From a virus, in IMG/VR virus record IMGVR_UViG_3300045391_004889, positions 32,001 to 96,000 of that record: DNA of 64,000 bases. One strand, 5' to 3'. A program made the translations under genes and the position numbers. Positions within the stretch are counted from its first letter, which is position 1. Each line of letters opens with the position of its first letter. Below are positions 1-64,000 of the stretch, piece after piece. Under the pieces are notes generated by a model that saw only the letters and a program-made list of their open reading frames with translations, ran no database searches and was not told where the DNA came from.

Positions 1-141
1 GGCGGTGCCGAGGCACCGAGCGTGACCGGAAACCGGTCCCTCCTCCGTCGGCACGGTGAACCAGTTGGTTCCCTCCAGGGGTCCGCCACAGTCCACGCAC
101 TCGTCCGGAACCTGCTCGTTGTTCGCGGCCGTGACGTCCAT
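1..141 (-). CDS. small Cys-containing hypothetical protein, 3' end runs off the window
   Basis: ATG at 141 behind AAGGAG RBS and a consensus promoter; MDVTAANNEQVPDECVDCGGPL...HARC is open to position 1. Confidence 0.6.
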   Translation of the reverse strand, partial: MDVTAANNEQVPDECVDCGGPLEGTNWFTVPTEEGPVSGHARCLGTA

Positions 142-178
142 GATCTTCTCCTTCGTTCCTGTTCCTGCTGATGAGACC

Positions 179-207
179 AATCTACATCACGTCAGTGATG
201 TTGTCCA
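179..207 (-). promoter_or_regulatory. early-type promoter TGGACA-N17-TAGATT with palindromic spacer
   Basis: matches the repeated promoter consensus; spacer ACATCAC-tgac-GTGATGT; leader CAGCAGGAACAGGAA. Confidence 0.7.
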
Positions 208-325
208 CAACTGCGCGAAAGTTTTTGCGTGCGATCTCACCCCCATGTGGCTAACATCACGAAAGCGGGATATATTCTGGCCAGGGGGATTGGTGTCAGC
301 TGATCAAGGTTGAGGGCGGTGACTC

Positions 326-934
326 ATGGCGGGACGTGGCTCCATCTACGACAACGAGGAGAGCCCTCGCTACAAGGATCAGGACGACGTCAACCGCGTG
401 GAGGGCAAGGACGAGTACCTGCTCGCCCGACCCAGCCAGCAGTGGAACATCCGACGCAAGGGCAAGATGCGCGACGCGGAGTGTGCCCGGCTGAAGGCCA
501 TCGGTTGGCCGCTCGACAAGATCGCTCGCTACATGTGCCTGGACGAGCCCGACCCGGAGAACGGACCGGTTCGCGTGGCCGCGGCGATCAAGCGAGCTCT
601 CGGCGAGATGGCACGCTTCGCCAACGACGAGGCGCGGCTCATGGAGTCGAACAGCCTCGACGAGCTCGAGTGGGAGGCGTGGAAGACCCTCCAGGAGCGC
701 CACGTGGTCATCAGCCAGGGACGCGTCGTTCGCGATGACGAGACCGGCGAGGTGATCCCGGATGACCGCTACATCCTGGAGACGGTCGACCGCATCCTGA
801 AGATCAAGGAGCGTCGCGCCAAGCTCCTCGGCCTGGACGCGCCGATGCGTCGCGAGGTCATCACGATGGACTCCATCGACCAGGAGATCGCCAAGCTCGA
901 GACCGAGCTCAAGGCCACCAAGCAGCAGAGCTGA
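326..934 (+). CDS. terminase small subunit (probable)
   Basis: directly upstream of TerL; HTH-like segment and C-terminal ILKIKERRAKLLGLDAP motif typical of actinophage TerS. Confidence 0.75.
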   Translation: MAGRGSIYDNEESPRYKDQDDVNRVEGKDEYLLARPSQQWNIRRKGKMRDAECARLKAIGWPLDKIARYMCLDEPDPENGPVRVAAAIKRALGEMARFANDEARLMESNSLDELEWEAWKTLQERHVVISQGRVVRDDETGEVIPDDRYILETVDRILKIKERRAKLLGLDAPMRREVITMDSIDQEIAKLETELKATKQQS

Positions 935-948
935 AGTGAGGAGCCGCG

Positions 949-2565
949 GTGAGTGACGGTGCTTCTCTCGCAGAGGTGAAGCTCGCGCGGTTGCGGGAGC
1001 TGAAGCGGCTTCAGAGCGAAGCCGCCGCGATGAAGCAGGGTGTGCGGCAGTACTACCACGACCCAGTGGCGTTCGCGCACGACTGCATCGACTGGCGAGA
1101 GCACGGCCTCACCGCGTACCAAGAAGAGATCATCACCAAGCTGGCGGAGAAGCACCGCGTCTCCGTCCGCGGCCCTCACGGTCTGGGCAAGTCCGCCATC
1201 TCCGCGCTCACGATCCTCTGGTTCGCGATCACGCGAGACGGCACCGGCACCGATTGGAAAGTCGTCACCACCGCTGGTGCCTGGCGGCAGCTGATCAACT
1301 ACCTGTGGCCCGAGGTTCACAAGTGGGCCGGCCGCATCAAGTGGGAGAAGATCCGCGACCGCCCGTTCAGCGGCTCGGAGCTCCTCAACCTGAACCTGCG
1401 GTTGAAGTACGGCAGCGCCTTCGCGGCCGCCGCCTCCAACCCTGCCCTCATCGAGGGCGCCCACGCCGACTCCCTGCTCTTCATCTACGACGAGTCGAAG
1501 GCCATCATGGCCGGTACCTTCGACGCGTGCGAGGGTGCCTTCTCCGGCACCGGTGAGTCGTACGCGATGGCGCTCTCCACCCCCGGCCCACCCCAGGGCC
1601 GGTTCTACGACATCCAATCTCGCAAGCCTGGCTACGAGGACTGGTTCGTCAAGCACGTCACCCTGGAAGAGTCCATGGCGGCGAACCGCATCTCCGCTCA
1701 GTGGGCGGAGCAGCGCAAGCTGCAGTGGGGTGAACACTCCGCTCTCTACCAGAACCGCGTGCTCGGCGAGTTCTACGCCGGTGAGGAAGACTCCGTCATC
1801 CCGCTCAGCTGGGTTGAGGCGGCCGTCGAACGCTGGCACGAGTGGGATGAGAACGGCCGGCTGGATCCGGGTGTGCCTCACACCGTGGGTGTCGACGTCG
1901 CTCGCAGTGGCACCGACAAGACGTGTATGGCGGTCCGCTGGGGACACGTCATCACCGAGGTGCGGTCGTACACTCACAACGACACGATGACCACCACCGG
2001 TCGCGTTCAGAACCTGCTGGAGAACGACCCGGCTGCGACCGCCATCGTCGACGTCGTCGGCGTCGGCGCGGGTGTGGTTGACCGGCTTCGTGAAACGGGT
2101 GCCAGGGTCCAGCCCTTCAACGCCTCCGCACGCAGTCGCAACCGAGACCGCACCGGTGAGCTGGGCTTCATCAACACACGAGCCGCCTCCTGGTGGAACC
2201 TGCGAGAGCAGCTCGACCCAACCTTCCGTCCGATCATCTGTCTGCCACCTGACGACGACCTGCTCGGTGACCTCACGGCCCCGAAGGCAGGCGAACCACA
2301 GTCAGGTGGTAAGCTGAAGATCGAGTCCAAGGACGACATCAAGAAGCGTATCGGTCGTTCCACCGACCGAGCTGACGCCGTCGTCCAGGCCTTCTGGACT
2401 GAGGTGGGCAACTGGCACAGCGCCTACGGCACCGCGACGTGTTTCCACTGCAACGCAGGGTTCGTCTTGCGGGTCAACGGCGTCGACCGTACCGAGTGCC
2501 CACACTGCGGGAACTCTCTCGAGGACCCGGAGGACGAGATCACAGAGGAAGAAGAGCCCGCGTGA
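949..2565 (+). CDS. terL: terminase large subunit with C-terminal Zn ribbon
   Basis: Walker A GPHGLGKS, Walker B FIYDE, coupling motif STP, nuclease GVDVA...D and STDRADA; CxxC...CxxC tail. Confidence 0.93.
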   Translation: MSDGASLAEVKLARLRELKRLQSEAAAMKQGVRQYYHDPVAFAHDCIDWREHGLTAYQEEIITKLAEKHRVSVRGPHGLGKSAISALTILWFAITRDGTGTDWKVVTTAGAWRQLINYLWPEVHKWAGRIKWEKIRDRPFSGSELLNLNLRLKYGSAFAAAASNPALIEGAHADSLLFIYDESKAIMAGTFDACEGAFSGTGESYAMALSTPGPPQGRFYDIQSRKPGYEDWFVKHVTLEESMAANRISAQWAEQRKLQWGEHSALYQNRVLGEFYAGEEDSVIPLSWVEAAVERWHEWDENGRLDPGVPHTVGVDVARSGTDKTCMAVRWGHVITEVRSYTHNDTMTTTGRVQNLLENDPAATAIVDVVGVGAGVVDRLRETGARVQPFNASARSRNRDRTGELGFINTRAASWWNLREQLDPTFRPIICLPPDDDLLGDLTAPKAGEPQSGGKLKIESKDDIKKRIGRSTDRADAVVQAFWTEVGNWHSAYGTATCFHCNAGFVLRVNGVDRTECPHCGNSLEDPEDEITEEEEPA

Positions 2566-2750
2566 ACAGCTACAGCATCACCTACTGGGTGCCCGGTTCC
2601 ACCGGGACGCCCAGCATCCTGAGCGTGAACGCGGCGGAGTTCGCCTTCACGGAGACCCACGCACTCTTCATGGATGACAGCCGCAAGGTCGTTCTGGCAC
2701 TGCCACTCACGCTGCAGCCGATGATCCGCTTCGTCGGACCGGCCGCGTGA
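2562..2750 (+). CDS. hypothetical protein
   Basis: GTG overlaps the TerL stop (GTGA); good codon bias. Confidence 0.6.
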   Translation: MNSYSITYWVPGSTGTPSILSVNAAEFAFTETHALFMDDSRKVVLALPLTLQPMIRFVGPAA

Positions 2751-2962
2751 AGGCCGCCAAGCACGATCTCGCGGAGAAGCCGTTCATCGGTACCCCACGC
2801 CCGCTTCCGCGAGCGCTGTTGTGCCACGTCCCGAAGGGACCTGGCGGACGTTGGTGCGGACGGTCCTGGACTGCCAACACCATGGTGGAGTACCATGAAC
2901 TTCTGAGGAAGCGTGAGGTCCATCAGCGACTGTGCGCTACCCTCGAAACGCCGCTGGCTTAG
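2747..2962 (+). CDS. hypothetical protein (possible Zn-binding)
   Basis: GTGA translational coupling; fills the gap in the operon. Confidence 0.5.
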   Translation: MKAAKHDLAEKPFIGTPRPLPRALLCHVPKGPGGRWCGRSWTANTMVEYHELLRKREVHQRLCATLETPLA

Positions 2963-2970
2963 GAGCCAAC

Positions 2971-3246
2971 GTGTCTGACGATGAACTCACGCCTGAACAG
3001 AAGGCGGATGCGCGCGCCATCTTCGAGGGCACTTCAGAGCGAAGTGCCTGCCACTTCTGCGCCGGGATCCACTCCTTTGTGGCTGGTCTCCCGGACGCTC
3101 GTCAGCCCTGTCCCAGGGTGAAGCGAATCGAGTGGCATCCCGACGGCACGGTACTGAACGTGGAGTACTGGCCACCGGGGCGATGGGAAGCTGACGTGAT
3201 CTTCCCCGCCGACGCCTATGACGACGACGGTGAGGTAAGCGAGTGA
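2971..3246 (+). CDS. hypothetical protein with CxxCxxxH...C motif
   Basis: AGGAG RBS before GTG; CHFCAGIH...CPR. Confidence 0.65.
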   Translation: MSDDELTPEQKADARAIFEGTSERSACHFCAGIHSFVAGLPDARQPCPRVKRIEWHPDGTVLNVEYWPPGRWEADVIFPADAYDDDGEVSE

Positions 3247-3536
3247 AGTTCGTGTGCGACTCCTCGATGGAGCGTGGCATGGCCGTCTTGCTCGCTCTGA
3301 ACCCGGTCACCAAGACCGAGGTCAAGCTCAACCCGCCCTTCCTCTGGGACACCAGGGAACAGCTCGACGAGTTCTCTCGTCGCTTCGAGTCTTACTGCGA
3401 AGCGGCGTGGGAGTTTGCCAAGCTGGACGTCAACGAGGTCAACGTCTCATCTTGGCCCGATCATCAGCCAGCGACGGTGGTCGGCGGCGAACCCGTCGCT
3501 GATGGCCTCGCGAGCGACGAGCCCGCGTCTGGGTAA
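3243..3536 (+). CDS. hypothetical protein
   Basis: GTGA coupling; GAGG RBS. Confidence 0.6.
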   Translation: MKFVCDSSMERGMAVLLALNPVTKTEVKLNPPFLWDTREQLDEFSRRFESYCEAAWEFAKLDVNEVNVSSWPDHQPATVVGGEPVADGLASDEPASG

Positions 3537-3546
3537 GGGTGATGAC

Positions 3547-6195
3547 ATGACCAACGGGACGCTGAGCGCAATGGCCGAAGGCGACCCTACCCCCGAGGAT
3601 GACACCAGCAAGGGTTTCTCTGCCGGGTCCGAGTGGACCAACACGGCAACCGGAGAGACCTTTACCTGCGTGGATGCCTCACTCACCGACGCAACCTGGC
3701 AGCCTCTGACCCCGCCAGCCGATGTGTCCCCGATCCCGATGGTTCCCTCAAGGGTCGTGTCCGAGGCGGTTGCAAACGCCGTTCGTCCACGTCCTACCTT
3801 CTCCGGCACCTTTGAGGCGTCCGGAGACTACGCGGTTACCGTCGACAACATGTCGAGTGGCATGCTTCGCTCGGCAGTTGACCCCGGCCTCACGGCCGAT
3901 GCGCCCACTCCATCTGATGGAAAGGATGGTGAAATGGCGGACAACCTCGGTGTTGCGGCACCGGTGCTCCCCGTCGTCACCACCGTCGACCGATGCGCAC
4001 CCGCGCCATACTGGCGCGAGAGCGACAACGACGACGCACTCATCGCGGATGGCTTCCAGCACGTGCTGCGAGGCCAGACGGACATCAACAACAACGTTGG
4101 TGCCACCGGACAGCGGGGCCTCATGGGCCAGCGCATCACGGATGGCCTGGTCACGAGCGGCACCGACGCGGTGCTCCACGGCCAGGCCGGCATCAACGAG
4201 AACGTCGGCTCCACGGGGCAGCGCCTCCTGGTCGGCCAGAACCACATCAACGAGAACGTGGGTGCCACGGGCCAGCGGGTCATCGCCGGCCAGCGCATCA
4301 CCGACGCCGAGCTCGGTGCTGGGTTCCAGAACACCTCGAACGGTCAGCGTCACACCGACGGCCTGGTGACCAGCGGGGTCAACCACCTCAGCAACGAGCA
4401 CATGGAGCTCGCCGAGGGCCAGCGGTTCACGGACCGCGCGGTTCAGGACGGGACCCAGGCCGGCCTCACCGGTCAGCGCTTCACCGACGCTCGCGTCGCG
4501 GACGGCGTGCACGGTCTCAGCCGTCAGATCAACCAGGACGCCATGTTCCTGGACGCGGAGGCCAACCGCAACGCGCAGTACCTGGGCAACCAGATGGCGC
4601 GCGGTCACGAGCAGCTCCTGGCCGGCCAGGACGCGACCGACCGCAACGTCGACGCCAACGGTCGCTGGCTGAGTGACGGTCAGCGTTTCACCGACGCCAA
4701 CGTCAACGGCAACGCTCGCTGGCTCGACCGCAACATCGACGACGTGGACCGCGACGTCAACCGCGGCTTCCGTGAGACCGAGCGTGGTCAGCGCCTGACT
4801 GACGACCGCGTCAACGACAGCGCACGTTGGGTGGAGCGCGGTCAGCACGACCTGCACCGCCACCTGGGCGAGGTGGACCGTCACCTCGACCGTGAGATCG
4901 ACGACGTCGATGACAACGTCAGCGACTCCGCTCGCTGGCTGCACACCGGTCAGGACAGCAACGCTCGCTGGCTCCACAGCGGACAGGACGCCAACGCCTG
5001 GCGTCTGGCCCAGCAGGCTGGCGCCGACACGCGCTACCTCGACGGCAACATCGACGCCGGTCGTCGCGAGACCGCTCACGGCTTCGGCCACACGAACGAG
5101 CACCTCGCGAACGCTGAGCGTCGCATCGAGAACCGCATCGCCGACAAGGTGCACCACGTCGGTGAGGAACTCGCGGAGGGCCAGGGCGACCTCGGCCGTC
5201 AGATCGTGGACTCCGAGCGCCGCGTCGAGGGCCGCCTGGCCCACAACGCGGAGGAGAACGCGGAGGCCTTCGGCGAGACCAACCGGCACCTCTCGGACTC
5301 CGAGCGTCGTCTGGGCAACAACGCCCGTGACAACGCCCGCGAGACGCAGCTGCGGCTCGCCGACGCCGAGCGTCGCATCGAGCACCAGGCTGACATGTCT
5401 GAGCTGCGTGAGACGAAGAACCTGGACGACGCGGAGCGCCGTCTCCACGGTCAGATCCAGCACAACGTCTCACACAACCTCGAGGAGATCGCGGAGCAGG
5501 TCGGCGACTTCGAGCGTCGCACCGCTTCCGACTTCCGTGACACCGAGCGTCGCCTCGACAACCGCATCGACGCCTCCGAGCGTCGGGTGGAGGGTGTCGT
5601 TCGTCACAACCTCGAGGAGCTCTCAGAGCAGCTCAGCGACCACGACCGTCGCGCTTCCGAGCGTCTGGCGGAGCTCGCGTGTGAGGTCGGCCGTGAGGGC
5701 GACCGCACCCGTGGCCTGGTCGAGAAGACGGACCTCGAGACCCGTCTCTACCTGCGTGACCGCGAGGACCGCACGCACGACCTGGTGCGCACCCTGGCGG
5801 ACCGCAACCTGGTGGAGATGCAGCGCTTCGAGCGTCGCTCTCGTGACGACGAGGACGCCACGCGTGCTCTCATCCGTCACGAGGCGGAGGAGCGTCACGA
5901 GCGCAACTTCGCTCTCGGCCTGGCGCGTGAGACCCGTCTGCAGAACCGCGTGGACCTGCTCGAGGCACTCGAGTGCCGCGACCGCCGTGACTGGGACCGT
6001 GACCGTCACCACCGCAGCGGCATCAACTTCAACCCGAACATCAACGTTCACATCGATGACGTGATGGACGACCGCAACTTCCAGGCTCAGGCGCAGCGTC
6101 AGCGGCAGTTCGACCCGAACGTCCGCCTGCGCAACGTCGGCAACACGAGCGCGGTCGGCGGCTTCCGGGGCGACGACCCCGGCATGACGGTCTGA
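3547..6195 (+). CDS. large helical repeat protein of unknown function (GQRxTD and D[AS]ERR repeats); possible internal start at 3934
   Basis: long ORF with strong GC3 bias; repeats visible in the translation; second RBS GAAAGGA upstream of an in-frame ATG at 3934. Confidence 0.8.
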   Translation: MTNGTLSAMAEGDPTPEDDTSKGFSAGSEWTNTATGETFTCVDASLTDATWQPLTPPADVSPIPMVPSRVVSEAVANAVRPRPTFSGTFEASGDYAVTVDNMSSGMLRSAVDPGLTADAPTPSDGKDGEMADNLGVAAPVLPVVTTVDRCAPAPYWRESDNDDALIADGFQHVLRGQTDINNNVGATGQRGLMGQRITDGLVTSGTDAVLHGQAGINENVGSTGQRLLVGQNHINENVGATGQRVIAGQRITDAELGAGFQNTSNGQRHTDGLVTSGVNHLSNEHMELAEGQRFTDRAVQDGTQAGLTGQRFTDARVADGVHGLSRQINQDAMFLDAEANRNAQYLGNQMARGHEQLLAGQDATDRNVDANGRWLSDGQRFTDANVNGNARWLDRNIDDVDRDVNRGFRETERGQRLTDDRVNDSARWVERGQHDLHRHLGEVDRHLDREIDDVDDNVSDSARWLHTGQDSNARWLHSGQDANAWRLAQQAGADTRYLDGNIDAGRRETAHGFGHTNEHLANAERRIENRIADKVHHVGEELAEGQGDLGRQIVDSERRVEGRLAHNAEENAEAFGETNRHLSDSERRLGNNARDNARETQLRLADAERRIEHQADMSELRETKNLDDAERRLHGQIQHNVSHNLEEIAEQVGDFERRTASDFRDTERRLDNRIDASERRVEGVVRHNLEELSEQLSDHDRRASERLAELACEVGREGDRTRGLVEKTDLETRLYLRDREDRTHDLVRTLADRNLVEMQRFERRSRDDEDATRALIRHEAEERHERNFALGLARETRLQNRVDLLEALECRDRRDWDRDRHHRSGINFNPNINVHIDDVMDDRNFQAQAQRQRQFDPNVRLRNVGNTSAVGGFRGDDPGMTV

Positions 6196-6207
6196 GGCCG
6201 GTGACCC

Positions 6208-6555
6208 GTGCCTCTGACCACTCACGTCGCGTTCAGCTCCACCAACAGCACGTTCGTCCCCAGTGACACGTGGGTTTCTCTGATTGGTGGTCCCGCATCC
6301 ATCATCGGGCTGAGCTTCCCCCTGCAGCTGCAGGGCTACGTGCTCAACCTGACCGAGAACGACCGTCTGCGGTTCGTGATCGACGGCATGGAGGTCGTCA
6401 AGGCGCCGCCGGAGTACGGGCTGCTGTACATCACGCAGCCTCTGCTCGGCCCGCACACGGTCGACTTCCAGGCCATCGCAGGACCAAGTGAGGACCAGGT
6501 TCAGGCCGGCCCTCGCGGGTTCACCGCGATCGACCTCGGCCTGGTCGTGCCGTAA
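6208..6555 (+). CDS. hypothetical beta-rich protein (probably virion-associated)
   Basis: GAGG RBS; codon bias; lies in the structural operon. Confidence 0.65.
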   Translation: MPLTTHVAFSSTNSTFVPSDTWVSLIGGPASIIGLSFPLQLQGYVLNLTENDRLRFVIDGMEVVKAPPEYGLLYITQPLLGPHTVDFQAIAGPSEDQVQAGPRGFTAIDLGLVVP

Positions 6556-6626
6556 CCAGTAGTACCTGAGCGCGGGTGGCCTCGGTCACCCGCGCTCAGC
6601 CATCTGACGTGAGTGGAGGTGACGCA

Positions 6627-6998
6627 GTGGCGCTACTGCCGAACAACTACACCATCGTGACCGCGATGGACTCGCAGTGGTCCGGGGTGTTCACGGTCAC
6701 CAACGACGACGGCAGTCTTACCGATCTCACCAACAAGACCTTCGAGTTCGTGATCAGAAACCGTCTCGGTTCCGTCGGTACGGTACTGGCCTCGGTTAAC
6801 AACACAGCCGGCGCGGCCAACGGGACGATCGTCGTGGATCTCACGAAGTCCACGGTGGAGGTTATCCTCAACCCGGTGGCCGTCAACACGGTCACCAACG
6901 GCGGGGCGCCGTACACTCTCTGGATGGACCCCAGCTTGTCGGACGCGACCGCTCTGGTCACCGGCACCATCTACGTCAACCCAGTAGCCACGCCGTAA
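6627..6998 (+). CDS. small structural adaptor-like protein (BppU N-terminal-like)
   Basis: GGAGG RBS; FTVTNDDGSLTDLTNKTFEFVIR pattern; precedes a spike gene. Confidence 0.55.
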   Translation: MALLPNNYTIVTAMDSQWSGVFTVTNDDGSLTDLTNKTFEFVIRNRLGSVGTVLASVNNTAGAANGTIVVDLTKSTVEVILNPVAVNTVTNGGAPYTLWMDPSLSDATALVTGTIYVNPVATP

Positions 6999-7007
6999 GG
7001 AGGGCAC

Positions 7008-8819
7008 GTGGTCAACGTCACGGTTACGACGGCTGGTACGTCGGGACCACGCGGCACCGGCTGGCTGAACGGCACCACGACGCCGAGTGACTCTCTCGGG
7101 TTCGACGGTGACTTCTACCTGAACGACAGCAACCCGAACTCCCCGGTGTACTACGGTCCGAAGACCGCAGGCACCTGGACGGGCCACGGACCATACAGCT
7201 TCGGCACCGGCGTTTCTCAGTCGTGGGTCTTCGACGTTGTGGAGACATACGGCGCCAAGGGTGACGGTACCGAGGTTCACGACGGTGCGATGTTGAACAA
7301 CAGCACCACCCTGACGTGCGCCTCCGGCCCATTTGCGAATGCAGTTCCCGGCATGCCGATCGCCGTGAAGAACGCCGGCGCCTCGGCACCCACGACCCTG
7401 GTCACTACCATTGCGACTCGCATCAGCAACACGCAAGTAACGCTGAACGCACCCAACGCCTCTGGTGTTGATCAGACCAACCTGCAAGTTCAGTTCGGCA
7501 CCGACGACACGGTGGCCTTCCGCAACGCAGTCAACGACGCGGTAGAGTACGCTCAAGCGCACGGTGGCTTGGCCAAGGTCTTCATCCCGGCGGCCAGTAG
7601 CTTCTACGTGATCGCAGGCGCGCTGCAGACGGGTGGATCCACCCTCGGTAACGCGCAGATCCCGCTGCCGATCATTCCTGCGGCCGACAACAAGGTCACG
7701 CTGATCTTCGAGGGTGCGGGCAACGCGGCCGCGTTCCAGCACTGGCAGCAGACCGTTACCCAGCGTTCAGGCTCCACCCTGGTGAGCTTCGGCGTCTACG
7801 CGAACTCCACCGCGCAAAGCAACGACATCAACACGAACGGCAACCCGTCGGTCATCGGTGGTCCGACGACCGCTCACGGCTACGGTGCCTCCGCGCTCTT
7901 CAGCAACATGTACGTCGTGTTCAAGGACGTCGCCATTCGCACGACGTACAGCAACGGTGGCCTCACCTGGGGTGCCGGTGATCTCTACGGATGTGCGGAG
8001 GGAAGCCTCCAGAACTTCACGTATGGTGGCTGTGGCCAGGTGCAGAACGGCGACTTCGCCAACACGAACACCTTCTCCGCCGGTCTCTCCGTCGGCTTTC
8101 TCATGCCGGCCAACGGCAACAACGACAACTGCTGGGTCAGCAACGTCAGCTGTCAAGGTGGCTACACCTACGCGATGTTCATCTCTGAGCACTTCGTGGC
8201 TGATCGCCTGGGGATCCTCTACTCGTGGACCGCGATGGCGATCATCGGCACGTACGGGGGCTCGTTCGGCGCGTCTCACGCGATCAACCTCGGCCAGGTC
8301 TCCATCGAGTCCTGCAGCAAGCTGATCAACGTGTTGGGTGCCGGTCAGGGTGGACAGGGTCCGTGGGTGTACGGCGTGATCGACGTGGAAGGTTCACTCA
8401 GCCTGATTGACAACGGCAGCGGTGGTCTCAACGCTTTGCTGGGTGAGGTGACCCTGGCCGGTCTCACCAACCCGAGCAACTTTGATCTGCAGCACCCCAC
8501 GGGACTGAAGATCATCAACGGGTTGCAGGGATACGTGGCAAATGTTCACGCCTCAGACTACACAGTCACCGTACTTGATGATACGATCTTGGTAGACGCG
8601 AGTGCGGGAGCGGTGACCATCACGCTCATCAGCGCCGCGTGGACGCCGAACGTGTATCACGTGAAGAAGATCGACTCCAGCAGCAACGCGGTCGCCGTGG
8701 CCGCCGCGAGTGGCGAACTCATCGACGGAGCTGCCACTCAGTCTCTGGTTGCGCAGTGGGATCACACGACGGTGGCTCCAGCCAGGGTCAGTTCCGTGTG
8801 GGGCTGGTACCAGATCTAA
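7008..8819 (+). CDS. spike/fibre protein with pectate-lyase-like beta-helix
   Basis: YGAKGDG and DDTVAFRNA motifs; N-terminal GPRG-W-NG-P-G-DGDFYL motif; C-terminal DYTV...ILVDASAGAVTITL...KKIDSS fibre module. Confidence 0.75.
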   Translation: MVNVTVTTAGTSGPRGTGWLNGTTTPSDSLGFDGDFYLNDSNPNSPVYYGPKTAGTWTGHGPYSFGTGVSQSWVFDVVETYGAKGDGTEVHDGAMLNNSTTLTCASGPFANAVPGMPIAVKNAGASAPTTLVTTIATRISNTQVTLNAPNASGVDQTNLQVQFGTDDTVAFRNAVNDAVEYAQAHGGLAKVFIPAASSFYVIAGALQTGGSTLGNAQIPLPIIPAADNKVTLIFEGAGNAAAFQHWQQTVTQRSGSTLVSFGVYANSTAQSNDINTNGNPSVIGGPTTAHGYGASALFSNMYVVFKDVAIRTTYSNGGLTWGAGDLYGCAEGSLQNFTYGGCGQVQNGDFANTNTFSAGLSVGFLMPANGNNDNCWVSNVSCQGGYTYAMFISEHFVADRLGILYSWTAMAIIGTYGGSFGASHAINLGQVSIESCSKLINVLGAGQGGQGPWVYGVIDVEGSLSLIDNGSGGLNALLGEVTLAGLTNPSNFDLQHPTGLKIINGLQGYVANVHASDYTVTVLDDTILVDASAGAVTITLISAAWTPNVYHVKKIDSSSNAVAVAAASGELIDGAATQSLVAQWDHTTVAPARVSSVWGWYQI

Positions 8820-8836
8820 GAAGGACGGGAGGGAAC

Positions 8837-11800
8837 GTGGCGTCACGAGGCTCCATCATCAGCGGCGCCAAGCACATCCCGGGAGGCGCACGTCCGACAC
8901 CTGCCCCACAGGGCAGCGGACCGAACTTCGGGCAGATGTCGCCGCTGAGCGCGCAGCTCGACACCGGTGGCTCCACCGGTAACGGTTGGGCGTACACGTA
9001 CGGTGGGTTCCTGCCACGTCCCACCGAGGACTTCACCGAGGGCGCCTTCGGTCCCTTCAGCCCGATCCTCCCCGTCCCGGTCGACGCCCCACCTCCGGGT
9101 GCTGAGCGTGCTGAGCCGAGGCGCGAGGAGTACCGGGTTGGCTGGAACCTCCCAGTCGGTCAGCCGGGCACTGAGGGTCTCAAGCTGGCAGACTTCAGCA
9201 CCCTGCGTACCCTGGCTGACCTGTACTCCGTGGCGCGTGCGTGCATCCAGCTCCGCAAGGCGGAGATCCGCGGTCTCGAGTGGGACATCATGCCCACGCA
9301 CGACGCCGCGAAGAAGATGCGCAACGACCACAAGGCCACGGCCGACTTCAACGAGCGTCGCGTCAAGGCCATCAAGTTCTTCAAGCACCCTGACCCGGAC
9401 TACTTCAGCTGGAACTCGTGGCTGGATGCGGTGCTCGAAGAGATCTTCGTCTTCGACGCGCTCTCCATCCTCATGCGCCCGAAGTGGTCCAAGGGCACCG
9501 GCAAGGGACTGCTCGGCAGCGACCTGGACAGTCTCGCGTTGATCAGCGGCCCGACCATCCGGCCGCTGTATGACATCAACGGCTCGTATCCGCGGCCACC
9601 CGCACCGGCGTACCAGCAGTACCTGTACGGGGTGCCACGCACCGACCTCATGTCGATGATCACTCAGCGTGACATCGACGAGGCCGGTCTCAAGGGCTCG
9701 GAGATGAAGCAGTTCCGCGGTGACCAGCTGCTGTATCTCCCGATGACGCCTCGTCGGTGGACGCCATACGGCTTCCCGCCCATCGAGCGCGCTCTCATCC
9801 CGGTGATGTCCGGCCTCCAGAAGCAGGGCTACCAGCTCGACTTCTTCCGAGAGGGTTCCATTCCCGGGCTGTTCGTGTCACCTGGTGGCACGAACCAGAA
9901 CATGACGCCCAACCAGATCCGTGAGCTGCAGGACGCGCTCAACGCCATCGCGGGTGACCCCGCCTGGAAGCACAAGATCATCGTGCTGCCGGCGGACTCC
10001 AAGGTGATGCCGCAGAAGCCGGCTGAGATCGCGGACCAGTTCGACGAGATCGTGATGAGCCAGGTCTGCATGGCCTTCGACATCCAGCCGATGGAGATCG
10101 GCATCATGCCGAAGGTCTCCACCAGCGTCTCACCCGGCGCCGCCAACCAGATGTCGAAGGCCAGCCAGAACATCCACGAGCGCAAGGCCACCAAGCCGAT
10201 GCTCACGTTCCTGGCTGACATCATGAACGGTGTCCTTCACAACGTGGCTCACCAGGACGACATGCGGTTCGTCTTCGAAGGCACGATGGAGGAGGAAGAC
10301 GAGGAGACGAAGACCAAGCGTCTCGTCCTGCAGATCGGCGCCGGTCTCCGCTCCATCGACGAGGGCCGCGAGGAGCTCAACCTGCAGCCGTGGGGTCTCC
10401 CCGAGACCAGCGACCCAGGGTGGGCCACCCCGAACGGCTGGGTGCCGCTGGTGGAGGCCACCGAGGCACGTCAGACCGGCTGGATGACCGGCAACTTGTT
10501 GGAGCTGCCGGAGGGCGAGCCTCGTGCGACGGCCACGCTTCCCGGTGCGGCTCCCGCACCTGGTCAGCCGGCTCAGCCTGGCGCCGCAGCCGCCTCAGCG
10601 AACGGCGCGCAGCCACGCATCAACCCGGTCATGAGCGGACGCCCCGCCGCGATGGCGAGCGGACGCGGCAACGCCGCCCCGTCGCCTGGTCACAGCGGAG
10701 CCAGCGCAGCTGCGAGCGGCGGCAAGGCCCCGGCCAAGAAGGCACCCGTCAAGAAGGCGACGGCCGGCAAGATGCGCGCCATCGAGTCGGAACTCAGCGC
10801 GTTGGCTCGTCACGTGCGGAAGGGACGGCTGATCTCCAGCTGGACCCCACGGCACGTTGACAATCACATGCTGGCTCGCGTCGCCGAGAACGTGGCCAAG
10901 GGCATGATCATCGAAGACGCCATCGAGGTCGTGAAGGCGTCGCGTCGGGTCGGGCTCAACGGTCAGATCTTCGAGGAGACGCCACCCAACACGCCTCAGG
11001 TGCCGATGTTCGACGCCGCGGGCGGTGGTGCTCGGGTTTTTCCACCACACGACGTAGATGACATCCCGGTTGAGGGTGAGGGTCGCGTCAACCGCGGGGT
11101 GGAGGTGCCAGGCGGTGTGCCTGGCTCAACCGCAGGCGGGGAACCACCACGGTGGGCGCCCGCTGAGGGAACCTCGAGCGGCAACACCTTCAGTGAGCCA
11201 CGCTCACGCCGGGACGTCACCCCCGAGGACGGAGATGACGCTGAGGCGCCCTCCCACCGAGGGCGCCCGGAGCACCAGGACGGTGGGCCACGAGGCTCTC
11301 AGAACGGCACCTGGCCCCGCGGTGGGCACGGTACGGGGCAAGCTGGCGGCGACAGTCCACCGGGTACCGTGAAGGGTGTCGTGGGTGGCGCACCCGCCGC
11401 GGAGGTTCGTGCCGTGATGCTGCGCAACTTCCCCGCGGAGGCGATCGCGTGGGTGGATGACGCGAGTTGGACCATGCAGCTCGTGCCGCTTCACGACGTC
11501 GACTTCGACAACGAGGACAGCTGGGCGGCACACCACCAACCTGATAAGGTCCGTCACTTCGCGGCGCAGATCGAGGCCGGTAACCCACCGCGTCCGGCGA
11601 TCATGGTCAAGACGCCGATCCATCATCGCTTGCGGATCGTGGATGGTCATCACCGCGCGTTGGCGTACCGCTCCCTCGGGAAGCCGGTGCCGGCATACGT
11701 GGGTACCATCGAAGATCCAACCGACATGCGGTGGTCAGAGACGCACTCCTCCCAGCTGCATCAGGGGAGTGACCCGGCCAACAAGGGTGAGGGTGGCATG

Positions 11801-12406
11801 GTCTCCAAGGAGTCGGTGGACTACCGTCCGGCTGAGACCCTCGAGGAGCGATGCGGCACCTGCTCCATGTTCCGCGAGCCGAACAGCTGCACGTTGGTCC
11901 TGGGCATCATCCAGCGCGATGACGTCTGCGACGAGTGGGACCCGATCACCGTCAACCAGGAGACGCCGGTCGCGGCCGGTCTCACCGTGGTTGCGGCGGA
12001 CACCGGTCGCGTGCTGATGCTGCAACGAGCGCTCACCCCTGGTGACCCGGCTGCTGGCACGTGGGAGTTCCCAGGCGGCTGCCTGGATCTCGGTGAGACC
12101 CCGCTCATGGCAGCTGAACGCGAGTGGCAGGAGGAGACCGGCTGCACGTTGCCGCGAGGCAAGGTCACCGGCACCTGGGTATCCGACAACGGCGTGTACC
12201 AGGGCTTCACCTACGTGGTTCCGTCAGAGTCCAGCGTGGAGATCTTCGGTGGCCGCGACGCGGTCAGCAACCCGGATGACCCGGATGGTGACAGCATCGA
12301 GGCGTTGGCGTGGTGGGAACCAGACCAGCTGATGGACTGCCCGGCCATGCGGCCGGAGCTGGCACGTGACCTCGACTCCTGGCTGGGGTTGATCTCACAG
12401 CGATGA
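8837..12406 (+). CDS. portal protein with C-terminal ParB-like, HiPIP-like and NUDIX domains
   Basis: HK97-like portal core (YGFPPIE, FFREGSIP, LRSIDEGREELNLQP); IVDGHHR; four-Cys module; NUDIX box GGCLDLGETPLMAAEREWQEETG. Confidence 0.88.
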   Translation: MASRGSIISGAKHIPGGARPTPAPQGSGPNFGQMSPLSAQLDTGGSTGNGWAYTYGGFLPRPTEDFTEGAFGPFSPILPVPVDAPPPGAERAEPRREEYRVGWNLPVGQPGTEGLKLADFSTLRTLADLYSVARACIQLRKAEIRGLEWDIMPTHDAAKKMRNDHKATADFNERRVKAIKFFKHPDPDYFSWNSWLDAVLEEIFVFDALSILMRPKWSKGTGKGLLGSDLDSLALISGPTIRPLYDINGSYPRPPAPAYQQYLYGVPRTDLMSMITQRDIDEAGLKGSEMKQFRGDQLLYLPMTPRRWTPYGFPPIERALIPVMSGLQKQGYQLDFFREGSIPGLFVSPGGTNQNMTPNQIRELQDALNAIAGDPAWKHKIIVLPADSKVMPQKPAEIADQFDEIVMSQVCMAFDIQPMEIGIMPKVSTSVSPGAANQMSKASQNIHERKATKPMLTFLADIMNGVLHNVAHQDDMRFVFEGTMEEEDEETKTKRLVLQIGAGLRSIDEGREELNLQPWGLPETSDPGWATPNGWVPLVEATEARQTGWMTGNLLELPEGEPRATATLPGAAPAPGQPAQPGAAAASANGAQPRINPVMSGRPAAMASGRGNAAPSPGHSGASAAASGGKAPAKKAPVKKATAGKMRAIESELSALARHVRKGRLISSWTPRHVDNHMLARVAENVAKGMIIEDAIEVVKASRRVGLNGQIFEETPPNTPQVPMFDAAGGGARVFPPHDVDDIPVEGEGRVNRGVEVPGGVPGSTAGGEPPRWAPAEGTSSGNTFSEPRSRRDVTPEDGDDAEAPSHRGRPEHQDGGPRGSQNGTWPRGGHGTGQAGGDSPPGTVKGVVGGAPAAEVRAVMLRNFPAEAIAWVDDASWTMQLVPLHDVDFDNEDSWAAHHQPDKVRHFAAQIEAGNPPRPAIMVKTPIHHRLRIVDGHHRALAYRSLGKPVPAYVGTIEDPTDMRWSETHSSQLHQGSDPANKGEGGMVSKESVDYRPAETLEERCGTCSMFREPNSCTLVLGIIQRDDVCDEWDPITVNQETPVAAGLTVVAADTGRVLMLQRALTPGDPAAGTWEFPGGCLDLGETPLMAAEREWQEETGCTLPRGKVTGTWVSDNGVYQGFTYVVPSESSVEIFGGRDAVSNPDDPDGDSIEALAWWEPDQLMDCPAMRPELARDLDSWLGLISQR

Positions 12407-12606
12407 GCGACACGGCAACCCTGCTGCAGAAGCTGGCCGACGCGTTGAACGAGTGCGCGGAGGCCGGCCTCCGCATCAAGCTCAAGCACAACGCGGTGTA
12501 CACGCGAGAGGGGTACGTGCTCCCGGTGGACGATGACCGCTGGGTGGCACGTACCCTGCTGTACACCGAGCTTACCCCAACCGACGACCACGACGACGAG
12601 GACTGA
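12403..12606 (+). CDS. hypothetical protein
   Basis: ATGA coupling to the portal stop. Confidence 0.6.
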   Translation: MSDTATLLQKLADALNECAEAGLRIKLKHNAVYTREGYVLPVDDDRWVARTLLYTELTPTDDHDDED

Positions 12607-12619
12607 CCGAGGAGCTGTA

Positions 12620-15448
12620 GTGGCTGCGACCCTGACTCCAAGTGGTGAGCTGACCTACCTCAGCTTCCCGATCACCAAGTTCGAAGAGACCCCCGACGGC
12701 AACCTGTACGTCTACGGCAAGGCCACCGACGGCAGCGTGGATAGCGACGAGCAGATCGTCGACACCGACTTCAGCAGCAAGGCCATCGCGGACTGGCTGT
12801 CTTCCGGCGCCAACGTGCGGGTCCAGCACAACGCGCAGCGCGACCCCGCCGGCGTCGGCGTGGAGGTCAACACCGGCGGTGACGGTGCCACCTGGGTGAA
12901 GTCCCTCGTGGTCGAGCCGACCGCGAAGACCCTGGTGCGCCACAAGGCCCTGCGAGCCTACAGCGTCGGCATCGCGCGGCCGAAGATCGTGCGTGACAAC
13001 GTCGCACGTGGTGGCCGCATCGTCGACGGTGAGATCGTCGAGATCAGCCTGGTGGACCGCCCGGCCAACAAGAACTGCGGCATCGAACTCGTCAAGGCGG
13101 ACAAGGACGGCAACGCGGAGTTCACCGGCAAGGTGTTCGGTGACGGAGACGTGCTGACCAAGGCCGTCAAGGACGAGGAGACCGTGACCATCCCGGCATC
13201 CAGCACCTTCAGCCCGAGGGACCTGATGATGCTGCTCAAGCACCGTGAAGTCGCCGAGAAGCGTCTCGCCGAGGGTGTTGAGGTCGTGACACGCGCCGAC
13301 GGCAGCCCACTCACCGTGGACAAGCGTCAGATGGACCCGTCCGTCGGTGGTGGTGTGGATCGCGATAAGATCCCCGCCAAGGACTTCGCCGGTCGCGACC
13401 GCTCCTTCCCGATCGTCACCCCCGGCGACGTCAGCGACGCCGCCAGCTCCATCGGTCGCGCTGGTTCCGACAACTACTCCAGCGACAAGCTGAAGCGGAA
13501 CATCATCCGCATCGCTCGCCGCAAGGGCAGCGCCTTCGTGGCTGAGCTCCCGGAGTCGTGGAAGAAGGAGCTCGGGATGAAGAGTGACGCGGAGCCGGAC
13601 GAGGTGAAGGCGAACTCCGGGATGGCCGACGAGGACGAGCAGACGCCCGTCACGAAGGACGCTGACGCGGACGTCGACACCGAGGACGACGGCGACGACA
13701 AGGCGGACGACGACGCGAAGAAGGGCGAGGCCATGGAGGCCAAGCCTGACACCACCAAGGGCATGAAGGACTGCAAGGGTTGCGGCGCCGCGTACGACGG
13801 GGACTCCAAGCTTCGTCGCTGCGCCAAGTGCAACGCCAAGCTCCCGATGGCCAAGGGTGACGCGGCGGAGACCACGAAGGCGAAGAAGACCAAGGTCGTC
13901 TGCCCCGGCTGTGGCGCAAACATCAACGCCAAGCACGGCTTCTGCCCCGAGTGCGGCAAGAAGATCCCCGGCTCCGCCAAGCCGGCCAACAAGAACCACA
14001 AGTTCACGTGCCTCGGCTGCGACCGCTTCCCCCTGGACAAGGGTGAGCGGTTCTGCCCAGGTTGCGGCAAGGAGAACCCGGGCTACCTGGAGGCTGCTGA
14101 TCGGCAGCTGAAGGTGGCCAAGGGTGCGCCTGTCCCGGGTGCCGGCGTGGTCGGTCCGGCCGCCGCTGACATCGAGCCGGTCCCAGCTCACCGTGAGCCG
14201 GACGGCGCCGCCATCGAGGCCCTGGAGAGTGACGCAGGCATGGAAACCGTTCCCGACAGCACCGTGCAGTTGAAGGCCGCCACGCGGCTCAAGTCGGTCG
14301 GCGTGACCAACGAGATGGGCGCGCTCCACGACTTGCTGTGCCCCGCCTTCAACCCGGCTGAGGCCGCCAAGGCTCACCCGATCACCACGCTTCACACCCT
14401 GGACGCGGGTGTCTGGCAGGCCAAGGCTTCCGACGCCGTCTTCAGCGGCACGATCGAGGAGGCCGGCGCAGCCGCTCAGCTCTGGCAGGCCGCGGAGACC
14501 ATCAAGAGCAGCCAGCTCGACCTGCTCAACGAGCTCCGTGACGAGGCGCACAAGTCCTTCCAGGACGCCAACCCGGGTCCCGGTTCCTTCCCGTCACCGA
14601 CGGAGCTCAGCCCCGTCCGCTTCCGTCGTCCGCTGCTGACGGATGGTCGCGAGACCCCGTCACCTGGCCACGACGGTCCGAACATGGCAGCTGTGCCCAC
14701 CTCGGACATCCAGGCGGCGCAGTTCACCCGTGGTCACCTGGACTCTGGCCACGCGGCTGACAGTCCGAGCAACAAGGGCACGGCCATCCTGCCGGCCCCG
14801 GTTCCCACCGGCGCGCCGCAGCGTACCTACTACCGCAACACGAACCGCGACTCCGCACGCAGCGCCATGGCGGCCATGCACGACCACATCGCGCAGACCT
14901 TCCCGGACCTGTGCAGCATGAGCGCGGACGCGGGGATGGCCAACGGCTCTCGTCCGGTCCCGTCTGCGGTGGGTGCGGCCAAGTCCGAGGACGCCGTCGT
15001 GGAGCCGGTCGTCGAGACGCAGGCCGTCGAGGAGCCGAAGGTCAAGAAGGCGAAGAAGGCGAAGGCGATCGAGAAGGCCGCCACCGTCGTCGACGCTGAC
15101 GTGATCAAGAGCGCGGTTCTCGAGGCCACGCGCGACCTCGCCGCCCAGGTGGAGCAGATCACCAAGTCGCTCGCCGAGGCGCAGCAGCAGAACAAGGTCC
15201 TGGCCGACGCGGTGGACGCGCTCGGCAACCTGCCGGACCCGAACGTCGCCGCCTTCCGAGGTGTCGGCTTCGAGACGGCCACCAAGTCTTCGGCAGCTCC
15301 GGTGGGGCTGCCGTCCGTCGCCGAAACCGCGGAGCGGCAGCAGGCGGCACTCATGCGAGCCCTGCAGGAGCAGGCTCGTACCAGTCCCAACCCGAGCGAG
15401 CGGGAAGCCGCTTGGGCGAAGCTCTACCAGATGAACGGGCTCGCCTGA
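12620..15448 (+). CDS. prohead (capsid maturation) protease fused to DUF6582-like domain, Zn ribbons and scaffold
   Basis: HK97 protease motifs QH, AYSVG, EISLVDRPAN; RSFPI...LPESW module; three double-CxxC ribbons; coiled-coil C-terminus; directly before the capsid gene. Confidence 0.85.
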   Translation: MAATLTPSGELTYLSFPITKFEETPDGNLYVYGKATDGSVDSDEQIVDTDFSSKAIADWLSSGANVRVQHNAQRDPAGVGVEVNTGGDGATWVKSLVVEPTAKTLVRHKALRAYSVGIARPKIVRDNVARGGRIVDGEIVEISLVDRPANKNCGIELVKADKDGNAEFTGKVFGDGDVLTKAVKDEETVTIPASSTFSPRDLMMLLKHREVAEKRLAEGVEVVTRADGSPLTVDKRQMDPSVGGGVDRDKIPAKDFAGRDRSFPIVTPGDVSDAASSIGRAGSDNYSSDKLKRNIIRIARRKGSAFVAELPESWKKELGMKSDAEPDEVKANSGMADEDEQTPVTKDADADVDTEDDGDDKADDDAKKGEAMEAKPDTTKGMKDCKGCGAAYDGDSKLRRCAKCNAKLPMAKGDAAETTKAKKTKVVCPGCGANINAKHGFCPECGKKIPGSAKPANKNHKFTCLGCDRFPLDKGERFCPGCGKENPGYLEAADRQLKVAKGAPVPGAGVVGPAAADIEPVPAHREPDGAAIEALESDAGMETVPDSTVQLKAATRLKSVGVTNEMGALHDLLCPAFNPAEAAKAHPITTLHTLDAGVWQAKASDAVFSGTIEEAGAAAQLWQAAETIKSSQLDLLNELRDEAHKSFQDANPGPGSFPSPTELSPVRFRRPLLTDGRETPSPGHDGPNMAAVPTSDIQAAQFTRGHLDSGHAADSPSNKGTAILPAPVPTGAPQRTYYRNTNRDSARSAMAAMHDHIAQTFPDLCSMSADAGMANGSRPVPSAVGAAKSEDAVVEPVVETQAVEEPKVKKAKKAKAIEKAATVVDADVIKSAVLEATRDLAAQVEQITKSLAEAQQQNKVLADAVDALGNLPDPNVAAFRGVGFETATKSSAAPVGLPSVAETAERQQAALMRALQEQARTSPNPSEREAAWAKLYQMNGLA

Positions 15449-15512
15449 GCCGTCCCGACTACCCACTCGGCACGTGAGTGCCACCCTGATCTTCCTGTGA
15501 AAGGAGGCCTCC

Positions 15513-17327
15513 GTGGCTGACATCCTCAGCATGGAGGTGCCCGCCCCCACGGTGGGCCAGGCGTCTCAGGACGCCGCGTCGGAAGCGTCTCGTTACAACC
15601 ACACCGGCGACATGCTCAAGGCCAAGATGACCGACATGGTCAAGGGCGCGGGCTTCGTCGGCAACGGTAACCACGCGCTGACGGACCCGATGCAGATCAC
15701 CACCAAGGCCCACCAGGCCGCGATGGAGCTGCGCACGGAGACGCACCGCGGTTACACCAACCGCACGTCCGTCGTGAAGTCGATGAACCCCGGCTTCCTC
15801 AACCAGTTCGGCAACCTGAAGACGGCGCTCACCATGCCGTCCATCGGCGAGCAGCTCCAGCAGCTCGTCGGTCAGATGCCGGGTGGCGCGGACGCGCTCA
15901 AGAGCTTCACCGCCGGTAACCTCGGCATCGGCACGGTCAGCGGCCTGGTGCCGTTCGACCTGCTGGCACCGTCGCGACTGATCTACCCGGTCTACACGGT
16001 CTTCCGCAACAAGCTGCCTCGTCCGGCCGGTCAGGGCACGAGCCGCATCGAGCGCGTGTTCACCGGTGTCTCCGGTTCGCAGACCGGTGGTCAGGGTGTC
16101 GTCGACATCTCGATCCCCGAGCTCGTCCAGAGCGGCGGCACCCTGGCTAGCAGCACTTGGCCGCTGAACATCCCGGGCACCGGTTCTCAGACCGAGGTCC
16201 AGCTCAACGTGCCGTACAAGTTCTTCGGCCTCACCGAGTCGCTCTCGTGGCTGGCGCAGTTCGCCGGCCAGGGCTTCGAGGACATCTCCGCTCTCGCGAA
16301 CCTCATCCTCCTGCAGGAGATGATGCTCGGCGAGGAGTACCAGATGCTCGCGGCCACGAGCCAGGCGCTCACCACGCCTGGTGCCCCGACCGCGGCGGTT
16401 CGAGCGGCCGGCTCCAACGAGACCGCGCTCAACACCACGCTCACCAACGTCGCGGTCGTCGCGAAGAACTACTACGGTGGCACCGCGGGTTCGACGAACT
16501 CCGGCAGCTTCACCGTCTCGGCCGGCCAGGTCGTGGACGTCACCATCGCGCCGGTCGCGGGTGCCCTGTCCTACGACATCTACGGCTACGACGGCAGCAG
16601 CTACTACCTGCTCGCGCAGAACGTCGGTGGTGTCAAGTACACCCTGCAGGGCAGCACGCTTCCGAGCGCGGTCAGCAAGCCGGCCACCGACTCGGGCACC
16701 GGTTCCGCCACCCGCATGGAGGGCATCATCCCGACCCTGGCGGGTAAGTCCGCCGCGGCGGGTGTGTACCCGAACCAGTGGCAGGGTGGCTACTACAACG
16801 CCAGCGTCGGTCAGCACCTGAACTACAACGTGTTGTACACCGCGCTGCAGCAGCTGTGGGACGACAGCGGCAGCAACAACCCCGGCTCGTTCCGCGCTGA
16901 CCCGGCGGAGATCGTCGGTGAGGGTGGCGACATCATGCGCCTCTCGAACGACGTCATCGCGCAGGGTTCGGCCACGAACTACCGCCTCTTCCTGGAGCAG
17001 AGCGAGGTGCCAGGCGTCCGCGTCGGTGCCGCGGTCTCCGAGTTCCAGAACCCGATCACCCGGTCGGTGCTCAAGCTCGTGGTCCACCCGTGGCTGACGC
17101 AGGGTACCGCGATGCTGATGACCTACCAGCTCCCACAGACGTGGACGAACGTCGCCAACGCGTGGGAGATGACCATGGTGCAGGACTACGTGTCCATCGC
17201 CTGGCCGGTCATCGACGCGACCTTCCGGTACTCGATCTTCATGTACGGCGCGCTCGTCTCGCACGCCCCGCAGTACTCCGGCCTCATCCAGGGTCTGCAG
17301 GTCTCGGACACCACGCCGTTCAGCTAG
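15513..17327 (+). CDS. major capsid protein with inserted beta-domain
   Basis: strong RBS GAAAGGAGG; position after the protease; very strong codon bias; followed by a terminator. Confidence 0.85.
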   Translation: MADILSMEVPAPTVGQASQDAASEASRYNHTGDMLKAKMTDMVKGAGFVGNGNHALTDPMQITTKAHQAAMELRTETHRGYTNRTSVVKSMNPGFLNQFGNLKTALTMPSIGEQLQQLVGQMPGGADALKSFTAGNLGIGTVSGLVPFDLLAPSRLIYPVYTVFRNKLPRPAGQGTSRIERVFTGVSGSQTGGQGVVDISIPELVQSGGTLASSTWPLNIPGTGSQTEVQLNVPYKFFGLTESLSWLAQFAGQGFEDISALANLILLQEMMLGEEYQMLAATSQALTTPGAPTAAVRAAGSNETALNTTLTNVAVVAKNYYGGTAGSTNSGSFTVSAGQVVDVTIAPVAGALSYDIYGYDGSSYYLLAQNVGGVKYTLQGSTLPSAVSKPATDSGTGSATRMEGIIPTLAGKSAAAGVYPNQWQGGYYNASVGQHLNYNVLYTALQQLWDDSGSNNPGSFRADPAEIVGEGGDIMRLSNDVIAQGSATNYRLFLEQSEVPGVRVGAAVSEFQNPITRSVLKLVVHPWLTQGTAMLMTYQLPQTWTNVANAWEMTMVQDYVSIAWPVIDATFRYSIFMYGALVSHAPQYSGLIQGLQVSDTTPFS

Positions 17328-17335
17328 TCGAACCC

Positions 17336-17363
17336 GCGGCCCGGCACGCGAGTGCCGGGCCGC
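17336..17363 (+). terminator. stem-loop after the capsid gene
   Basis: GCGGCCCGGCAC-gcga-GTGCCGGGCCGC, 12-bp perfect stem. Confidence 0.7.
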
Positions 17364-17384
17364 TTCACACGGAAGGCACCGCAA

Positions 17385-17705
17385 GTGGCTATCTTCGCTG
17401 CTGGCACCGCGACGACCACTTCGGTCGGCAACAGTGCCACCAAGGTTTTCGACGTCACCTCGTCCAACTGGGCTGACGGCGCGACTCTCACCAACGTGAC
17501 CGTCCTCAACACGGGAACCGTCACGGCCTTCATCGGCATCGCGGCTGTCACCGCCACGGGTCTGCGTCTGGCTCCCGGCCAGCAGCTGACCATCTACGGG
17601 TACAGCTACGTCAAGGGCAACACCGCCGGTGACATCTACGCGATCACCGCGTCGGGTACCACGACCATCGAGACCGGTCTCAGCACGGTCAACGCGACCG
17701 TCTGA
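17385..17705 (+). CDS. small virion (decoration-like) protein 1
   Basis: Thr/Gly-rich; motif NTG..T..G...VTATG..LAPG shared with the two following genes. Confidence 0.7.
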   Translation: MAIFAAGTATTTSVGNSATKVFDVTSSNWADGATLTNVTVLNTGTVTAFIGIAAVTATGLRLAPGQQLTIYGYSYVKGNTAGDIYAITASGTTTIETGLSTVNATV

Positions 17706-17769
17706 GTCCACAAGCTGGCCGGCTGGTACCCATCGTGCCAGCCGGCCACCCACCCGAAAGGCGTTCACC

Positions 17770-18246
17770 GTGACTGTGAGCACCGTCTCCGTCCCGTCCT
17801 CGCCCGTCGTGGTGTTCGCCCCGTCGGGTAGCGACACGACCGGCGTTCTCGTCAACACCGGCACCAGCGTGCTGTATCTGGGTCAGTCGGCGGTCACCGC
17901 GGCCACCGGCTTCCCGCTCCAGCCTGGGGCGTCGCTCCAGGTCAACTCGAACGTCAAGCTGTACGCGGTGGCGGGCACCGACGTGATCGGTACCCCGACC
18001 TCCGCCGCAAGCGCTCCGATCTCCTCGGGTGCCACGGCAATCACCGTCGCCTCCGGCGGCGCCAGCTTCACACAGAACATGATCGTCTCGATCATCGATG
18101 GCAACAACACGGAGCTCGTTACCGTGGGTGCCGGTTCGGGGCCCACGAGCGTGGTCGTCTCCGCAACGGCTCACGCGCATGCCAGCGGCGTCGCGTTTGG
18201 TCAGTTCATCCGACACGCGGGTGGCAGCATCCAGGTCACCATGTGA
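17770..18246 (+). CDS. small virion (decoration-like) protein 2 with inserted AHA-G module
   Basis: GAAAGG RBS; paralogue motif NTGTSVLYLGQSAVTAATGFPLQPG. Confidence 0.7.
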   Translation: MTVSTVSVPSSPVVVFAPSGSDTTGVLVNTGTSVLYLGQSAVTAATGFPLQPGASLQVNSNVKLYAVAGTDVIGTPTSAASAPISSGATAITVASGGASFTQNMIVSIIDGNNTELVTVGAGSGPTSVVVSATAHAHASGVAFGQFIRHAGGSIQVTM

Positions 18247-18257
18247 GGGTGTAACTG

Positions 18258-18545
18258 ATGGCGATCGTCTCCGGGAACTTCACCCCCACCACCACCTCAA
18301 CTGCCGTCGCCACGATCCCGAACGGTCCGTGCCAGGTCGTGCTCAGCAACACGAGCAGCGTCACGGTCTACTTCGCGGTCGGTACCAACGCGGCGACCGC
18401 CGCAAACGGATTTGCCATCCCTGCGGGGGCCCCACCGGTCACCGTGGTGGCGTATCCTGGATCAGCAGGCGGACCACTCAACGTCGTCATCGCGAGCGGA
18501 ACCGCGACCGGCGTCGTGAGCTGGTTCATCTCCACCACTCAGTAG
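18258..18545 (+). CDS. small virion (decoration-like) protein 3
   Basis: motif SNTSSVTVYFAVG...TAANGFAIPAG. Confidence 0.7.
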   Translation: MAIVSGNFTPTTTSTAVATIPNGPCQVVLSNTSSVTVYFAVGTNAATAANGFAIPAGAPPVTVVAYPGSAGGPLNVVIASGTATGVVSWFISTTQ

Positions 18546-18553
18546 GAGGCGCG

Positions 18554-18832
18554 ATGGCCACGAAGGTGCAGCTGCCACCCGGTTGCAAGGGCTTCGACTG
18601 CAAGGACGGCACGCGATACACGGCCGCCCGCGCAGGCGGCAGCGTGATGATGGAAGACCGACACGCGGCGGCTCTCAACAAGAGCCAGTACGCGAGCCAG
18701 GACTTCATCTCAGGCAAGGGAGCGGAGTCCTTCGGCACCAAGCGTGGTCAGCGCTGCGAACCGTGTCGTCGCACCTGGAACGCGTGGAACGCCACGTGCC
18801 CGAAGTGCGGCGCCGAGACCACCCCGGTGTAG
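18554..18832 (+). CDS. hypothetical Zn-ribbon protein
   Basis: AGGAGG RBS; CEPC...CPKCG. Confidence 0.7.
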   Translation: MATKVQLPPGCKGFDCKDGTRYTAARAGGSVMMEDRHAAALNKSQYASQDFISGKGAESFGTKRGQRCEPCRRTWNAWNATCPKCGAETTPV

Positions 18833-18885
18833 TTGTACGCCGAGCTCTCAGAAACTGAACCGAACAACTTGAGGAAGAGGTCGCC

Positions 18886-19569
18886 ATGACCGTTTGGGCG
18901 CGCAACGACGTGTGCGCGGTGTCCATCTCCCCCGAGCACGGAGGCTGTGGCGAGTCCCACACCCGACCCGTGGTCAAGGGCGCACCCGTCAAGATCTGGG
19001 CACTCACGTGCCACGGCGGCTGCGAGGATCACCTGCGCGGAAACTCGCTCTGGTCTGGCACGCCGCAGGGTGTGCCGGAGACGCCCGACGAGACGGCCAC
19101 CCGTCTCGACGTCGAACGACGCGGGCAGATCGAGCAGCAGGCCACCATGGCAAGCGCGCTCAACGACCTGGCCAAGCTCGGTGACCTGCCGTCGATGATC
19201 GCGCTTTTGGCGCAGTCGATGGCCGGCAACGCCCCACAGCAGCTGACGGGTCAGACGGTTCAGCTCTGCCGCAACGGGCACCGTAACCCGGAGGCCACCA
19301 AGTTCTGCGGGGAGTGCGGGGCGGACATGAACGACGGTGTCGGCAAGGCACCCGTCGCAGAGGTGACCCAGGGTCAGGCCGAGGCGGGCACTCAGCAGGC
19401 TGAGAACGCCTCGAAGTCCGGCATCGACCTGTCCGCCCTGGACCCTGAGACGGCCAAGCTCTCAGACCTCAAGGAGATCGCGGAGCAGGTCGGCGCCCCG
19501 ACCGCTCGCTCCAAGGCGGAGCAGATCTCTCTCATCCAGCAGGCAGTGCAGCAGACCCCGGAAGCGTAA
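18886..19569 (+). CDS. hypothetical protein with Zn ribbon and C-terminal HeH/Rho-N-like helix pair
   Basis: CRNGH...FCGECG; LSDLKEIAEQVG...SKAEQI. Confidence 0.7.
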   Translation: MTVWARNDVCAVSISPEHGGCGESHTRPVVKGAPVKIWALTCHGGCEDHLRGNSLWSGTPQGVPETPDETATRLDVERRGQIEQQATMASALNDLAKLGDLPSMIALLAQSMAGNAPQQLTGQTVQLCRNGHRNPEATKFCGECGADMNDGVGKAPVAEVTQGQAEAGTQQAENASKSGIDLSALDPETAKLSDLKEIAEQVGAPTARSKAEQISLIQQAVQQTPEA

Positions 19570-19586
19570 CCACCAGGACGGAGCGC

Positions 19587-19739
19587 ATGAGGCGCCGAAG
19601 CAAGTGCAGTCTGTGCTCCGGCCACGGGAAGCGTGAGCCGGTGGGGTCCTGCCGGGAGTGCAACTCGGACTTCTGTGACCGTCACGGCACGTGGGTTGAT
19701 GGCAAGTGGCTCTGCGCCAAGTGCGCCAGACGGAGGTAG
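19587..19739 (+). CDS. 50-aa Cys-rich Zn-finger protein (absent from the ORF track)
   Basis: GGAG RBS; MRRRSKCSLC...CREC...CDRH...CAKCARRR; fills the operon gap. Confidence 0.6.
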   Translation: MRRRSKCSLCSGHGKREPVGSCRECNSDFCDRHGTWVDGKWLCAKCARRR

Positions 19740-19748
19740 GGAGGGACA

Positions 19749-20690
19749 GTGGCGACCCCGTACGTGAACCCGGAGATGATCGTCAACGCGCCCACGGGCA
19801 TCTCGTGGTCGATCATTCCCTTCCCCAAGGCCACCACGGCGCAGCAGCTCGCGGAGCAGACGAACATCTGCTGGCGAGCGACGACCATCGTGGACGGCTG
19901 GTGCAATCAGGCGCTGCGTTCCACCATCGACAGCGAGCAGCGCTCAGGACCCGGTGACTACCGCATCAACGTGGAGCAGTCCACGGGGAACGTGCGTTGG
20001 ATCCTGAGTCGCTGGCCGGTGACGGAGATCCTGGCGGTCCAGACGGCGTCCAACGCGGTCTTCCCGCGTCAGTGGACCCAGGTGCCTCAGGGCATGTGGG
20101 ACATCGAGAACCCGGCCATCGGGGTCTACGGCTCCTACGTGCCCGCAGGTTCGGGCGGTGCGGGTGGTCAGTCGATCACCCTCGCCCCCGGCTACGCCGG
20201 CTGGGGTCTCGGCCGTAACGGCTACCGCTTCGCCGCCACGTACGTCAACGGGTGGCCACACGCTGGGTTGAAGGCGGAAGTCACCGCCGGCTCCACCACG
20301 CTCACCGTGGATGACGTCACCGGGTTCGCGGGTGCCAGCGCCTTCATCTACGACGGTGAGAGCACGGAGGTCGTCAGCGTCACCTCGGTGACGGCCAACA
20401 CCCCATACACGCTCCCGAACGGGGGCGGCACCGCACAGGCCGGTCCGGGCACCCTCACCCTGGCCGGCCCGGTGTCGTACAACCACCCGAGCAACCTCAT
20501 CGTGTCGTCGCTTCCTCAGGACGTCATGTGGGCCACGATCCTGGCCGCCACGACCCAGGCCCTGGACGCGGGCATCACCAGCGTCAGCATCCAGAACATC
20601 CCGGGCTCACAGACCGTGGGTGGCCACGGCATTGACGATCTCAAACTGCAGTACCGAGAGCTTCTCAACCCGTACAGGCGGGTGATCTGA
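19749..20690 (+). CDS. head-to-tail adaptor (probable)
   Basis: position; N-terminal TPY...A...VD.WC and C-terminal LLNPYRR patterns typical of adaptors. Confidence 0.65.
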   Translation: MATPYVNPEMIVNAPTGISWSIIPFPKATTAQQLAEQTNICWRATTIVDGWCNQALRSTIDSEQRSGPGDYRINVEQSTGNVRWILSRWPVTEILAVQTASNAVFPRQWTQVPQGMWDIENPAIGVYGSYVPAGSGGAGGQSITLAPGYAGWGLGRNGYRFAATYVNGWPHAGLKAEVTAGSTTLTVDDVTGFAGASAFIYDGESTEVVSVTSVTANTPYTLPNGGGTAQAGPGTLTLAGPVSYNHPSNLIVSSLPQDVMWATILAATTQALDAGITSVSIQNIPGSQTVGGHGIDDLKLQYRELLNPYRRVI

Positions 20691-21169
20691 TGCCGCTCAA
20701 CTCCGTGCAAGAGTACGTCAAGGGACTGCTCGACGGTCTCACCATTCCCGGTGCCGGTGCCTCCCTGGAGGCGTACATCACGCCACCCGTGGTGGAGGAC
20801 ATCGATCACCCGAAGGCGTACATTCTCGGTGGCCGCCTTCGCGGACGTCGACAGACCGCTCCACGTGGCCCGGGCTTCAAGTACCTGGCCTGGGTGGTGG
20901 ACGTGTACATCACCTATGAGACGATCCCGGACAGCCCGACGGTTGACCAGGAGATGGCGTTGATCATCGACGCCATCATGGCCAAGACCTGGACCACGAC
21001 GATGCCGCTGTTCATCACCGACTCGGTGACCGGCGTCAAGAGTCAGATCCTGGCCATCGGTGAGGACTTCGAGCTGGAGTACCCACCGGAACGAACCCCC
21101 GCCACGTTGCGCATGCTGTACTACGCCGCGCGGCTGGGTCTGGACGTCTACGAGGCGGTGCAGGGATGA
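20690..21169 (+). CDS. tail terminator/completion-like protein
   Basis: coupled start; neck-region position. Confidence 0.5.
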   Translation: MPLNSVQEYVKGLLDGLTIPGAGASLEAYITPPVVEDIDHPKAYILGGRLRGRRQTAPRGPGFKYLAWVVDVYITYETIPDSPTVDQEMALIIDAIMAKTWTTTMPLFITDSVTGVKSQILAIGEDFELEYPPERTPATLRMLYYAARLGLDVYEAVQG

Positions 21170-21624
21170 TCAGCATGACGCTGGAGAAGAGCGAGCTGAA
21201 GTTCCGTGATCGCTTCCGATGGAACACCGTCGCCAGACGATGGGCGGTGGAGACCGCCGAGGTCGTCACGCGAGCGGTTCGGGACGCGGCACCCGTCGGC
21301 AAGCGTGAGGGTGAGAACCACAACGGTCAGCTGCGTGACTCCATCGATCACAAGGTCGTCGTCGGCGCGACGAGTGCCACGGTGGAGATCTACAGCCGGG
21401 TGCCGTACGTCGGCTACGTGATCCGAGGCACGTCACCTCACCCGATCCAGCCGGTCAACGCGACCAGGCTACACTGGATCAGCGGTGGCAACCACATCTA
21501 TCGTTCCCTGGTCCAACACCCTGGAACGAAGGCCAACCCGTTCGCGGAGAACGCGACTCGGGGACTCGCCGCGGCGACCAATCGTCGTCTCGCCGAGGCT
21601 GTCAAGACGTCACTGGAGGTATGA
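21166..21624 (+). CDS. HK97 gp10-like neck protein
   Basis: APV...G.LRDSI...Y..YV..GT.PH...V.HPGTKANPF motif. Confidence 0.75.
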   Translation: MISMTLEKSELKFRDRFRWNTVARRWAVETAEVVTRAVRDAAPVGKREGENHNGQLRDSIDHKVVVGATSATVEIYSRVPYVGYVIRGTSPHPIQPVNATRLHWISGGNHIYRSLVQHPGTKANPFAENATRGLAAATNRRLAEAVKTSLEV

Positions 21625-21625
21625 C

Positions 21626-21922
21626 GTGAGGCTGACCTACACCGGTCTGACGCCGGTGACGTTCACCGACAACCGGGTGGGCGAGAAGTTTCCAGGTGAC
21701 GAGTTCAACCTCCCCGACGAAGACGTGACGCCGTTCCTGGCGCGCGCCGACGTCGCAGTGGTTGAGCCCGTCGCCCCGACGCCGGCACTCATGCCTGCGG
21801 TGCTCCCCAGCTTGAGCATCCCCGTCGTTCCCGACGTGGAGCCTGACCCCGAACCGCCGGCCGCCGACGAGGCAGCTGACGAGCCGGTGGCCGACGAGGC
21901 CACCACCGACCCAGCTAGCTAA
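21626..21922 (+). CDS. hypothetical protein (acidic C-terminus)
   Basis: GGAGG RBS before GTG. Confidence 0.6.
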   Translation: MRLTYTGLTPVTFTDNRVGEKFPGDEFNLPDEDVTPFLARADVAVVEPVAPTPALMPAVLPSLSIPVVPDVEPDPEPPAADEAADEPVADEATTDPAS

Positions 21923-21933
21923 GGAGGCCGTCC

Positions 21934-23370
21934 GTGGCTTACCCCACGATCACTGAGAAGTACGGGTCACTCTCCGCGACGGGCTTCGCCAAGGAAGCCG
22001 TGTTCGGGACGCCCGTCGCCGCCAACACGTTCCTCCCCATGATGAGCAACACCATGGAGGAGGACCCAGGGTGGTTCGCGCCGCACCTGATGCAGAACGT
22101 GCGCGACCTTCAGATCTACAACCTCTACGGTGAGGCGAAGTTCCAGGGCACGATCCACGGCCCGATCTTCCCGTCCAACGCCATCGAGGTCATGGTCGCC
22201 TCCATCGGTGCCGACTCGATCGCCGGCTGGGGTGTCTACGGCACCGTGGCCACCCCCACCACGACCACGAGCACCGCGTCGATCACGGCCGGCGCCACGA
22301 CCGTCACGGTCACGAGCCCCACCGGCTTCGCGGTCGGTCAGCAGATCATCGTCGACACGACCGGTTACCCGGAGGCGCGTCTCATCTCGGACGTCACCGG
22401 CAGCGTGATCACCGTCGCCGACGCGTTCGGCTACGCTCACGCGAGCGGCGTTACCGTCGTGACCGGCACGACCACCACGCTCAGCGCCCCGTCCCTGGTG
22501 AACGACACCACGGTCACGGTCACCTCCGCCACCGGCATCGTCATCGGTTCGATCATCCAGGTCGACGTCAACTCGGTGTCAGGTGTCAAGACGTCGGAGG
22601 TCCGCAAGGTCACCGGCGTCGCGACCAACACGCTCACCCTGGACGCGGCGCTGAACTACGCGCACGCCAGCGCCGCACAGGTCACCCTGGTCACCAACCC
22701 GTACACCCACACGCTCAACGAGCAGAACACGCTGCCTTCGCTGACGGTGGAGAAGAACATCGGTGGCTTCCAGTCGCTGCAGTTCGCGGGGTGCCGCGCC
22801 AACAAGTTCGACCTGAAGGCGCCGGTCGGCAACACCGCGGTCGAGATGAGCATGGAGATGATCGGTCGCTCGGTGGCCGTCCTGGACAGCCCGACGGCTG
22901 TCACGGTGGCCAACGAGATGCCGTTCGTCTTCGCGGAGGCGAACCTCAACGTCTTCGGCACGCTTCGCACCGAGGTCAGCAACACCACGGTCTCGATCGA
23001 GAACGGGATGAAGGAGACGTACACGTACTCCAACTTCCACGGTCCCTCGTTCATCACCCCGGTGACGCTGCACACCAGCGGCAGCATCGACGTCGTGTTC
23101 GACAGCCTCGACGACGCCACCTACGGTGACTTCGAGAAGATGGCGAACGGCACCCTCGGCGCGTACCAGTTCAAGTTGGTCCACCCCGACGGCAGCTCGG
23201 TGATCACGATCAACCAGCCGCAGGTCGTGCTCAACAAGTTCGCCAACGACCTCAAGGTCGAGGACGTGGTCATGTCCACGATGACCTATGAGGCCAGCCG
23301 CCCGCTCTCGGGCGCCACGCAGTACACCATCCAGGCCACGGTCGCCAACGCCGTGTACCTGCCATACTAA
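21934..23370 (+). CDS. major tail tube protein with a tandem duplicated insert
   Basis: AAGGAGG RBS; E..FGTP, PSLTVEK, FAGC patterns; upstream of chaperone and tape measure. Confidence 0.85.
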   Translation: MAYPTITEKYGSLSATGFAKEAVFGTPVAANTFLPMMSNTMEEDPGWFAPHLMQNVRDLQIYNLYGEAKFQGTIHGPIFPSNAIEVMVASIGADSIAGWGVYGTVATPTTTTSTASITAGATTVTVTSPTGFAVGQQIIVDTTGYPEARLISDVTGSVITVADAFGYAHASGVTVVTGTTTTLSAPSLVNDTTVTVTSATGIVIGSIIQVDVNSVSGVKTSEVRKVTGVATNTLTLDAALNYAHASAAQVTLVTNPYTHTLNEQNTLPSLTVEKNIGGFQSLQFAGCRANKFDLKAPVGNTAVEMSMEMIGRSVAVLDSPTAVTVANEMPFVFAEANLNVFGTLRTEVSNTTVSIENGMKETYTYSNFHGPSFITPVTLHTSGSIDVVFDSLDDATYGDFEKMANGTLGAYQFKLVHPDGSSVITINQPQVVLNKFANDLKVEDVVMSTMTYEASRPLSGATQYTIQATVANAVYLPY

Positions 23371-23388
23371 GCAAGGAATGAGGCTGCG

Positions 23389-23895
23389 ATGGGCTTCCTC
23401 TCCGCGTACAGCGCGACTCGCAGGGTGGACATCGGTGACCCCGCTCGGGGCTACTGGATCGAGCTCCGGGAGTACATCTCCCAGGGTGCCAAGACCGAGG
23501 CTGAGCGTGCCCTTCAGGGCCGCAGTCGGGTGAACGGGGGTGACGTCGTCATGGACATGGACGTTGCTCGCTACCGTCAGCTGATGGTCACCGCCTCCAT
23601 CTCCGACTGGAACCTGGACGACGACAACGGCAAGATCTGGCCGATCAACGCTCAGAGCGTCCAGCGCATCCCTGGTCCTGAGTTCGACCGGCTGTGGTCC
23701 ATCGTCGATGAGCTGAACACCCCGGTGTCCAGCGAGGAGCAGCGTCAGTTTCCTGGTGGCGGCGTCGACGGCGATCAGGGCGGGACGGCTAGGGACGGGG
23801 AGCCCGCGGTCACTGGGGACGTTCTGGCTCCGGGAGCAGCTGTGGCAGCGCCTTGGCATGAAGCTGGAGGAGCTGGAGCAGCTCCCGTGGCGTGA
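23389..23895 (+). CDS. tail assembly chaperone (G)
   Basis: between tail tube and tape measure; I.DWNL.D motif. Confidence 0.8.
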   Translation: MGFLSAYSATRRVDIGDPARGYWIELREYISQGAKTEAERALQGRSRVNGGDVVMDMDVARYRQLMVTASISDWNLDDDNGKIWPINAQSVQRIPGPEFDRLWSIVDELNTPVSSEEQRQFPGGGVDGDQGGTARDGEPAVTGDVLAPGAAVAAPWHEAGGAGAAPVA

Positions 23896-23992
23896 GGTGA
23901 GTGACTACCTGACCTACCTCCAGCTGACCACCCGCGAGGAGCAGATGCAGCAGGAGCGTGCCCAGAAGGGGGTGCAGCATGGCGGGCGGTGA
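23750..23992 (+). CDS. frameshifted C-terminal extension of the tail assembly chaperone (GT)
   Basis: +1 frame open 23717-23992 encoding WLREQLWQRLGMKLEELEQLPWREV; candidate slip CAG TTT CCT at 23746-23754. Confidence 0.65.
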   Translation, partial: FLVAASTAIRAGRLGTGSPRSLGTFWLREQLWQRLGMKLEELEQLPWREVSDYLTYLQLTTREEQMQQERAQKGVQHGGR

Positions 23993-26843
23993 GGCGTTCA
24001 CGATCCTGGCCATTCTGGAGGCGCGAGATCGCATCTCCGGGGTGATGAACCGGGTTGACGCGACTCTCGATCGGTTTGCTGGCACCTCCGAGCGGGCGGC
24101 TGAGTCTGCTCGGGTGGCCGGTACGGCCATCGACGAGAGTCTTCTGCAGACCGCATCCGGTGCCGACGCGGCTCAAGTCGCGTCGGCTCGGTTGGAGGCG
24201 GCACGCACCCGCTTGCGCATCGCCACGATGGAGCAGGCGGGTGCGGAGCGGGAACTGCTGACGGTCCAGCGTGACATGCTCGTCACCGGTGGCAACAACA
24301 CCGCGGTCATGGAGCGACAGTCAGCTGCAGCTGCGCGTATGGCTGCCGCGGAGCGTGACGCCGCGGTGGCTTCACGTGAGCTGGCTGCGGCTGAGGCTCG
24401 ACAGACGGCCGTCGGTGACGCGATGACCGGCTCCACGACGCGCGCGGGTGCCAGCACGGCGGCTGCGGGAAGTGCCGCAGCCGCCGGCAGCAGCGGCTTC
24501 AAGACGGCCACCAAGTCGATGCTCGGCATCGGCATCGCAGCCGGTGCGATCGTCTACGCGTCACTCAAGGCAGCCACCAGCTTCCAGACCCTCAGCACGC
24601 GTTTGGTCACCTCCGCGGGTGAGTCACGCAGCGCGCTCAAGGGCGTGGAGCAGGGCATGATCCAGATCTCCAACGAGACTGGCGTCATGGCCAACGACGT
24701 CGCGAAGAACATGTACGTCGTTGAGTCGGGTGGCTACCACGGTGCCGCCGGTCTCGAGGTGCTCAGGGCAGCCACCGAGGGTGCCAAGATCGAGGGCGCG
24801 GAGTTTGGCACCGTCGCCAACGCCGTCACCGACGTCTTGAACGACTACCACCTGTCCGCCAACAAGTCAGCTGACGTCACCAGCCAGCTGGTCAAGGCGG
24901 TCTCATACGGTAAGACGAACTTCCAGCTGCTGTCCAGCTCGATGGCCAACGTGCTGCCGCTGGCCGGCTCGCTCGGCATCAAGATGAACGACGTCGTCGG
25001 CATCCTGGCCAACATGACCGCTCACGGTATGACGGCCGCGCGAGCCTCGTTCAACATCGCCAACGCCATGCGTTCCCTGTCCGCGCCCACGAACGTGATG
25101 GGCAAGGAGCTCAAGCTCTTCGGTTTGACCGCTCACGACGTCCAGGCCAGCCTCGGCACCCGTGGCCTGGCAGGCACGATGCAGTGGCTGTCTCAGGTGG
25201 CCAAGGACGGCGCGCCCAAGGTCGGGCAGACGTACAACGAGGCGCTGAAGAAGCTGATGGGTACCGCCACCGGCTTCACGACCGCTCTCATGTCCACCGG
25301 TGAGAACACCAACAAGGTCAACGAGGCGATCAAGGGCATCGGTGAGGCGTCCGCCGACGCGAACGGCAACGTGGAGGGCTTCAGCGACACGCAGAAGACC
25401 CTGGCCTTCCAGCTCGACAAGGCGAAGGCTGCCATCCACAACGCCGGTATCGCGATCGGCACCGCGTTCCTGCCTGCGATCACGAAGATCGCGACGGAAG
25501 TCGCCAAGCTCGCCGGTCCGATGGCCAACTGGATCGAACACCACAAGAAGCTGACCACGTACGTACTGGGTGCGGCAATCGCACTTGGGTTGCTGGCTGG
25601 CGCGATCATGGTGATCGGCGCGATCATCGGTGCGTTGACCAGCATGGTGGGTCTCGTCGTGCTTGCGATTGTCGCACTCGGTGCCGCGTTGATCTACGCC
25701 TACAACCACTCCGCACGGTTCCGGCAGATCGTGCAGACGGTTGGTCAGGCCCTGAAGGTGGCCTGGGATGCCACCATCAAGGCCGTCGCGGTCACCATCA
25801 ACTGGTTCTCCAAGAACGTCGTTCCAGGCATCACGAAGGCCATCAGTGCCGTCTTCGCGTGGTTCAGCGGACACAGCAAGACCTTCACCGGCGCGTGGAA
25901 CAGCGTGTTCGGCGCGATCCAGAGTGCTGCTCAGTGGTTCAAGACCAACGTCCTGGACTGGATCCAGGCTCGCATCAACGACCTCGTGACGTGGTTCAAG
26001 AGCCACAGCGAGGAGATCGAGCAGATCTGGCACGTGATGTGGGACGTCATCAAGACGGCGGCTCAGGTCTGGTGGGACGGCTTCAAGACCATCCTCGCGG
26101 TCGTGCTGGCCGGCTGGAAGACCACCTGGGGCATCATCAAGGACACGGTGAAGCTCGTCTGGGGTGTCATCAGCGACACGATCTCCATGGCGATGCACAC
26201 CATCCTCAACATCATCGGTGTCATCCTGGACCTGATCACCGGTCACTGGGGCAAGGCGTGGAAGGACGTCAAGAAGCTCGTCAGTCAGGGCATCCACGAC
26301 GTCATCAAGACGATCACGGACCTCACGAGCAACTTCGGCACGCTGCTGTATGACGCCGGTCGTAACGTGATCAAGGGTCTCGTGAGCGGCATCAAGTCCA
26401 TGGTCGGCAACGTCAAGGACGCGATCGGCAGTGTCACCAGTACGATCAAGAACCACCTTCCTTGGTCTCCTGCGAAGGAAGGTCCGCTTTCTGGTGGTGG
26501 TGCGCCTGAGATCGGCGGTGCGAACATCACGAAGCTGCTCGCGAAGGGTATCCTGAGCGGCAAGGCCAACGTCAAGGCGGCCATGTCTCAGGTGACCGGT
26601 GCGGCTCTCGGTCCGACGGGTGTCGGTCCCATCGGTGCCGGGGGTGCGATCCCGGGTATGCCACTGGGTATCAACCTGCCGATCGGCGCGACACGTGGAA
26701 CTGGCAATGTTCTCGTGATGCAGTTCGACTTCAAGGGTGCCCAGGTCATGGGAGAGCAGGCGATGGATCAGCTGGCGGACAAGGTGGGTCGCCGTGTGGC
26801 GACGCGCATCCTGCCAGCCGGTGGCGTCAAGATCAGGATGTGA
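23979..26843 (+). CDS. tape measure protein
   Basis: about 955 aa, Ala-rich helical; TP901-type core; Trp-periodic repeats; LPWSPAKEGPL motif. Confidence 0.92.
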   Translation: MAGGEAFTILAILEARDRISGVMNRVDATLDRFAGTSERAAESARVAGTAIDESLLQTASGADAAQVASARLEAARTRLRIATMEQAGAERELLTVQRDMLVTGGNNTAVMERQSAAAARMAAAERDAAVASRELAAAEARQTAVGDAMTGSTTRAGASTAAAGSAAAAGSSGFKTATKSMLGIGIAAGAIVYASLKAATSFQTLSTRLVTSAGESRSALKGVEQGMIQISNETGVMANDVAKNMYVVESGGYHGAAGLEVLRAATEGAKIEGAEFGTVANAVTDVLNDYHLSANKSADVTSQLVKAVSYGKTNFQLLSSSMANVLPLAGSLGIKMNDVVGILANMTAHGMTAARASFNIANAMRSLSAPTNVMGKELKLFGLTAHDVQASLGTRGLAGTMQWLSQVAKDGAPKVGQTYNEALKKLMGTATGFTTALMSTGENTNKVNEAIKGIGEASADANGNVEGFSDTQKTLAFQLDKAKAAIHNAGIAIGTAFLPAITKIATEVAKLAGPMANWIEHHKKLTTYVLGAAIALGLLAGAIMVIGAIIGALTSMVGLVVLAIVALGAALIYAYNHSARFRQIVQTVGQALKVAWDATIKAVAVTINWFSKNVVPGITKAISAVFAWFSGHSKTFTGAWNSVFGAIQSAAQWFKTNVLDWIQARINDLVTWFKSHSEEIEQIWHVMWDVIKTAAQVWWDGFKTILAVVLAGWKTTWGIIKDTVKLVWGVISDTISMAMHTILNIIGVILDLITGHWGKAWKDVKKLVSQGIHDVIKTITDLTSNFGTLLYDAGRNVIKGLVSGIKSMVGNVKDAIGSVTSTIKNHLPWSPAKEGPLSGGGAPEIGGANITKLLAKGILSGKANVKAAMSQVTGAALGPTGVGPIGAGGAIPGMPLGINLPIGATRGTGNVLVMQFDFKGAQVMGEQAMDQLADKVGRRVATRILPAGGVKIRM

Positions 26844-26846
26844 CAG

Positions 26847-28244
26847 ATGGCAATCGCGCACCCGGATCTCACGTTCACCGTCACCCCACCGGGTGGATCC
26901 ACGGTGGACTACACCGACAAGCTGGCGTGGTCTGGTACCGAGAACCAGATGTCGATCACGCAGAACTTCGGCCGCCAGGGCGACACGGGAGTGTTCGTCC
27001 TGGTGGACGAGTATGTGACGACGCCATCTGTGGTCATCCCGGTGCTCAGCCAGGTGAAGCTGACCGACAACACCGCCGGCCAGGTGCTCTTCGCCGGCGT
27101 GTGCAACGACCCGATCCTCGACGTCACGAGCCCGACTCGTAACGAGTGGAACCTGCAGTGCACCGACTACACGTTCTACATGGACAACAAGGTGGTGCAC
27201 GGCAACTTCTACGGGAAGACCACGGACCAGATCGTGGTCTCCCTGGTTGCCCAAGCCAGCTGTGGTGTCACCGCAGCCACCGTCGCAAACGGTGGCTACG
27301 TCGCTCCCGGTCCACAGATCGCCAGCTTCGAGCTGAATTACACCAGCCTCTCCTCGGCGCTTCGTAAGCTGTCTCAGCTGGCCGGCATCGTGACACCGTT
27401 CGGGTGGTACGTGGACGAGCTGCGGCAGCTCCACTTCTTTGACGCCAGCACCGCGTCATCCACGGGTGTTACCTTCACCACGACTCCCACCGCCTCAGGT
27501 GGCGGGTCACTCACCGAGGGTCACTTCGCGGTGGGCAACAACTTCGGCTACGAGTGGGACGGCACGACGGTTCACAACCGCATCCTGGTTCAGGGTGCGG
27601 ATCAGACCATCGGTCACACCACAGTTCCCACCGGCACCCCCACCGACACGTGGAGGTCGAATGGGGTGCAGCACTCATGGCCGCTGCGGCACACCCCGTC
27701 CGGCAACCTTTCACTGCGGGTAGGAAGCAAGTCCACCGCGGTTGACCAGGTGGAAGCAGGCAGCACGTCCACCTCCACGTGGCAGGTTGCGCAAAACGCC
27801 AACGGTCAGTGGTTTCTCAACACGACCGGTACGGTACCTGCCAACGGCATCACCATCAAGCTGTGGTACGATTACCGGGTGCCTGTGGTGGCGCAAGCCA
27901 ATGACTTCGCCTCTCAGACACTCTACGCCGGTCCGAACGGTGGCGTCTACGAGGAGTTCATCAACGACTCCTCGCTGTTCACCGTACCGATGGCGCTCAA
28001 CCGCGCACAGCGTGAGCGTCAGGAGTACGCGTTCGCCGCCGAACGCATCACCTTCACCTCCACCGAGGAGTTCCTCGGCTGGGTGCGAGCAGGCGACGCC
28101 ATTACCGTGGTGAACCAGTTCATCCCGGACGCGCAGAACAACTACAGCATCGGCATCAACGACCTGTTCTTGATCATCAGCAACTCGATTACGTTCACCG
28201 TGGGTGGGTATCGCAACTTGCAGATCACCGCCATTCGAATCTAG
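26847..28244 (+). CDS. minor tail protein (tail-tip/hub-like)
   Basis: directly after the tape measure; WYVD...LHFF hub motif. Confidence 0.7.
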   Translation: MAIAHPDLTFTVTPPGGSTVDYTDKLAWSGTENQMSITQNFGRQGDTGVFVLVDEYVTTPSVVIPVLSQVKLTDNTAGQVLFAGVCNDPILDVTSPTRNEWNLQCTDYTFYMDNKVVHGNFYGKTTDQIVVSLVAQASCGVTAATVANGGYVAPGPQIASFELNYTSLSSALRKLSQLAGIVTPFGWYVDELRQLHFFDASTASSTGVTFTTTPTASGGGSLTEGHFAVGNNFGYEWDGTTVHNRILVQGADQTIGHTTVPTGTPTDTWRSNGVQHSWPLRHTPSGNLSLRVGSKSTAVDQVEAGSTSTSTWQVAQNANGQWFLNTTGTVPANGITIKLWYDYRVPVVAQANDFASQTLYAGPNGGVYEEFINDSSLFTVPMALNRAQRERQEYAFAAERITFTSTEEFLGWVRAGDAITVVNQFIPDAQNNYSIGINDLFLIISNSITFTVGGYRNLQITAIRI

Positions 28245-28253
28245 GAGGTTGTC

Positions 28254-28463
28254 GTGCCAGGAGTGTTCCGGCCGTACAACCTGGTGGACGTGCTCGGTAC
28301 GATGAACGAGCAGCTAACCGCGCCGGTTGGTGACGTGATCGACAGCTTCGGCTACTTCGCGGAGACGGATGAGGCGTTCGCGTTTGCCGACTCGATGACC
28401 ACCACGGTGCAGGTCAACGCGGTGTACGACGCGGGAGTCTGGGGGTCATTCACGTGGGGCTGA
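28254..28463 (+). CDS. small tail protein
   Basis: GGAGG RBS; ends YDAGVWGSFTWG. Confidence 0.6.
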   Translation: MPGVFRPYNLVDVLGTMNEQLTAPVGDVIDSFGYFAETDEAFAFADSMTTTVQVNAVYDAGVWGSFTWG

Positions 28464-29002
28464 AGACGACGGCGCAAGCTGCCATCGGAATCCACGGTCG
28501 TCTCTCCCTCACGGTGGTCAAGCCGGACGGCACCGTCCGAGATCGTCGTGAGGGTGACAACATCATGTGCACGGCCGGCCTGTCCGTGCTCGCGAGTGCC
28601 CTCGTATGGTCCGGAATCCAGGACCAGGCTGCCAACCAGGGAGTCACCCAGCCGACGTACCTCACGCCCCTCTGGGGCGCCGTGGGGTCTGGTACCGGGA
28701 CAGTCGCAGCGTCCGACACCCTGCTCTTCGCGGAGCTGGGTCGCGTGATCGTCGGCGCGGGTGCGGCGTCACCCGCCACCTCGACGATCCCGGCGCTGCT
28801 CACCTGGCTGTTCTACTTCCCCTCACCTGCCACCACCTGGGTCGTCACCGAGGCGGGTGTCTTCGCGAACGGCAGCTCCAGCGACCTCAACGTGCAGACG
28901 GCCGGCACGTTGCTGGATCACTGGGCATTCTCGCCCAGCGTCACGGTACCGACCACTGACACCCTGATCCTGCAGGCCACCTTTACGATCTCCGGGACGT
29001 GA
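28454..29002 (+). CDS. minor tail protein
   Basis: N.....G...L...AVGSGT....ASDT.L..E..R...TEAGVF motif of tail-fibre/baseplate connectors. Confidence 0.7.
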   Translation: MGLKTTAQAAIGIHGRLSLTVVKPDGTVRDRREGDNIMCTAGLSVLASALVWSGIQDQAANQGVTQPTYLTPLWGAVGSGTGTVAASDTLLFAELGRVIVGAGAASPATSTIPALLTWLFYFPSPATTWVVTEAGVFANGSSSDLNVQTAGTLLDHWAFSPSVTVPTTDTLILQATFTISGT

Positions 29003-29005
29003 TCA

Positions 29006-29764
29006 ATGGGGACCACCACGCCAGATTGGCTGGGCGCCGCACCCGGCTCACCCGGCCTGGCTGGCCAGGTGAACCAGTTTCTCGGTGATCACAACTCGGT
29101 GATCACGTACGGTGAGGTGCAGGCAAGCACTCAGGGCACCGGCGCCGCGGTGTATACGGGTACCGACACAAGCTACCTCGCGCAGCTGATCACCACCGCA
29201 CCTGCTCAGACGAGCATCTCCTCGGTGGCGATTCAGCTCAGCACGGTGGGTGGCTCACCCGTCATCAACAACATCCCGAACCTCACCATCAGCATCTTCG
29301 ACAGCTTCAGCGGGGCACCCACCGGTGCGGCGCTTACCAGCGTGACGTTGACTGAGACCTACATCTACAGCTCGCCCTTCTGGGTGTCGGTGCCTCTCAC
29401 CCTCGGTGGGCTGACCGGTGGCACCGACTACTTCATCGTGACCAGCATGGTTGGCACGTCCACCAATCTCTACGTCTGGCAACGATCCACTCAGACGACA
29501 GGTGCGTTCACCTCCACCGATGAGGTCTCCTGGATTCCCGCCACATACGGGCTGATGTACCAGGTCAATGAGCCGGGTGGCTCGTCTACCACAGTGAAGC
29601 AGATCAACGAAGATGACGGTGCTCGTACCACGCAGTTCAGCTACGACGCTGACGATCAGCTGATCAGCCTGGTGCAATTCACCGCGACACAGGGTGGCTC
29701 AGGTTCCTTCCTGACCGCGCCCACCTTCACCTACACCAACGGTTTGATCACGGGAGTGAGCTGA
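29006..29764 (+). CDS. minor tail protein (paralogue A)
   Basis: N-terminal P.W...G.P..A.QVNQ.LG.H and LAQ..TT module shared with 31798 and 33052. Confidence 0.7.
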   Translation: MGTTTPDWLGAAPGSPGLAGQVNQFLGDHNSVITYGEVQASTQGTGAAVYTGTDTSYLAQLITTAPAQTSISSVAIQLSTVGGSPVINNIPNLTISIFDSFSGAPTGAALTSVTLTETYIYSSPFWVSVPLTLGGLTGGTDYFIVTSMVGTSTNLYVWQRSTQTTGAFTSTDEVSWIPATYGLMYQVNEPGGSSTTVKQINEDDGARTTQFSYDADDQLISLVQFTATQGGSGSFLTAPTFTYTNGLITGVS

Positions 29765-31798
29765 ATGCCCTTCCTCGTCGGGTACATCACCCCGCAGGAC
29801 TACGGTGCCGCAGGTGACGGAACCACGGATGACACCGCCGCCTTCCAAGCCGCAGCCACCGCGATCAACAACCTGGGCGGCGGCACCCTCTTCGTCCCAC
29901 CGTACTACAGCTACAAGCTGAACGGCACGATGCACCTGGGACCAAACACCACGGTCTCCGCGTACAACGCCTACATCTTCGCCGGCGCCGGTGCGGGTCA
30001 GGCGTTGATTGACAACTACCTGAATCAGACGTCGCCGACGGTGTACAACGGCAACGGCAACATCAACATCCTCGGTGGCATCTGGGACGCCAAGGGTCAG
30101 GTGTACACCACCGACTCAGCTGACACGTTCTTCTTCGCTCACGCTCGTCACATCCTTTGCAAGGACGTCACCTGGCGGAACACCCGTGGCTTCCACGCCA
30201 TGGAGTACAACGCGATCGACAACGGCCAGGTGATCAACTGCCGGTTCGAGGGATACAGCACCGCAGGTGGCAGTGACCCCGGCGAGGCGTTCCAGGTTGA
30301 TCTGGCGATCGCCGGCGCGGGTATGCCGGCCAACGACGGCACACTGTCTCAGAACATCACGATGGATGGTTGCTACGCGGGACCGGCCACCGACGGCTCA
30401 GGTCTCGGCGCACCCGGCGCCTTGATCGGCTCTCACTCCACGTCAGCGGGTAACACCTACCAGGGTGTGCGAGTGTTCAACTCGGTCGCCGACTCGTGTC
30501 TTCACTACGGCATCCACGTCTACAACTGGTCCAAGTGTGAGATCATCGGCAACACGATCTTGAACACCGGTGACGTCGGCATTCTCGTGGAGACGCAGAA
30601 CACCGGCAACTACCAGCCGTACGCCATCAACGTGACCGGCAACAGCATCGTCGGTTCCACGAACTACGGCATCAACGTCAACGGTCAGGGTGCCTTCGCA
30701 GGCAACTTCGTGTCGGACATCGCGATCACCGGTAACACCATCCGTGACGTCACCGGTGCCACAGGCACGTCCGGCATCGGCATGTCGTTCACGCAGGGCG
30801 CCACGATCACCGGCAACACCGTGTACAACACGGTGACCAACGGCATCATGCTCAGCAACGACACCTACGTCACGGTCAACAGCAACAACGTGCGCGGGGT
30901 GGCGACGGGCATCTCGGTCGCCGGTACCACGCAGACGCAGGTGACCGGCAACACCGTGCAGAACTGCACGTCGAACGGCATCTTCGTCGGCCAGACGGCC
31001 GGTGCGGTGAACACCTCGGACGTGTTGATCTCCGACAACGCGGTGGAGAACTGCTCGAACGCCGCGATCCGCGGCGGCACCAGCGCCACCGACATCATGG
31101 TCGTCAACAACAAGATCACTCAGGGCGCCAACGGCACGTTCGGCATCGAGCTCGTCTCCACCAACACCGGCTGGGCTGTGTGGGACAACTGGCTGGATGG
31201 CACCTGGACCCTGGCCAACGCGCTCGCAGTGTTCAACACCACTACCAAGGTCACCGTCACCCCCGACGGTCGGTACGGGATCCGCGGCTCCAACTGGTGG
31301 GGTACCCAGCTCAACCCGACGTTGACCACGGCGACTGTTGCCAACACCGCGTCTGAGACTGTGGTCGGCACCTTCACCATTCCAGCCAACGACGCGCAGG
31401 CTGGTGGTGTCTATCGCATGGTGATGTACGGCACCGCCTCCTCGACGGGCACCCCCACCATCACGTTCCGAGTTCGCTTGGGCGGCGTCGCCGGTACGGC
31501 ACTGGCTACCTTCGGTGCGATCACCACGTCCAGCGGGGCCAGCAACCAGGCTTGGCAGATGAGCACCAACCTCTTCGCCATCGCCCCCGGCTCGTCTGGC
31601 ACCTACTCCGCGTTCTCCAGCTTGGCTCAGCAGATCGCCTCACCGACGGGTCTGGCCACCTCAAACACGATGACCAACGGCACGGTCACGGCCAACTCGA
31701 CGACGAACCTCACCCTGGTCGTCACGGCGCAGTGGTCAGCTGCCAGCGCCTCGAACACCGTCTCCTCGACGGCCGGCCTGCTCTCCCGGGACTACTGA
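29765..31798 (+). CDS. tail spike with right-handed beta-helix (depolymerase-like)
   Basis: DYGAAGDGTTDDTAAFQAA; repeated I.GN.I...GI pattern. Confidence 0.85.
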   Translation: MPFLVGYITPQDYGAAGDGTTDDTAAFQAAATAINNLGGGTLFVPPYYSYKLNGTMHLGPNTTVSAYNAYIFAGAGAGQALIDNYLNQTSPTVYNGNGNINILGGIWDAKGQVYTTDSADTFFFAHARHILCKDVTWRNTRGFHAMEYNAIDNGQVINCRFEGYSTAGGSDPGEAFQVDLAIAGAGMPANDGTLSQNITMDGCYAGPATDGSGLGAPGALIGSHSTSAGNTYQGVRVFNSVADSCLHYGIHVYNWSKCEIIGNTILNTGDVGILVETQNTGNYQPYAINVTGNSIVGSTNYGINVNGQGAFAGNFVSDIAITGNTIRDVTGATGTSGIGMSFTQGATITGNTVYNTVTNGIMLSNDTYVTVNSNNVRGVATGISVAGTTQTQVTGNTVQNCTSNGIFVGQTAGAVNTSDVLISDNAVENCSNAAIRGGTSATDIMVVNNKITQGANGTFGIELVSTNTGWAVWDNWLDGTWTLANALAVFNTTTKVTVTPDGRYGIRGSNWWGTQLNPTLTTATVANTASETVVGTFTIPANDAQAGGVYRMVMYGTASSTGTPTITFRVRLGGVAGTALATFGAITTSSGASNQAWQMSTNLFAIAPGSSGTYSAFSSLAQQIASPTGLATSNTMTNGTVTANSTTNLTLVVTAQWSAASASNTVSSTAGLLSRDY

Positions 31799-32559
31799 TG
31801 TCGACGGCACCCACGTGGCAGGCACCCACCAGCGGGCAGCCGCCTCTCGCGAGCCACGTCAACCAGCTGCTTGGCGCGCACGCGTGTAATGTGATCTACA
31901 ACGGGACGCAGACGTCTGGGCAGCTGACGTCCGGTGGCACCACCGTGTCCACCAATGGTCTGTGGCTGGCTCAATCATTCACGACGGCAGCCGCGCAGAC
32001 GACCATCGGTCACCTCAGTCTCTCACTGACGACCACGACGACCAGTGGTGCCTCGCTGGCGCCCACCACGGTGAGCATTCAAGCGAACAACGCCGGCGCC
32101 CCGTCCAACACGCCCCTGGTGTCGGTCACCATTCCCGCGGAGTACGCCAACATCGGAAGCGGTGGTGTCACCACCACTCGCATCAACATTCCCACGTACG
32201 TCACCGGGCTCACGCCCAGCAGCACCTACTGGATCGTCGTGGCTGCGGCGGGTAACGTGAGCAACAGCTACACCGTGCATCAGTCGAACCAGGTGTCGGG
32301 TGCCTCCACGTCAACCAACGGCACGACGTGGACGGCACAGGCGTACGGCTTCACCTACGCGGTGCGAGACAACACGGTGTCGGGTGTGCCTCTGGGCACG
32401 CTCGAGGACGCTGGAGCGAGGTGGACATTTGCGTTGTATGACGCCTCACAACGTGTCACCGCCTACTATGAGTACACCGCTGGTCAGACGACGAGCGGTT
32501 ACCTGTCTTCCAACCGCACGTACGTGTACAGCGGTTGGTTGCCGACCATCATCTCATAG
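31798..32559 (+). CDS. minor tail protein (paralogue B)
   Basis: coupled ATG; alignable with 29006..29764 by eye. Confidence 0.7.
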   Translation: MSTAPTWQAPTSGQPPLASHVNQLLGAHACNVIYNGTQTSGQLTSGGTTVSTNGLWLAQSFTTAAAQTTIGHLSLSLTTTTTSGASLAPTTVSIQANNAGAPSNTPLVSVTIPAEYANIGSGGVTTTRINIPTYVTGLTPSSTYWIVVAAAGNVSNSYTVHQSNQVSGASTSTNGTTWTAQAYGFTYAVRDNTVSGVPLGTLEDAGARWTFALYDASQRVTAYYEYTAGQTTSGYLSSNRTYVYSGWLPTIIS

Positions 32560-32568
32560 GGAGAACAC

Positions 32569-33039
32569 GTGGCAACGACGCTCGAGGTGTTGACCGCGTC
32601 GCAGATTGCGATGCTGCTCAACCCACCGATGGTGAACCTGCAGAACACCAGCTTTGTTCTGGCGTCAAGCGGCAGCTACAGCGCCATTCCTTGGACCGCA
32701 CAGTTGTCCAAGAGTGGCAACATCACCTGGTCGTCGGGCACCAATCCATCGCGTATCACGGCTGTAGTTCCCGGCACTTACCTGTTGACGGGTACAGTCA
32801 TCTGGCCGGGTGGACTCGCTTCAGGCGACGGTCGTGGCCAAATCCAGGTAAATGGTAGCGCGACGGACATTCGAGTCACCACCATGCGAGGAAGTGTCGG
32901 CAACAACGGCGCTTCGGTAGCCGGTCTGCAGGTGCTCAACGCGGGTGACTATGTGGAACTCGCTGTCAACCAGTCAGTCGCTTCTATGACGCTCATCTGC
33001 ACGTTCAGCGTAAGCCTCGTCAGCCTCGCCACCTCGTAA
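32569..33039 (+). CDS. minor tail protein (C1q/TNF-like beta-sandwich)
   Basis: SRIT...PG.Y..., LNAGDYVEL motif. Confidence 0.65.
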   Translation: MATTLEVLTASQIAMLLNPPMVNLQNTSFVLASSGSYSAIPWTAQLSKSGNITWSSGTNPSRITAVVPGTYLLTGTVIWPGGLASGDGRGQIQVNGSATDIRVTTMRGSVGNNGASVAGLQVLNAGDYVELAVNQSVASMTLICTFSVSLVSLATS

Positions 33040-33051
33040 CCCGGAGACGCG

Positions 33052-35364
33052 ATGCCCACCACTCCACCCTGGTCAGCCGCACAGAACGGGCTTCCCACCG
33101 AGCTCGACAGCACCGAGCAGGCAGCGCAAGCGGGCCAGGAACTCGGCACCCACAGCATCTCGGTGCTGTATGACGGCACTCGCATCTTGACGCCGAGTGG
33201 TGGCACCCAGCTGGACTACTACACGCCCGGCAACGTCACCGACATCAGTCAGCCATTCGTGTTGTCGGGCACCAACGTCGGTCGAGTGGTTCTGCCGATC
33301 AGCTACAGCGGTGAGGCGGCTGACCTGCACGTCACGCTGTGCCCGGACAGCGGTGGGGTGCCGCTGACCACAAATCCGATCGTCAGCGTCAACGTTCCGG
33401 CCATCGTAATTCGTAATCTCATTGCGCACCAGGGTCTCGAGAACGCCGTCGTGCCGACGCAAACTGCCACGTTCAACACGCAGTATTGCACCAACAGCAT
33501 TACCACGTTCAACTGGGCGAGTCCGTTGGGTGACGCGAATGGCGTTGCCAACAACGCAGCCGTCGTCGTGGACGGCAACTACTTCATCTTCCTGGGCGGG
33601 TTCACCACGGTCAACGTCGCTACCGTGGCCACAGCTGAGTTTCAGGGTGGGGACGTTCTGGCTCAGCCGGTGGCGCAACCACCGCTCCCGAGTCCCGGCT
33701 ACTACGTCGCGTGTGCCACGACGACCAACTCAATCGTCGCGTGTGGTGGTTACAACGGCACGAGTCCGAGTTCCGCGGTGTTCACCGCCAGCTGGGACGT
33801 CAACACCGGTGCCATCGGCGCCTGGTCCGGCCAGGCATCCATGCCCAACACGCGGTGGGGCGCGGGCGTCACCAGCTTCAACGACACCGTCTACATCGTA
33901 GGTGGCACGTTCACCGGGGCGTCCGCGTCCAACTCGTTCATCTACGCGAACGTGGACAACGGGCAGATCAGCAGCTGGATCAACGGACCCGATCTGCCAC
34001 AAGCTACCATGTCACCGATGCTGACGGTGTGTGCCGGCTGGTTGTTCTGCGTTGGCGGATGCACCATCGCAGCTTCGCCATTCACCAACGTGTGGATGGC
34101 GAAGCTGCAGGATGACGGCACCATCAGCGGGTGGGTTCCAGGCCCCAGCCTGCAGACGGCAGTGTACTCGTACGCGCCGGGCTGGGACATCACCACCACC
34201 GACGACACCATCGTCATCATGGGCGGCTTCACCGGCGCGAGCAGCACCACCGACGCGGTGCAGGTTCTGCCCGTCACTGAGAACACGGTGGGTACCTGGC
34301 GACAGTTCAGGTGGAATCCATCCAACGTGGAAACTGTGGGTGCGTTTGACAACGGCAACGGCACCTGGCAGCTCATCAACCCGGTCACCGCTGGGCAGAT
34401 CTACCGTGCATCCACTCTGTCGTACACCGGGTTGCTGTCGGTGCCACTCGCAGCCGCCGGGTTGACCAACGGGGCGACGTACCACGTCGTGATGCAGCAG
34501 CACCAGTCACAGACCGGCAGCGACTACCTGAGCGTCAACGTGTTGGACGACACGCCGCTGCCACTTCCTGCCCTGGGGCGATCCAGGCACGTGGGTAACT
34601 GGGGCAACCTCATCGGTACCGGGTGGTCGGTGCCGATCTCCGTGTACAACCAAGACGTGAGCGCGAGTGGTGACATCCGTCACACGCTCGAGGATCTGAG
34701 CTCGACGGGTAGCGTGGTCAGCAGCAACATCGCCGGTGCGTTCTCCACTCACATCTGGGACTACCAGCATCACTTGATCGGGCGTGTCAGCTCCGTCGCT
34801 CAGCTCAACATCGCGCTCAACGCCAACCCCACGTTCACCAGTGGGGTCAGCTCGTGGACACCCACGAACTGCACCTTCGTGCAGTCCAACGCTCAGACAC
34901 ACGGTGGCTTCTCGTTCTCGGGACTCATGACCCCGAGCGGCAGCGGCAATGCCTTTGTCACGTCAGAGCAGATCATGCTTCCGGTCAGCAGCAACCAGGT
35001 GCTGGCCGGTGTGCGGTGGTTCACCGCCAACGGGTGGTTCTACTCACCCACCGGGTTCGGCACCCTGCTCGTGGGTGTCAACTGGTACGACAGCGGCGGC
35101 AACCTCATCTCAGGCAGCTCCACGACGAGCTCCATCGCTGCCAACACGTGGTCAAACTACGTGACGTTCTCTCTCGCGCCCAACAGCGCCTCCTTCGCTG
35201 CCATCTTCATCACCGAGGTGGCACCGGCGCCCAGCAACACGTTGTATCTGTCCAACGTGACGTTCACCCTCTCCACTGAGACCGTCGACTCCTTCGCCAG
35301 TGTCATCACGGTCGACTATGACCCGAACACCGGACTGCCAAACGGTACCACGGAGCTGACCTAG
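33052..35364 (+). CDS. minor tail protein with Kelch-like propeller and CBM-like domain (paralogue C)
   Basis: repeated hydrophobic-GG...W Kelch pattern; NP.F.SG.S.W CBM4/9-like start near the C-terminus. Confidence 0.75.
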   Translation: MPTTPPWSAAQNGLPTELDSTEQAAQAGQELGTHSISVLYDGTRILTPSGGTQLDYYTPGNVTDISQPFVLSGTNVGRVVLPISYSGEAADLHVTLCPDSGGVPLTTNPIVSVNVPAIVIRNLIAHQGLENAVVPTQTATFNTQYCTNSITTFNWASPLGDANGVANNAAVVVDGNYFIFLGGFTTVNVATVATAEFQGGDVLAQPVAQPPLPSPGYYVACATTTNSIVACGGYNGTSPSSAVFTASWDVNTGAIGAWSGQASMPNTRWGAGVTSFNDTVYIVGGTFTGASASNSFIYANVDNGQISSWINGPDLPQATMSPMLTVCAGWLFCVGGCTIAASPFTNVWMAKLQDDGTISGWVPGPSLQTAVYSYAPGWDITTTDDTIVIMGGFTGASSTTDAVQVLPVTENTVGTWRQFRWNPSNVETVGAFDNGNGTWQLINPVTAGQIYRASTLSYTGLLSVPLAAAGLTNGATYHVVMQQHQSQTGSDYLSVNVLDDTPLPLPALGRSRHVGNWGNLIGTGWSVPISVYNQDVSASGDIRHTLEDLSSTGSVVSSNIAGAFSTHIWDYQHHLIGRVSSVAQLNIALNANPTFTSGVSSWTPTNCTFVQSNAQTHGGFSFSGLMTPSGSGNAFVTSEQIMLPVSSNQVLAGVRWFTANGWFYSPTGFGTLLVGVNWYDSGGNLISGSSTTSSIAANTWSNYVTFSLAPNSASFAAIFITEVAPAPSNTLYLSNVTFTLSTETVDSFASVITVDYDPNTGLPNGTTELT

Positions 35365-35388
35365 GTCACAGGATGAACGGACGACGAC

Positions 35389-35745
35389 GTGAATCAGCAG
35401 CCACAGCCTTATGACGAGAGCGGGGTCCACACCTCCGTCAGCTACAGCGTCAAGGAGCTCTTCGAGGAGATCAAGACGTCCCTCGACAAGCTGGACACCA
35501 AGCTGAGCAGCAAGGCCAGCCGGGACGAGCTCCAGGCGCTGGCCAGCGAGCTGCAGCACGAGGTCAACGAGCTGAACAACCGACTCGCTTCTCAGCGTGG
35601 TCGTATTGACCGGCTGGAGGCAGCCAAGGAGCTGGCGGAGAAGACGACCAACGCGGTGTCAGAGTGGAAGAAGTGGTTTCTGCCGACGCTGCTGACCATC
35701 GCACTGGTGGTTATCGCCATCCTGCAGCTCATGAAGACGAAGTGA
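35389..35745 (+). CDS. membrane protein with coiled coil and C-terminal TM helix (lysis cassette)
   Basis: TM FLPTLLTIALVVIAILQL; upstream of the endolysin. Confidence 0.65.
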   Translation: MNQQPQPYDESGVHTSVSYSVKELFEEIKTSLDKLDTKLSSKASRDELQALASELQHEVNELNNRLASQRGRIDRLEAAKELAEKTTNAVSEWKKWFLPTLLTIALVVIAILQLMKTK

Positions 35746-35951
35746 CCGGGCTCGCCCACGTCTGGGCTCAGGTCTGGCCGAACCTGCTCAGCAGCGTGAT
35801 CACCTTCGCTGTCGGTTCGGTCTGGCACCTGGTGCTCGTGCGTCGAACCCTCAGGCATCATCAGAACGTCATAGAACAGCGTCTCACTGCACAACAGCGG
35901 GCGCTGGGACTGACAGACCTGGAGGACGAGAATGACGGTCAGCGGGATTGA
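35742..35951 (+). CDS. small membrane protein (holin candidate)
   Basis: GTGA coupling; one TM helix; overlaps the endolysin start. Confidence 0.5.
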   Translation: MTGLAHVWAQVWPNLLSSVITFAVGSVWHLVLVRRTLRHHQNVIEQRLTAQQRALGLTDLEDENDGQRD

Positions 35952-36771
35952 CGTCGCCTCCTATCAGGGGACGACCTACAACACCACCGGGTTGAGCTTC
36001 GTGCTCGCCAAAGCCACCGAAGGCACGGGTTACGTCAACCCGAACCACGCCGGCCAGGTGCTCACCGCTCGCTCGCGTGAGCTGGTGGTTGGCCACTACC
36101 ACTTCGTGCGACCGGGAAGCATGACCGCGCAGGTGGACTACTTCCTGGCTCACACCGCTCCTCACGCCGGGGACCTGCTGGCTCTCGACTGGGAAGACAC
36201 GGGAGTCTCAGGTGCCGACAAGGACGCCTTCCTGAGGTACCTGGAGACCAAGACACCTCACAACCGAGTGATCCTCTACTGCAACCGTGACTTCTGGCTC
36301 AACCGAGACCACACGTCATACTGCGCGGAGGGTCTGTGGATCGCCGACCCGAACTCCGCGGCCGGTCACCCGAACATCCAGCACTCGTGGACGATCCACC
36401 AGTACAGCGAGACCGGCGGCATCGACCACAACGTGGCGAACTTCGGCAGCACCGACGCGATGAGGTCCTGGGCGGCGAAGGGCGTGATCGCCCCGCCACC
36501 GCACCCGCATCCGACGGCCAGCTACGTGCCGTTCCCGGGTTCCGCCTGGTTCCACCTCGGTCGCAAGGACCCGATCGTCCAGGAGATGCACAAGCGCCTC
36601 GTGGCCGAGGGCTGCAACCACTACCAGTCCAGCAGGAACCAGGACGTCATCGGCAGCGGTGACGTCGCGAGCTACGAGGCCTGGCAGCGGAAGTGTGGCT
36701 ATCACGGGAAGGCTGCCACCTGGCCACCCGGCAAGACCACCTGGGACAAGCTGAAGGTTCCCCGTTCCTGA
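35932..36771 (+). CDS. endolysin, GH25 muramidase plus C-terminal peptidoglycan-binding domain
   Basis: GIDVASYQ, KATEG, GHYHF, LDWE, IHQYS, DHN motifs; PFPG..WF...WQRK...PG..TW..L tail. Confidence 0.92.
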   Translation: MTVSGIDVASYQGTTYNTTGLSFVLAKATEGTGYVNPNHAGQVLTARSRELVVGHYHFVRPGSMTAQVDYFLAHTAPHAGDLLALDWEDTGVSGADKDAFLRYLETKTPHNRVILYCNRDFWLNRDHTSYCAEGLWIADPNSAAGHPNIQHSWTIHQYSETGGIDHNVANFGSTDAMRSWAAKGVIAPPPHPHPTASYVPFPGSAWFHLGRKDPIVQEMHKRLVAEGCNHYQSSRNQDVIGSGDVASYEAWQRKCGYHGKAATWPPGKTTWDKLKVPRS

Positions 36772-36775
36772 GCAT

Positions 36776-36815
36776 CGAGAGACGCCCACCGGCAGACGCT
36801 GGTGGGCGTCTCTCG
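36776..36815. terminator. probable bidirectional terminator between the convergent arms
   Basis: CGAGAGACGCCCACC-N10-GGTGGGCGTCTCTCG, 15-bp stem at the strand switch. Confidence 0.8.
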
Positions 36816-36840
36816 TGCGTTCAGGACCTTCACCAGGCGA

Positions 36841-37065
36841 CTACGCGATGCGGAGCTCGACGTGCACGCTCTCCACGGGCACGTCGAGCAGACAGGCGAC
36901 GCAGTCGTTGGCCATCATCTGAGCCTCACGCCAGGTCCTACCCTGGGTGAACCCCGCGAGGTTGGGAGGCAACCCCTCGATGGTGACCGCCCACATGTCG
37001 CCGTCGTGACGTGCCCGAGCCTTGTAGCTGTGAGCGGCGGTGCCACCCTCGACCGTCTCACTCAT
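36841..37065 (-). CDS. HicB-like antitoxin domain protein
   Basis: Y.A.A..DGD.WAVTI..LP...FTQGRT..EA..MA.D..A..L fits the HicB N-terminal pattern. Confidence 0.7.
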   Translation of the reverse strand: MSETVEGGTAAHSYKARARHDGDMWAVTIEGLPPNLAGFTQGRTWREAQMMANDCVACLLDVPVESVHVELRIA

Positions 37066-37666
37066 CGACGGTCACCTTCTTCATCACCACGGTTGCAGCC
37101 ACGGTGTGCGTCGGGTCGGTGCCGGCCATCGGAGAGTTACCCACAGTGATCTTGGGCACGTACGGCGGGGGTGTCGTGATCTTCGGGAAGTACGACGGGT
37201 GGAAGGCGCCGGTGTCCACCTTCACGGGGTTGATCAGCCGCACCTGGGTGAGCGCGGGGAAGAGAACGGTCTCCGCCACCGGGTCCTGCTGACGGATCAC
37301 GGGAACCGGCTGCGTCGCCACGTCCACCGGGTCGTCCTGATCCCGTTCCGGGAAGATGAAGTCGATGCGGTGCTTGTTCGCGTCGTTGGCCTCGACGGCC
37401 ACCTGCAGCTTACGGTCCAGCTCGTCCGCGCGGTCGATCGCGTTCCACGCGGCGGTCTGCGCGCTCTCCAGTTCCGCGTGGAGCTGCTCGATCAGGCGAG
37501 CCTGCTCCACGTTCATGTTCCTGGAGTTGGCGAGGTCTCGCTCCAGGGCAGCCATGCGATCCCAAACCCGGCGCTTGCCGGTCTGCGGTCGCACTCGGCT
37601 GATGAGGCGCAACCTCCAGTTGCGCTGCGGCTTGGCCGCCGCGATGGGCACGAGCTCGGTAGTCAT
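37058..37666 (-). CDS. hypothetical coiled-coil protein
   Basis: ORF with codon bias; heptad region. Confidence 0.65.
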   Translation of the reverse strand: MTTELVPIAAAKPQRNWRLRLISRVRPQTGKRRVWDRMAALERDLANSRNMNVEQARLIEQLHAELESAQTAAWNAIDRADELDRKLQVAVEANDANKHRIDFIFPERDQDDPVDVATQPVPVIRQQDPVAETVLFPALTQVRLINPVKVDTGAFHPSYFPKITTPPPYVPKITVGNSPMAGTDPTHTVAATVVMKKVTVDE

Positions 37667-37708
37667 CTCAAGGTCCTGTTCTTCTCAAGCGCATCGTGAA
37701 ACACGTGG

Positions 37709-38065
37709 TCAACTTGCCAGGCGGGGAGCGCGACGAAGGTCACGCTTGTGGTGGCAGTTCAAGCAGAGGTAAACCGCACCTACGGAGCTTTCACAGAACG
37801 CTTCCGTGGAGCCGCAGTCCTCGCATCGCTTGTGCCACCTGCTGGCGAACTCGGTGGTGTAGCACTCACCGCAGACGAGGCACTCACTACCGATAACCTG
37901 AGAGACGTTGAACGTCGCCTCGTGGTCGCGGCCGCAGTGACTGCATCGCTTGTGGCACCCGCAGCCGCACCCGGTCTCAGGGCAACCGGCGTGCGAGTGG
38001 ATCGCACACGCGCGACTGAGGTGTAACGGCAGCAGGTGAGCGTCCACCGGCTCTACCCCCTTCAT
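37709..38065 (-). CDS. Cys-rich multi-Zn-finger protein
   Basis: H...C....C.C.CH, CxxC pairs; consensus promoter upstream. Confidence 0.6.
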   Translation of the reverse strand: MKGVEPVDAHLLPLHLSRACAIHSHAGCPETGCGCGCHKRCSHCGRDHEATFNVSQVIGSECLVCGECYTTEFASRWHKRCEDCGSTEAFCESSVGAVYLCLNCHHKRDLRRAPRLAS

Positions 38066-38091
38066 TCCTGGCTCTTCCTGGTCGTGGGACC

Positions 38092-38120
38092 AGCGTATCA
38101 GGGAGGAGGTCAGATGTAAA
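38092..38120 (-). promoter_or_regulatory. promoter TTTACA-N17-TACGCT
   Basis: consensus match; leader CCAGGAAGAGCCAGGAA. Confidence 0.7.
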
Positions 38121-38161
38121 CAAGTTGACGAAAAGTGGTTCCCGAACTTGGAAGCCCGAGG

Positions 38162-38443
38162 TCACCCGCTCACTGGTCGGCGCCCGCCCGTGCTAGGGAC
38201 ATACCCTTCGAACCAGTCGAGAACCTCAGGGATGCTGAGAAGCATCTTCGACCTGCCCTTGACGTTCACCTCGTGCTTCTCTGGGAACCCATTTCGGTTC
38301 CGACGAACCCACCACATGTGGACCTGCTGTCGGCGATAGCCGTCGGGACGCCACTCCCGGTAGATCTCGCTCATGACGCGGGCCACCACGGAGTAGCCAC
38401 CGAACTCGGGCGTGTTTGGCGGCAACGGATGCTTGGTCGTCAC
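38162..38443 (-). CDS. HTH DNA-binding protein (excisionase/MerR-like)
   Basis: GYSVVA...RQQVHMW..R...GFP...EVLDW pattern. Confidence 0.6.
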   Translation of the reverse strand: MTTKHPLPPNTPEFGGYSVVARVMSEIYREWRPDGYRRQQVHMWWVRRNRNGFPEKHEVNVKGRSKMLLSIPEVLDWFEGYVPSTGGRRPVSG

Positions 38444-38487
38444 GTTGTCTTCTCCCCTGCTGTGATGGTGCGAGTGTGGTGACACGG

Positions 38488-38523
38488 CCGATGGCACGTG
38501 CCCTGGTGGGCACGTGCCATCGG
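38488..38523 (-). terminator. perfect 16-bp stem-loop after the DUF932 gene
   Basis: CCGATGGCACGTGCCC-tggt-GGGCACGTGCCATCGG. Confidence 0.75.
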
Positions 38524-38538
38524 TGGGTGCGAGCCGGC

Positions 38539-39513
38539 TCAGACCAGAGCCTGGATGCCGGCGACCAGCTTGTTCTGCAGCTTGTCGCCCTCGCCGTGCA
38601 TGATGGACTCGAAGCGGGCGTTGGGCGTCCGCTGCGTCTTCAGGTGGTCCATGTACTCGGTGAAGGCGTTGTACACACCGTAGCCGGTGCCGCGGAAGGG
38701 CTCCACCGTCTCGGACGTCTGGTAGTTCGTGATGATGTCGGCGATCATGTCGTCCCGACGGGCGCGGCGCTCGGGGATGATCGAGTTCAGCATCAGCTTG
38801 ACGCGGTCGTCGCTGACCTTGATGTCGGCCAGCTGCTCGGCCAGCTTCTGGAACTCAGCCTCGTAGTTGACCGAGAGCTGCAGGGCGTTCCGAGCCTCGT
38901 CCACGCGGGCCTTGACCGTGGTGGTGTGAGGGATGGACCAGGAGCTCTTGGCCGAGGCGATGGCGGCACCGTTCTGGTTGGCGCACCACAGCCGGAACGG
39001 GATGATCCGAGCGCTGATGCTGGTGCCGTCACCGTGGCTGGTGCGGATGTACAGGTAGGTCTCGTAGCTGTCGCCGCCGAGGACCTCGAAGCCCTCGCCG
39101 AGCTTCATGACCATGAAGACCCGAGCGCCGCCGTTCTGCTGGCCGGCGACCACCCACTTGCCGGTGCCCTCCTGGACGAGCTCGTCACCGAAGGCGAAGG
39201 CGTCGTGGTTGCTGAAGACCTCGTAGCGGTTGCGAACGGTGCCGAGCTGAGCGCCGGTGTCGGTGCGGAAGACCTCACGCGACTTCGTGGACTGCTCGAA
39301 CTGGTCCTCGCCGACGCGGCGCCACAGCGGGCGGGCTTCCACGCCCCAGTCGAGGCCGGCGGCCTGCAGCATGTCGGCGCTGCCGAGACCCTGCGGGGCC
39401 TCCACGTTGCCGACCATGTTGGTCTGGACCAGGGACTGCCAGGCGGGCACCCGCTTGACCTCGGTGGTCTCGTCGGTCGTCGTGTCGGTGGTCTCGATCG
39501 TGGCCACGGTCAT
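38539..39513 (-). CDS. DUF932 family protein
   Basis: AGLDW.V, R.DTG..LG.V..RY....N, SHGDG, R..CAN, HT motifs. Confidence 0.85.
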   Translation of the reverse strand: MTVATIETTDTTTDETTEVKRVPAWQSLVQTNMVGNVEAPQGLGSADMLQAAGLDWGVEARPLWRRVGEDQFEQSTKSREVFRTDTGAQLGTVRNRYEVFSNHDAFAFGDELVQEGTGKWVVAGQQNGGARVFMVMKLGEGFEVLGGDSYETYLYIRTSHGDGTSISARIIPFRLWCANQNGAAIASAKSSWSIPHTTTVKARVDEARNALQLSVNYEAEFQKLAEQLADIKVSDDRVKLMLNSIIPERRARRDDMIADIITNYQTSETVEPFRGTGYGVYNAFTEYMDHLKTQRTPNARFESIMHGEGDKLQNKLVAGIQALV

Positions 39514-39556
39514 CTGGATCACTCCGTTCATTCGTTCCTGATTGGCTGCTGAGACC

Positions 39557-39585
39557 AATGTATCACATCGTTGTGACAATGTAAA
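39557..39585 (-). promoter_or_regulatory. promoter TTTACA-N17-TACATT with palindromic spacer
   Basis: consensus match; TCACA-acga-TGTGA in the spacer. Confidence 0.7.
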
Positions 39586-39599
39586 CAGCCTGGGTGAGT

Positions 39600-39674
39600 T
39601 GGCTCCCCGCCGAGGATTCGAACCTCGAACGTCACGTCCAGAGCGTGGTGTGTTGCCAGTTACACCAACGGGGA
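39600..39674 (-). tRNA. tRNA-Gln(CTG), CCA encoded
   Basis: cloverleaf; loop CT-CTG-GA; T-loop TTCGAAT. Confidence 0.9.
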
Positions 39675-39679
39675 ACGAG

Positions 39680-39751
39680 GGTGACCGGTGGGACTTGAAC
39701 CCACAACGACCGCGACCACAACGCGACGCTCTACCATTGAGCTACGGCCAC
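39680..39751 (-). tRNA. tRNA-His(GTG)
   Basis: cloverleaf; loop TT-GTG-GT; C73. Confidence 0.9.
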
Positions 39752-39753
39752 AG

Positions 39754-39826
39754 CTCCCTCACCAGGGCTCGAACCTGGGACACCCGGATTAACAATCCGG
39801 TGCTCTGCCGACTGAGCTATAAGGGA
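39754..39826 (-). tRNA. tRNA-Asn(GTT)
   Basis: CCGGA-TT-GTT-AA-TCCGG arm; canonical D and T arms. Confidence 0.92.
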
Positions 39827-39827
39827 C

Positions 39828-39903
39828 TGGCATGCCCGGCAGGACTCGAACCTGCGACCAGTCGCTTTGGAGACGACCGCTCTGGCCACTGAGCTACGGA
39901 CAC
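39828..39903 (-). tRNA. tRNA-Trp(CCA), CCA encoded
   Basis: GTCGT-CT-CCA-AA-GCGAC arm. Confidence 0.92.
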
Positions 39904-39907
39904 ACGG

Positions 39908-39991
39908 CGGAAGAGACAGGATTCGAACCTGCGTGGGTGTTACCCCGCGTCATTAGCAGTGACGTGCCATCAGCCTCTCGGCCACTCTTCC
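39908..39991 (-). tRNA. tRNA-Ser(GCT)
   Basis: CGTCA-CT-GCT-AA-TGACG; long variable arm; G73. Confidence 0.9.
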
Positions 39992-39992
39992 A

Positions 39993-40090
39993 GGCAACCA
40001 GGTGATCAAGCTTCCCACGCAGGGGACGACTCCATCTGTAAGAAGTGGCTGCCACACCACCCCGATGTACGTCGCCCGATCAACCTGGCC
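39993..40090 (-). ncRNA. structured non-tRNA RNA of about 97 nt inside the tRNA array
   Basis: ends pair (GGCCAGGT-T-GATCGG / TTGATC-ACCTGGTT); nested stems inside; no T-loop or anticodon arm. Confidence 0.55.
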
Positions 40091-40093
40091 GAG

Positions 40094-40178
40094 CAGAGGG
40101 TGTAGGATTCGAACCCACGGAGCTGTCACACTCTACGGTTTTCAAGACCGCCGCCTTAGGCCACTCGGCCAACCCTCC
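40094..40178 (-). tRNA. tRNA-Ser(TGA)
   Basis: GCGGT-CT-TGA-AA-ACCGT; long variable arm. Confidence 0.9.
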
Positions 40179-40179
40179 G

Positions 40180-40254
40180 TACCACGCCCCGGATTCGAAC
40201 CGGGAACATCCTGTTCCTGAGACAGGCGCCTCTACCAAGTTGGGCCAGCGCGGC
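40180..40254 (-). tRNA. tRNA-Leu(CAG), short variable loop
   Basis: CCTGT-CT-CAG-GA-ACAGG; A73. Confidence 0.85.
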
Positions 40255-40270
40255 TTGTTCAGTTGTAGCG

Positions 40271-40341
40271 TGGTGCACCCAGGATTTGAACCTGGACGGG
40301 AGTGGTTTACAGCCACGCCGACTCAACCAGCGCTGTGCACC
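40271..40341 (-). tRNA. atypical tRNA-Tyr(GTA)
   Basis: acceptor GGTGCAC/GTGCACC-A; loop CT-GTA-AA; T-arm CCAGG-TTCAAAT-CCTGG; degenerate D-arm; no long variable arm. Confidence 0.65.
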
Positions 40342-40345
40342 CTAG

Positions 40346-40419
40346 TGGCGGGAGCGGGATTCGAACCCGCGACCTCAGGGTTATGAGCCCCACGCGCTAC
40401 CGAGCTGCGCCATCCCGCT
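40346..40419 (-). tRNA. initiator tRNA-fMet(CAT)
   Basis: CAT anticodon; three G-C pairs closing the anticodon stem; 1:72 mismatch (A-C). Confidence 0.88.
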
Positions 40420-40435
40420 ACGGTCTTACTTGTTT

Positions 40436-40480
40436 ACCTTACCCTGGATCGCCGACGAGTGCCAGCGATCCAGGGTGAGG
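40436..40480 (-). promoter_or_regulatory. hairpin overlapping a probable tRNA-array promoter (TGGCAC-N17-TAAGGT)
   Basis: CCTTACCCTGGATCGC...GCGATCCAGGGTGAGG stem; -10 just upstream of tRNA-fMet. Confidence 0.55.
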
Positions 40481-40483
40481 GTG

Positions 40484-41071
40484 CTACTTCTTGCCCTCGC
40501 TGAAGTCGAACGAGGGCTTGCCGACGAGGCTGACCTGGTGGGTGGTCTTGTCCCACACCGCGTTGCCGAACACGGTCTGGACGAAGCCCTCCCAGTAGTT
40601 CGCGTACGCGTTGCCCTGGGCGTCCACGCAGATCACGTAGGTGCCGTCCGAGTCACCGGTGTAGATGCCGGTCGGGTCCATCTGCTCGGTCGTGAGCACC
40701 GAACCGCTGCTCTTGTAGTTGTCGTGCACCACCTGGCTCGGGTTCGTGAGCTGGGCGGTGTGCGCGATCGGCGCGCCGATGGACGGGCAGGTCATGATCG
40801 GGTCCTGCACGCCCTGGTTGAAGAAGAACGAGGTGGTCTGGACGCCGTTTGCCTCCGCCGTCTCGACCTCCTTCAGGTTCTGCCGCACCTGGGAGTAGTT
40901 GAACCCCGGCACCGGCTGGTTCTGCACCAGTGACGTGGTGTCCTTGGCCTGCTGCTGGTTCTCCAGCTTCTGGCCGGTGGACTGCGGGTGCTTGCTACCG
41001 TTGCAGCCGCTGACCGTGAGAGCGGTGACCGCCACGAGAGCGGTGCCGCTGAGGATGAGCTTCCTGTTCAC
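40484..41071 (-). CDS. lipoprotein
   Basis: signal NRKLILSGTALVAVTALTVSG-C lipobox. Confidence 0.75.
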   Translation of the reverse strand: MNRKLILSGTALVAVTALTVSGCNGSKHPQSTGQKLENQQQAKDTTSLVQNQPVPGFNYSQVRQNLKEVETAEANGVQTTSFFFNQGVQDPIMTCPSIGAPIAHTAQLTNPSQVVHDNYKSSGSVLTTEQMDPTGIYTGDSDGTYVICVDAQGNAYANYWEGFVQTVFGNAVWDKTTHQVSLVGKPSFDFSEGKK

Positions 41072-41463
41072 TTCGCACTTCCCATCACGCAGTTCTGGTT
41101 GACCCACTGCAGCTGGTCGAACGGCAGCTGATCGCCGGTGACCTGCTCAGCGTCCTGACACACGAGGTTGGCGACGGCCTTGCGCTGCGCCACCAGCTGT
41201 GTCTTGTTGACCGGGTTGGACACGATCTGGCTGTCCAGATCGGTCACCGTACCCAGCTTCTTGGTGATCTCGTCCCGCAGCGTCTGCTGGTTGCCGTAGC
41301 TGCTGCGGTTGATGTGGTTCTGACGGTTCGTGTTGTGCTGCTTGAACCACCAGCCGGCCTGCCAGCCGCCCAGAATGAGCGCGGCGAGCATCGGAAGACC
41401 GACCACGCAGACGATCATCACCTTCGCCCAGAAGAACCGGCTCGGCTCCACGGGTGCAGACAT
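41068..41463 (-). CDS. membrane protein with N-terminal TM helix
   Basis: GAAGGAAGAG RBS; TM VMIVCVVGLPMLAALILGGW; coupled to the lipoprotein. Confidence 0.7.
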   Translation of the reverse strand: MSAPVEPSRFFWAKVMIVCVVGLPMLAALILGGWQAGWWFKQHNTNRQNHINRSSYGNQQTLRDEITKKLGTVTDLDSQIVSNPVNKTQLVAQRKAVANLVCQDAEQVTGDQLPFDQLQWVNQNCVMGSAK

Positions 41464-41503
41464 TCTCTTCCTTCCGTCGCTTCCTTGATGACGTGGTACT
41501 GCG

Positions 41504-41576
41504 TCGAGATGGTGGGACTCGAACCCACGATCCCCTGCTCCCAAAGCAGGTGCCCTCGCCACTAGGCTACATCTCG
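41504..41576 (-). tRNA. tRNA-Pro(TGG)
   Basis: CCTGC-TT-TGG-GA-GCAGG; C1-G72, A73. Confidence 0.9.
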
Positions 41577-41602
41577 TTGGTCTTGCGCTTGCTGCTGTAA
41601 AC

Positions 41603-41663
41603 ACAATACCAGACGACAGGCGGGTTGTCCTCCCTTTCGCCCCCTGCGCGAGAGGGAGGACAA
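41603..41663 (-). promoter_or_regulatory. terminator-like hairpin overlapping promoter AGGACA-N17-TATTGT
   Basis: TTGTCCTCCCT...AGGGAGGACAA stem; extended -10 TGG-TATTGT. Confidence 0.55.
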
Positions 41664-41668
41664 GTCCA

Positions 41669-42925
41669 CTACGCCGCGGCGAGCGCCTCTTCCTGCTGCC
41701 GCTTCCACACGGGCTTCCAGTCCATCGACACGTCGATGAGCTTGTCACCCTGGTCGAGCTCCTCGCCCGTGTAGGTACCAGGGTTACCCTCGAGGGACGC
41801 CTTGACCCACTTGAGGAGCCATCGGGCCGGCGCGACTGAGGTTCCCTTGCCCCAGAACGCGTGCAGGCTGCTGGCGTCCTTGGCACCCTCGATCAGCCAG
41901 TCGTCGGGGAAGCCCATGATGCGAGCGACCTCGCGATGCGTGGCGAACCGCTGGTTGGGGTGCCACACCATGTACGGACCGGCACCGTTGACGACGCGAG
42001 CCGGCTCACTCCACGCCCAGTGGCGAGGCTTGCTGAAGCCACCCGCGTCGAAGTTGCGAGCGATCAGCTGGGCGTCCCGGGTGGTGGTGCCCTTGGCGGT
42101 CGGGTACTGCCACGACTCCGGCAACTGGCCGTACGTCTCGTAGTACCGCTTGAGGACGTGTGCCTCACTCTCGCCCGGCTTCCACTCCACCGAGGCGAGG
42201 TCCATGACGCGACGTGAGTACGCGTTCTCCGCCGGCACGTGACCGTCCACCTTGCCGCTCTCGGAGCGCAGGGACTCGCTCCACCAGGTGGGCTCCTGGA
42301 GGTACGGCTGCGCCGACCAGCTGATCGGCTGGTCCACCAGGTCGCGAAGCGCGTCACCCAGGACGGGCAGCTTGTCACCCAGCGGGTGGTGCTCCACGCC
42401 GAACGGGAACTGGGTCAGCACGAGGAAGTAGCGCTTCCGCTTGCTGACGCCGCCCACCGACCAGTTGTTCTGCAGCACGTGAGTGACGTGGTACTTCAGC
42501 CCGGTGTGCTCGTTCATGTAGCGGCCGAGCTCCCGCATGAGTGGCAGGCCCTTGGTGTACGCCTGGGCGACCGACTCCATGCAGACGAACTGCGGCTTGA
42601 CCTTCGCCGCGTACGTCATGATGTCGCGCATGCAGTTGTTGATCTCGGAGTCCATGCCGTGCATCTTGGAGCCGGCCGTCATGGACGAGAAGGCGCTGCA
42701 GGGTGGCGTGCCGATGACGCCGTCCGCCTCGATCGGCGTCCACTCCGCGGGCAGCGAGGCCTGGGCCTGCCACTCGTTGCCGAGGAGCTTGCGGTTGGCC
42801 TCCATCAGCGGGATGCCGAACCCCTGCTTGTTCTCCTTCTTGCCGACGAGGGTCATGCCCTCCTGCGCGGCTCCGCAGGAGAAGCCACCTGCGAAGCCGT
42901 AGACGTCGACGAACTTGATCGTCAC
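41669..42925 (-). CDS. divergent C5-cytosine DNA methyltransferase homologue
   Basis: motif I VDVYGFAGGF, IV GTPPCSAFS, VI MESV, VIII SKRKRYF, IX REVARIMGFPDDW, X WGKGTS. Confidence 0.85.
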   Translation of the reverse strand: MTIKFVDVYGFAGGFSCGAAQEGMTLVGKKENKQGFGIPLMEANRKLLGNEWQAQASLPAEWTPIEADGVIGTPPCSAFSSMTAGSKMHGMDSEINNCMRDIMTYAAKVKPQFVCMESVAQAYTKGLPLMRELGRYMNEHTGLKYHVTHVLQNNWSVGGVSKRKRYFLVLTQFPFGVEHHPLGDKLPVLGDALRDLVDQPISWSAQPYLQEPTWWSESLRSESGKVDGHVPAENAYSRRVMDLASVEWKPGESEAHVLKRYYETYGQLPESWQYPTAKGTTTRDAQLIARNFDAGGFSKPRHWAWSEPARVVNGAGPYMVWHPNQRFATHREVARIMGFPDDWLIEGAKDASSLHAFWGKGTSVAPARWLLKWVKASLEGNPGTYTGEELDQGDKLIDVSMDWKPVWKRQQEEALAAA

Positions 42926-42933
42926 GTGCTCTC

Positions 42934-44217
42934 CTAGCTGGCGCCGAGCGCCGTGAGGAACGTACGCGCCACAGCCTTGGGCGCGTGCTTGGTGGCGAGA
43001 ACGGTGCGGTTGCGCTGGGCGATCGTACGGCGCTGCGCGGTGTTGAGGGTGAGGATCTCCTCCACCGCCTCCCCGATGCCCTCCAGAACCTCGTGCCATG
43101 CCGGCTGGTTGGCCAGCTTCGACTCACCGGGCCAGGACGGCACGGACTCGAGAGCGCGACCCTCGAAGTCGTCGCTCCACATGGAGCTCACCGACACCTG
43201 CATGCAGCCGGCATCGATGGCCTCGAACTGGGAGTACTCCATGCCGTCCGAGAACTCGGAGGCGGTGAGATCCACGTGCACGTCCAGGTTGCGGCAGGCG
43301 TCGAAGCCCGACTCATAGCCACCCTTGTACTCGATCTGGGTGCCGCCAGGCGCGGTGACCTCCCAGAGGTACGGCCGGATGACGTCACCACCGGTCTCCG
43401 TACGCTCACCGGGCTTGATCACCCCGTGACGGATACCGGGAAGCGACAGCGGCTTGCCCAGCACCATCGCCTCGAAGGTCTTGTACGTGGCGGACGCGGC
43501 GAGGCTGAGAGAGGAGGCACCCCAGAGCTGGACGCGATCCGCGGACGGCATCAGGTCGAGCGCCGCCGCCATACCGAGCGCGTGGTGACCCTTGGTGGTG
43601 ATGTACCGCCCGGTGATGCCCACCACGTCGTTCGTCGCGTGACCGGCCAGCAGGTGAGAGTCCGGCTCCGTCTGCATCCGGTACGGCAGCGGCGACACCG
43701 TGAAGTCCACGTCCGGCCAGAGGTGACGGGACAGGTTGGGCGACGTCGGGGAGTGCGTCACCGCCGTGCCGAGGAAGTTCGGCCGCGTGAGGAGGTCCTT
43801 CACGTATGGCACCTCGCTCGGCGGGTAGTTGTTCCCGTGGAGCGCGAAGATGAACGGCGTCTGAGTGGCGGCGAGAACGTTGAGGTACTCCGGCGTGTCG
43901 GGGTCGAGGTAGCTCTTCCCCTTCGCCGCCTCCTTGTCCTGCATCACCGTGCGCACGTCGGTGAGAACGATGCGGTCGTACTGATCCAGCACGTAGCCGG
44001 CGTCCCGAAGACGGCCCACCACGTCGGGTGACCGGCCCCACCAGCGGATGCCCGGTCGCATGTTGCCCTCGCCCCAGACGGAGCGTGCCTTGCCGGACCG
44101 GGTGAAGGTCACCACGTCCGCCTCGTGTCCGTTCTCACGGAAGCCGTCGCGCAGGTGATACGCCCAAGCCATCGGGCCGCAGACCCGCGGCTCCGGTTCG
44201 AAGATGGCGATCCTCAT
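42934..44217 (-). CDS. GT-B glycosyltransferase (candidate DNA base glycosyltransferase)
   Basis: MRIAIF...G N-terminal strand; GRYITTKG; DGMEYSQFEAIDAGC resembling the GT4 E-x7-E motif. Confidence 0.75.
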   Translation of the reverse strand: MRIAIFEPEPRVCGPMAWAYHLRDGFRENGHEADVVTFTRSGKARSVWGEGNMRPGIRWWGRSPDVVGRLRDAGYVLDQYDRIVLTDVRTVMQDKEAAKGKSYLDPDTPEYLNVLAATQTPFIFALHGNNYPPSEVPYVKDLLTRPNFLGTAVTHSPTSPNLSRHLWPDVDFTVSPLPYRMQTEPDSHLLAGHATNDVVGITGRYITTKGHHALGMAAALDLMPSADRVQLWGASSLSLAASATYKTFEAMVLGKPLSLPGIRHGVIKPGERTETGGDVIRPYLWEVTAPGGTQIEYKGGYESGFDACRNLDVHVDLTASEFSDGMEYSQFEAIDAGCMQVSVSSMWSDDFEGRALESVPSWPGESKLANQPAWHEVLEGIGEAVEEILTLNTAQRRTIAQRNRTVLATKHAPKAVARTFLTALGAS

Positions 44218-44705
44218 CGCAGGTACTTCTCCTCGCACGTGGTGTCGCAGAACTGCTGGCCCTCGCTGCGACGGATGATCAGGGTGGCGTTCTGATGCGT
44301 GTCGTCGAACGCGCGGCCGCACTGCGTGCACTTGTTCGAGCCGTCGTAGCCGGTGGCCATACGCTGCTTGTTGACGTCGATCTTCTGCTGGTAGCGAACG
44401 GCCAGCTCCTCGTCGGAGCAGTTCACCGCGGTGAGCGCGTTGGCCACGAAGAAGAGCACGTCGACCATCTCACCGACGAACTTGTCACGGTTCTGCGCCC
44501 ACTTCTTCTCGCGGTTCTCAGCGGTGGCCCACGGCTTCCACGGAACCTCCTGCTGAGCCTCCGCCAGCTCCAGGAAGGCGGCGTTCAGGTTCATCGTGAC
44601 GTAGTCCGTCTTCGCGTTGACGTCCACCGCCATGCGCGGGTAGTCGATCTCGAACGTCTCCGCCTGGTACGCGCGCTGCGTGTGCAGCCACTCGTCGAAC
44701 TTCAC
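44214..44705 (-). CDS. all-alpha dimeric dUTPase/dCTPase (MazG superfamily) with C-terminal Zn motif
   Basis: ELAEAQQEVPWKPW...EMVDVLFF...Y..K...N..R; CTQC...FCDTTC. Confidence 0.82.
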   Translation of the reverse strand: MKFDEWLHTQRAYQAETFEIDYPRMAVDVNAKTDYVTMNLNAAFLELAEAQQEVPWKPWATAENREKKWAQNRDKFVGEMVDVLFFVANALTAVNCSDEELAVRYQQKIDVNKQRMATGYDGSNKCTQCGRAFDDTHQNATLIIRRSEGQQFCDTTCEEKYLR

Positions 44706-44745
44706 TTCATCTCTCTTCCGTCGTCACATCAGTCTACTGCGGTGG

Positions 44746-44791
44746 GTGACCGTCACCCTGGATCGTACCAGAGTGACGGTCACCACGTCAA
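44746..44791 (-). promoter_or_regulatory. promoter TTGACG-N18-TACGAT inside a hairpin
   Basis: GTGACCGTCAC...GTGACGGTCAC stem with the -10 in the loop; heads the dNTPase-GT-MTase unit. Confidence 0.6.
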
Positions 44792-44806
44792 CCCCCGTGG
44801 TGGGAG

Positions 44807-45421
44807 CTAGAAGGGCATGTCCGGCGGAGTGGCGGCGTCAGCGGGCGCCGCATCCTCCACCGGCTCGTCCTTCTTGGTCGACACCGGAGCCGGTGCCGGG
44901 GCAGGCGCCGGCTGAGGAGCCGGAGCGGGCTGAGGCTGGGGCTGAGCGACCGGCTGAGGAGCCGGAGCCGGCTGAGGCTGCGGAACCCCACCGCCCGCCG
45001 CGGGAGCCCCGCTCGGGGTGCCGAGTGCCTTCACGTTCTTGATCTCGTTCTTCTCCTCCTCGTTCCAGAGGCGGATGCCGACCTCCACCTCGCAGCTCTT
45101 GCCGACGAGGTCCGCGGCCACCTTCTCGAGCGGCGGGTTGGTGGCGAAGTACTCGTGGTTGAGACCGAGCGCCTTCATGTGGCGGAAGAAGAACCCGAGC
45201 GCCGTGCCGCTCTCGGGGCTGATCACGAAGTCGTTGAACAGCGTCTTGCCGCTCATCGGACCCGCGTTGATGGTGAACTGGACGTTGATCTTGTCCTTGC
45301 CGGTGCCGGTCTTCTTGGCCTCGGCCTTCTTGACCGTCACCGTGTACGGACCGGCCGGGACGGCGGAGAACCCCGCGTCGTCGGCCGCCTGCTTGAGGTC
45401 GCCCCAGTTGAAGGTTGCCAC
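44807..45421 (-). CDS. DUF669-like ssDNA-binding protein
   Basis: F..VPAG.Y.V.V..AE.K...G; Pro/Ala linker; acidic-aromatic tail DMPF. Confidence 0.8.
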   Translation of the reverse strand: MATFNWGDLKQAADDAGFSAVPAGPYTVTVKKAEAKKTGTGKDKINVQFTINAGPMSGKTLFNDFVISPESGTALGFFFRHMKALGLNHEYFATNPPLEKVAADLVGKSCEVEVGIRLWNEEEKNEIKNVKALGTPSGAPAAGGGVPQPQPAPAPQPVAQPQPQPAPAPQPAPAPAPAPVSTKKDEPVEDAAPADAATPPDMPF

Positions 45422-45441
45422 GTCAGACTCCGTTCAGTCGT

Positions 45442-46188
45442 TCACTTGCTGTGCGAGATGGTCGCGCCGGCGTTGGCGTCGTCATCACCGCGAATCATGG
45501 CGAGCATCTTGGTCACGTCGGGGTTGTCCAGGTACGGACCCAGACGTCCGCCCACGCGCTCACCCGTCTCGAAGCCCGGCGTCGGTCCCACGAAGAGCCG
45601 ACGTGCGGTGGAGATGCCGTCCTCCATCGTGACCAGCTGGAGGTAGGCGCAGATGTCCACGTAGTACGGCAGCGTCGTGGCCAGGGAACCCTGAACGTGA
45701 GGCTGCCAGACCCCACCGTCTCGCTGCCGAGCCATCGCGATGAAGATCACCGCGTCGAGGGGCTTGACCGGGTTCGTGGTGAGGTCCCGGAACTTGCGCA
45801 CCAGGTCGGACACCTGCCGAAGCAGCGTACCCCAGTCCTGAGTCTTCATCTGGTCGGTACCGGCGATGTCATCCACCGCTCGCTGCTGGATCTCCGAGAT
45901 GGAGTCCAGCACCACCGACTTGAACGGGTGCTTGCCGCTGTTGAGCCACTCGTACGCCTTGAGAACCGCGCGGTAGCTGTGCACCGGCACGATGGCGGTG
46001 TCCCACGCGTCACTCGGCTCCGGCGGCGCGTACTGCACCGGGTCCCAGTCGATCTTCTTGCTGGGGGTGAAGCGGCTGCCCATCTCCGCATCCAGGATCA
46101 GCCGTGGTGCCGGGGTGGTGTCACCCAGCCACGACTTGCCCTGCTTGCTGTGTCCGTAGACGATGGCGTTGATGCCGTAACTGGTCAA
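45442..46188 (-). CDS. AAA_24 / Sak4-like ATPase (ssDNA annealing)
   Basis: VYGHSKQGKS, ILDAE, VVLDSISE, QDWG. Confidence 0.85.
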   Translation of the reverse strand: MTSYGINAIVYGHSKQGKSWLGDTTPAPRLILDAEMGSRFTPSKKIDWDPVQYAPPEPSDAWDTAIVPVHSYRAVLKAYEWLNSGKHPFKSVVLDSISEIQQRAVDDIAGTDQMKTQDWGTLLRQVSDLVRKFRDLTTNPVKPLDAVIFIAMARQRDGGVWQPHVQGSLATTLPYYVDICAYLQLVTMEDGISTARRLFVGPTPGFETGERVGGRLGPYLDNPDVTKMLAMIRGDDDANAGATISHSK

Positions 46189-47156
46189 CCGTCACTTCCA
46201 TTCGTCGCTTCCGAGGTGAGAGACGCCCTCACCTGGTCCATCAGGCCCGTCCCATAGTACCCATACGGGTCAGCCTGCACGAAGTTGGCCTGGAGCGCCG
46301 CTTCCCAACGTGAACCGTCGTCCATCATCGGGCAGACGAGGGTGAACGGACACGCCCAGCTGCAGTAGTCACCCGGGTTCGGGTACGCGAGAGCGCGGTG
46401 GTCACCCCCGTTCCGCAACGTCTGGTCCACGAGCTTGAGCTCACTGGCCACGGTACGAACGCGAAGCATCATGCTCTGGTGGTCGTGCGCGTTGTACGAC
46501 ACCTCCACCTGCTTGAAGAACGGTCCGTTGGCCTTCGGCGTGCGCTTGGAGCGAAGGATCATGTTGTACAGTCCCCCGTCCGCTCGCTGACCGGTCTCGT
46601 CAGCCTCCAGGGTGTCCAGCAGGCTGTAGAACCGCATCTGCTCGTCGATGAGAAGCAGGTGCGCCTTCGACAGCGTGCCGACGGTCTTGAAGTCGCGGAA
46701 CCTGATGGCACCGTCACTGACGCGACGGACCTTCTGGTCGAGCTTCGCCATCAGGGTGACGGGCTCCCCGTCGTACAAGGTCAGCTCTCGCTGCACCACC
46801 TCCTCGGTGGCGATCACCTCGTGCTCCGAGTCGACGCCCTCGTCGTCCACCCACTGCAGGTAGCCGCTCACCATCGCCCTGGCGTAGCCGTGCTCACTGC
46901 TCAGCTGGTCCTCGTACAGCGGGTGCTCCCGCCGAGCGAGGTGATAAGCCACGTTCAACGCCGCGAGAGCGTCGAGGCCGTAGCCGTAGTGCGCCTCCAA
47001 GGCGAGGTGGACACGTGTGCCGAGCTGGGCGGAGCCCACCGGCTTCTGCCTGGTCGGGTCCACGCTGTAGCCCAGGTGGTACGCCAGGTACCAGTGCCTG
47101 CGGCACCGCTTGAACGTCCTCAGCGTGCTGTTGCTGACCTTCAGCTGCTCTGTCAC
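46185..47156 (-). CDS. PD-(D/E)XK exonuclease (Cas4/RecB-like)
   Basis: TFKRCRR.W, GT.VH, E...KLD...DFKT, Q...Y, C.W.CPF..C. Confidence 0.85.
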   Translation of the reverse strand: MTEQLKVSNSTLRTFKRCRRHWYLAYHLGYSVDPTRQKPVGSAQLGTRVHLALEAHYGYGLDALAALNVAYHLARREHPLYEDQLSSEHGYARAMVSGYLQWVDDEGVDSEHEVIATEEVVQRELTLYDGEPVTLMAKLDQKVRRVSDGAIRFRDFKTVGTLSKAHLLLIDEQMRFYSLLDTLEADETGQRADGGLYNMILRSKRTPKANGPFFKQVEVSYNAHDHQSMMLRVRTVASELKLVDQTLRNGGDHRALAYPNPGDYCSWACPFTLVCPMMDDGSRWEAALQANFVQADPYGYYGTGLMDQVRASLTSEATNGSDG

Positions 47157-48919
47157 TTCACCCCCAGCAGCTTCCGCAGGGTCTGCTCGTCTCTCACGAT
47201 CTCCTCCATCCGACCACGCTTCTCGGCCAGTACCTCGAGCTTATGCTCCTCGACTGTCTCCGGCGTGATCTGCTTGATGATGCGGATCGACTCGTGCCGC
47301 TCCGAACCGATGCGATAGATGCGGTCCTGAGCCTGCAGGTTCTGCACCTCACTGAAGCTCTCCTGCATGAAGAGCATGGTATCCGCCCTGGTGAGCGTGA
47401 TACCCTCCGCGCCGGCACCCAGGGTGAGCAGGATGACACGCGTGCGGCCGCCCTGGAAGGCGTCGATGGCCTCACGTCGCTCATCTGCGGACTGGGCCCC
47501 GGTGACGAGGCCGTGAGAGATCTTGGCGTCGGTGAGCTTCTTGGCGGCGAGCTCGATGAGCTGCCGCGAGACGGCAGCCACCACGAGCGGGTCCTCACCC
47601 ATCTCGCCGAGCAGGTCCATCAGGTCGTCCACCTTCGCAGACGGCGTGGTGAGCCTGACCTTCCCCTCCTCGTCGATCTCCGCGTACGCGGCGGCGAACT
47701 GCATGAGCCGCGTCAGCTGAGCGAGTGGGTTGGGTGCCACCAGAAGCTCGTTCAACCCGACGACCATCTCGTCGCGCATCTGACGATACGCGGTCTTCTG
47801 CTTGGCGGTCATCGGGGTGTGACGGTACTGCACCGGGAGCTTGGGAGGCAGGAACGGCAGTGCCGCCTCCTTGGGCACCCGACGAACGATCGGGTCCAGA
47901 ATGCGGTACAGCTCATCCTGGGTGTGCGGGTTGATGCCCACCACCTCGGCGCCACCGAAGAAGTTCAGCGACACCTGGGCGTAGCGGTCCATGAACCGCG
48001 TCTTGGCGGGAAACCACGTCGGCTCAACCGCGTGACCGAGAGACCAGATGTCACCCACGTGGTCAGCCACCGGCGTGCCGGTCATGTCCACGCGGAACCT
48101 GGCACCGTGAGCGATCGCCCACGCCGCCCTGGTCTGCTTCGAGCGAGGGTCCTTGAGACGGTGTGCCTCGTCCATGAGGACGGTGCGCAGTCCCATCTCG
48201 TTGAGCTCCTTCGCCGTCTTCTCGTTCTCCGTCATCTCGACGTTGCCGTATGGCGCGAGACGAGAGTGAAGCCGCAGCGCGTCCCAGTTGATCACGTACA
48301 CGTCCGCCGCCGCGGTGAGCTGCTTGCGCCGCCCACCGGCGCCACCGTCGATCACCTGCACCTTGAGCTCGGGTGCCCACATGCGGAGCTCCTTGAGCCA
48401 CGCCGCGAACTTGAGACTGTTGGGGCAGATGACAACCGCGGGGAACGGCTGCTCGTCGAGGTGCTGGAGCACCTGCATGAACCTGATGGCGACACCGGTC
48501 TTGCCGAGCCCGGGTGGGTTCGCCAGGATGGCACGCTCGTTCACGAGCAGGAACTTCACGTCGACACGCTGATACGGGTAGAGCTTGAGCGCGCTGCCCG
48601 CCTCCACCGCGTCGAGCTCCGGGAAGTCCCGAAGCTCCTCGGGGAAGTCGAGCGAGTTGCGGAGGGCGAGAGCGGGAGCGATGCGCTTCTCCCTGGTCTC
48701 CCACGCCCACGTCTGGAGCTCCTCTCCGAGCTCGAGAGCGTTCCCGAAGATGCCGCGCAAGGCGATGCAGGTGGACCAGCTCAGGGGAGCCAGCCAACCT
48801 CCGTCCGACCTGCTGTAGCGTGCACCAGGAAGCTCCGTCATGAGATGGCGGTCCTGGTACGTCGTGTTCACGAAGATGTGTGTTGCGTTGCCGCTACGGG
48901 TGAGGTCGGCCTTAGGCAC
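47153..48919 (-). CDS. SNF2-family helicase
   Basis: PGLGKT, DEAH, TGTP, GAEGITLT, QAQDRIYRIG. Confidence 0.92.
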   Translation of the reverse strand: MPKADLTRSGNATHIFVNTTYQDRHLMTELPGARYSRSDGGWLAPLSWSTCIALRGIFGNALELGEELQTWAWETREKRIAPALALRNSLDFPEELRDFPELDAVEAGSALKLYPYQRVDVKFLLVNERAILANPPGLGKTGVAIRFMQVLQHLDEQPFPAVVICPNSLKFAAWLKELRMWAPELKVQVIDGGAGGRRKQLTAAADVYVINWDALRLHSRLAPYGNVEMTENEKTAKELNEMGLRTVLMDEAHRLKDPRSKQTRAAWAIAHGARFRVDMTGTPVADHVGDIWSLGHAVEPTWFPAKTRFMDRYAQVSLNFFGGAEVVGINPHTQDELYRILDPIVRRVPKEAALPFLPPKLPVQYRHTPMTAKQKTAYRQMRDEMVVGLNELLVAPNPLAQLTRLMQFAAAYAEIDEEGKVRLTTPSAKVDDLMDLLGEMGEDPLVVAAVSRQLIELAAKKLTDAKISHGLVTGAQSADERREAIDAFQGGRTRVILLTLGAGAEGITLTRADTMLFMQESFSEVQNLQAQDRIYRIGSERHESIRIIKQITPETVEEHKLEVLAEKRGRMEEIVRDEQTLRKLLGVK

Positions 48920-48997
48920 TCGTCACCTCGTCCCGGGCTGAACAAGTGACAGAATGGTGCAGTGTCACTTCCTGATCCTTCCCGCTTGACCTGGTCA

Positions 48998-49026
48998 ATC
49001 TTACCAGCCGATCAGCCAGGTGTAAA
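48998..49026 (-). promoter_or_regulatory. promoter TTTACA-N17-TAAGAT
   Basis: consensus match with extended -10 TGG; CAGGAA downstream. Confidence 0.7.
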
Positions 49027-49476
49027 CAATTTCCCGATCAGGTGAGTGGGCAGTCGCTTCTCCCGAAGCAGCCACGCCAGCAGGTGGTTCGCCGCGTCAT
49101 TGGCGTGGCGCATGTTCGGCTGTCGCCACCCGAGTCGCTGCAGCTTGAGGTCGCCACCAAGCTTTCGACTTGCGGATGGCATCGGCTGAAGCACCGTCAC
49201 GCTGTTCCGACGGCAAGCCGACTTCACCGCGCCGATGACCTCGAGGCTGTACTCCGGCGTGCCGGTACGACCGCCACCCTGAGTGACGATGTACCGCTCC
49301 CAGCCGAGCCAGAGGTTGTCGCGCATGAGATGGCACCACATGTTCACCATGTCGTCGATGCCGTCGAAGTCAGCCTGGCCACTGCTGAAGGACGCCATGT
49401 CCTCCAGCATCGCCCACCCCGTCATCTTGCCGGGGTCGAGCCAGATGACGATCTTCGGGTCGGGTGGCTTCATCAC
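49012..49476 (-). CDS. RuvC-like nuclease/resolvase
   Basis: LDPGKMTGWA, E, H..DA..H motifs. Confidence 0.75.
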   Translation of the reverse strand: MMKPPDPKIVIWLDPGKMTGWAMLEDMASFSSGQADFDGIDDMVNMWCHLMRDNLWLGWERYIVTQGGGRTGTPEYSLEVIGAVKSACRRNSVTVLQPMPSASRKLGGDLKLQRLGWRQPNMRHANDAANHLLAWLLREKRLPTHLIGKLFTPG

Positions 49477-49487
49477 CTGGAGCCTGC

Positions 49488-51257
49488 TCACACCTTCTGC
49501 CACCTCTCCGGGAGAATGTCCGCACCTGCCGTGAGGCGGACGCGGTAGCCGTCAAGGTCGGTCATACACTCCTCGATCACACGAGCCACCTCATCTGCCT
49601 GGTCACGTGGGACGTCAGCGATGATCTCGTCGTGCACCGGCACCAGGAGGAACTCATCCACCCCGGCTGCCTCCATCCGCGTCACGCAGATCTTGAAGTA
49701 CTCCGCCGCGTGACCCTGGATCAAGCTGTTGAGACCCTGTGTGAAAGCGCGGTCCCGATCCAGCGGGATGTGACGGCCGAGCGGCGTGACGATGTACGGC
49801 TTGTCACGCGCGATGGCCTCCTCGTAGATGCGATTCAACGTGGTCTGAAGTCCGGGATACGTCGCGTTGAAGCCGTCTGCGACAGGCTGCATCTGCTCGA
49901 ACGGCACACCGGCGGTCTGCGCCATCTTCCTGGTGCCCGCGCCGTACAGTGACGAGTACACCACGTTCTTGGTCAGCTGACGACGTGGATCCTTCTTGAG
50001 GATCTCCTCGCCGTAGATGCCGCCAGCGACGCCACAGAAGAAGTCCGTGCCAAACTCATCCGCGTCGTTGAATGCCTTGATCAGGCCCTCGTCCTCGCTG
50101 AAGTGAGCACCGAGTCGAGCCTCCACCTGGTTCAGGTCACACGTGATCAGCACGTTGCCGTCACGCGAGATGAACGAGCCACGGATCATCTTGTCGTCAC
50201 GTGGCAAGTTCTGCAGGTTCGGGTCCGACATCGACATGCGACCGGTACGAGCAGCCAGGGTGTTGATGCTGGCGTGCAGGATGCCGTCAGCATCCGCCAT
50301 CGCCATGAAGTTGTCGAGGTACGTGCCCTGCAGCTTGACGGCGTGACGCACCGCCAGGATGTAGCGGATCAGCTCCGCCGCCTGGGGTCCACTGGTCAGC
50401 TGGTACCGCTCCAGGTTGTCCTTGTCCATCTTCGGGGCACCCTGGTCGGTGAAGGCGTCGATCTCCACCCCGAGAGCCGTCAGCACGCGGGAGATCTGTC
50501 CCGCACTGAGCACGCTGGTGATGCCGTACGTCGCCTTGAGCCACGCCTTCGCCTGCTCGGTGAAGGCAGACAGCCGCAGCTGCTCAGCTTGGATGTACCC
50601 CGGGTCGAGGCGCATGCCCTTCATCATCATCCTGCTGCAGATGCGGACGATCGCCATCTCGAGGTCATACACCATCGGGAAGCGAGCCTGCACGTCAGGG
50701 ATGATCTTCTCGTACAGGTGACAGTTGAGCACCGGGTCGAGAGCGGCGTAGAGCCAATATGGCTCAAAGTCGATGGGGACGGTGTCCCACGTCCACTTCT
50801 GCTGCCGCATACCGTCGTCGAGAAGCTTCTGACCGGTGAGTGCCGCAGGATCCACGAGCCTCGAGGTAAGTGGCTTCAAGCCGGCCGGCCTCGTCGGGTC
50901 CTGAATACGAGCACCGATCAGAGTGTCGTGGCAACGATTCCACGGCACCTTCCAGCCGGCCTTGATCTCCATGAACTTGGCGTCGTGAGGCAGGTTGTGC
51001 CACGTGAACTCGCCCTCGTACGAGTTCAAGATCTCGAGAGCACCACCGCCCCACTGGTCCCAGGGGACACACCAACCGTGGTGCTTGTCGCCCACCTGGA
51101 TGGTGCGGAGCCGGGTGTGCCAGGGTGACAAGCCACCCGACTCCGTGTCGACACCCATCGGCGTCTCTCGTCGTTCCCCCGCCCATCGTTTCATCTCCAT
51201 CAAGTCATCGATGGATTGGACGAGGTGAAGCTGCATGGTGGACAGAAGTCCGCTCAC
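49488..51257 (-). CDS. polA: family A DNA polymerase with 3'-5' exonuclease
   Basis: DTE, HN..D, YAALD exonuclease motifs; TGRMS, DLNQVEAR, R...K...Y...YG, VHDE. Confidence 0.95.
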   Translation of the reverse strand: MSGLLSTMQLHLVQSIDDLMEMKRWAGERRETPMGVDTESGGLSPWHTRLRTIQVGDKHHGWCVPWDQWGGGALEILNSYEGEFTWHNLPHDAKFMEIKAGWKVPWNRCHDTLIGARIQDPTRPAGLKPLTSRLVDPAALTGQKLLDDGMRQQKWTWDTVPIDFEPYWLYAALDPVLNCHLYEKIIPDVQARFPMVYDLEMAIVRICSRMMMKGMRLDPGYIQAEQLRLSAFTEQAKAWLKATYGITSVLSAGQISRVLTALGVEIDAFTDQGAPKMDKDNLERYQLTSGPQAAELIRYILAVRHAVKLQGTYLDNFMAMADADGILHASINTLAARTGRMSMSDPNLQNLPRDDKMIRGSFISRDGNVLITCDLNQVEARLGAHFSEDEGLIKAFNDADEFGTDFFCGVAGGIYGEEILKKDPRRQLTKNVVYSSLYGAGTRKMAQTAGVPFEQMQPVADGFNATYPGLQTTLNRIYEEAIARDKPYIVTPLGRHIPLDRDRAFTQGLNSLIQGHAAEYFKICVTRMEAAGVDEFLLVPVHDEIIADVPRDQADEVARVIEECMTDLDGYRVRLTAGADILPERWQKV

Positions 51258-51304
51258 TCACGCGCCTTTCTGAGTGAATTCGATTCCTGGACGTTCCTGG
51301 TGTC

Positions 51305-51784
51305 TTATCCTATCGTACGAGGCAGATAGGTGTATCGAACGACCACGAGACCGGCATCGTGGAGCAGACTTTCCATCTCACGAGGACGACGATAGTCGTC
51401 ACCACCGGTGTCTCGGTAGACCACGCACGCGAGACCGGAGTTGCCGATCTGTTTGGCGCAGTTGAGACACGGTGACGTGGAGACGTAGATGGTGCCACCT
51501 TGGATCCGCTCGTGGTTCGCGCGAATGAGCGCGTTGGCCTCAGCGTGGATCGTCTGGCAGCGGCTGTAGTCGGGTGACGTGTCCCCGGTGATGGCTCGTT
51601 CACACCACTGGTCGCACGTCCCCTCCAGTTCCAGGCCCGAGATCGGACCGTTGTACGACGTGGAGTCGATCTTGTTATCGGTGGTGACGATGACTGCCCC
51701 AACCTGAGCACGCACGCACGGACTGCGTCGCCCGAGCAGGACAGCCACCCCCATCCACGTGTCATTCCACGTGGTGCGGATCAA
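51305..51784 (-). CDS. dCMP deaminase family protein
   Basis: RS.C...QVGA, YNG, IHAEANA, PCLNC; TTGA overlap with the upstream stop. Confidence 0.9.
   Translation of the reverse strand: MIRTTWNDTWMGVAVLLGRRSPCVRAQVGAVIVTTDNKIDSTSYNGPISGLELEGTCDQWCERAITGDTSPDYSRCQTIHAEANALIRANHERIQGGTIYVSTSPCLNCAKQIGNSGLACVVYRDTGGDDYRRPREMESLLHDAGLVVVRYTYLPRTIG
51307..51336 (-). promoter_or_regulatory. promoter GATACA-N18-TAGGAT
   Basis: near-consensus; leader CCAGGAACGTCCAGGAA before polA. Confidence 0.55.
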
Positions 51785-52716
51785 CTGCACTCCTGGCACC
51801 GCCACTCCGACGACATCATCGCCTCGTTGAGCACGTACCAGCAGTTGAGACACAGCTTGAACTGTGGCTGCGCCAGTCGCGGCACGTTGGTACGGTACCA
51901 CCGTTCCGCCGTGCTGCTGGCGATCGAGCCGTCGCCCGTGGCGAGCTTGCGCGCCATCTGGGTGATCGCCTGGAAGTTCTGCCACGGCATCATGTGCTCG
52001 GTGACGCGGTCAGTCAGCGCGGGTGGGACGCTGATGTCCACCGGCACCCCGACTCCCTGGTCCACGATGCGCTGAGCCTCGGCCACGTCACGCTCGTAGA
52101 GGTGCTGGCTGCCGATGGCGTGGGTATATGACCCGACCTTGACGCCGAGGCACGCAGCCACCACCATCTGGAGACGGCTGAACATCAGCCAGTCGTACGG
52201 GATGCCCAGGTAGACGTCGGAGCTCCGCATGTTGACACGCAGGTGGAGCTCACCGTCACGCAGCAGGAACTGACCACCTGTGGTGCACGGGACGTCGTGA
52301 GTGACGACCTCGTGCTCCTCGCCGTTCCAGATGGTGAAGTATGCCTGCCTGGTCTGCGGCTGGCTCTGCAGGAGGTGCACGACCTGCTGGAGCTGGCGGT
52401 ACAGCCGTGGGCCGTAGGCACCCCTGAGCCTGCCTCCGTCGGCGAACTGGGAGAACCTACCCCCGGATGCCTGGTCAAGCTGCTCAAGGCTGCTGAGGCC
52501 CGCCAGCAGGTGCAGCGTCTCGGTTGCCGCGATGCGGCGGTTGAACCGTCGGGCGGTACCGGCCACGTGAGCCTGGGTGCCATCCTTGACGGTCACGGTG
52601 ACGTTGAGCAGTTCCCGGGTGTCGAACCCACGTGGTGCTGACCCGGTGTCACTCTCAAGCAGGGCGGCGAGAAGCTGGACGTACGCCTCTCGCCCCGTGT
52701 CGGTCACGAGCTCCAC
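51781..52716 (-). CDS. thymidylate-synthase-fold enzyme, predicted dCMP hydroxymethylase/methylase
   Basis: AYGPR, DVPCT, MRSSDVYLGIPYD (Asp where dUMP-specific ThyA has Asn), SQHLYE. Confidence 0.85.
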   Translation of the reverse strand: MELVTDTGREAYVQLLAALLESDTGSAPRGFDTRELLNVTVTVKDGTQAHVAGTARRFNRRIAATETLHLLAGLSSLEQLDQASGGRFSQFADGGRLRGAYGPRLYRQLQQVVHLLQSQPQTRQAYFTIWNGEEHEVVTHDVPCTTGGQFLLRDGELHLRVNMRSSDVYLGIPYDWLMFSRLQMVVAACLGVKVGSYTHAIGSQHLYERDVAEAQRIVDQGVGVPVDISVPPALTDRVTEHMMPWQNFQAITQMARKLATGDGSIASSTAERWYRTNVPRLAQPQFKLCLNCWYVLNEAMMSSEWRCQECS

Positions 52717-53672
52717 TGTGCGGCCTCCTGAATCGTCTGGGCGTATTCAGCGAGCTCACTGTGGTGGAAACGCTTCCACCACTGAGGGTGCGGGATCTTG
52801 GTGTGCTTCACCAACGCACGGTCGAGCGCCTGGCTGGCGTGGTTGCCGAGTGCCACGATGTTCAGGCTGTACGGCACCTCGTGGAGCTTGACGAGCCTCG
52901 TGCCGTCCTCGTTGGCGTTGAGGATGCCCACGCCCCGGTGCATCTTGGCCTGGACCAGCGCCCGCATGAGGTACAAGGCGGACCCTGCCTGGTCCCACGG
53001 GGTGAAGGCTCGGGGAAACTCGAGCCGCGCTCTGGGACCGTCGTTGCGTTGGTCACCCACGAGCAGCACACCTGGTGCCACGCTACCGACGTAGCCGGGC
53101 AGCCGGTGCGGTGAACCGTCGTACGGCTCCTCGTCGTACGACATGGCCTGCGCCGCGTTCAGCATGAACGTCGTGCTGAGGTTGGACGCGCGGTGATAGC
53201 CGTAGGTCTTGGCGTGGTTCTCGTACCAGTCGTGGACCTGAGCCACGTGATCCAACCGCAGAAAGTCCTCGCCCCGCTCCTTGAGCCGGGTTGTCACCTC
53301 CGCCGGGTCCTCCGGCTGCACCAACAGCTTGAGAGCACCCAGAGCGGAGAGCAGCATCTCGATGTGGAGCATTCCGGCGTCATCGATGCGTCCGCCACCG
53401 CGGTACAGCTGACCGTAGATGATCTCCCCGGCGTGCCACCGGTCCATCACCACCAGGTGATGACGAGAGTGGATCATGCGGAGCATCTTGGGCTCCTCGA
53501 GCGGGAGCTCGTACTCCTGGAAGGCATCCAGGCCGGGTTCCGGCTGTCCCTTGTGGGTGACCACCGTACGCACCAGAGCCGGGTGCGGGTGTCGGGCACC
53601 GTGTGTCGCCACGAGCTGTCGGACCAGGGTGGACTTGCCACCGCCGTCCACGCCCTCACAGATGATCAGCAA
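52704..53672 (-). CDS. dNMP kinase fused to a UDG-superfamily-like domain
   Basis: ICEGVDGGGKST, DRWH..E..YG, RGE; C-terminal LLVGDQ...N...IVALGN.A...PHP. Confidence 0.8.
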   Translation of the reverse strand: MLIICEGVDGGGKSTLVRQLVATHGARHPHPALVRTVVTHKGQPEPGLDAFQEYELPLEEPKMLRMIHSRHHLVVMDRWHAGEIIYGQLYRGGGRIDDAGMLHIEMLLSALGALKLLVQPEDPAEVTTRLKERGEDFLRLDHVAQVHDWYENHAKTYGYHRASNLSTTFMLNAAQAMSYDEEPYDGSPHRLPGYVGSVAPGVLLVGDQRNDGPRARLEFPRAFTPWDQAGSALYLMRALVQAKMHRGVGILNANEDGTRLVKLHEVPYSLNIVALGNHASQALDRALVKHTKIPHPQWWKRFHHSELAEYAQTIQEAAQWSS

Positions 53673-53732
53673 CCGGCACTTCCCTTCTCGCTTCAGGGGC
53701 AAACCTACCAGGTGAGACACGTCTGAGACAGA

Positions 53733-54089
53733 CTAGTCCTCGTCCTTGACCGACGTCTCAAGCCTCTCGTCGGGCTGCTGAGCCAGGCTGGTGAGCAGCC
53801 TGTCCCGGTCCTCCTGGGTCACCTCCTGGTAGGCACCAGGCAGGCCGAGCACGTCCAGGACGTGACCCAGGTAGTCGACATCCCGGCGGTGATTCGGGTG
53901 CCCGCAGCCGGGACCCGAGCACGCGTGCTGGTTGCACATCCGCCTGACCCTCGTCGCCGCCATGTGTCGTATGACGTCGGTGGCGTCGAGGTTGGACTGC
54001 CGCGCGTCAGCCTGGGTACCCGAGGTGACGACGACGCCGGTGAGCGACGCCACCTCCCCGGGACTCAGCTGGGTGGTGATGTCGCTCAC
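53733..54089 (-). CDS. hypothetical protein
   Basis: GGAG RBS; H.C....C.H motif. Confidence 0.6.
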   Translation of the reverse strand: MSDITTQLSPGEVASLTGVVVTSGTQADARQSNLDATDVIRHMAATRVRRMCNQHACSGPGCGHPNHRRDVDYLGHVLDVLGLPGAYQEVTQEDRDRLLTSLAQQPDERLETSVKDED

Positions 54090-54108
54090 CGGCTTCTCCG
54101 CTTCGTGA

Positions 54109-55464
54109 TCAGTTGAAGAGCTTCATGGCGGCGCTGAAGGCGTCGAACTTGGCCCTCAGCTCGTCCCGCTCCTTGGTGACCTCCGCGAGCTTGACCTCCA
54201 GCTTGCGGAGCTCCGCGTTCTCGGCGGACAGGACGTCCACCCGGCGCTGGAGTGCCTCCAGCTCCTGCTGACGCAGCGTGTTGTTGCCCAGGTCGGCCAG
54301 CAGAGCGCGGAGGTTGGCCGCGTGCTGCTCGGCGGTCAGGGTGGCGTCCGAGGGAGCGGCGCTCGCCGCCTGCTCGGTCTTCATCTCGAAAACCTGGGAC
54401 ACCAGGGTACTGGGTGCGGCGGCCGTGGTCGCCACCTCCTTCGGGGTGGGAGTGACGCGCTCCAGACGGTAGCGCTTGGTGTGCGCGGAGCGGGTACCCT
54501 CCACGTAGGCGACCTCACGGGTCAGCCGGTAGCCCGAGTACGGGGTGGCGGTCAGCTTCGTGATGCCGTCCTTGACCGTCGCCCGGGTGATCGTCGGGTC
54601 GCCCTTGAGCGCCAGCTCCAGGATGTCGCCGACGGTGAGGCCGAGCTCCGATGTGTCGCCCTTGATGACGTCCACGAGCAGGCGCTTGACCTCGCCGATG
54701 GTGACCTTGCGACCGTACTTCCGCGGGTCGAAGAGGGTGACGGTGCCGTCCTGGTTCACCCGGAACCCGTGGCTGCGCTCGTGAGCCGCGCGTCCCTGGT
54801 GGTTGGTCATGGGCGGCTGGCTGCACTTGGCGTCGTGCACCACCTCCGAGAAGCGGCACGGCAGCTGGAGCTTGCCGTCCACCTCGTTGCCGTCGTCCTC
54901 CTCGTCCGGCTCCTGGTCCACCGGGGTCTCGTCCTCCACCGGGGTCACGGCAGGCTCCATGAAGCCCGTCGGGATCGCCGGGGTGGGATCAGGCACCGGG
55001 ACGTCGAGGACGTCCGAGGCGTTGACCTCGGGCACCGACGGGGTGCTGTCCTGGAACTCCGTCGCACCCAGGTCCGGCTCGTCGGGGAGCTTGACGTTGC
55101 GAACGTCGAGCACCGACCAGTGCTCGGCGACCCACCACACCGAGGTGGACGTGGTTCCACCGTTGCGGAGGCACACGAGGTTGCCGCTGTCCCGCATGTA
55201 GCGGTTCAGCGCCATCTTGATGCGCTCCGCCTCCTTCCGCTCCACGAGGTAGCGGTCGGTGAGGGCCGGCCAGATCCGGTTGACCAGCTCGTTGACGGAG
55301 CCCGTCCACTCGCGCCCCGGCTGCCCGTTGCGCTTGCGCTCACGGCCGTGCTTGTACCCGGCCGTGTTCCGGATCATCTCCCAGATCATCCACGCTTCGG
55401 TGTTGATCTCCTTGCTGTCGACATCGGGGAGCTTGGGTGCCCCGACATCCATCTGAGATGCCAT
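54109..55464 (-). CDS. large hypothetical protein (acidic linker, C2H2-like motif, wHTH-like region, coiled coil)
   Basis: promoter and RBS upstream; C...C...H...H; strong codon bias. Confidence 0.75.
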   Translation of the reverse strand: MASQMDVGAPKLPDVDSKEINTEAWMIWEMIRNTAGYKHGRERKRNGQPGREWTGSVNELVNRIWPALTDRYLVERKEAERIKMALNRYMRDSGNLVCLRNGGTTSTSVWWVAEHWSVLDVRNVKLPDEPDLGATEFQDSTPSVPEVNASDVLDVPVPDPTPAIPTGFMEPAVTPVEDETPVDQEPDEEDDGNEVDGKLQLPCRFSEVVHDAKCSQPPMTNHQGRAAHERSHGFRVNQDGTVTLFDPRKYGRKVTIGEVKRLLVDVIKGDTSELGLTVGDILELALKGDPTITRATVKDGITKLTATPYSGYRLTREVAYVEGTRSAHTKRYRLERVTPTPKEVATTAAAPSTLVSQVFEMKTEQAASAAPSDATLTAEQHAANLRALLADLGNNTLRQQELEALQRRVDVLSAENAELRKLEVKLAEVTKERDELRAKFDAFSAAMKLFN

Positions 55465-55495
55465 CTTGTCCTCTCTTCCTGGTCGTTCCTGGTGC

Positions 55496-55524
55496 ATCGT
55501 ATCAGCTGCAGACTCAAATGTCCA
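55496..55524 (-). promoter_or_regulatory. promoter TGGACA-N17-TACGAT
   Basis: consensus; leader CCAGGAACGACCAGGAA. Confidence 0.7.
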
Positions 55525-55540
55525 CAAGTTCAACGAGCGG

Positions 55541-55613
55541 TGTCCCTGGTGGGAGTCGAACCCACAACCTCCGCCTTTTGAGGGCGGCGCCTCTGCCGTT
55601 GGGCCACAGGGAC
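55541..55613 (-). tRNA. tRNA-Leu(CAA), short variable loop
   Basis: GTCCCTG/CAGGGAC-A; CCGCC-CT-CAA-AA-GGCGG; T-loop TTCGACT. Confidence 0.88.
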
Positions 55614-55627
55614 GACTGAGCAGTGTA

Positions 55628-55891
55628 TCAGTTGAGCTTCTGCAGTCGGCCGTCTCGCGTGGCGGCGTCGATCTCGATCGCCACCTCGTTCATGTTGCCG
55701 AAGCCGAGGAACAACCAGTGCGTGATGGCCTGAAGAGAGCCGGAGACGAGCACCTCGGCGGTGTCACCCTGGTCCTTCGTGAGCGTGACGTTGACGATGC
55801 CACCGTGGTGTCCGAGCCTGCCGTGGATCCCGATCGTCTTGCTGAGCGGCTGCTCGTCGGTGACGTCCACGCCGGTGAGGAGCTGGTACAT
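55628..55891 (-). CDS. hypothetical protein
   Basis: own promoter and RBS; V.V.G.L.....W motif resembles 60222..60632. Confidence 0.65.
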   Translation of the reverse strand: MYQLLTGVDVTDEQPLSKTIGIHGRLGHHGGIVNVTLTKDQGDTAEVLVSGSLQAITHWLFLGFGNMNEVAIEIDAATRDGRLQKLN

Positions 55892-55936
55892 GGCGATCTC
55901 TCTTCCTGCTTCGCTTCCTGCTTGCCTGCTGAGATC

Positions 55937-55979
55937 AGGTTACCAGCCTGAGGGTGCTTTGTAAACACCCTCAGGCTGG
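55937..55979 (-). promoter_or_regulatory. promoter TTTACA-N17-TAACCT with the -35 in the loop of a 14-bp hairpin
   Basis: CCAGCCTGAGGGTG-ctttgtaaa-CACCCTCAGGCTGG. Confidence 0.75.
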
Positions 55980-55983
55980 AACC

Positions 55984-56412
55984 TCAGTGAACTCCCATGC
56001 GACGGCGAAGCACGACCATCGACGCCTTGACCGCGTCCACGTCCTGGGTGAGCCACCGCACCTTGTCCCACTCGGTGTGGTGTACCCACTCGAAGCCACC
56101 GTGCTCCCGAGGGTTCGGAGCGCCACGGGTGATGGTGCAGGCGAACACCCGCATTCGCATGCGGTCGTTGAGACGCCACTCACCGGGCACCCGCTCCAGG
56201 ATGCGCACGCTGATGCCGAGCTCCTCCTTGAGCTCACGCTCCAGCGCCTGCTCGTGCCGCTCACCCGGCTCGAGCTTGCCACCGGGCAGCTCCCAGCCGT
56301 TTCGCAGGGTGATCGGGTAGGTTCGCTTGGCGGCGAGCAGCTTGCCCGCTCGCAGATCGAGGATGGCCCCGCCGGCCACCTGCTTCTGGTTGGGGGAACT
56401 CCACAAGCCCAC
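55984..56412 (-). CDS. NUDIX hydrolase (MutT-like)
   Basis: WELPGGKLEPGERHEQALERELKEELG NUDIX box. Confidence 0.9.
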   Translation of the reverse strand: MGLWSSPNQKQVAGGAILDLRAGKLLAAKRTYPITLRNGWELPGGKLEPGERHEQALERELKEELGISVRILERVPGEWRLNDRMRMRVFACTITRGAPNPREHGGFEWVHHTEWDKVRWLTQDVDAVKASMVVLRRRMGVH

Positions 56413-56448
56413 AGGCTTCTCCTTGTTCGGTTCGGACAGGGTGACAAC

Positions 56449-56655
56449 TCAGAACTCGTAGTCGTCCATCGTATCCTGAGCCAGCTTCACCCCCTTGGCC
56501 CAGGTGGCAGCGGTGGTGCTCAGCACCGACTTGTTGCTGCGCATGTTCACCACGTTGAGCTGCACGAGGCCGTCACGGTTGTTGATCGTGGCGCGCAGGT
56601 GTCCCTTGGTCCAAGACAGGGACTTGTGCTCCTTGTTCTTGGTCACGACGTTCAC
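56449..56655 (-). CDS. hypothetical protein
   Basis: GAGGAGG RBS. Confidence 0.6.
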   Translation of the reverse strand: MNVVTKNKEHKSLSWTKGHLRATINNRDGLVQLNVVNMRSNKSVLSTTAATWAKGVKLAQDTMDDYEF

Positions 56656-56661
56656 CTCCTC

Positions 56662-56877
56662 TCAGATGAGCCACTTGATAAGGTCGAAGATCAGAACGAA
56701 GACGACGGCGAGGATCGCCATCACGAACGCGAAGAGGAGCAAGCAACACCCCAGTCCCGTCGTCACTGCGATCGTCGTGGCGAGTGGCCCCTCGTTTCCG
56801 GTGCCGTCCTCCATGGCGGAGGTGACTCGGTCACGGAGGGGCTTCTCGTACTTGCTGCTCACGTGTACCTCTCTCAC
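56662..56877 (-). CDS. small membrane protein
   Basis: long hydrophobic C-terminal segment. Confidence 0.55.
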   Translation of the reverse strand: MREVHVSSKYEKPLRDRVTSAMEDGTGNEGPLATTIAVTTGLGCCLLLFAFVMAILAVVFVLIFDLIKWLI

Positions 56878-57368
56878 TGGAGGGCGAGGACGTCTCGCCG
56901 ACGGAGCCGGCGGATGGCGACCCCACCCTCGGCCTTGCAGACGGCGCGCACCTGGCCAGACTCAGCCCGTGCCTTACCGAGCACCTTGCCGAACGGGTGG
57001 TTCAGGCCATCCGTGTTGAGCTCGACCTGGATGATCTCGTGACCGGTCTTGCTCTTGATGGACCACCAGTCGGTGATCTCGTCGGGGTCAGCCGGCGCGG
57101 GCAGCTCCAGCTGGAAGGTGCCGCGGTGCACGGTGTAGTGCGTGACGCGGTCGAGACGCAGGGTGCGGCGGTCGTGACGGAGGCGGCACATGACCACCAG
57201 GGTCAGCTCGCCGGCCTTCGTCTGACGGATGGAGTACGGCTCAACCGTGCGAACGGTCTCGTTCCCGTGCTCGTCGACGTAGGTGACGGTGACCGGCTGC
57301 TTGCGGCTGATCGCCCTGTGGATGTTCAGCACCATCTCGAGCTCGGTCTCGTGCTTGGTCGTCCGCAT
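56874..57368 (-). CDS. stand-alone WYL domain protein
   Basis: AI....V.V.Y....G..T.R.VEPY...L...C.LR...RT.RLDR. Confidence 0.85.
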   Translation of the reverse strand: MRTTKHETELEMVLNIHRAISRKQPVTVTYVDEHGNETVRTVEPYSIRQTKAGELTLVVMCRLRHDRRTLRLDRVTHYTVHRGTFQLELPAPADPDEITDWWSIKSKTGHEIIQVELNTDGLNHPFGKVLGKARAESGQVRAVCKAEGGVAIRRLRRRDVLALQ

Positions 57369-57406
57369 CTTCCTCGCCTCTTCCTCTTCCTGTTCCTTCC
57401 TGCTGG

Positions 57407-57697
57407 TTACAGCATACCAGTACACGAGCCGAATGTAAACAGCAAGCGTGCCCGTGCCTCACGTTCACGTTCCCGCTCACGGCGGTGGAGGATGACAGCA
57501 TGCCGCACGCACGCGATGAGCGACCGGTCCAACCTGATGGCCAGGTCAGTGCGCTGGGTCCAGGTGTACCGGTCCCAGCGCTTGAGCAGCAGCTCGTCCT
57601 CCGCCTTGGTCCACTTGACCTGACGGTCCTTACCGGCGGGCAAGGTGCGACGGTTGTAGTGCCGCACCTTGCGCCAGTAGCGCTCTGATCCGGTCAC
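57407..57697 (-). CDS. SANT/Myb-like HTH protein
   Basis: WTKAEDELL......LAIRLDRS..AC..H pattern. Confidence 0.6.
   Translation of the reverse strand: MTGSERYWRKVRHYNRRTLPAGKDRQVKWTKAEDELLLKRWDRYTWTQRTDLAIRLDRSLIACVRHAVILHRREREREREARARLLFTFGSCTGML
57411..57439 (-). promoter_or_regulatory. promoter TTTACA-N17-TATGCT
   Basis: consensus; leader CAGCAGGAAGGAACAGGAA. Confidence 0.7.
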
Positions 57698-57700
57698 GTG

Positions 57701-58090
57701 CTACTTGTTCAGACGGAAGAACAGGAAGCGCGTGTTGCGACGGCCGAAGAGCACGGCGCCGAGACCTCGGTTCTCCACCAGCCCGAAGCCGTCGCCCTTC
57801 CACTTCTTGTTGTAGGCGTCCACCGCCGCGTCGGTCATGCCGCGGTTGCAGAGCTCCTCCCACTCCCGGTACGCCTGGGAGCGCTGACGGATCGGGACCT
57901 CCCGCCCGTTCTCCACGTTGCGGTCCGGGGTGCTGGACGACACCGGCTCGATGTTCCGGCCGGGGTGGACGTTGCCGGTGTAGCCGACGCCCTCGATGTG
58001 GACGCCCTTGTGGCTGTCGTACGTGCCGACGGTGCCCTTGTACTTGCCGCTGGTGATGCGGACCTTGTCACCGTGTCGGGCTCGTTCCAC
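57701..58090 (-). CDS. KOW-motif protein
   Basis: GDKVRITSGKYKGTVGT KOW signature. Confidence 0.7.
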   Translation of the reverse strand: MERARHGDKVRITSGKYKGTVGTYDSHKGVHIEGVGYTGNVHPGRNIEPVSSSTPDRNVENGREVPIRQRSQAYREWEELCNRGMTDAAVDAYNKKWKGDGFGLVENRGLGAVLFGRRNTRFLFFRLNK

Positions 58091-58194
58091 GACGTTCTCC
58101 GTTCTCTTCGTTCATTCCTAAGCGGTGAGCCTGGTCGGCTCCCCGCGCCGCGCCACGGGTGATGAGCACCTGCGACGCAGCGCGGCGAGCCGCG

Positions 58195-58710
58195 TCAGAT
58201 CCGGTCGACGACCGTCACCGCGTTCTTGATGCCGTCGTCCACGCTCGCCGCGATGGCGAGAAGACGCTGACCGGGACCGCTGATGAGCCCGGTGCCGTTG
58301 GGGGACGTGGTCTTCGGGTTGCGGAGCTTGTCCACAACCGCGTTGGCGTCGGCGCACACGTGAACCGTGTGCCGGTCCGCCTCCAGGTCGATCGTAGGCG
58401 TACCCGCGAGGTCCTCAGGCTCCGGCGGGGAGCACCGCTGGCACGGCTCCAGCTCCTCCAGGAACTCCGACGTCAGGCTGGACACCTGGGTCGGGACACC
58501 CGAGTTGCACTGGCTGTCGTGCTCGTGAAACACCACGCTTCGGCCGACGATGCTGAGCACGTACCGGCCGTCATCGACCTTGTACAGCTCCATCTCCGTC
58601 CAGCGCGGGTTCCGGTCGGTCTCGGTGCTCACGTCACTGAGCATCGTGCCCTCAAACTCGAGGGTGCGGCTCGCGTCTCGGACGCGAATGGTCTGGGGTT
58701 GGTTTGTCAC
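58195..58710 (-). CDS. hypothetical protein
   Basis: own promoter (58746-58774) and RBS; RWTE..LY motif; H...C...CxxC. Confidence 0.7.
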   Translation of the reverse strand: MTNQPQTIRVRDASRTLEFEGTMLSDVSTETDRNPRWTEMELYKVDDGRYVLSIVGRSVVFHEHDSQCNSGVPTQVSSLTSEFLEELEPCQRCSPPEPEDLAGTPTIDLEADRHTVHVCADANAVVDKLRNPKTTSPNGTGLISGPGQRLLAIAASVDDGIKNAVTVVDRI

Positions 58711-58745
58711 GGTTGTGCCTCTCTTCTCGTCAATTCCTGGCTCTC

Positions 58746-58774
58746 ACGTTACCAGATGAAGATCTCCCTGTGAA
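58746..58774 (-). promoter_or_regulatory. promoter TTCACA-N17-TAACGT
   Basis: consensus with extended TGG; CCAGGAA in the leader. Confidence 0.65.
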
Positions 58775-59194
58775 CTAGCGCTCTTCCGCGAAGCGGCGCA
58801 GCTGCTGCAGGCTACGGTTCATGAGCTCGAGACGGCTGTAGCACCGCTTGAGCATGTGCATGTCCTCGGTGTACCCGAGGGTGCGGTAGTTGCCGAGAAT
58901 CCACCGGCCACGGGCACGCCCGTTGAGGTCCAGCTTCCAGCAGACGCTGAGCAGGACGCTGCGCTCCTCGAGCGTCAGCGCGTTGTTGCCCAGCTCCTGG
59001 GGCACCGGGATGGTGACCGTCAGCATCACGTTCTTCGACGCCGGGATCATCACCTCGCCGTTGTGCTCGAAGTACACGGCCTCCGAGTTGACGACGCGCG
59101 TCTCCACGGTCAGGTCCAGTGCCTGGGCGGCGGCGCGGAAGTCGTCCGCACCCTTGATGCCGGTGCTCTCCTGCTTGTCACTCACGGTGATCAT
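58775..59194 (-). CDS. hypothetical protein
   Basis: own promoter and RBS. Confidence 0.65.
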   Translation of the reverse strand: MITVSDKQESTGIKGADDFRAAAQALDLTVETRVVNSEAVYFEHNGEVMIPASKNVMLTVTIPVPQELGNNALTLEERSVLLSVCWKLDLNGRARGRWILGNYRTLGYTEDMHMLKRCYSRLELMNRSLQQLRRFAEER

Positions 59195-59229
59195 CTCTCT
59201 TCCTCTTCCTGTTCCTGCCTGCTGAGTAC

Positions 59230-59258
59230 ATAGTACCAGACCAAGGCCTGGGGGTACA
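59230..59258 (-). promoter_or_regulatory. promoter TGTACC-N17-TACTAT
   Basis: near-consensus; leader CAGCAGGCAGGAACAGGAA; hairpin at 59264-59302 just upstream. Confidence 0.65.
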
Positions 59259-59324
59259 CAGCTGGGTCCCGTTCGTCTTCAACGAACGACGAACGGGACC
59301 CACGTGCCGTGCTCTCCGCCACGA

Positions 59325-59549
59325 TCAGCTGGCGCGCAGCAGGTCCTTCTCGTAGAGGTAGCGGTCGGCGACCTCGACGTGGTCCGGGGTGACGGTCTCC
59401 CAACCACCGGTCATCGCGGCGTCGGCGCCCTTCGTGCCGGTGTAGCCGACGCGGGTGTGGTCGTTGAAGTACACGAAGCCGAACGGCACCTCGGTGGTCC
59501 CACGGTTGTCGTGGTTGATGACGCGAAGGTTGTTGATCTCGGTGTCCAC
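59325..59549 (-). CDS. hypothetical protein
   Basis: GGAAGGA RBS before GTG. Confidence 0.6.
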   Translation of the reverse strand: MDTEINNLRVINHDNRGTTEVPFGFVYFNDHTRVGYTGTKGADAAMTGGWETVTPDHVEVADRYLYEKDLLRAS

Positions 59550-59587
59550 GTGCTGTCCTTCCCTGGGTGTGGTCGGTTGACGGTGAC

Positions 59588-59803
59588 TCAGAAGATCACG
59601 GTGATGGCGAGCACCATCCCCGCGACCCCGATGATCCAGCCGGCGATCGTGAGGAACCCGCTGTCGACGTGGGAATCCAGATGAGCGAGCGCCGCGCCGA
59701 GCAGCATCGCGCCGAGAGCGACCGCGAGCTGCCCCCACCACGGAAGGTTGCTCACGTCGGTCTGCAGGTTCCCGTCAGCGAGGGTCACGAGCTGTGGGTT
59801 CAA
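59588..59803 (-). CDS. small two-TM membrane protein
   Basis: AGGAGG RBS before TTG; two hydrophobic segments. Confidence 0.6.
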   Translation of the reverse strand: MNPQLVTLADGNLQTDVSNLPWWGQLAVALGAMLLGAALAHLDSHVDSGFLTIAGWIIGVAGMVLAITVIF

Positions 59804-59813
59804 GGTGTTCCTC

Positions 59814-60149
59814 CTACTTGACTGTCCAGAAGGGGATGGACACGTTCGGGACGGCGCCGAAGACCTGGTTGTTCTCAACCTTGACGATGCCGCGGATCTG
59901 ACCCTCCACCTGGATGTCGTTGACACCCGCGTAGATGCCGACCCGGCGACCCACCTGCCAGTCTCGCAGCCACCTGGTGGCAGCCACGATGACGAAGCCG
60001 GCGAGGTTCTGGCTCTGCGGCAAGTTGGTGCGCGTCACGCTGACCACATACATGATGTGCTTCGGGTCGTAGTGCTTGCCGCCCCTGGCGAACATCGGGT
60101 GCACTCGGACGTTGTGCCGAGTCACGTGAGGAATCTCCGGCCTGGCCAT
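59814..60149 (-). CDS. hypothetical protein
   Basis: own promoter and RBS. Confidence 0.6.
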   Translation of the reverse strand: MARPEIPHVTRHNVRVHPMFARGGKHYDPKHIMYVVSVTRTNLPQSQNLAGFVIVAATRWLRDWQVGRRVGIYAGVNDIQVEGQIRGIVKVENNQVFGAVPNVSIPFWTVK

Positions 60150-60178
60150 GTCACCCTTCTTTCCTGTTCCTGTTCCTG

Positions 60179-60216
60179 ACGAGACCCAGGTTACCAGACC
60201 CTGGGTCTCGTGTAAA
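60179..60216 (-). promoter_or_regulatory. promoter TTTACA-N17-TAACCT with the -10 in the loop of a 12-bp hairpin
   Basis: ACGAGACCCAGG...CCTGGGTCTCGT; leader CAGGAACAGGAACAGGAA. Confidence 0.75.
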
Positions 60217-60221
60217 CACCC

Positions 60222-60632
60222 TCAGAGTTGCGTGCGCTTCGGGTTGGCGGTGAACGTCACCGGTGCGAGCTTCTCCTGGATCTCCAGGAGCGCGGTGGCC
60301 TGGACCGACGTGACCTCGAAGTCGCAGTCCTCACACAGCGTGACCGGCGTCTTGGCCATCCCGGTGCGACCGCAACGGTTGCACCGCTCGTCGTGGCAGG
60401 CGTCCGGGTTGGCCATCTTGAGCACCTCGAGAGCGGTCTCGAGATCGTTGTCACAGTGCTCGCGGAGCACCCAGAGAGCCAGCGTCGCGAGTGGCCCGGT
60501 GACGGTGAAGTCCACGTGGGTGTCGTCGTTCTCCCGCGTCTTCACGTCGCCGGTCAGACCGGGGTAGCGGTCCAGGTAGGCACGCCGCTTCACGGAGTCG
60601 GTGCGCCAGATGACTTGAAGGCTGTGGTTCAC
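60222..60632 (-). CDS. hypothetical protein with C-terminal Zn finger
   Basis: CNRCG...LCEDC; first gene of the leftward arm. Confidence 0.65.
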   Translation of the reverse strand: MNHSLQVIWRTDSVKRRAYLDRYPGLTGDVKTRENDDTHVDFTVTGPLATLALWVLREHCDNDLETALEVLKMANPDACHDERCNRCGRTGMAKTPVTLCEDCDFEVTSVQATALLEIQEKLAPVTFTANPKRTQL

Positions 60633-60668
60633 GTCTCTTCCTTCCCTTCCTGTTCGGTTGCTGGGCCG

Positions 60669-60741
60669 ACCTTATACCTACGTAGGCGAGAATGTACACA
60701 CCCAAGCGATTGTGGACATTTGTGATCAGGTCTGGTAAGGT
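60669..60741. promoter_or_regulatory. back-to-back divergent promoters (- TGTACA-N18-TAAGGT; + TGGACA-N17-TAAGGT)
   Basis: two consensus promoters at the strand switch, both with CAGGAA leaders. Confidence 0.75.
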
Positions 60742-60782
60742 AGGCTTCAGCAGGAACAGGAAGCGACTTCCCTGGAGGGAAC

Positions 60783-60992
60783 ATGACACCGCGTCGTCCC
60801 AGGCACAACGAGGACCAGGTAGAGCGTGTACTCAACGAGGCCGAGGGCCACGGGTGGGACATCACCTACAAGAACGCCAAGTTCACGTGCCGCTGCGCCT
60901 GTGGGGGACACGCGCACACGGTACGGCAGGGCAGCCACTCCTTCCGCACCGCGAAGAACCTGCGGTCGCAGCTCATGAAGTGCTGGCACTAA
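60783..60992 (+). CDS. HicA-like (dsRBD-fold) small protein
   Basis: RPRH....E..L..AE..GW......F.C.C......TV.......AKNL...L..C pattern; GGAGG RBS. Confidence 0.55.
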   Translation: MTPRRPRHNEDQVERVLNEAEGHGWDITYKNAKFTCRCACGGHAHTVRQGSHSFRTAKNLRSQLMKCWH

Positions 60993-60996
60993 CTTG

Positions 60997-61036
60997 TGGA
61001 CATCCTGGGGCAGACCTGGTAGGGTCTGCCCCAGGA
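60997..61036 (+). promoter_or_regulatory. promoter TGGACA-N17-TAGGGT inside a 14-bp hairpin
   Basis: TCCTGGGGCAGACC-tggtag-GGTCTGCCCCAGGA. Confidence 0.75.
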
Positions 61037-61057
61037 AGCGTTCAGGAAGGAACGAGG

Positions 61058-61252
61058 ATGGCGAAGCACAAGCGTCGTCGCAACGACAAGGAAGTGAAGT
61101 CGGTGGTGGCAGCCAAGGGGTGGCTCGTGCACTGGTTCGACACGGAGAAGAACGAACCCGTGATCGAGCAGTACCGCAGCGCACTGGACGCGCAGCTGCG
61201 CGTTCAGGAACTGGGTGTCATCGGCATCAGCGCACGAGTGGCGCAGAAGTGA
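61058..61252 (+). CDS. hypothetical protein
   Basis: promoter and GAGG RBS. Confidence 0.6.
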   Translation: MAKHKRRRNDKEVKSVVAAKGWLVHWFDTEKNEPVIEQYRSALDAQLRVQELGVIGISARVAQK

Positions 61253-61437
61253 CCACCCGGGTGTACGCGACCCTCGAGATCGAGGGTGGGCGGGTGGTGC
61301 TCCGCGACGAGACCGGCGCGGAGCTGGCGGTGGTCCACGAGCGCGGTCGCACGCCGGCTGAGGCCTTCGCCTCAGACCTCGTGACCGACCTCGTGCACAA
61401 TATGCGAAGCATGGAGACGGATCCGAATGACGAGTAG
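61249..61437 (+). CDS. hypothetical protein
   Basis: GTGA coupling. Confidence 0.55.
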   Translation: MTTRVYATLEIEGGRVVLRDETGAELAVVHERGRTPAEAFASDLVTDLVHNMRSMETDPNDE

Positions 61438-61663
61438 GGACGCGGAGTTCATCAACCTGACGGACACGCCGGCCCACCCCTCCCAGGAGGAGATGGACGC
61501 GGCGATGGAGAAGGTGTCCGTGATGCTGGAGACGGAGTGGTCCGTCCGGCGTCTCGGCGCGCAGTACACCTTCCGCTCCGAGGCCGGCGGCTACCACAAG
61601 TCCCGTCGCCGGGACTTCCGAGTGGCGGTGGCTGACGCGACCGGGCTCACGGTGGTGAAGTGA
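61427..61663 (+). CDS. hypothetical protein
   Basis: GGAG RBS; codon bias. Confidence 0.6.
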   Translation: MTSRDAEFINLTDTPAHPSQEEMDAAMEKVSVMLETEWSVRRLGAQYTFRSEAGGYHKSRRRDFRVAVADATGLTVVK

Positions 61664-61869
61664 TGGCCAACGAGGGACAGCGCGCGTGGAACGAACGCGG
61701 GCCGGGGTGGCGGGTCCACAACCACGTCAAGGGAAAGCTGACCCCCAAGCAGCGTGACGAAATCGTCGCACGCTACAGGGAGGGTGGCGAGGGCAACACC
61801 GCGGAGGAGCTCGCGGTGGAGTTCGGCGTCAGCGCAGCCACGGTTCGCGGGATGGGGACCAGGCGATGA
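61660..61869 (+). CDS. HTH DNA-binding protein
   Basis: KLT..Q..EI...Y.......ELA.EFGVS..TV. Confidence 0.75.
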   Translation: MMANEGQRAWNERGPGWRVHNHVKGKLTPKQRDEIVARYREGGEGNTAEELAVEFGVSAATVRGMGTRR

Positions 61870-62072
61870 GGTGTCCCTACTTCCTGTGCAACCGTCCGGC
61901 GAGGGAGACCACCGACGGGAGGCAGGACTTCGTGGCCACGCACCTCTACGAGGGCTACACCACGTGTCCCGGCAGCCTGTACGTCACCAAGCCGGCCAAC
62001 CGAGACCGCGAGGAGCGGCTGATGGCTGAACGTGCGGTGGCCAGCAAGTTGCCGCGTGGCCTGAACGGCTGA
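61866..62072 (+). CDS. hypothetical Zn-binding protein
   Basis: ATGA coupling; CP..C...H...CPGS. Confidence 0.6.
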   Translation: MRCPYFLCNRPARETTDGRQDFVATHLYEGYTTCPGSLYVTKPANRDREERLMAERAVASKLPRGLNG

Positions 62073-62074
62073 GA

Positions 62075-62121
62075 CAAACGGGACGTCGGGTGTGTACACC
62101 TGGCGTCCCGTTTGGTATGCT
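62075..62121 (+). promoter_or_regulatory. promoter TGTACA-N17-TATGCT with the -35 in a hairpin loop
   Basis: CAAACGGGACG...CGTCCCGTTTG; leader CCAGGAAGCGAGCAGGAA. Confidence 0.72.
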
Positions 62122-62153
62122 GTACCCAGGAAGCGAGCAGGAAGGAGCGAGAG

Positions 62154-62300
62154 ATGCAGCGGTTCAAGAAGCGGATGCTGCGGAACGAGTACCGCAAGGA
62201 CCACCGCCGCGGCAGCGACCGCCGGGAGGTCGGCCGCACCCCGAACTGGGTCATCCAGGAGCTGCGGGAGCGCCGTCGCCGGAACGAGGAGAACGAGTGA
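62154..62300 (+). CDS. small Arg-rich protein
   Basis: AAGGAG RBS after the promoter. Confidence 0.5.
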   Translation: MQRFKKRMLRNEYRKDHRRGSDRREVGRTPNWVIQELRERRRRNEENE

Positions 62301-62554
62301 GCAAGCACGACGCGTTCTACAAGGCGCGAAGGCTGAAGCGACGGCACCACAAGCGCGGTCACACGCCGTGGTGCAGCTGCCCGGAGATGATCACCACCCT
62401 GCTTCTGCTGCTCCGTCGGCGGTTCAGCGAGCCGCAGGAGACGTGGGCGCGTAAGGTGGTCAAGCAGCTCCCGACGTCGCGTGGTCCCCAGCCTGACCTG
62501 GAGGTCCGTGACGAGCTTCAAGCGTACGTTCCTCGGCAGCGACAGGGGGACTGA
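62297..62554 (+). CDS. hypothetical protein
   Basis: GTGA coupling; H..WC.C motif. Confidence 0.5.
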   Translation: MSKHDAFYKARRLKRRHHKRGHTPWCSCPEMITTLLLLLRRRFSEPQETWARKVVKQLPTSRGPQPDLEVRDELQAYVPRQRQGD

Positions 62555-63945
62555 TGCTGCGGATGCGGGACCTCAGCCCGGACCAGGTGGTGGCGCTTGA
62601 CCGCATCGCCGCCTGGTTCCAGGGCGTGGAGGGCAACGTCAGGCACTGTGACGACGAGCAGTGCGCGCCGTACGAGCACACCCACGGCCAGGGAACCGAC
62701 GCCCCGGTGTTCAGCATGGGTGGCGTCGCCGGGACCGGCAAGACCACCGTCATGCGGTGGCTGGAGGCCGCCCTGGCGTGCCGGGTGACGTACGGCGTGC
62801 CCACCCACAAGGCGGCCAGGGTGCTGCGCGGGAAGCTCGACGCCGGCGCTCAGGAGCGTGTCAACACCTTCCACTCCCTGGCGTACTACCCGAACGTGCG
62901 GTACGTCTGCACCCGGACGCGGCAGCCGGTGAGGCTCGCGGTGCAGCCAGGTGGCTGTGGTCACCCGACCGACAGCGACTGCGACTGCCCGATGCGGTTC
63001 GACCCGTGCAACGCGGGTGCCGCTCACGACTGCGTCGTGGACGAGCAGCTGCGGTGGGAAGATCGGCCGTACCTCACCGGGGCGTGTGACCTGCTGGTCC
63101 TCGACGAGTCCTCGATGGTGTCTGAGGAGGACGTGGAGAGGCTCAGGGTGTTCGGGGTGCCGCTCCTTCTGGTGGGCGACCACGGGCAGCTCCCACCCGT
63201 CAAGGCGAAGATGAACGCGTGGACGATGAACCCACACGTGTCGCTGACGGAGAACCACCGTCAGAAGAACGACACGTCGGGGATCGTGGACGTGGCGCTC
63301 GCCTTCCGGGACGGGAAGAAGCCGCCGGTGGGCTCGTACGGGGACGGGCGAACGGTCGTGGTGCCCAGGACCGGGGCAGGCGTCGGCGAGCTCCTCAGGC
63401 CGGAGAGGTACCAGGGTGAGGGTGCCCAGCGACCCGCGATCGTGTGCCCCTGGAACAAACTCCGCGCGAACATCAACAAGAACTTCCACGGCCACGGGCC
63501 GGTGCGGGCGGGTGACCAGGTGGTGGCGCTGTCCCGGTGCCTGGCACCCCTGGTACGGAACCCGCTCGGACTCAACGCGACGATGAGCTCGCTCGACCTG
63601 GGGGACACCGTCCCGGTGTTCAACGGGCAGACTGGCACCGTCACGGCGGTGCTGGCCACGCGGGCGAAGACGTGTGACCTCGTGGTGAACCTCGAGGGGG
63701 TGGGGCAGGTGCTGGTGACGAACGTGGCCAACGACCAGTTCGGCCGTCCCGCCCAGCTGGCGCTCAACGAGCGGCCGGTGGGCGCGCGGCTGTGGGACTA
63801 CGCCTACGCGATCACCGCTCACAAGGCGCAGGGCTCGGAGTGGGACAACGTGCTGGTGCTGGAGGAGAACCCCCAGGACTACGCCCGGTGGATGTACACC
63901 GCGGTGACGCGGGCCAAGGACAAGCTCGTGGTGGTGAGGTACTGA
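62554..63945 (+). CDS. Dda/RecD-like SF1B helicase with Cys-rich inserts
   Basis: GVAGTGKT, PTHKAA, TFHS, LDESSMV, GDHGQLPPV, HRQ, YAITAHKAQGSEW, YTAVTRA. Confidence 0.93.
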   Translation: MLRMRDLSPDQVVALDRIAAWFQGVEGNVRHCDDEQCAPYEHTHGQGTDAPVFSMGGVAGTGKTTVMRWLEAALACRVTYGVPTHKAARVLRGKLDAGAQERVNTFHSLAYYPNVRYVCTRTRQPVRLAVQPGGCGHPTDSDCDCPMRFDPCNAGAAHDCVVDEQLRWEDRPYLTGACDLLVLDESSMVSEEDVERLRVFGVPLLLVGDHGQLPPVKAKMNAWTMNPHVSLTENHRQKNDTSGIVDVALAFRDGKKPPVGSYGDGRTVVVPRTGAGVGELLRPERYQGEGAQRPAIVCPWNKLRANINKNFHGHGPVRAGDQVVALSRCLAPLVRNPLGLNATMSSLDLGDTVPVFNGQTGTVTAVLATRAKTCDLVVNLEGVGQVLVTNVANDQFGRPAQLALNERPVGARLWDYAYAITAHKAQGSEWDNVLVLEENPQDYARWMYTAVTRAKDKLVVVRY

Positions 63946-63946
63946 C

Positions 63947-64000
63947 GTGGCACCTGAGAAGAGCTACGGCAAGCGGTGCGGCTGCGGCCACACCGTCAGC
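63947..64000 (+). CDS. partial hypothetical protein (runs off the window)
   Basis: GAGG RBS, GTG start, MAPEKSYGKRCGCGH. Confidence 0.4.
   Translation, partial: MAPEKSYGKRCGCGHTVS

Follow-up and report, generated by a model that had tools for sequence, protein, structure and literature searches.

A structured RNA with a tRNA acceptor-like end encoded in the tRNA arrays of distantly related phages

An RNA gene between two tRNA-Ser genes

The stretch of DNA analyzed here (the window, 64,000 nucleotides) comes from an IMG/VR phage genome of 107,985 bp, which has terminal repeats, and spans its bases 32001-96000. According to ARAGORN and Rfam, its minus strand carries nine tRNAs at 39600-40419. 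They are set 0-15 nt apart with a single exception, the 101 nt (39992-40092) between tRNA-Ser(TGA) and tRNA-Ser(GCT), and the anomalous gap pointed out in the initial annotation was thus confirmed by measurement. A simple promoter scan found neither promoter nor terminator within this array. A DUF932 protein is encoded immediately downstream of the array (38539-39579, minus strand) and a C5 cytosine methylase homologue upstream of it (41669-43099, minus strand); neither is common to the Streptomyces phage Quantum, which is considered below.

The gap contains an element designated el0, whose sequence as quoted earlier was correct on recheck. The element, its parts and its two neighbours are listed in the 5' to 3' order of the tRNA strand, with positions of the window.

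40093..40178 (-): tRNA-Ser(TGA), the upstream neighbour, 2 nt before G1 of el0
39993..40090 (-): el0, structured RNA gene of ~98 nt, supported by MFE and z-score and by CM matches in homologues
40083..40090 (-): P1, 5' strand, GGCCAGGU, pairs with 39996-40003
40078..40081 (-): P2, 5' strand, GAUC, preceded by a bulged U at 40082, pairs with 40004-40007
40071..40076 (-): P3, 5' strand, GGCGAC, bearing the conserved GNCG motif, pairs with 40025-40030
40033..40067 (-): P4 arm, two-segment helix of 12 bp, its 3' side bulged by 5 nt at 40037-40041, a purine-rich internal loop beneath
40050..40055 (-): apical loop of P4, GUGGCA, with an invariant U-G closing pair; its UGGC core complements the GCCA tail
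40025..40030 (-): P3, 3' strand, GUCGUC, pairs with 40071-40076
40014..40024 (-): P5, short hairpin CCC-loop-GGG at the three-way junction
40008..40013 (-): junction strand AAGCUU from P5 to P2, of which the 6-nt length is kept and the sequence partly
40004..40007 (-): P2, 3' strand, GAUC, pairs with 40078-40081
39996..40003 (-): P1, 3' strand, ACCUGGUU, pairs with 40083-40090
39992..39995 (-): unpaired 3' tail GCC and a U; homologues encode GCCA
39906..39991 (-): tRNA-Ser(GCT), the downstream neighbour, beginning 1 nt past the GCC tail of el0

On the tRNA strand el0 has an MFE of -46.6 kcal/mol (z = -3.33), a value equalled by none of 200 dinucleotide shuffles, against -31.0 kcal/mol (z = -0.86) on the opposite strand. 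Moreover, each copy of the RNA described below contains 6-7 G-U pairs, which would become A-C mismatches if read on the other strand. Both observations uphold the initial view that the structure is formed at the RNA level and on the tRNA strand. The individual helices named at that time are all present in the MFE structure, and the homologues preserve them except for the GG/TT extension of the closing stem.

The same fold is found in all three copies, and for el1 the MFE structure is the consensus itself. P1 (8 bp) and P2 (4 bp) form a terminal helix of 12 bp in each copy, which is interrupted in el0 only, by one bulged U. In P1 the G1-U and G2-U pairs are invariant in the three lineages, and pairs 3 and 8 change on both sides, as do three of the four pairs of P2. 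A single unpaired purine links the terminal helix to P3, which has 5-6 bp across the copies, two of its pairs being compensatory. Seven of the 12 P4 pairs show double-sided changes, the bulge varies both in sequence and in length (5-7 nt), and the apical loop is invariant apart from A/G at its final position. P5, a hairpin of 3-4 bp with a small loop, comes directly after P3. The resulting three-way junction, with its long bulged arm (P3-P4) and short hairpin (P5), stands in the position of the T loop of a tRNA.

The element is present in a single copy in the whole 108-kb phage genome (CM search R2, 111 bits). Neither gathering nor permissive thresholds gave an Rfam family for el0, and a search with 114 nt only at E <= 10 was likewise negative. 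ARAGORN, run with introns permitted, with lowered scores, and in the mitochondrial and tmRNA modes, called neither a tRNA nor a tmRNA in it. Neither a known family nor a decayed tRNA, the two outcomes for which the initial annotation had left room, was therefore matched. The ORFs that run across el0 extend over tRNAs as well and are spurious.

Homologues, covariation and distribution

A full-length homologue, el1, lies between tRNA-Arg and tRNA-Ala at 89139-89235(-) of IMGVR_UViG_3300048904_000313 (G001). This uncultured 107.5-kb IMG/VR phage was reached via PolA, which is 75% identical to that of the present phage. The two elements have 67% identity (blastn E 8e-6), and a CM built on el0 alone retrieved el1 at 53.8 bits with no other match in either genome. 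The two tRNA-Ser genes of G001 are 1 nt apart and have no insert between them. With a two-sequence CM we detected a third copy, el2, at 125752-125847(+) of Quantum (56.6 bits), where it begins 1 nt past tRNA-Phe and ends 2 nt ahead of tRNA-Gln. Quantum is a distant phage, its PolA being 24-26% identical and only ~7 proteins being shared with the present phage. The el2 sequence recurs at 100% identity in the Streptomyces phages Kradal and EhyElimayoE and at 98.2% in Satis (L204; Satis 126087-126197). The Satis copy has two base changes compared with Quantum; through the first a G-C pair of P4 becomes G-U, and the other places an A opposite G6 and breaks one pair of P1. Without exception the copies are unannotated and situated within a tRNA array, directly next to tRNAs and on their strand. 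The length of the homologues is steady at 96-98 nt.

Further searches were done at several levels. Using blastn and megablast against GenBank phages, el0 and its 20-kb surroundings gave only a 32-nt tRNA-Ser match and one chance match. Patterns, both exact and degenerate, were scanned for in IMG/VR, JGI metagenomes and GTDB genomes; judged by eye, by global alignment and by CM, the matches other than G001 were all due to chance. Related loci were sought with the flanking DUF932 protein, which gave nothing, and with PolA, which gave one close and one distant relative. At the level of CM, no host homologue was found in 5 + 151 Actinomycetes genomes (R2), and the searches were also negative in 13 other actinophages, in the partial uncultured viral contig G002, in Bxz1 and in T4; the last of these searches (R3, with T4 among its targets) was run at stricter filters. 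Together the elements make up an RNA family that had not been described before and is missing from the RNA databases searched.

How well has the structure been preserved along these lineages? In the three-sequence alignment 33 pairs are kept and 98% of the cells are standard pairs. Fifteen of the 33 pairs change on both sides yet stay paired, a covariation given by three independent sequences, two of them from related phages, in an alignment fitted to the structure. When the 3' partners were slid as a control, pairing was 28-58% and the number of such pairs 1-5; the observed values of pairing and covariation were not attained in any of 500 shuffles. RNAalifold recovered the same structure independently, with a covariation term of -7.1 kcal/mol. 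Homologues with compensatory changes, which had been named initially as the check on this element, have thus been found. Covariation over three phage lineages, together with a full GCCA encoded in two of the three, bears out the earlier proposal of a discrete structured RNA with an acceptor-like end, and we consider it very probable that el0, el1 and el2 are members of a real structured RNA family with such an end.

The same data bear on the idea that the element is a decayed tRNA gene or another remnant with its fold left over. Its acceptor-like stem, GCC tail and place in a tRNA array agree with such an origin, as does the pair-breaking change in Satis. However, 15 compensatory pairs and 98% pairing have been retained between phages with PolA only 24-26% identical, the lengths are steady at 96-98 nt, and there is no trace of D, anticodon and T arms, all of which makes a remnant extremely unlikely.

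The distribution of the element was also informative. In the soil metagenome run X3, one contig carries positions 39917-40088 unchanged. A second contig of this run has 1 difference in 159 nt and joins 39991 to 40092, skipping exactly 100 nt; in this element-less variant the two tRNA-Ser genes are 1 nt apart, as in G001. Of the sampled words, RNA-labelled runs contained only about 6%. The flanking tRNAs differ by lineage, being Ser/Ser, Arg/Ala and Phe/Gln. Since Quantum is so distant and yet carries el2, either the RNA has, like tRNA genes, been transferred horizontally, or it is old and was frequently lost. Judging by these comparisons of sequence, its gene appears to be a mobile, dispensable and discrete accessory cassette.

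A presence/absence polymorphism with exact borders, and positions that vary between arrays, would also suit an element that acts as DNA, that is, a recombination or insertion cassette in which the inverted repeats are protein-binding sites. The fold is strand-asymmetric, however; the G-U pairs are conserved, compensatory changes pass through G-U, and on the opposite strand the 6-7 G-U pairs of each copy would turn into A-C mismatches. We give a DNA element next to no credence and treat the cassette below as a gene for an RNA.

The acceptor-like end and the loop complementary to it

The terminal helix, at 12 bp, is as long as the acceptor and T stems of a tRNA combined. Beyond the helix an unpaired G precedes CC. 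The complete GCCA is present in the DNA of el1 and el2; el0 has only GCC, the unpaired end noted in the initial annotation, before a U and the opening base of the adjacent tRNA. In comparison with tRNA (RF00005), the acceptor features (paired ends, unpaired discriminator, CCA) are present in the form of a G1-U72-type helix, the unpaired G, and CC (el0) or CCA (el1, el2). The cloverleaf with its D arm, 7-nt anticodon loop and T arm is not, and RF00005 gave no match at E <= 10. The lack of T-loop, D-loop and anticodon arm noted at the outset holds for the whole conserved structure, in agreement with the negative results of ARAGORN and RF00005.

The leaders before el0, el1 and el2 are 2, 11 and 1 nt long and the trailers past GCC 1, 5 and 2 nt long, which is the spacing of the tRNAs in these arrays. 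Some of the neighbouring tRNAs encode CCA and others only part of it. The stack of acceptor and T stem with an RCC tail is what RNase P reads, and the acceptor branch of tRNA is also read by the CCA-adding enzyme. Because the element sits 1-11 nt past one tRNA and 1-5 nt ahead of the next, release by tRNA processing can be expected, and we suppose that the RNA is probably excised by the tRNA processing machinery. It would be co-transcribed with the tRNAs of its array, and an RNase P cut at G1 would make its 5' end. The 3' end would arise from the RNase P cut for the next tRNA, followed by trimming and by the action of the host CCA-adding enzyme; no CCA-adding enzyme is encoded by the carrier phages. 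The predicted product is a stable RNA of ~97-99 nt with a tRNA-like CCA end and unable to decode.

Could the element instead be a cis-acting structured spacer, which guides or times the processing of the polycistronic tRNA precursor? It is embedded in the array without its own promoter or terminator, and RNase P would be drawn to a stable helix bearing an RCC tail. But the tRNAs of the array, normally 0-15 nt apart, do not require any such spacer, the neighbours are different in each lineage (Ser/Ser, Arg/Ala, Phe/Gln), and the element-less variant keeps its tRNA-Ser genes 1 nt apart. In addition, the invariant loop and junction sequences point to specific recognition, so that a spacer appears very unlikely. 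Even less probable, and hardly credible to us, is a functional though very unusual tRNA, or a molecule like tmRNA, which would be charged with an amino acid and admitted to the ribosome. The 12-bp acceptor branch, the discriminator G and CCA would be in its favour, and tRNAs with unusual 8/4 and 9/3 branches do occur in bacteria and phages (PMC5389517). Yet there is no 7-nt anticodon loop, T arm or tag reading frame, ARAGORN was negative, and tmRNA (RF00023), with its T arm and tag reading frame, was found neither by ARAGORN -m nor by Rfam.

The closest known kind to this probably excised, non-decoding RNA are the small stable RNAs of the T4 tRNA region, RNAC and RNAD (species 1 and 2). They too are small non-tRNA RNAs in a phage tRNA cluster, encoded on the tRNA strand and adjoining tRNAs, and the arrangement of RNAC/RNAD type, with a non-tRNA RNA gene inside the cluster on the same strand, is exactly what is seen here. 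The T4 RNAs have 139 and 119 nt and no sequence or model similarity to the present RNA, R3 finding nothing in T4, and homology to rnaC or rnaD was thus not detected. RNAC has a canonical T arm (GGUUCGAAUCC) beside its 3' end; this arm is absent here and a three-way junction takes that place. The roles of RNAC and RNAD are still undefined (PMC3014915, PMC9697503).

More generally, the tRNA acceptor-T minihelix, the tRNA-like domain of tmRNA and the plant-virus TLS have in common with this RNA a 12-bp coaxial helix, an unpaired discriminator and CCA. Unlike them, it contains neither a T loop nor an acceptor-building pseudoknot and is capped by the three-way junction. While tmRNA, viral tRNA-like structures and YrlA mimic tRNA via a T arm or a pseudoknot, the present RNA keeps nothing but the 12-bp branch and the CCA end.

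The invariant core of the P4 apical loop, UGGC, is the exact complement of the GCCA tail. With flanking bases the loop-tail duplex comes to 6-7 pairs and -6.6 to -9.6 kcal/mol. The probability of UGGC in a random hexaloop of the same composition is 0.017, for a complementarity that was spotted after the fact. As loop and tail are both invariant, covariation cannot test their pairing. Two U residues able to extend the pairing are held in P1 by conserved G-U pairs only, which, taken with the complementarity, points to self-capping of the CCA end or to capture of NCCA ends in trans. This suggests that the UGGC loop may cap its own GCCA tail or bind the NCCA end of a tRNA with discriminator G. The T-box bulge (UGGN) and loop L15 of RNase P (GGU) pair with tRNA NCCA ends, and their pairing logic is the same as that of the UGGC loop against GCCA. 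The likeness is one of mechanism, with no homology and no Rfam match, and here the complementary tail is the RNA's own.

Co-occurring proteins and possible role

All three carrier lineages encode a TROVE/Ro60 protein. That of the present phage (579 aa; G000:C1:12461-14200 (+), L013 541-2280) is encoded outside the window and is closest to that of Quantum (41.8%). Three other proteins are likewise common to Quantum, and the set held in common is largely of RNA-repair type. The first is a HAD_SAK_2 phosphoesterase of 182 aa, 52% identical (G000:C1:15566-16114 (+), L011 7567-8115), whose family PF18143 bears the label "HAD domain in Swiss Army Knife RNA repair proteins". The second is a vWA protein of 426 aa, 40% identical (G000:C1:8341-9621 (-), L011 342-1622), and the third a PNKP-type HAD phosphatase, also 40% identical (G000:C1:23911-24723 (+), L011 15912-16724). 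The remaining proteins common to Quantum are terminase, PolA and dCMP deaminase.

The HAD_SAK_2 protein was present in 3/3 carrier lineages versus 0/14 phages without the RNA, a co-occurrence that represents about two independent lineages and that a shared transferred block would produce as well. For the vWA protein strong matches were obtained in carriers only, whereas the PNKP-type phosphatase is more widespread. In G001 the genes of Ro60 and of both HAD proteins lie with el1 on one strand within ~10 kb. Eight phages encode Ro60 and do not have the RNA. Phage TROVE proteins and 3'-phosphoesterases have been interpreted as components of RNA repair that act alongside a tRNA-like partner (PMC7824862). 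In the carriers we found no RtcB and no Rnl-type RNA ligase, and since a CCA-adding enzyme is also missing, no complete phage repair pathway is visible.

If Ro60 accompanies the RNA in every carrier lineage, then we can ask: Is the RNA a Y RNA? It would then be a ligand of the phage's own Ro60, tethering or gating this protein for RNA quality control, and the Y-like RNAs upstream of the Ro60 gene would be its relatives. Besides the presence of Ro60 in all three lineages and its best match in Quantum (41.8%), this is consistent with the position of el1 in G001, 3.2 kb downstream of Ro60 on the same strand, with the size of ~100 nt and with the long stem formed by both ends, as in Y RNAs. Short Y-like units of these phages are likewise found between tRNAs. 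In all three copies P3 starts with GNCG(A/C)(C/A), one base off the bacterial GNCGAA motif, and YrlA of M. smegmatis is cut by RNase P and receives CCA (PMC4201824).

However, the full motif GNCGAA(N0-1)G (PMC4201824) is not present: GGCGACG, GCCGACA and GUCGCAG, which lie 14-21 nt from the RNA 5' end, are each one base off. RF02553 and RF00019 did not reach the Rfam gathering score on el0 and gave no match even at E <= 10 in the 114-nt search, and the conserved structure has no T-loop or D-arm hairpin as in the tRNA-like module of YrlA. The Y-like signature of this phage (GRUGYGA past the closing stem and CUCR ahead of it) is absent from el0, and no Y-like unit was among the top blastn matches of el0. 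The Ro60 gene lies within a few kb on the same strand in G001 only; in the present phage and in Quantum it is 58 kb and 39 kb away, respectively, and on the opposite strand. The eight phages with Ro60 and without the RNA also argue against this role. Known Y RNAs (YrlA/YrlB, RF02553; Thermus phage Yrl1/2) do resemble the present RNA in the ~100-nt size, in the end-to-end stem, in a CGA motif in the 5' half and in being encoded by phages with Ro60, but here CGAC/CGCA replaces CGAA, the T/D arm module is missing and the Ro60 gene is usually far away. Of the Y-RNA-like role proposed initially there remains the Ro60 of all carriers, while the Rfam models, the GNCGAA motif and, in two of the three lineages, the proximity of Ro60 have failed. 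We regard a Y RNA as rather unlikely.

Several Y-like sequences were observed along the way. Upstream of Ro60 there are weak YrlA-like matches (33.7 bits, below the gathering score) at L011 3214-3280 and 3678-3747, and a further one is found at L011 10448-10562. Additional structured inter-tRNA gaps are found in the relative phage at G001:C1:88850-88980 and 94246-94341; among them, the 96-nt Asp-His gap holds a short unit of Y-like kind, with GUGUGACG ... CUCGG enclosed by a closing stem of 9 bp. Paralogy with Y-like unit 3, which has ACAUCGGGGU and ACUUCU in common with el0, was considered and rejected: neither these stem strands nor the 10-mer common to el0 and this unit are kept in el1 and el2, which indicates chance.

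We return to the RNA as a non-decoding mimic of the tRNA end that tRNA processing would release, which we consider the likeliest reading. It keeps only the part of tRNA that is read by RNase P, by the CCA-adding enzyme and by many toxins directed at tRNA ends. The co-occurrence with Ro60 and RNA-repair-type phosphatases, together with the presence/absence polymorphism, points to a role in the contest of phage and host over the translation apparatus. The family may well consist of non-coding phage RNAs in which just the acceptor branch of tRNA is copied, and which are processed by the tRNA machinery and take part in an RNA-damage conflict, where they would serve as ligand, decoy or platform for a factor recognizing tRNA 3' ends. 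A role at tRNA 3' ends in RNA damage and repair is our best-supported guess. That the RNA acts via its CCA end or its loop on such a factor is a tentative proposal. A more specific one, which we think unlikely, is that a self-capping tRNA-end mimic forms a new RNA-protein device with HAD_SAK_2, vWA and Ro60. In such a device the UGGC-GCCA pairing, eased by the weak G1-U and G2-U pairs, would toggle between a hidden and an exposed CCA end. The device would sense, soak up or help to repair host attacks on tRNA 3' ends, or would capture NCCA ends in trans. If true, a CCA-complementary loop would represent a novel means by which small RNAs deal with tRNA 3' ends.

To our knowledge, non-decoding tRNA mimics such as RNAC and RNAD of T4 and the Y RNAs have had no defined function for decades. 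As the present RNA occurs in cultured, tractable Streptomyces phages (Satis, Quantum, Kradal and EhyElimayoE), its expression, ends, partners and phenotype are directly testable.

Phage tRNA arrays are usually annotated as tRNAs and spacers, and here a spacer is a conserved RNA gene. Other gaps of these arrays were also found to be structured. In the present phage, the 134-nt gap between tRNA-Lys and tRNA-Phe (G000:C1:19141-19274 (+)) folds with -69 kcal/mol and has an 8-bp end-to-end stem, a T-arm-like hairpin right before the 3' strand and a CCA tail; it is a further tRNA-ended RNA, differently designed. The gaps at 18926-19066 and 19349-19439 of G000:C1 are also strongly structured. Two ARAGORN calls nearby look doubtful, namely a permuted tmRNA with a 20-residue tag at G000:C1:18263-18777 and an overlapping 73-nt "tRNA-Ser(tga)" without a long variable arm at G000:C1:18734-18806. 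In Quantum, an unannotated 267-nt gap between tRNA-Arg and tRNA-Asp (125183-125449; L190 1684-1950) begins with an acceptor strand and D arm and ends, after ~190 nt, with a T arm and acceptor strand. It resembles a tRNA that a long insertion or an intron has interrupted.

Follow-up and report, generated by a model that had tools for sequence, protein, structure and literature searches.

A proposed T4-type route to glycosylated 5hmC, encoded in two gene clusters around the replication block of an uncultured phage

Main finding

We identified a candidate cytosine-modification module in the 108 kb genome of an uncultured phage, whose host is high in GC and probably an actinobacterium, within a window of 64,000 nucleotides (the whole stretch of DNA that was analysed; positions 32,001 to 96,000 of IMG/VR record IMGVR_UViG_3300045391_004889). 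Our preferred reading, held with moderate confidence, is a T4-type pathway in which cytosine is replaced by 5hmC before replication and then glycosylated on the DNA, with proteins from lineages other than T4's and a polymerase of family A. For this pathway we infer every substrate and every product from the gene identities, diagnostic residues, folds and conserved synteny shown below, as follows. The all-alpha NTPase would cut dCTP (probably dUTP too) to the monophosphate, depleting dCTP and feeding the thymidylate synthase (TS) homologue, which would put the CH2-THF methylene on C5 of dCMP, with hydration then giving 5hm-dCMP. The dTMP-kinase-like domain would carry this to 5hm-dCDP and host NDP kinase to the triphosphate, PolA would incorporate 5hm-dCTP, and a retaining, AGT/GT4-like GT-B glycosyltransferase (GT) would move a hexose from a host NDP-sugar onto 5hmC in DNA. 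Alongside these steps, the dCMP deaminase would feed dUMP to the host thymidylate synthase, since no dUMP-type ThyA or ThyX was found in the phage genome, and a UDG-like domain would strip uracil (or hmU) out of phage DNA.

Layout of the locus and its relatives

All eight module genes lie on the minus strand where an earlier note on this DNA had placed them (Table 1). That note had described two clusters flanking a replication block, and we found the same gene order and split in IMG/VR relatives, Micrococcus phage Kurnik and Actinomycetia phage DSL-LC01; because both recur, the arrangement is not a product of chance. The intervening block (a DUF669 SSB-like gene, AAA_24, a PD-(D/E)XK nuclease, a SNF2 helicase and a 163-aa ORF) likewise keeps its order in relatives. 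Cultured phages with a matching layout are Kurnik and the Gordonia phages GMA2, GodonK and Sixama, for none of which did the literature searched hold an account of DNA chemistry.

Table 1. Features of the candidate module in the window, with the evidence for each
Feature	Position	Strand	Evidence
Atypical C5-cytosine-methyltransferase (MTase) homologue, 418 aa	41669..42925	-	PF00145, E 4.8e-20
GT-B glycosyltransferase, 427 aa, candidate DNA 5hmC glycosyltransferase	42934..44217	-	Fold model and synteny
All-alpha NTP pyrophosphohydrolase (dUTPase_2/MazG-like), candidate dCTPase	44214..44705	-	Pfam dUTPase_2, PHROG dUTPase
Sigma-70-like promoter match, upstream of the NTPase, GT and MTase genes	44762..44791	-	TTGACG-18-TACGAT, consensus only
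Replication/recombination block between both clusters	44807..49503	-	Pfam matches
PolA, family A DNA polymerase with 3'-5' exonuclease	49488..51257	-	PF00476, E 1.1e-58; PF01612, E 4.6e-6
dCMP deaminase	51305..51784	-	PF00383, E 2.2e-18; PHROG dCMP deaminase, E 5.6e-42
TS homologue, predicted dCMP hydroxymethylase	51781..52716	-	PF00303, E 4.2e-24
dTMP-kinase-like P-loop kinase fused to UDG-superfamily domain, 322 aa	52704..53672	-	PHROG thymidylate kinase, E 5e-14

Within the clusters the genes are tightly packed, with the likely GTG start of the MTase homologue 8 nt past the GT stop, the ATG of the GT gene abutting the NTPase stop, and the TTG start of the deaminase overlapping the TS stop as TTGA; the deaminase is translationally coupled to the TS homologue. 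The kinase-UDG gene begins, as previously called, at a TTG preceded by a GAAGGGA ribosome-binding site. The shared promoter proposed earlier for the NTPase, GT and MTase genes is present in sequence, with 9 of 12 consensus matches, and is to be read as a mere consensus match, three such sites occurring in 15 kb against 1.1 expected.

Surveying co-occurrence, we observed the gene set together in 11 of 11 lineages. The GT is lacking in all five of the closest complete relatives. Phage AXL3 carries homologues of the deaminase, the Asp-type TS, the kinase-UDG fusion and the NTP-PPase as gp27-30, and its DNA resists 35 of 35 tested enzymes with G/C in the site yet is digested by TasI and Tru1I, which recognise AATT and TTAA, a pattern which argues for modification on C rather than T. 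Neighbourhoods of TS, deaminase, PRA-PH and PolA are also enriched among metavirome contigs selected for modified cytosine (bioRxiv 2024.12.05.627091).

The TS homologue and the deaminase

Evaluating the TS homologue, we found both motifs quoted in the earlier note exactly as given (NMRSSDVYLGIPYD and VPCT), the latter holding the catalytic Cys (E. coli C146) that is invariant across the family. In E. coli TS positions, HDVPCT supplies D143 and C146 and RSSDVYLGIPYD supplies D169 and D177; these residues, numbered D141, C144, D167 and D175 in the protein itself, do not vary across 29 family members. Asp occupies the N177 position in 117 of 117 relatives, with GIPYD aligned to the Asp of MilA and the Asn of TS, so the homologue cannot be a normal dTMP synthase. 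An Asp at N177 denotes a dCMP substrate, D169N a 5-hydroxy product, and an acidic residue at L143 a hydroxymethyl product, as in T4 gp42 and MilA (Lee et al. 2026, PMC13326640); the residue-143 rule is a correlation over few tested enzymes. The Asn-to-Asp residue, from which dCMP specificity had been proposed, is now joined by Asp at L143 and the retained D169, and the predicted product is most likely 5hm-dCMP. A 5-hydroxy-dCMP synthase of the RB69 gp48 type was considered and rejected, because RSSD keeps Asp at D169 where that type has Asn.

The best PDB match of the TS homologue is the CMP hydroxymethylase MilA (E 1.6e-27), compared with E 5e-17 for the best TS; T4 gp42 is not among the 60 PDB matches listed. 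A point against our pathway is that, as MilA illustrates, enzymes of this subtype are used in free-nucleotide pathways as well. The C-terminus of the homologue is a 4-Cys zinc ribbon, and the adjoining deaminase shows the motifs HAE and PCxxC. No DHFR was found in the phage genome. Hydroxymethylation by a TS-fold enzyme leaves THF unoxidised, and for that reason the lack of DHFR fits a hydroxymethylating role.

The NTPase and the kinase-UDG fusion

The NTPase matched Pfam dUTPase_2 (PF08761) at 26.8 bits (cut-off 22.9, E 7.3e-6) and PHROG dUTPase at E 4.9e-18, gave no match in a PDB sequence search, and ends in a CxxC...CxxxC zinc ribbon. To our knowledge, no residues diagnostic of a dCTP substrate are established for all-alpha NTPases. 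In all relatives examined its gene either immediately precedes that of the MTase homologue or is parted from it solely by the genes of a variable slot, described below.

The kinase-UDG fusion, modelled at pLDDT 89.6, is kept in 35 homologues and in AXL3 gp29. Its N-terminal domain resembles YorR (Z 14.2) and M. tuberculosis TMPK (Z 13.2), and its C-terminal domain (residues 198-338) resembles the family 4/5 UDGs of T. maritima and T. thermophilus as well as UdgX (Z 10.7-10.8 over ~130 residues) and the UDG domain of phiLo PolA (Z 10.0), with a Foldseek E of 2e-3 and an Atlas lead to PF03167. By inspection we matched its motif A, LLVGD, and motif B, PHP(Q), to LLVGE and LNHP of the active phiLo PolA-UDG. 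No variation occurs at G222, H311 or P312, D223 reaches at least 90% conservation, and both the motif-A carboxylate and the motif-B His are present. Given these catalytic-type residues, the domain is probably a family-4-like repair enzyme. The earlier note had taken it as a hint of chemistry foreign to T4, which we do not uphold: a uracil-repair glycosylase explains it better, comparable to the active UDGs that modified-pyrimidine phages carry fused to PolA (PMC13697223). It shares with the PolA-UDGs of SP-15, YerA41 and phiLo the family-4-like type, the motif-A carboxylate and motif-B His, and fusion to a replication or nucleotide enzyme (PMC13697223); it differs from them in that the partner is a nucleotide kinase rather than a polymerase, that modification of C rather than T is predicted for the genome, that Asp takes the place of Glu in motif A, and that the domain contains no Cys and therefore no four-Cys Fe-S cluster of family 4.

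The glycosyltransferase and the variable sugar slot

The GT candidate matched nothing in Pfam, PHROG or NCBIfam, and its AlphaFold model (pLDDT 93.4) has the two-Rossmann GT-B fold, matching GT-B enzymes along its full length at Z 25-27. The top Foldseek PDB match is T4 alpha-glucosyltransferase (AGT) with DNA (1y8z, E 8e-11). T4 AGT ranks first by Foldseek E-value and aligned length (339 residues); by VIA its Z of 25.3 ties with GT4 enzymes at Z 25-27, lying within 1.4 of PimA, HepE and BshA, and the tie includes the non-DNA enzymes PimA, BshA and TarM. The best viral structure matches are DNA-GT-like proteins of phages: a GT of Gordonia phage GMA2 (E 3e-20), an SP-15 GT and an S-TIM5 'DNA alpha-GT'. 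Fold and synteny support the GT-B reading of the earlier note, and the genomic context makes this protein a candidate for acting on 5hmC in DNA.

The gene sits in what we call the sugar slot, which is flanked by the genes for the NTPase and the MTase homologue and varies in content among relatives. The slot of relative G001 contains a 372-aa protein, for which the nearest Atlas clusters include one with the T4 beta-glucosyltransferase family (a lead only), together with a UDP-galactopyranose mutase; DSL-LC01 has a GT and a UDP-galactopyranose mutase, Kurnik, GMA2 and GodonK carry three or four GTs each, and G003 and G004 have empty slots. As the five relatives without the GT keep every other gene, it is an accessory part of the pathway.

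The atypical C5-MTase homologue

The MTase homologue retains the motifs FAGGF, TPPCS, ESV, RKR, GFPDD and WGKGTSV, with P74, P75, C76 and E117 invariant, so that motif IV keeps its catalytic Pro-Cys and motif VI its Glu. The canonical methyl-pocket residues (motif-X Gly-Asn, motif-IV Gly...Pro-Cys-Gln) are absent: in an HMM alignment with M.HaeIII, G-K stands opposite the motif-X G-N and T/S opposite the motif-IV G/Q. The motif-X Lys occurs in 10 of 10 family members aligned and in 65 of 77 scorable representatives, and among 120 representatives none has Gly before PPC or Gln after it; at motifs II/III, where conserved acidic residues of canonical enzymes bind the ribose and adenine of SAM, the 10-member alignment shows no invariant acidic column but is loose in that region. 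The GMA2 homologue combines SPPC with Lys. In all 11 lineages checked the MTase homologue accompanies an Asp-type TS. It belongs to the invariant core of the pathway and has a remodelled cofactor pocket, which revises its earlier description as an added gene, and the suspicion of non-T4 chemistry is justified, resting on the MTase homologue only.

A basic residue in place of the motif-X Asn recalls the carboxymethyltransferases CmoX (Arg350; PMC12783734) and engineered M.MpeI N374K, the latter likewise with Lys, and a hydroxyl residue replaces the Gly before PPC in both CmoX (SPPC) and our protein (TPPC). Three cluster representatives of the family are fused to a class-I MTase-fold protein, reminiscent of the CmoX-CmoA pairing in Synechococcus phage S-B43. 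Unlike the CmoA-CmoX-CmoY system for 5-carboxymethylcytosine, the MTase homologue accompanies a pre-replicative TS-type pathway. An identity with CmoX was rejected, with TPPC and Lys instead of SPPC and Arg (HhaI N304 position), no CmoA (TIGR00740) or CmoY-like ligase in the phage, and no match to CmoA among the Methyltransf_23 partners in relatives. Our best guess is that the enzyme transfers a non-methyl group to leftover cytosines or acts on 5hmC itself; full 5hmC replacement would leave a cytosine C5-transferase without substrate, and therefore replacement would be partial or the enzyme would have another role.

Comparison with T4 and other known systems

T4 makes glucosyl-5hmC with gp56 dCTPase/dUTPase, gp42 dCMP hydroxymethylase, gp1 dNMP kinase, the cd deaminase and alpha- and beta-glucosyltransferases, and for the phage described here equivalent activities are predicted, from an NTPase of the all-alpha type, a TS-fold protein in which Asp replaces both N177 and L143, a kinase, a dCMP deaminase and a GT-B enzyme. 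It departs from T4 in its family A replicase (T4's is family B), a dTMP-kinase-like kinase fused to a UDG domain, a TS homologue nearer MilA than TS and bearing a zinc ribbon, the lack of a phage dTMP synthase or DHFR, the Lys-type C5-MTase homologue as a constant extra member, and the split around the replication block. The core reading of the earlier note (dCMP-specific TS homologue, kinase, NTPase, PolA and GT-B) thus holds at the level of sequence, with corrections to three members: the GT, the UDG-like domain and the MTase homologue. A cytosine-C5 transferase gene adjoining a DNA glycosyltransferase gene is also seen in MT-5mYOX(TET)-GT clusters (Burke 2021 PMC8256090; Pyle 2023 bioRxiv 2023.12.21.572611). 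In those 5hmC arises post-replicatively, whereas here the TS homologue is predicted to supply the hydroxymethyl before replication; TET/JBP (PF12851) gave no match in the phage genome, nor in the control genomes, and Pfam and PHROG scans of ~30 further ORFs found no 2OG oxygenase but left several ORFs without an assignment.

Alternative explanations

One rival is an Xp12-type 5mC genome: in Xp12 and PaMx74, as here, the Asp-type TS homologue is immediately followed by a dCMP deaminase, and a nucleotide hydrolase lies close by. The TS homologue would then make 5m-dCMP, kinase and PolA would insert 5mC, the deaminase would turn part of the 5m-dC nucleotide pool into thymidylate, the MTase homologue would methylate leftover cytosines, for which a cytosine-C5 transferase is a sensible backstop, and the GT would have another target. 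Counting against our pathway, a deaminase coupled to a lone TS-type enzyme without ThyA or ThyX is the logic described for Xp12, whose enzyme is a validated 5m-dCMP synthase, and for metavirome deaminases, and of seven Asp-type TS homologues with linked deaminases that were assayed, five made 5mdC (bioRxiv 2024.12.05.627091). However, position 143, an invariant Asp here, is Asn in both 5mC phages (KNVPC in Xp12, RNVPC in PaMx74), and these have PCP in place of PCT and a DHFR gene adjoining TS, neither of which applies to our phage, with its GT. The hydroxymethylase as best PDB match, the recurrence in relatives' modules of DNA-GT-like genes and a UDP-sugar mutase, which need a hydroxyl acceptor, and the non-canonical SAM pocket of the MTase homologue all make this explanation unlikely.

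Modification of thymine rather than cytosine appears quite improbable. Here the deaminase would convert 5hm-dCMP to 5hm-dUMP, and after the kinase step hmU would replace thymine and be glycosylated. The coupled TS and deaminase genes, the dTMP-kinase type of the kinase and the dUTPase_2 family of the NTPase are consistent with it, T4 AGT has been crystallised with HMU-containing DNA, a GT of T-modified SP-15 is a structural neighbour, and seven metavirome deaminases fed 5hmdC nucleotides gave 5hmdU (bioRxiv 2024.12.05.627091). Yet AXL3 DNA is cut at A/T-only sites and resists every site containing G/C, and, unlike Brevibacterium phage LuckyBarnes, our phage lacks a 5-hmdU DNA kinase and any further gene for tailoring hmU. 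Phages with hmU use a dUMP hydroxymethylase, which would be a simpler route, and hmU DNA would be at odds with a uracil-type glycosylase in the same operon, except where that domain spares hmU. Least probable of all, in our view, is that no base is replaced and that nucleotide-salvage enzymes for dTMP supply and dUTP sanitation, a host-envelope or protein GT and a restriction-evading methylase merely lie near replication genes, as suggested by the reading of DSL-LC01 genes as cell-wall AMGs and an anti-restriction methylase, by the reading of AXL3 genes as a thymidylate pathway, and by a GT fold equally near to cell-envelope GT4 enzymes. Against this stand the Asp at N177, an experimentally established dUMP-to-dCMP switch present in every relative, the restriction resistance of AXL3 DNA, and the co-occurrence of the set in all lineages surveyed.

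Organization of the module

Bases 32001-96000 of a complete 107,985-bp IMG/VR virus record with direct terminal repeats make up the window. GC content is ~64%, and between ~39.6 kb and 60 kb of the window the minus strand carries the genes. Scans against Pfam, PHROG and NCBIfam, read together with the translations, recovered every gene that the earlier note had named (see table); the promoter of that note exists as a consensus match only. At the nucleotide level the 12-kb region matched nothing in a collection of 50,697 phage records. At the protein level, every module protein was compared by tblastn with 80 related IMG/VR loci and with fetched phage records. This revealed a conserved gene order running orf474, orf118, kinase-UDG fusion, thymidylate synthase (TS) homologue, deaminase, PolA, orf163, SNF2, PD-(D/E)XK, AAA_24, SSB, NTPase, a variable slot, C5-methyltransferase (MTase) homologue, orf272 and orf207. 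The conserved orf118 and orf474 have no family matches and hold the position directly upstream of the kinase in the window phage, in the IMG/VR relative G001 and at loci L010 and L014; they could be members of the module. Transfer RNA arrays lie near the same module in the Gordonia phages GMA2 and Sixama as well.

Features of the locus and contents of the slot between the NTPase and the MTase homologue (window positions, unless a locus identifier is given)
Feature	Position	Strand	Remarks
Nine-tRNA array	39600-40419	minus
Lone tRNA-Pro	41503-41576	minus	directly downstream of MTase homologue
C5-MTase homologue	41669-42925	minus	start 8 nt past GT stop
Glycosyltransferase (GT) candidate, 427 aa	42934-44217	minus	no family match; start abuts NTPase stop
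All-alpha NTPase	44214-44705	minus
Promoter-like site	44791-44762	minus	9/12 consensus match
163-aa ORF, SNF2 helicase, PD-(D/E)XK nuclease, AAA_24 ATPase, DUF669 SSB-like protein	44807-49503	minus
PolA	49488-51257	minus
dCMP deaminase	51305-51784	minus
TS homologue	51781-52716	minus	stop overlaps deaminase start as TTGA
Kinase-UDG fusion	52704-53672	minus	TTG start at 53672 behind GAAGGGA ribosome-binding site
118-aa and 474-aa ORFs	53733-55533
WYL-domain protein	56874-57425	minus	E 5e-13
Prim-Pol and D5_N primase-helicase pair	L098:1898-4746		beyond window
GT-A family 2 protein	L097:2013-3077 (G000:22013-23077)		outside window; PF00535, E 2.9e-17; PHROG GtrB-like
Slot, window phage			AGT-like GT
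Slot, G003 and G004 (IMG/VR relatives)			empty
Slot, G001 (IMG/VR 3300048904_000313)	L092:880-4285		372-aa protein and UDP-galactopyranose mutase (PF03275, E 5.8e-24)
Slot, Actinomycetia phage DSL-LC01	L099:8911-13946		homologous GT and UDP-galactopyranose mutase
Slot, Micrococcus phage Kurnik and Gordonia phages GMA2, GodonK and Sixama			between two and four GTs, from three families

The TS homologue is a predicted dCMP hydroxymethylase

Three positions of the TS fold that lie around substrate C5, given here in E. coli numbering, bear on substrate and product: Asn at N177 denotes dUMP and Asp dCMP, L143, hydrophobic in ThyA, gives way to Asp or Glu in T4 gp42 and MilA, which are hydroxymethylases, and D169 is Asn in 5-hydroxy-dCMP synthases (Lee et al. 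2026, PMC13326640). The translated TS homologue contains the motifs that the earlier note quoted and reads HDVPCT and RSSDVYLGIPYD, which supply D143, C146, D169 and D177. None of these four residues varies in an alignment of 29 family members, and Asp occupies the N177 position in 117/117 homologues. The closest solved structure is the CMP hydroxymethylase MilA (E 1.6e-27, against 5e-17 for the best thymidylate synthase), both of whose Asp residues face those of the phage protein in the alignment. Neither DHFR nor ThyX was matched when the full 108-kb genome was searched with HMMs. Given these residues, the MilA match, the lack of DHFR and ThyX hits and the contrast to the 5mC phages Xp12 and PaMx74, the product is, judging from sequence, most likely 5hm-dCMP. 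An RB69-type 5-hydroxycytosine product was ruled out because D169 is kept.

The C-terminus of the TS homologue forms a CxxC...CxxC zinc ribbon whose four Cys are invariant or nearly so across the family, and the NTPase ends in a CxxC...CxxxC ribbon with weak zf-FCS and DUF7576 matches; both proteins could use these ends to dock in one complex, for nucleotide synthesis or at the replisome. The TS of Stenotrophomonas phage AXL3 has no such tail, some Asp-type TS homologues of the same family (P0078, P0086, P0087, P0110 and others) are fused to Endonuclease_7 (PF02945), and the NTPase sequence drew only zinc-finger noise from the PDB.

A probable T4-like route and its rivals

The main rival to a hydroxymethylation route is one in which the TS homologue makes 5-methyl-dCMP, as the Xp12 enzyme, reported as a validated 5m-dCMP synthase, does (bioRxiv 2024.12.05.627091). 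The TS-type enzyme of PaMx74 is 73% identical to that of Xp12, position 143 is Asn in both (KNVPCP, RNVPCP), and in both phages a DHFR gene lies beside the TS-deaminase pair. Tetrahydrofolate is oxidised by methyl transfer, not by hydroxymethylation. With Asp at position 143 and no DHFR match, we regard the Xp12-like route as improbable for the window phage. A thymine-analogue (hmU) route is weakened by AXL3, in which the genes for a dCMP deaminase, an Asp-type TS (motifs KDVPCT and RSSDVWLGVPYD), a 327-aa protein homologous to the entire kinase-UDG fusion, including its PHPQ(W/Y)WKRF motif, and an NTP-PPase are consecutive. AXL3 DNA is uncut by all 35 tested restriction enzymes with G/C in their sites yet is cleaved by both A/T-only cutters (PMC7504290), which by analogy argues that the module common to AXL3 and the window phage modifies C, not T. 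A third route, in which methylation is followed by TET-type oxidation and glycosylation (MT-TET-GT), is not supported since no TET/JBP gene was detected: an HMM search of the whole 108-kb genome for Tet_JBP gave no match (an uninformative control, as the control genomes likewise gave no match), and ~30 further ORFs in and outside the window revealed no dioxygenase, sugar-nucleotide enzyme or amide ligase by Pfam and PHROG, which left several ORFs unassigned.

We consider the reading advanced in the earlier note, that a C5-modified dCTP is made, incorporated by a family A polymerase and then glycosylated as in T4, to be the best explanation and probably the correct one. On this T4-like reading, the system is T4 chemistry rebuilt in actinophages, differing from T4 in that the polymerase is PolA, the kinase is fused to a UDG-like domain, TS and NTPase bear zinc-ribbon tails, and a swappable sugar cassette lies beside a constant Lys-type C5-transferase. 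The core gene association has already been published, as selection for modified cytosine enriches contigs with neighbourhoods of TS, deaminase, PRA-PH and PolA (NEB MetaGPA; bioRxiv 2024.12.05.627091). In the literature searched, no DNA chemistry was reported for any of these actinophages, and no glycosylated hydroxymethylcytosine in an actinophage or in a phage replicating with a family A polymerase. Cultured relatives offer a test of the prediction, because a Micrococcus phage and Gordonia phages of the SEA-PHAGES type, which grow easily, carry the module. The prediction would also correct published annotations that assign these genes to thymidylate synthesis or to a cell-wall auxiliary role.

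Brevibacterium phage LuckyBarnes, an early TS match, was rejected as a model as it carries a probable hmU hypermodification system of a cultured actinophage: its locus (L002:6004-10019) encodes a TS homologue of 517 aa whose loop is of the Asn type, together with a 5-hmdU DNA kinase (PF18723, E 4.6e-68) and two GTs of the TET-associated type (TAGT, PF20691). Its record labels the GTs 'beta-glucosyl-HMC-alpha-glucosyltransferase'.

A kinase fused to a UDG-like domain

In the model of the kinase-UDG fusion (pLDDT 89.6), the N-terminal domain resembles dTMP-kinase-type P-loop kinases, including SPbeta YorR (Z 14.2, profile E 1.4e-10) and M. tuberculosis TMPK (Z 13.2), while residues 198-338 resemble family 4/5 UDGs and UdgX (Z 10.7-10.8 over ~130 residues) and the UDG domain of the phiLo family A polymerase (Z 10.0). 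In phages with modified thymidine, PolA is joined to an active UDG; the phiLo domain has LLVGE and LNHP as its motifs, in which the Glu and the His are catalytic (PMC13697223). The corresponding window-phage motifs are LLVGD and PHP, with Gly, His and Pro invariant and Asp at least 90% conserved over 36 sequences, and the domain contains zero cysteines and thus no Fe-S cluster. From fold and motif match, we read this domain as a probable active uracil-type glycosylase guarding a genome made in a dUMP-rich pool, and not as the sign of new modification chemistry for which it had been taken.

The sugar slot varies among relatives

None of the 34 homologues of the GT candidate contains a Pfam domain. 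The alignment-based AlphaFold model of the candidate is confident (pLDDT 93.4, pTM 0.91). The top Foldseek match in the PDB was T4 alpha-glucosyltransferase (AGT) with UDP and DNA (1y8z, E 8e-11), and VIA-align gave AGT the longest alignment (339 residues) and a Z of 25.3, which ties it with GT4 enzymes such as PimA, HepE and BshA (Z 25-27). Best viral-model matches were the GMA2 GT (E 3e-20), a GT of phage SP-15 and proteins named DNA alpha-glucosyltransferase. The predicted fold is thus GT-B of the retaining GT4/AGT type, a fold that does not reveal the acceptor; that the GT acts on DNA is argued by synteny. The MTase homologue is present in 5/5 of the nearest complete relatives and the AGT-like GT in 0/5.

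What the slot contains differs across relatives: a GT resembling AGT, GTs resembling BGT, small GTs, or supply of UDP-galactofuranose. The 372-aa slot protein of G001 is unrelated to the window-phage GT by profile comparison, and one nearby protein-language-model cluster has 40% T4 beta-glucosyltransferase (BGT)-family members, which is a lead only. A hypervariable glycosylation cassette inside a nucleotide-modification operon fits DNA glycodiversification. It sits poorly with a function in the cell wall, to which the mutase was assigned, as an auxiliary gene, in the DSL-LC01 paper. The occurrence of a BGT-like protein, a mutase and a Methyltransf_23 protein in the slot beside the NTPase in relatives (G001, DSL-LC01) suggests galactofuranosylated, possibly methylated, hmC, and the slot as a whole suggests a natural series of differing DNA glycans on a single scaffold. 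The GT-A family 2 protein encoded outside the window could add a second sugar or target the host envelope.

The MTase homologue belongs to a Lys-type family of C5-MTase homologues

We aligned ten family members in which every lineage is represented, and compared the MTase homologue by HMM alignment with M.HaeIII and enzymes of the DNMT1 type. The catalytic Pro-Cys, motif-VI Glu, motif-VIII arginines and motif IX are kept, whereas in motif X Gly-Lys replaces Gly-Asn in 10/10 members (WGKGTSV vs IGNAVPV), PPC is preceded by Thr, Ser, Asn or Cys, not Gly, and the catalytic Cys is followed by Ser, Ala or Thr, not Gln. A library-wide search recovered 162 cluster representatives of this Lys-type family at E 1e-30 or better; among the best 150 of these, Gly before PPC and Gln after the catalytic Cys were each found in 0/120, and Lys followed the motif-X Gly in 65/77 scorable. 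The family was found only in actinophages within the 50,697-record phage collection and co-occurs with the D143/D169/D177 TS homologue in 11/11 lineages checked (the window phage, five IMG/VR relatives, Kurnik, DSL-LC01, GMA2, GodonK and Sixama).

In M.HhaI, Q82 and N304 are the positions enlarged to admit bulky SAM analogues. In the natural carboxymethyltransferase CmoX, whose motif IV is SPPC, Arg350 replaces M.HhaI Asn304, binds the carboxylate of carboxy-SAM and, per its authors, mirrors engineered M.MpeI N374K (Yang et al. 2025, PMC12783734). Because the Lys-type departures match these same positions, the predicted pocket is remodelled at exactly the residues facing the transferred group. 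The expectation of chemistry differing from T4, which had been drawn from the MTase homologue and the UDG-like domain together, consequently stands on the former and falls on the latter.

We tentatively propose, as a possibility well short of an even chance, that the MTase homologue is no methylase but a natural Lys-type cytosine-C5 transferase paired with the TS-type hmC pathway. Complete 5hmC replacement would leave a transferase requiring unmodified C5 with no substrate. With an altered SAM as donor, the enzyme may place carboxymethyl, or another group that is not methyl, on cytosines escaping replacement, or its Cys-C6 covalent chemistry may act on 5hmC through an exocyclic-methylene intermediate, exchanging or priming the hydroxymethyl. 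If either form is true, these actinophages, the cultured ones of Gordonia and Micrococcus among them, would end up with a so far undescribed derivative of cytosine as the final base. The family is a candidate for new DNA chemistry and, since engineered M.MpeI N374K already serves carboxymethyl labelling, for a new tool enzyme.

Unlike the CmoX system, the window phage yielded no CmoA in an HMM search of the whole 108-kb genome. Methyltransf_23 proteins lie inside the module in G001, DSL-LC01, AXL3 and MW202510; those of relatives were considered as CmoA and set aside, as NCBIfam and PDB comparisons gave generic class-I MTases only (such as UbiG and MitM). In AXL3 and MW202510 the Methyltransf_23 protein is present and a PF00145 protein was not found, the reverse of the window phage, so the two methyltransferase-fold proteins are not obligate partners. 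They do appear functionally linked in some phages, given that in the metagenomic proteins P0248, P0259 and P0275 (835-996 aa) a Lys-type MTase homologue is naturally fused to Methyltransf_23, a domain that shares 37-46% identity with its counterparts in G001 and AXL3.
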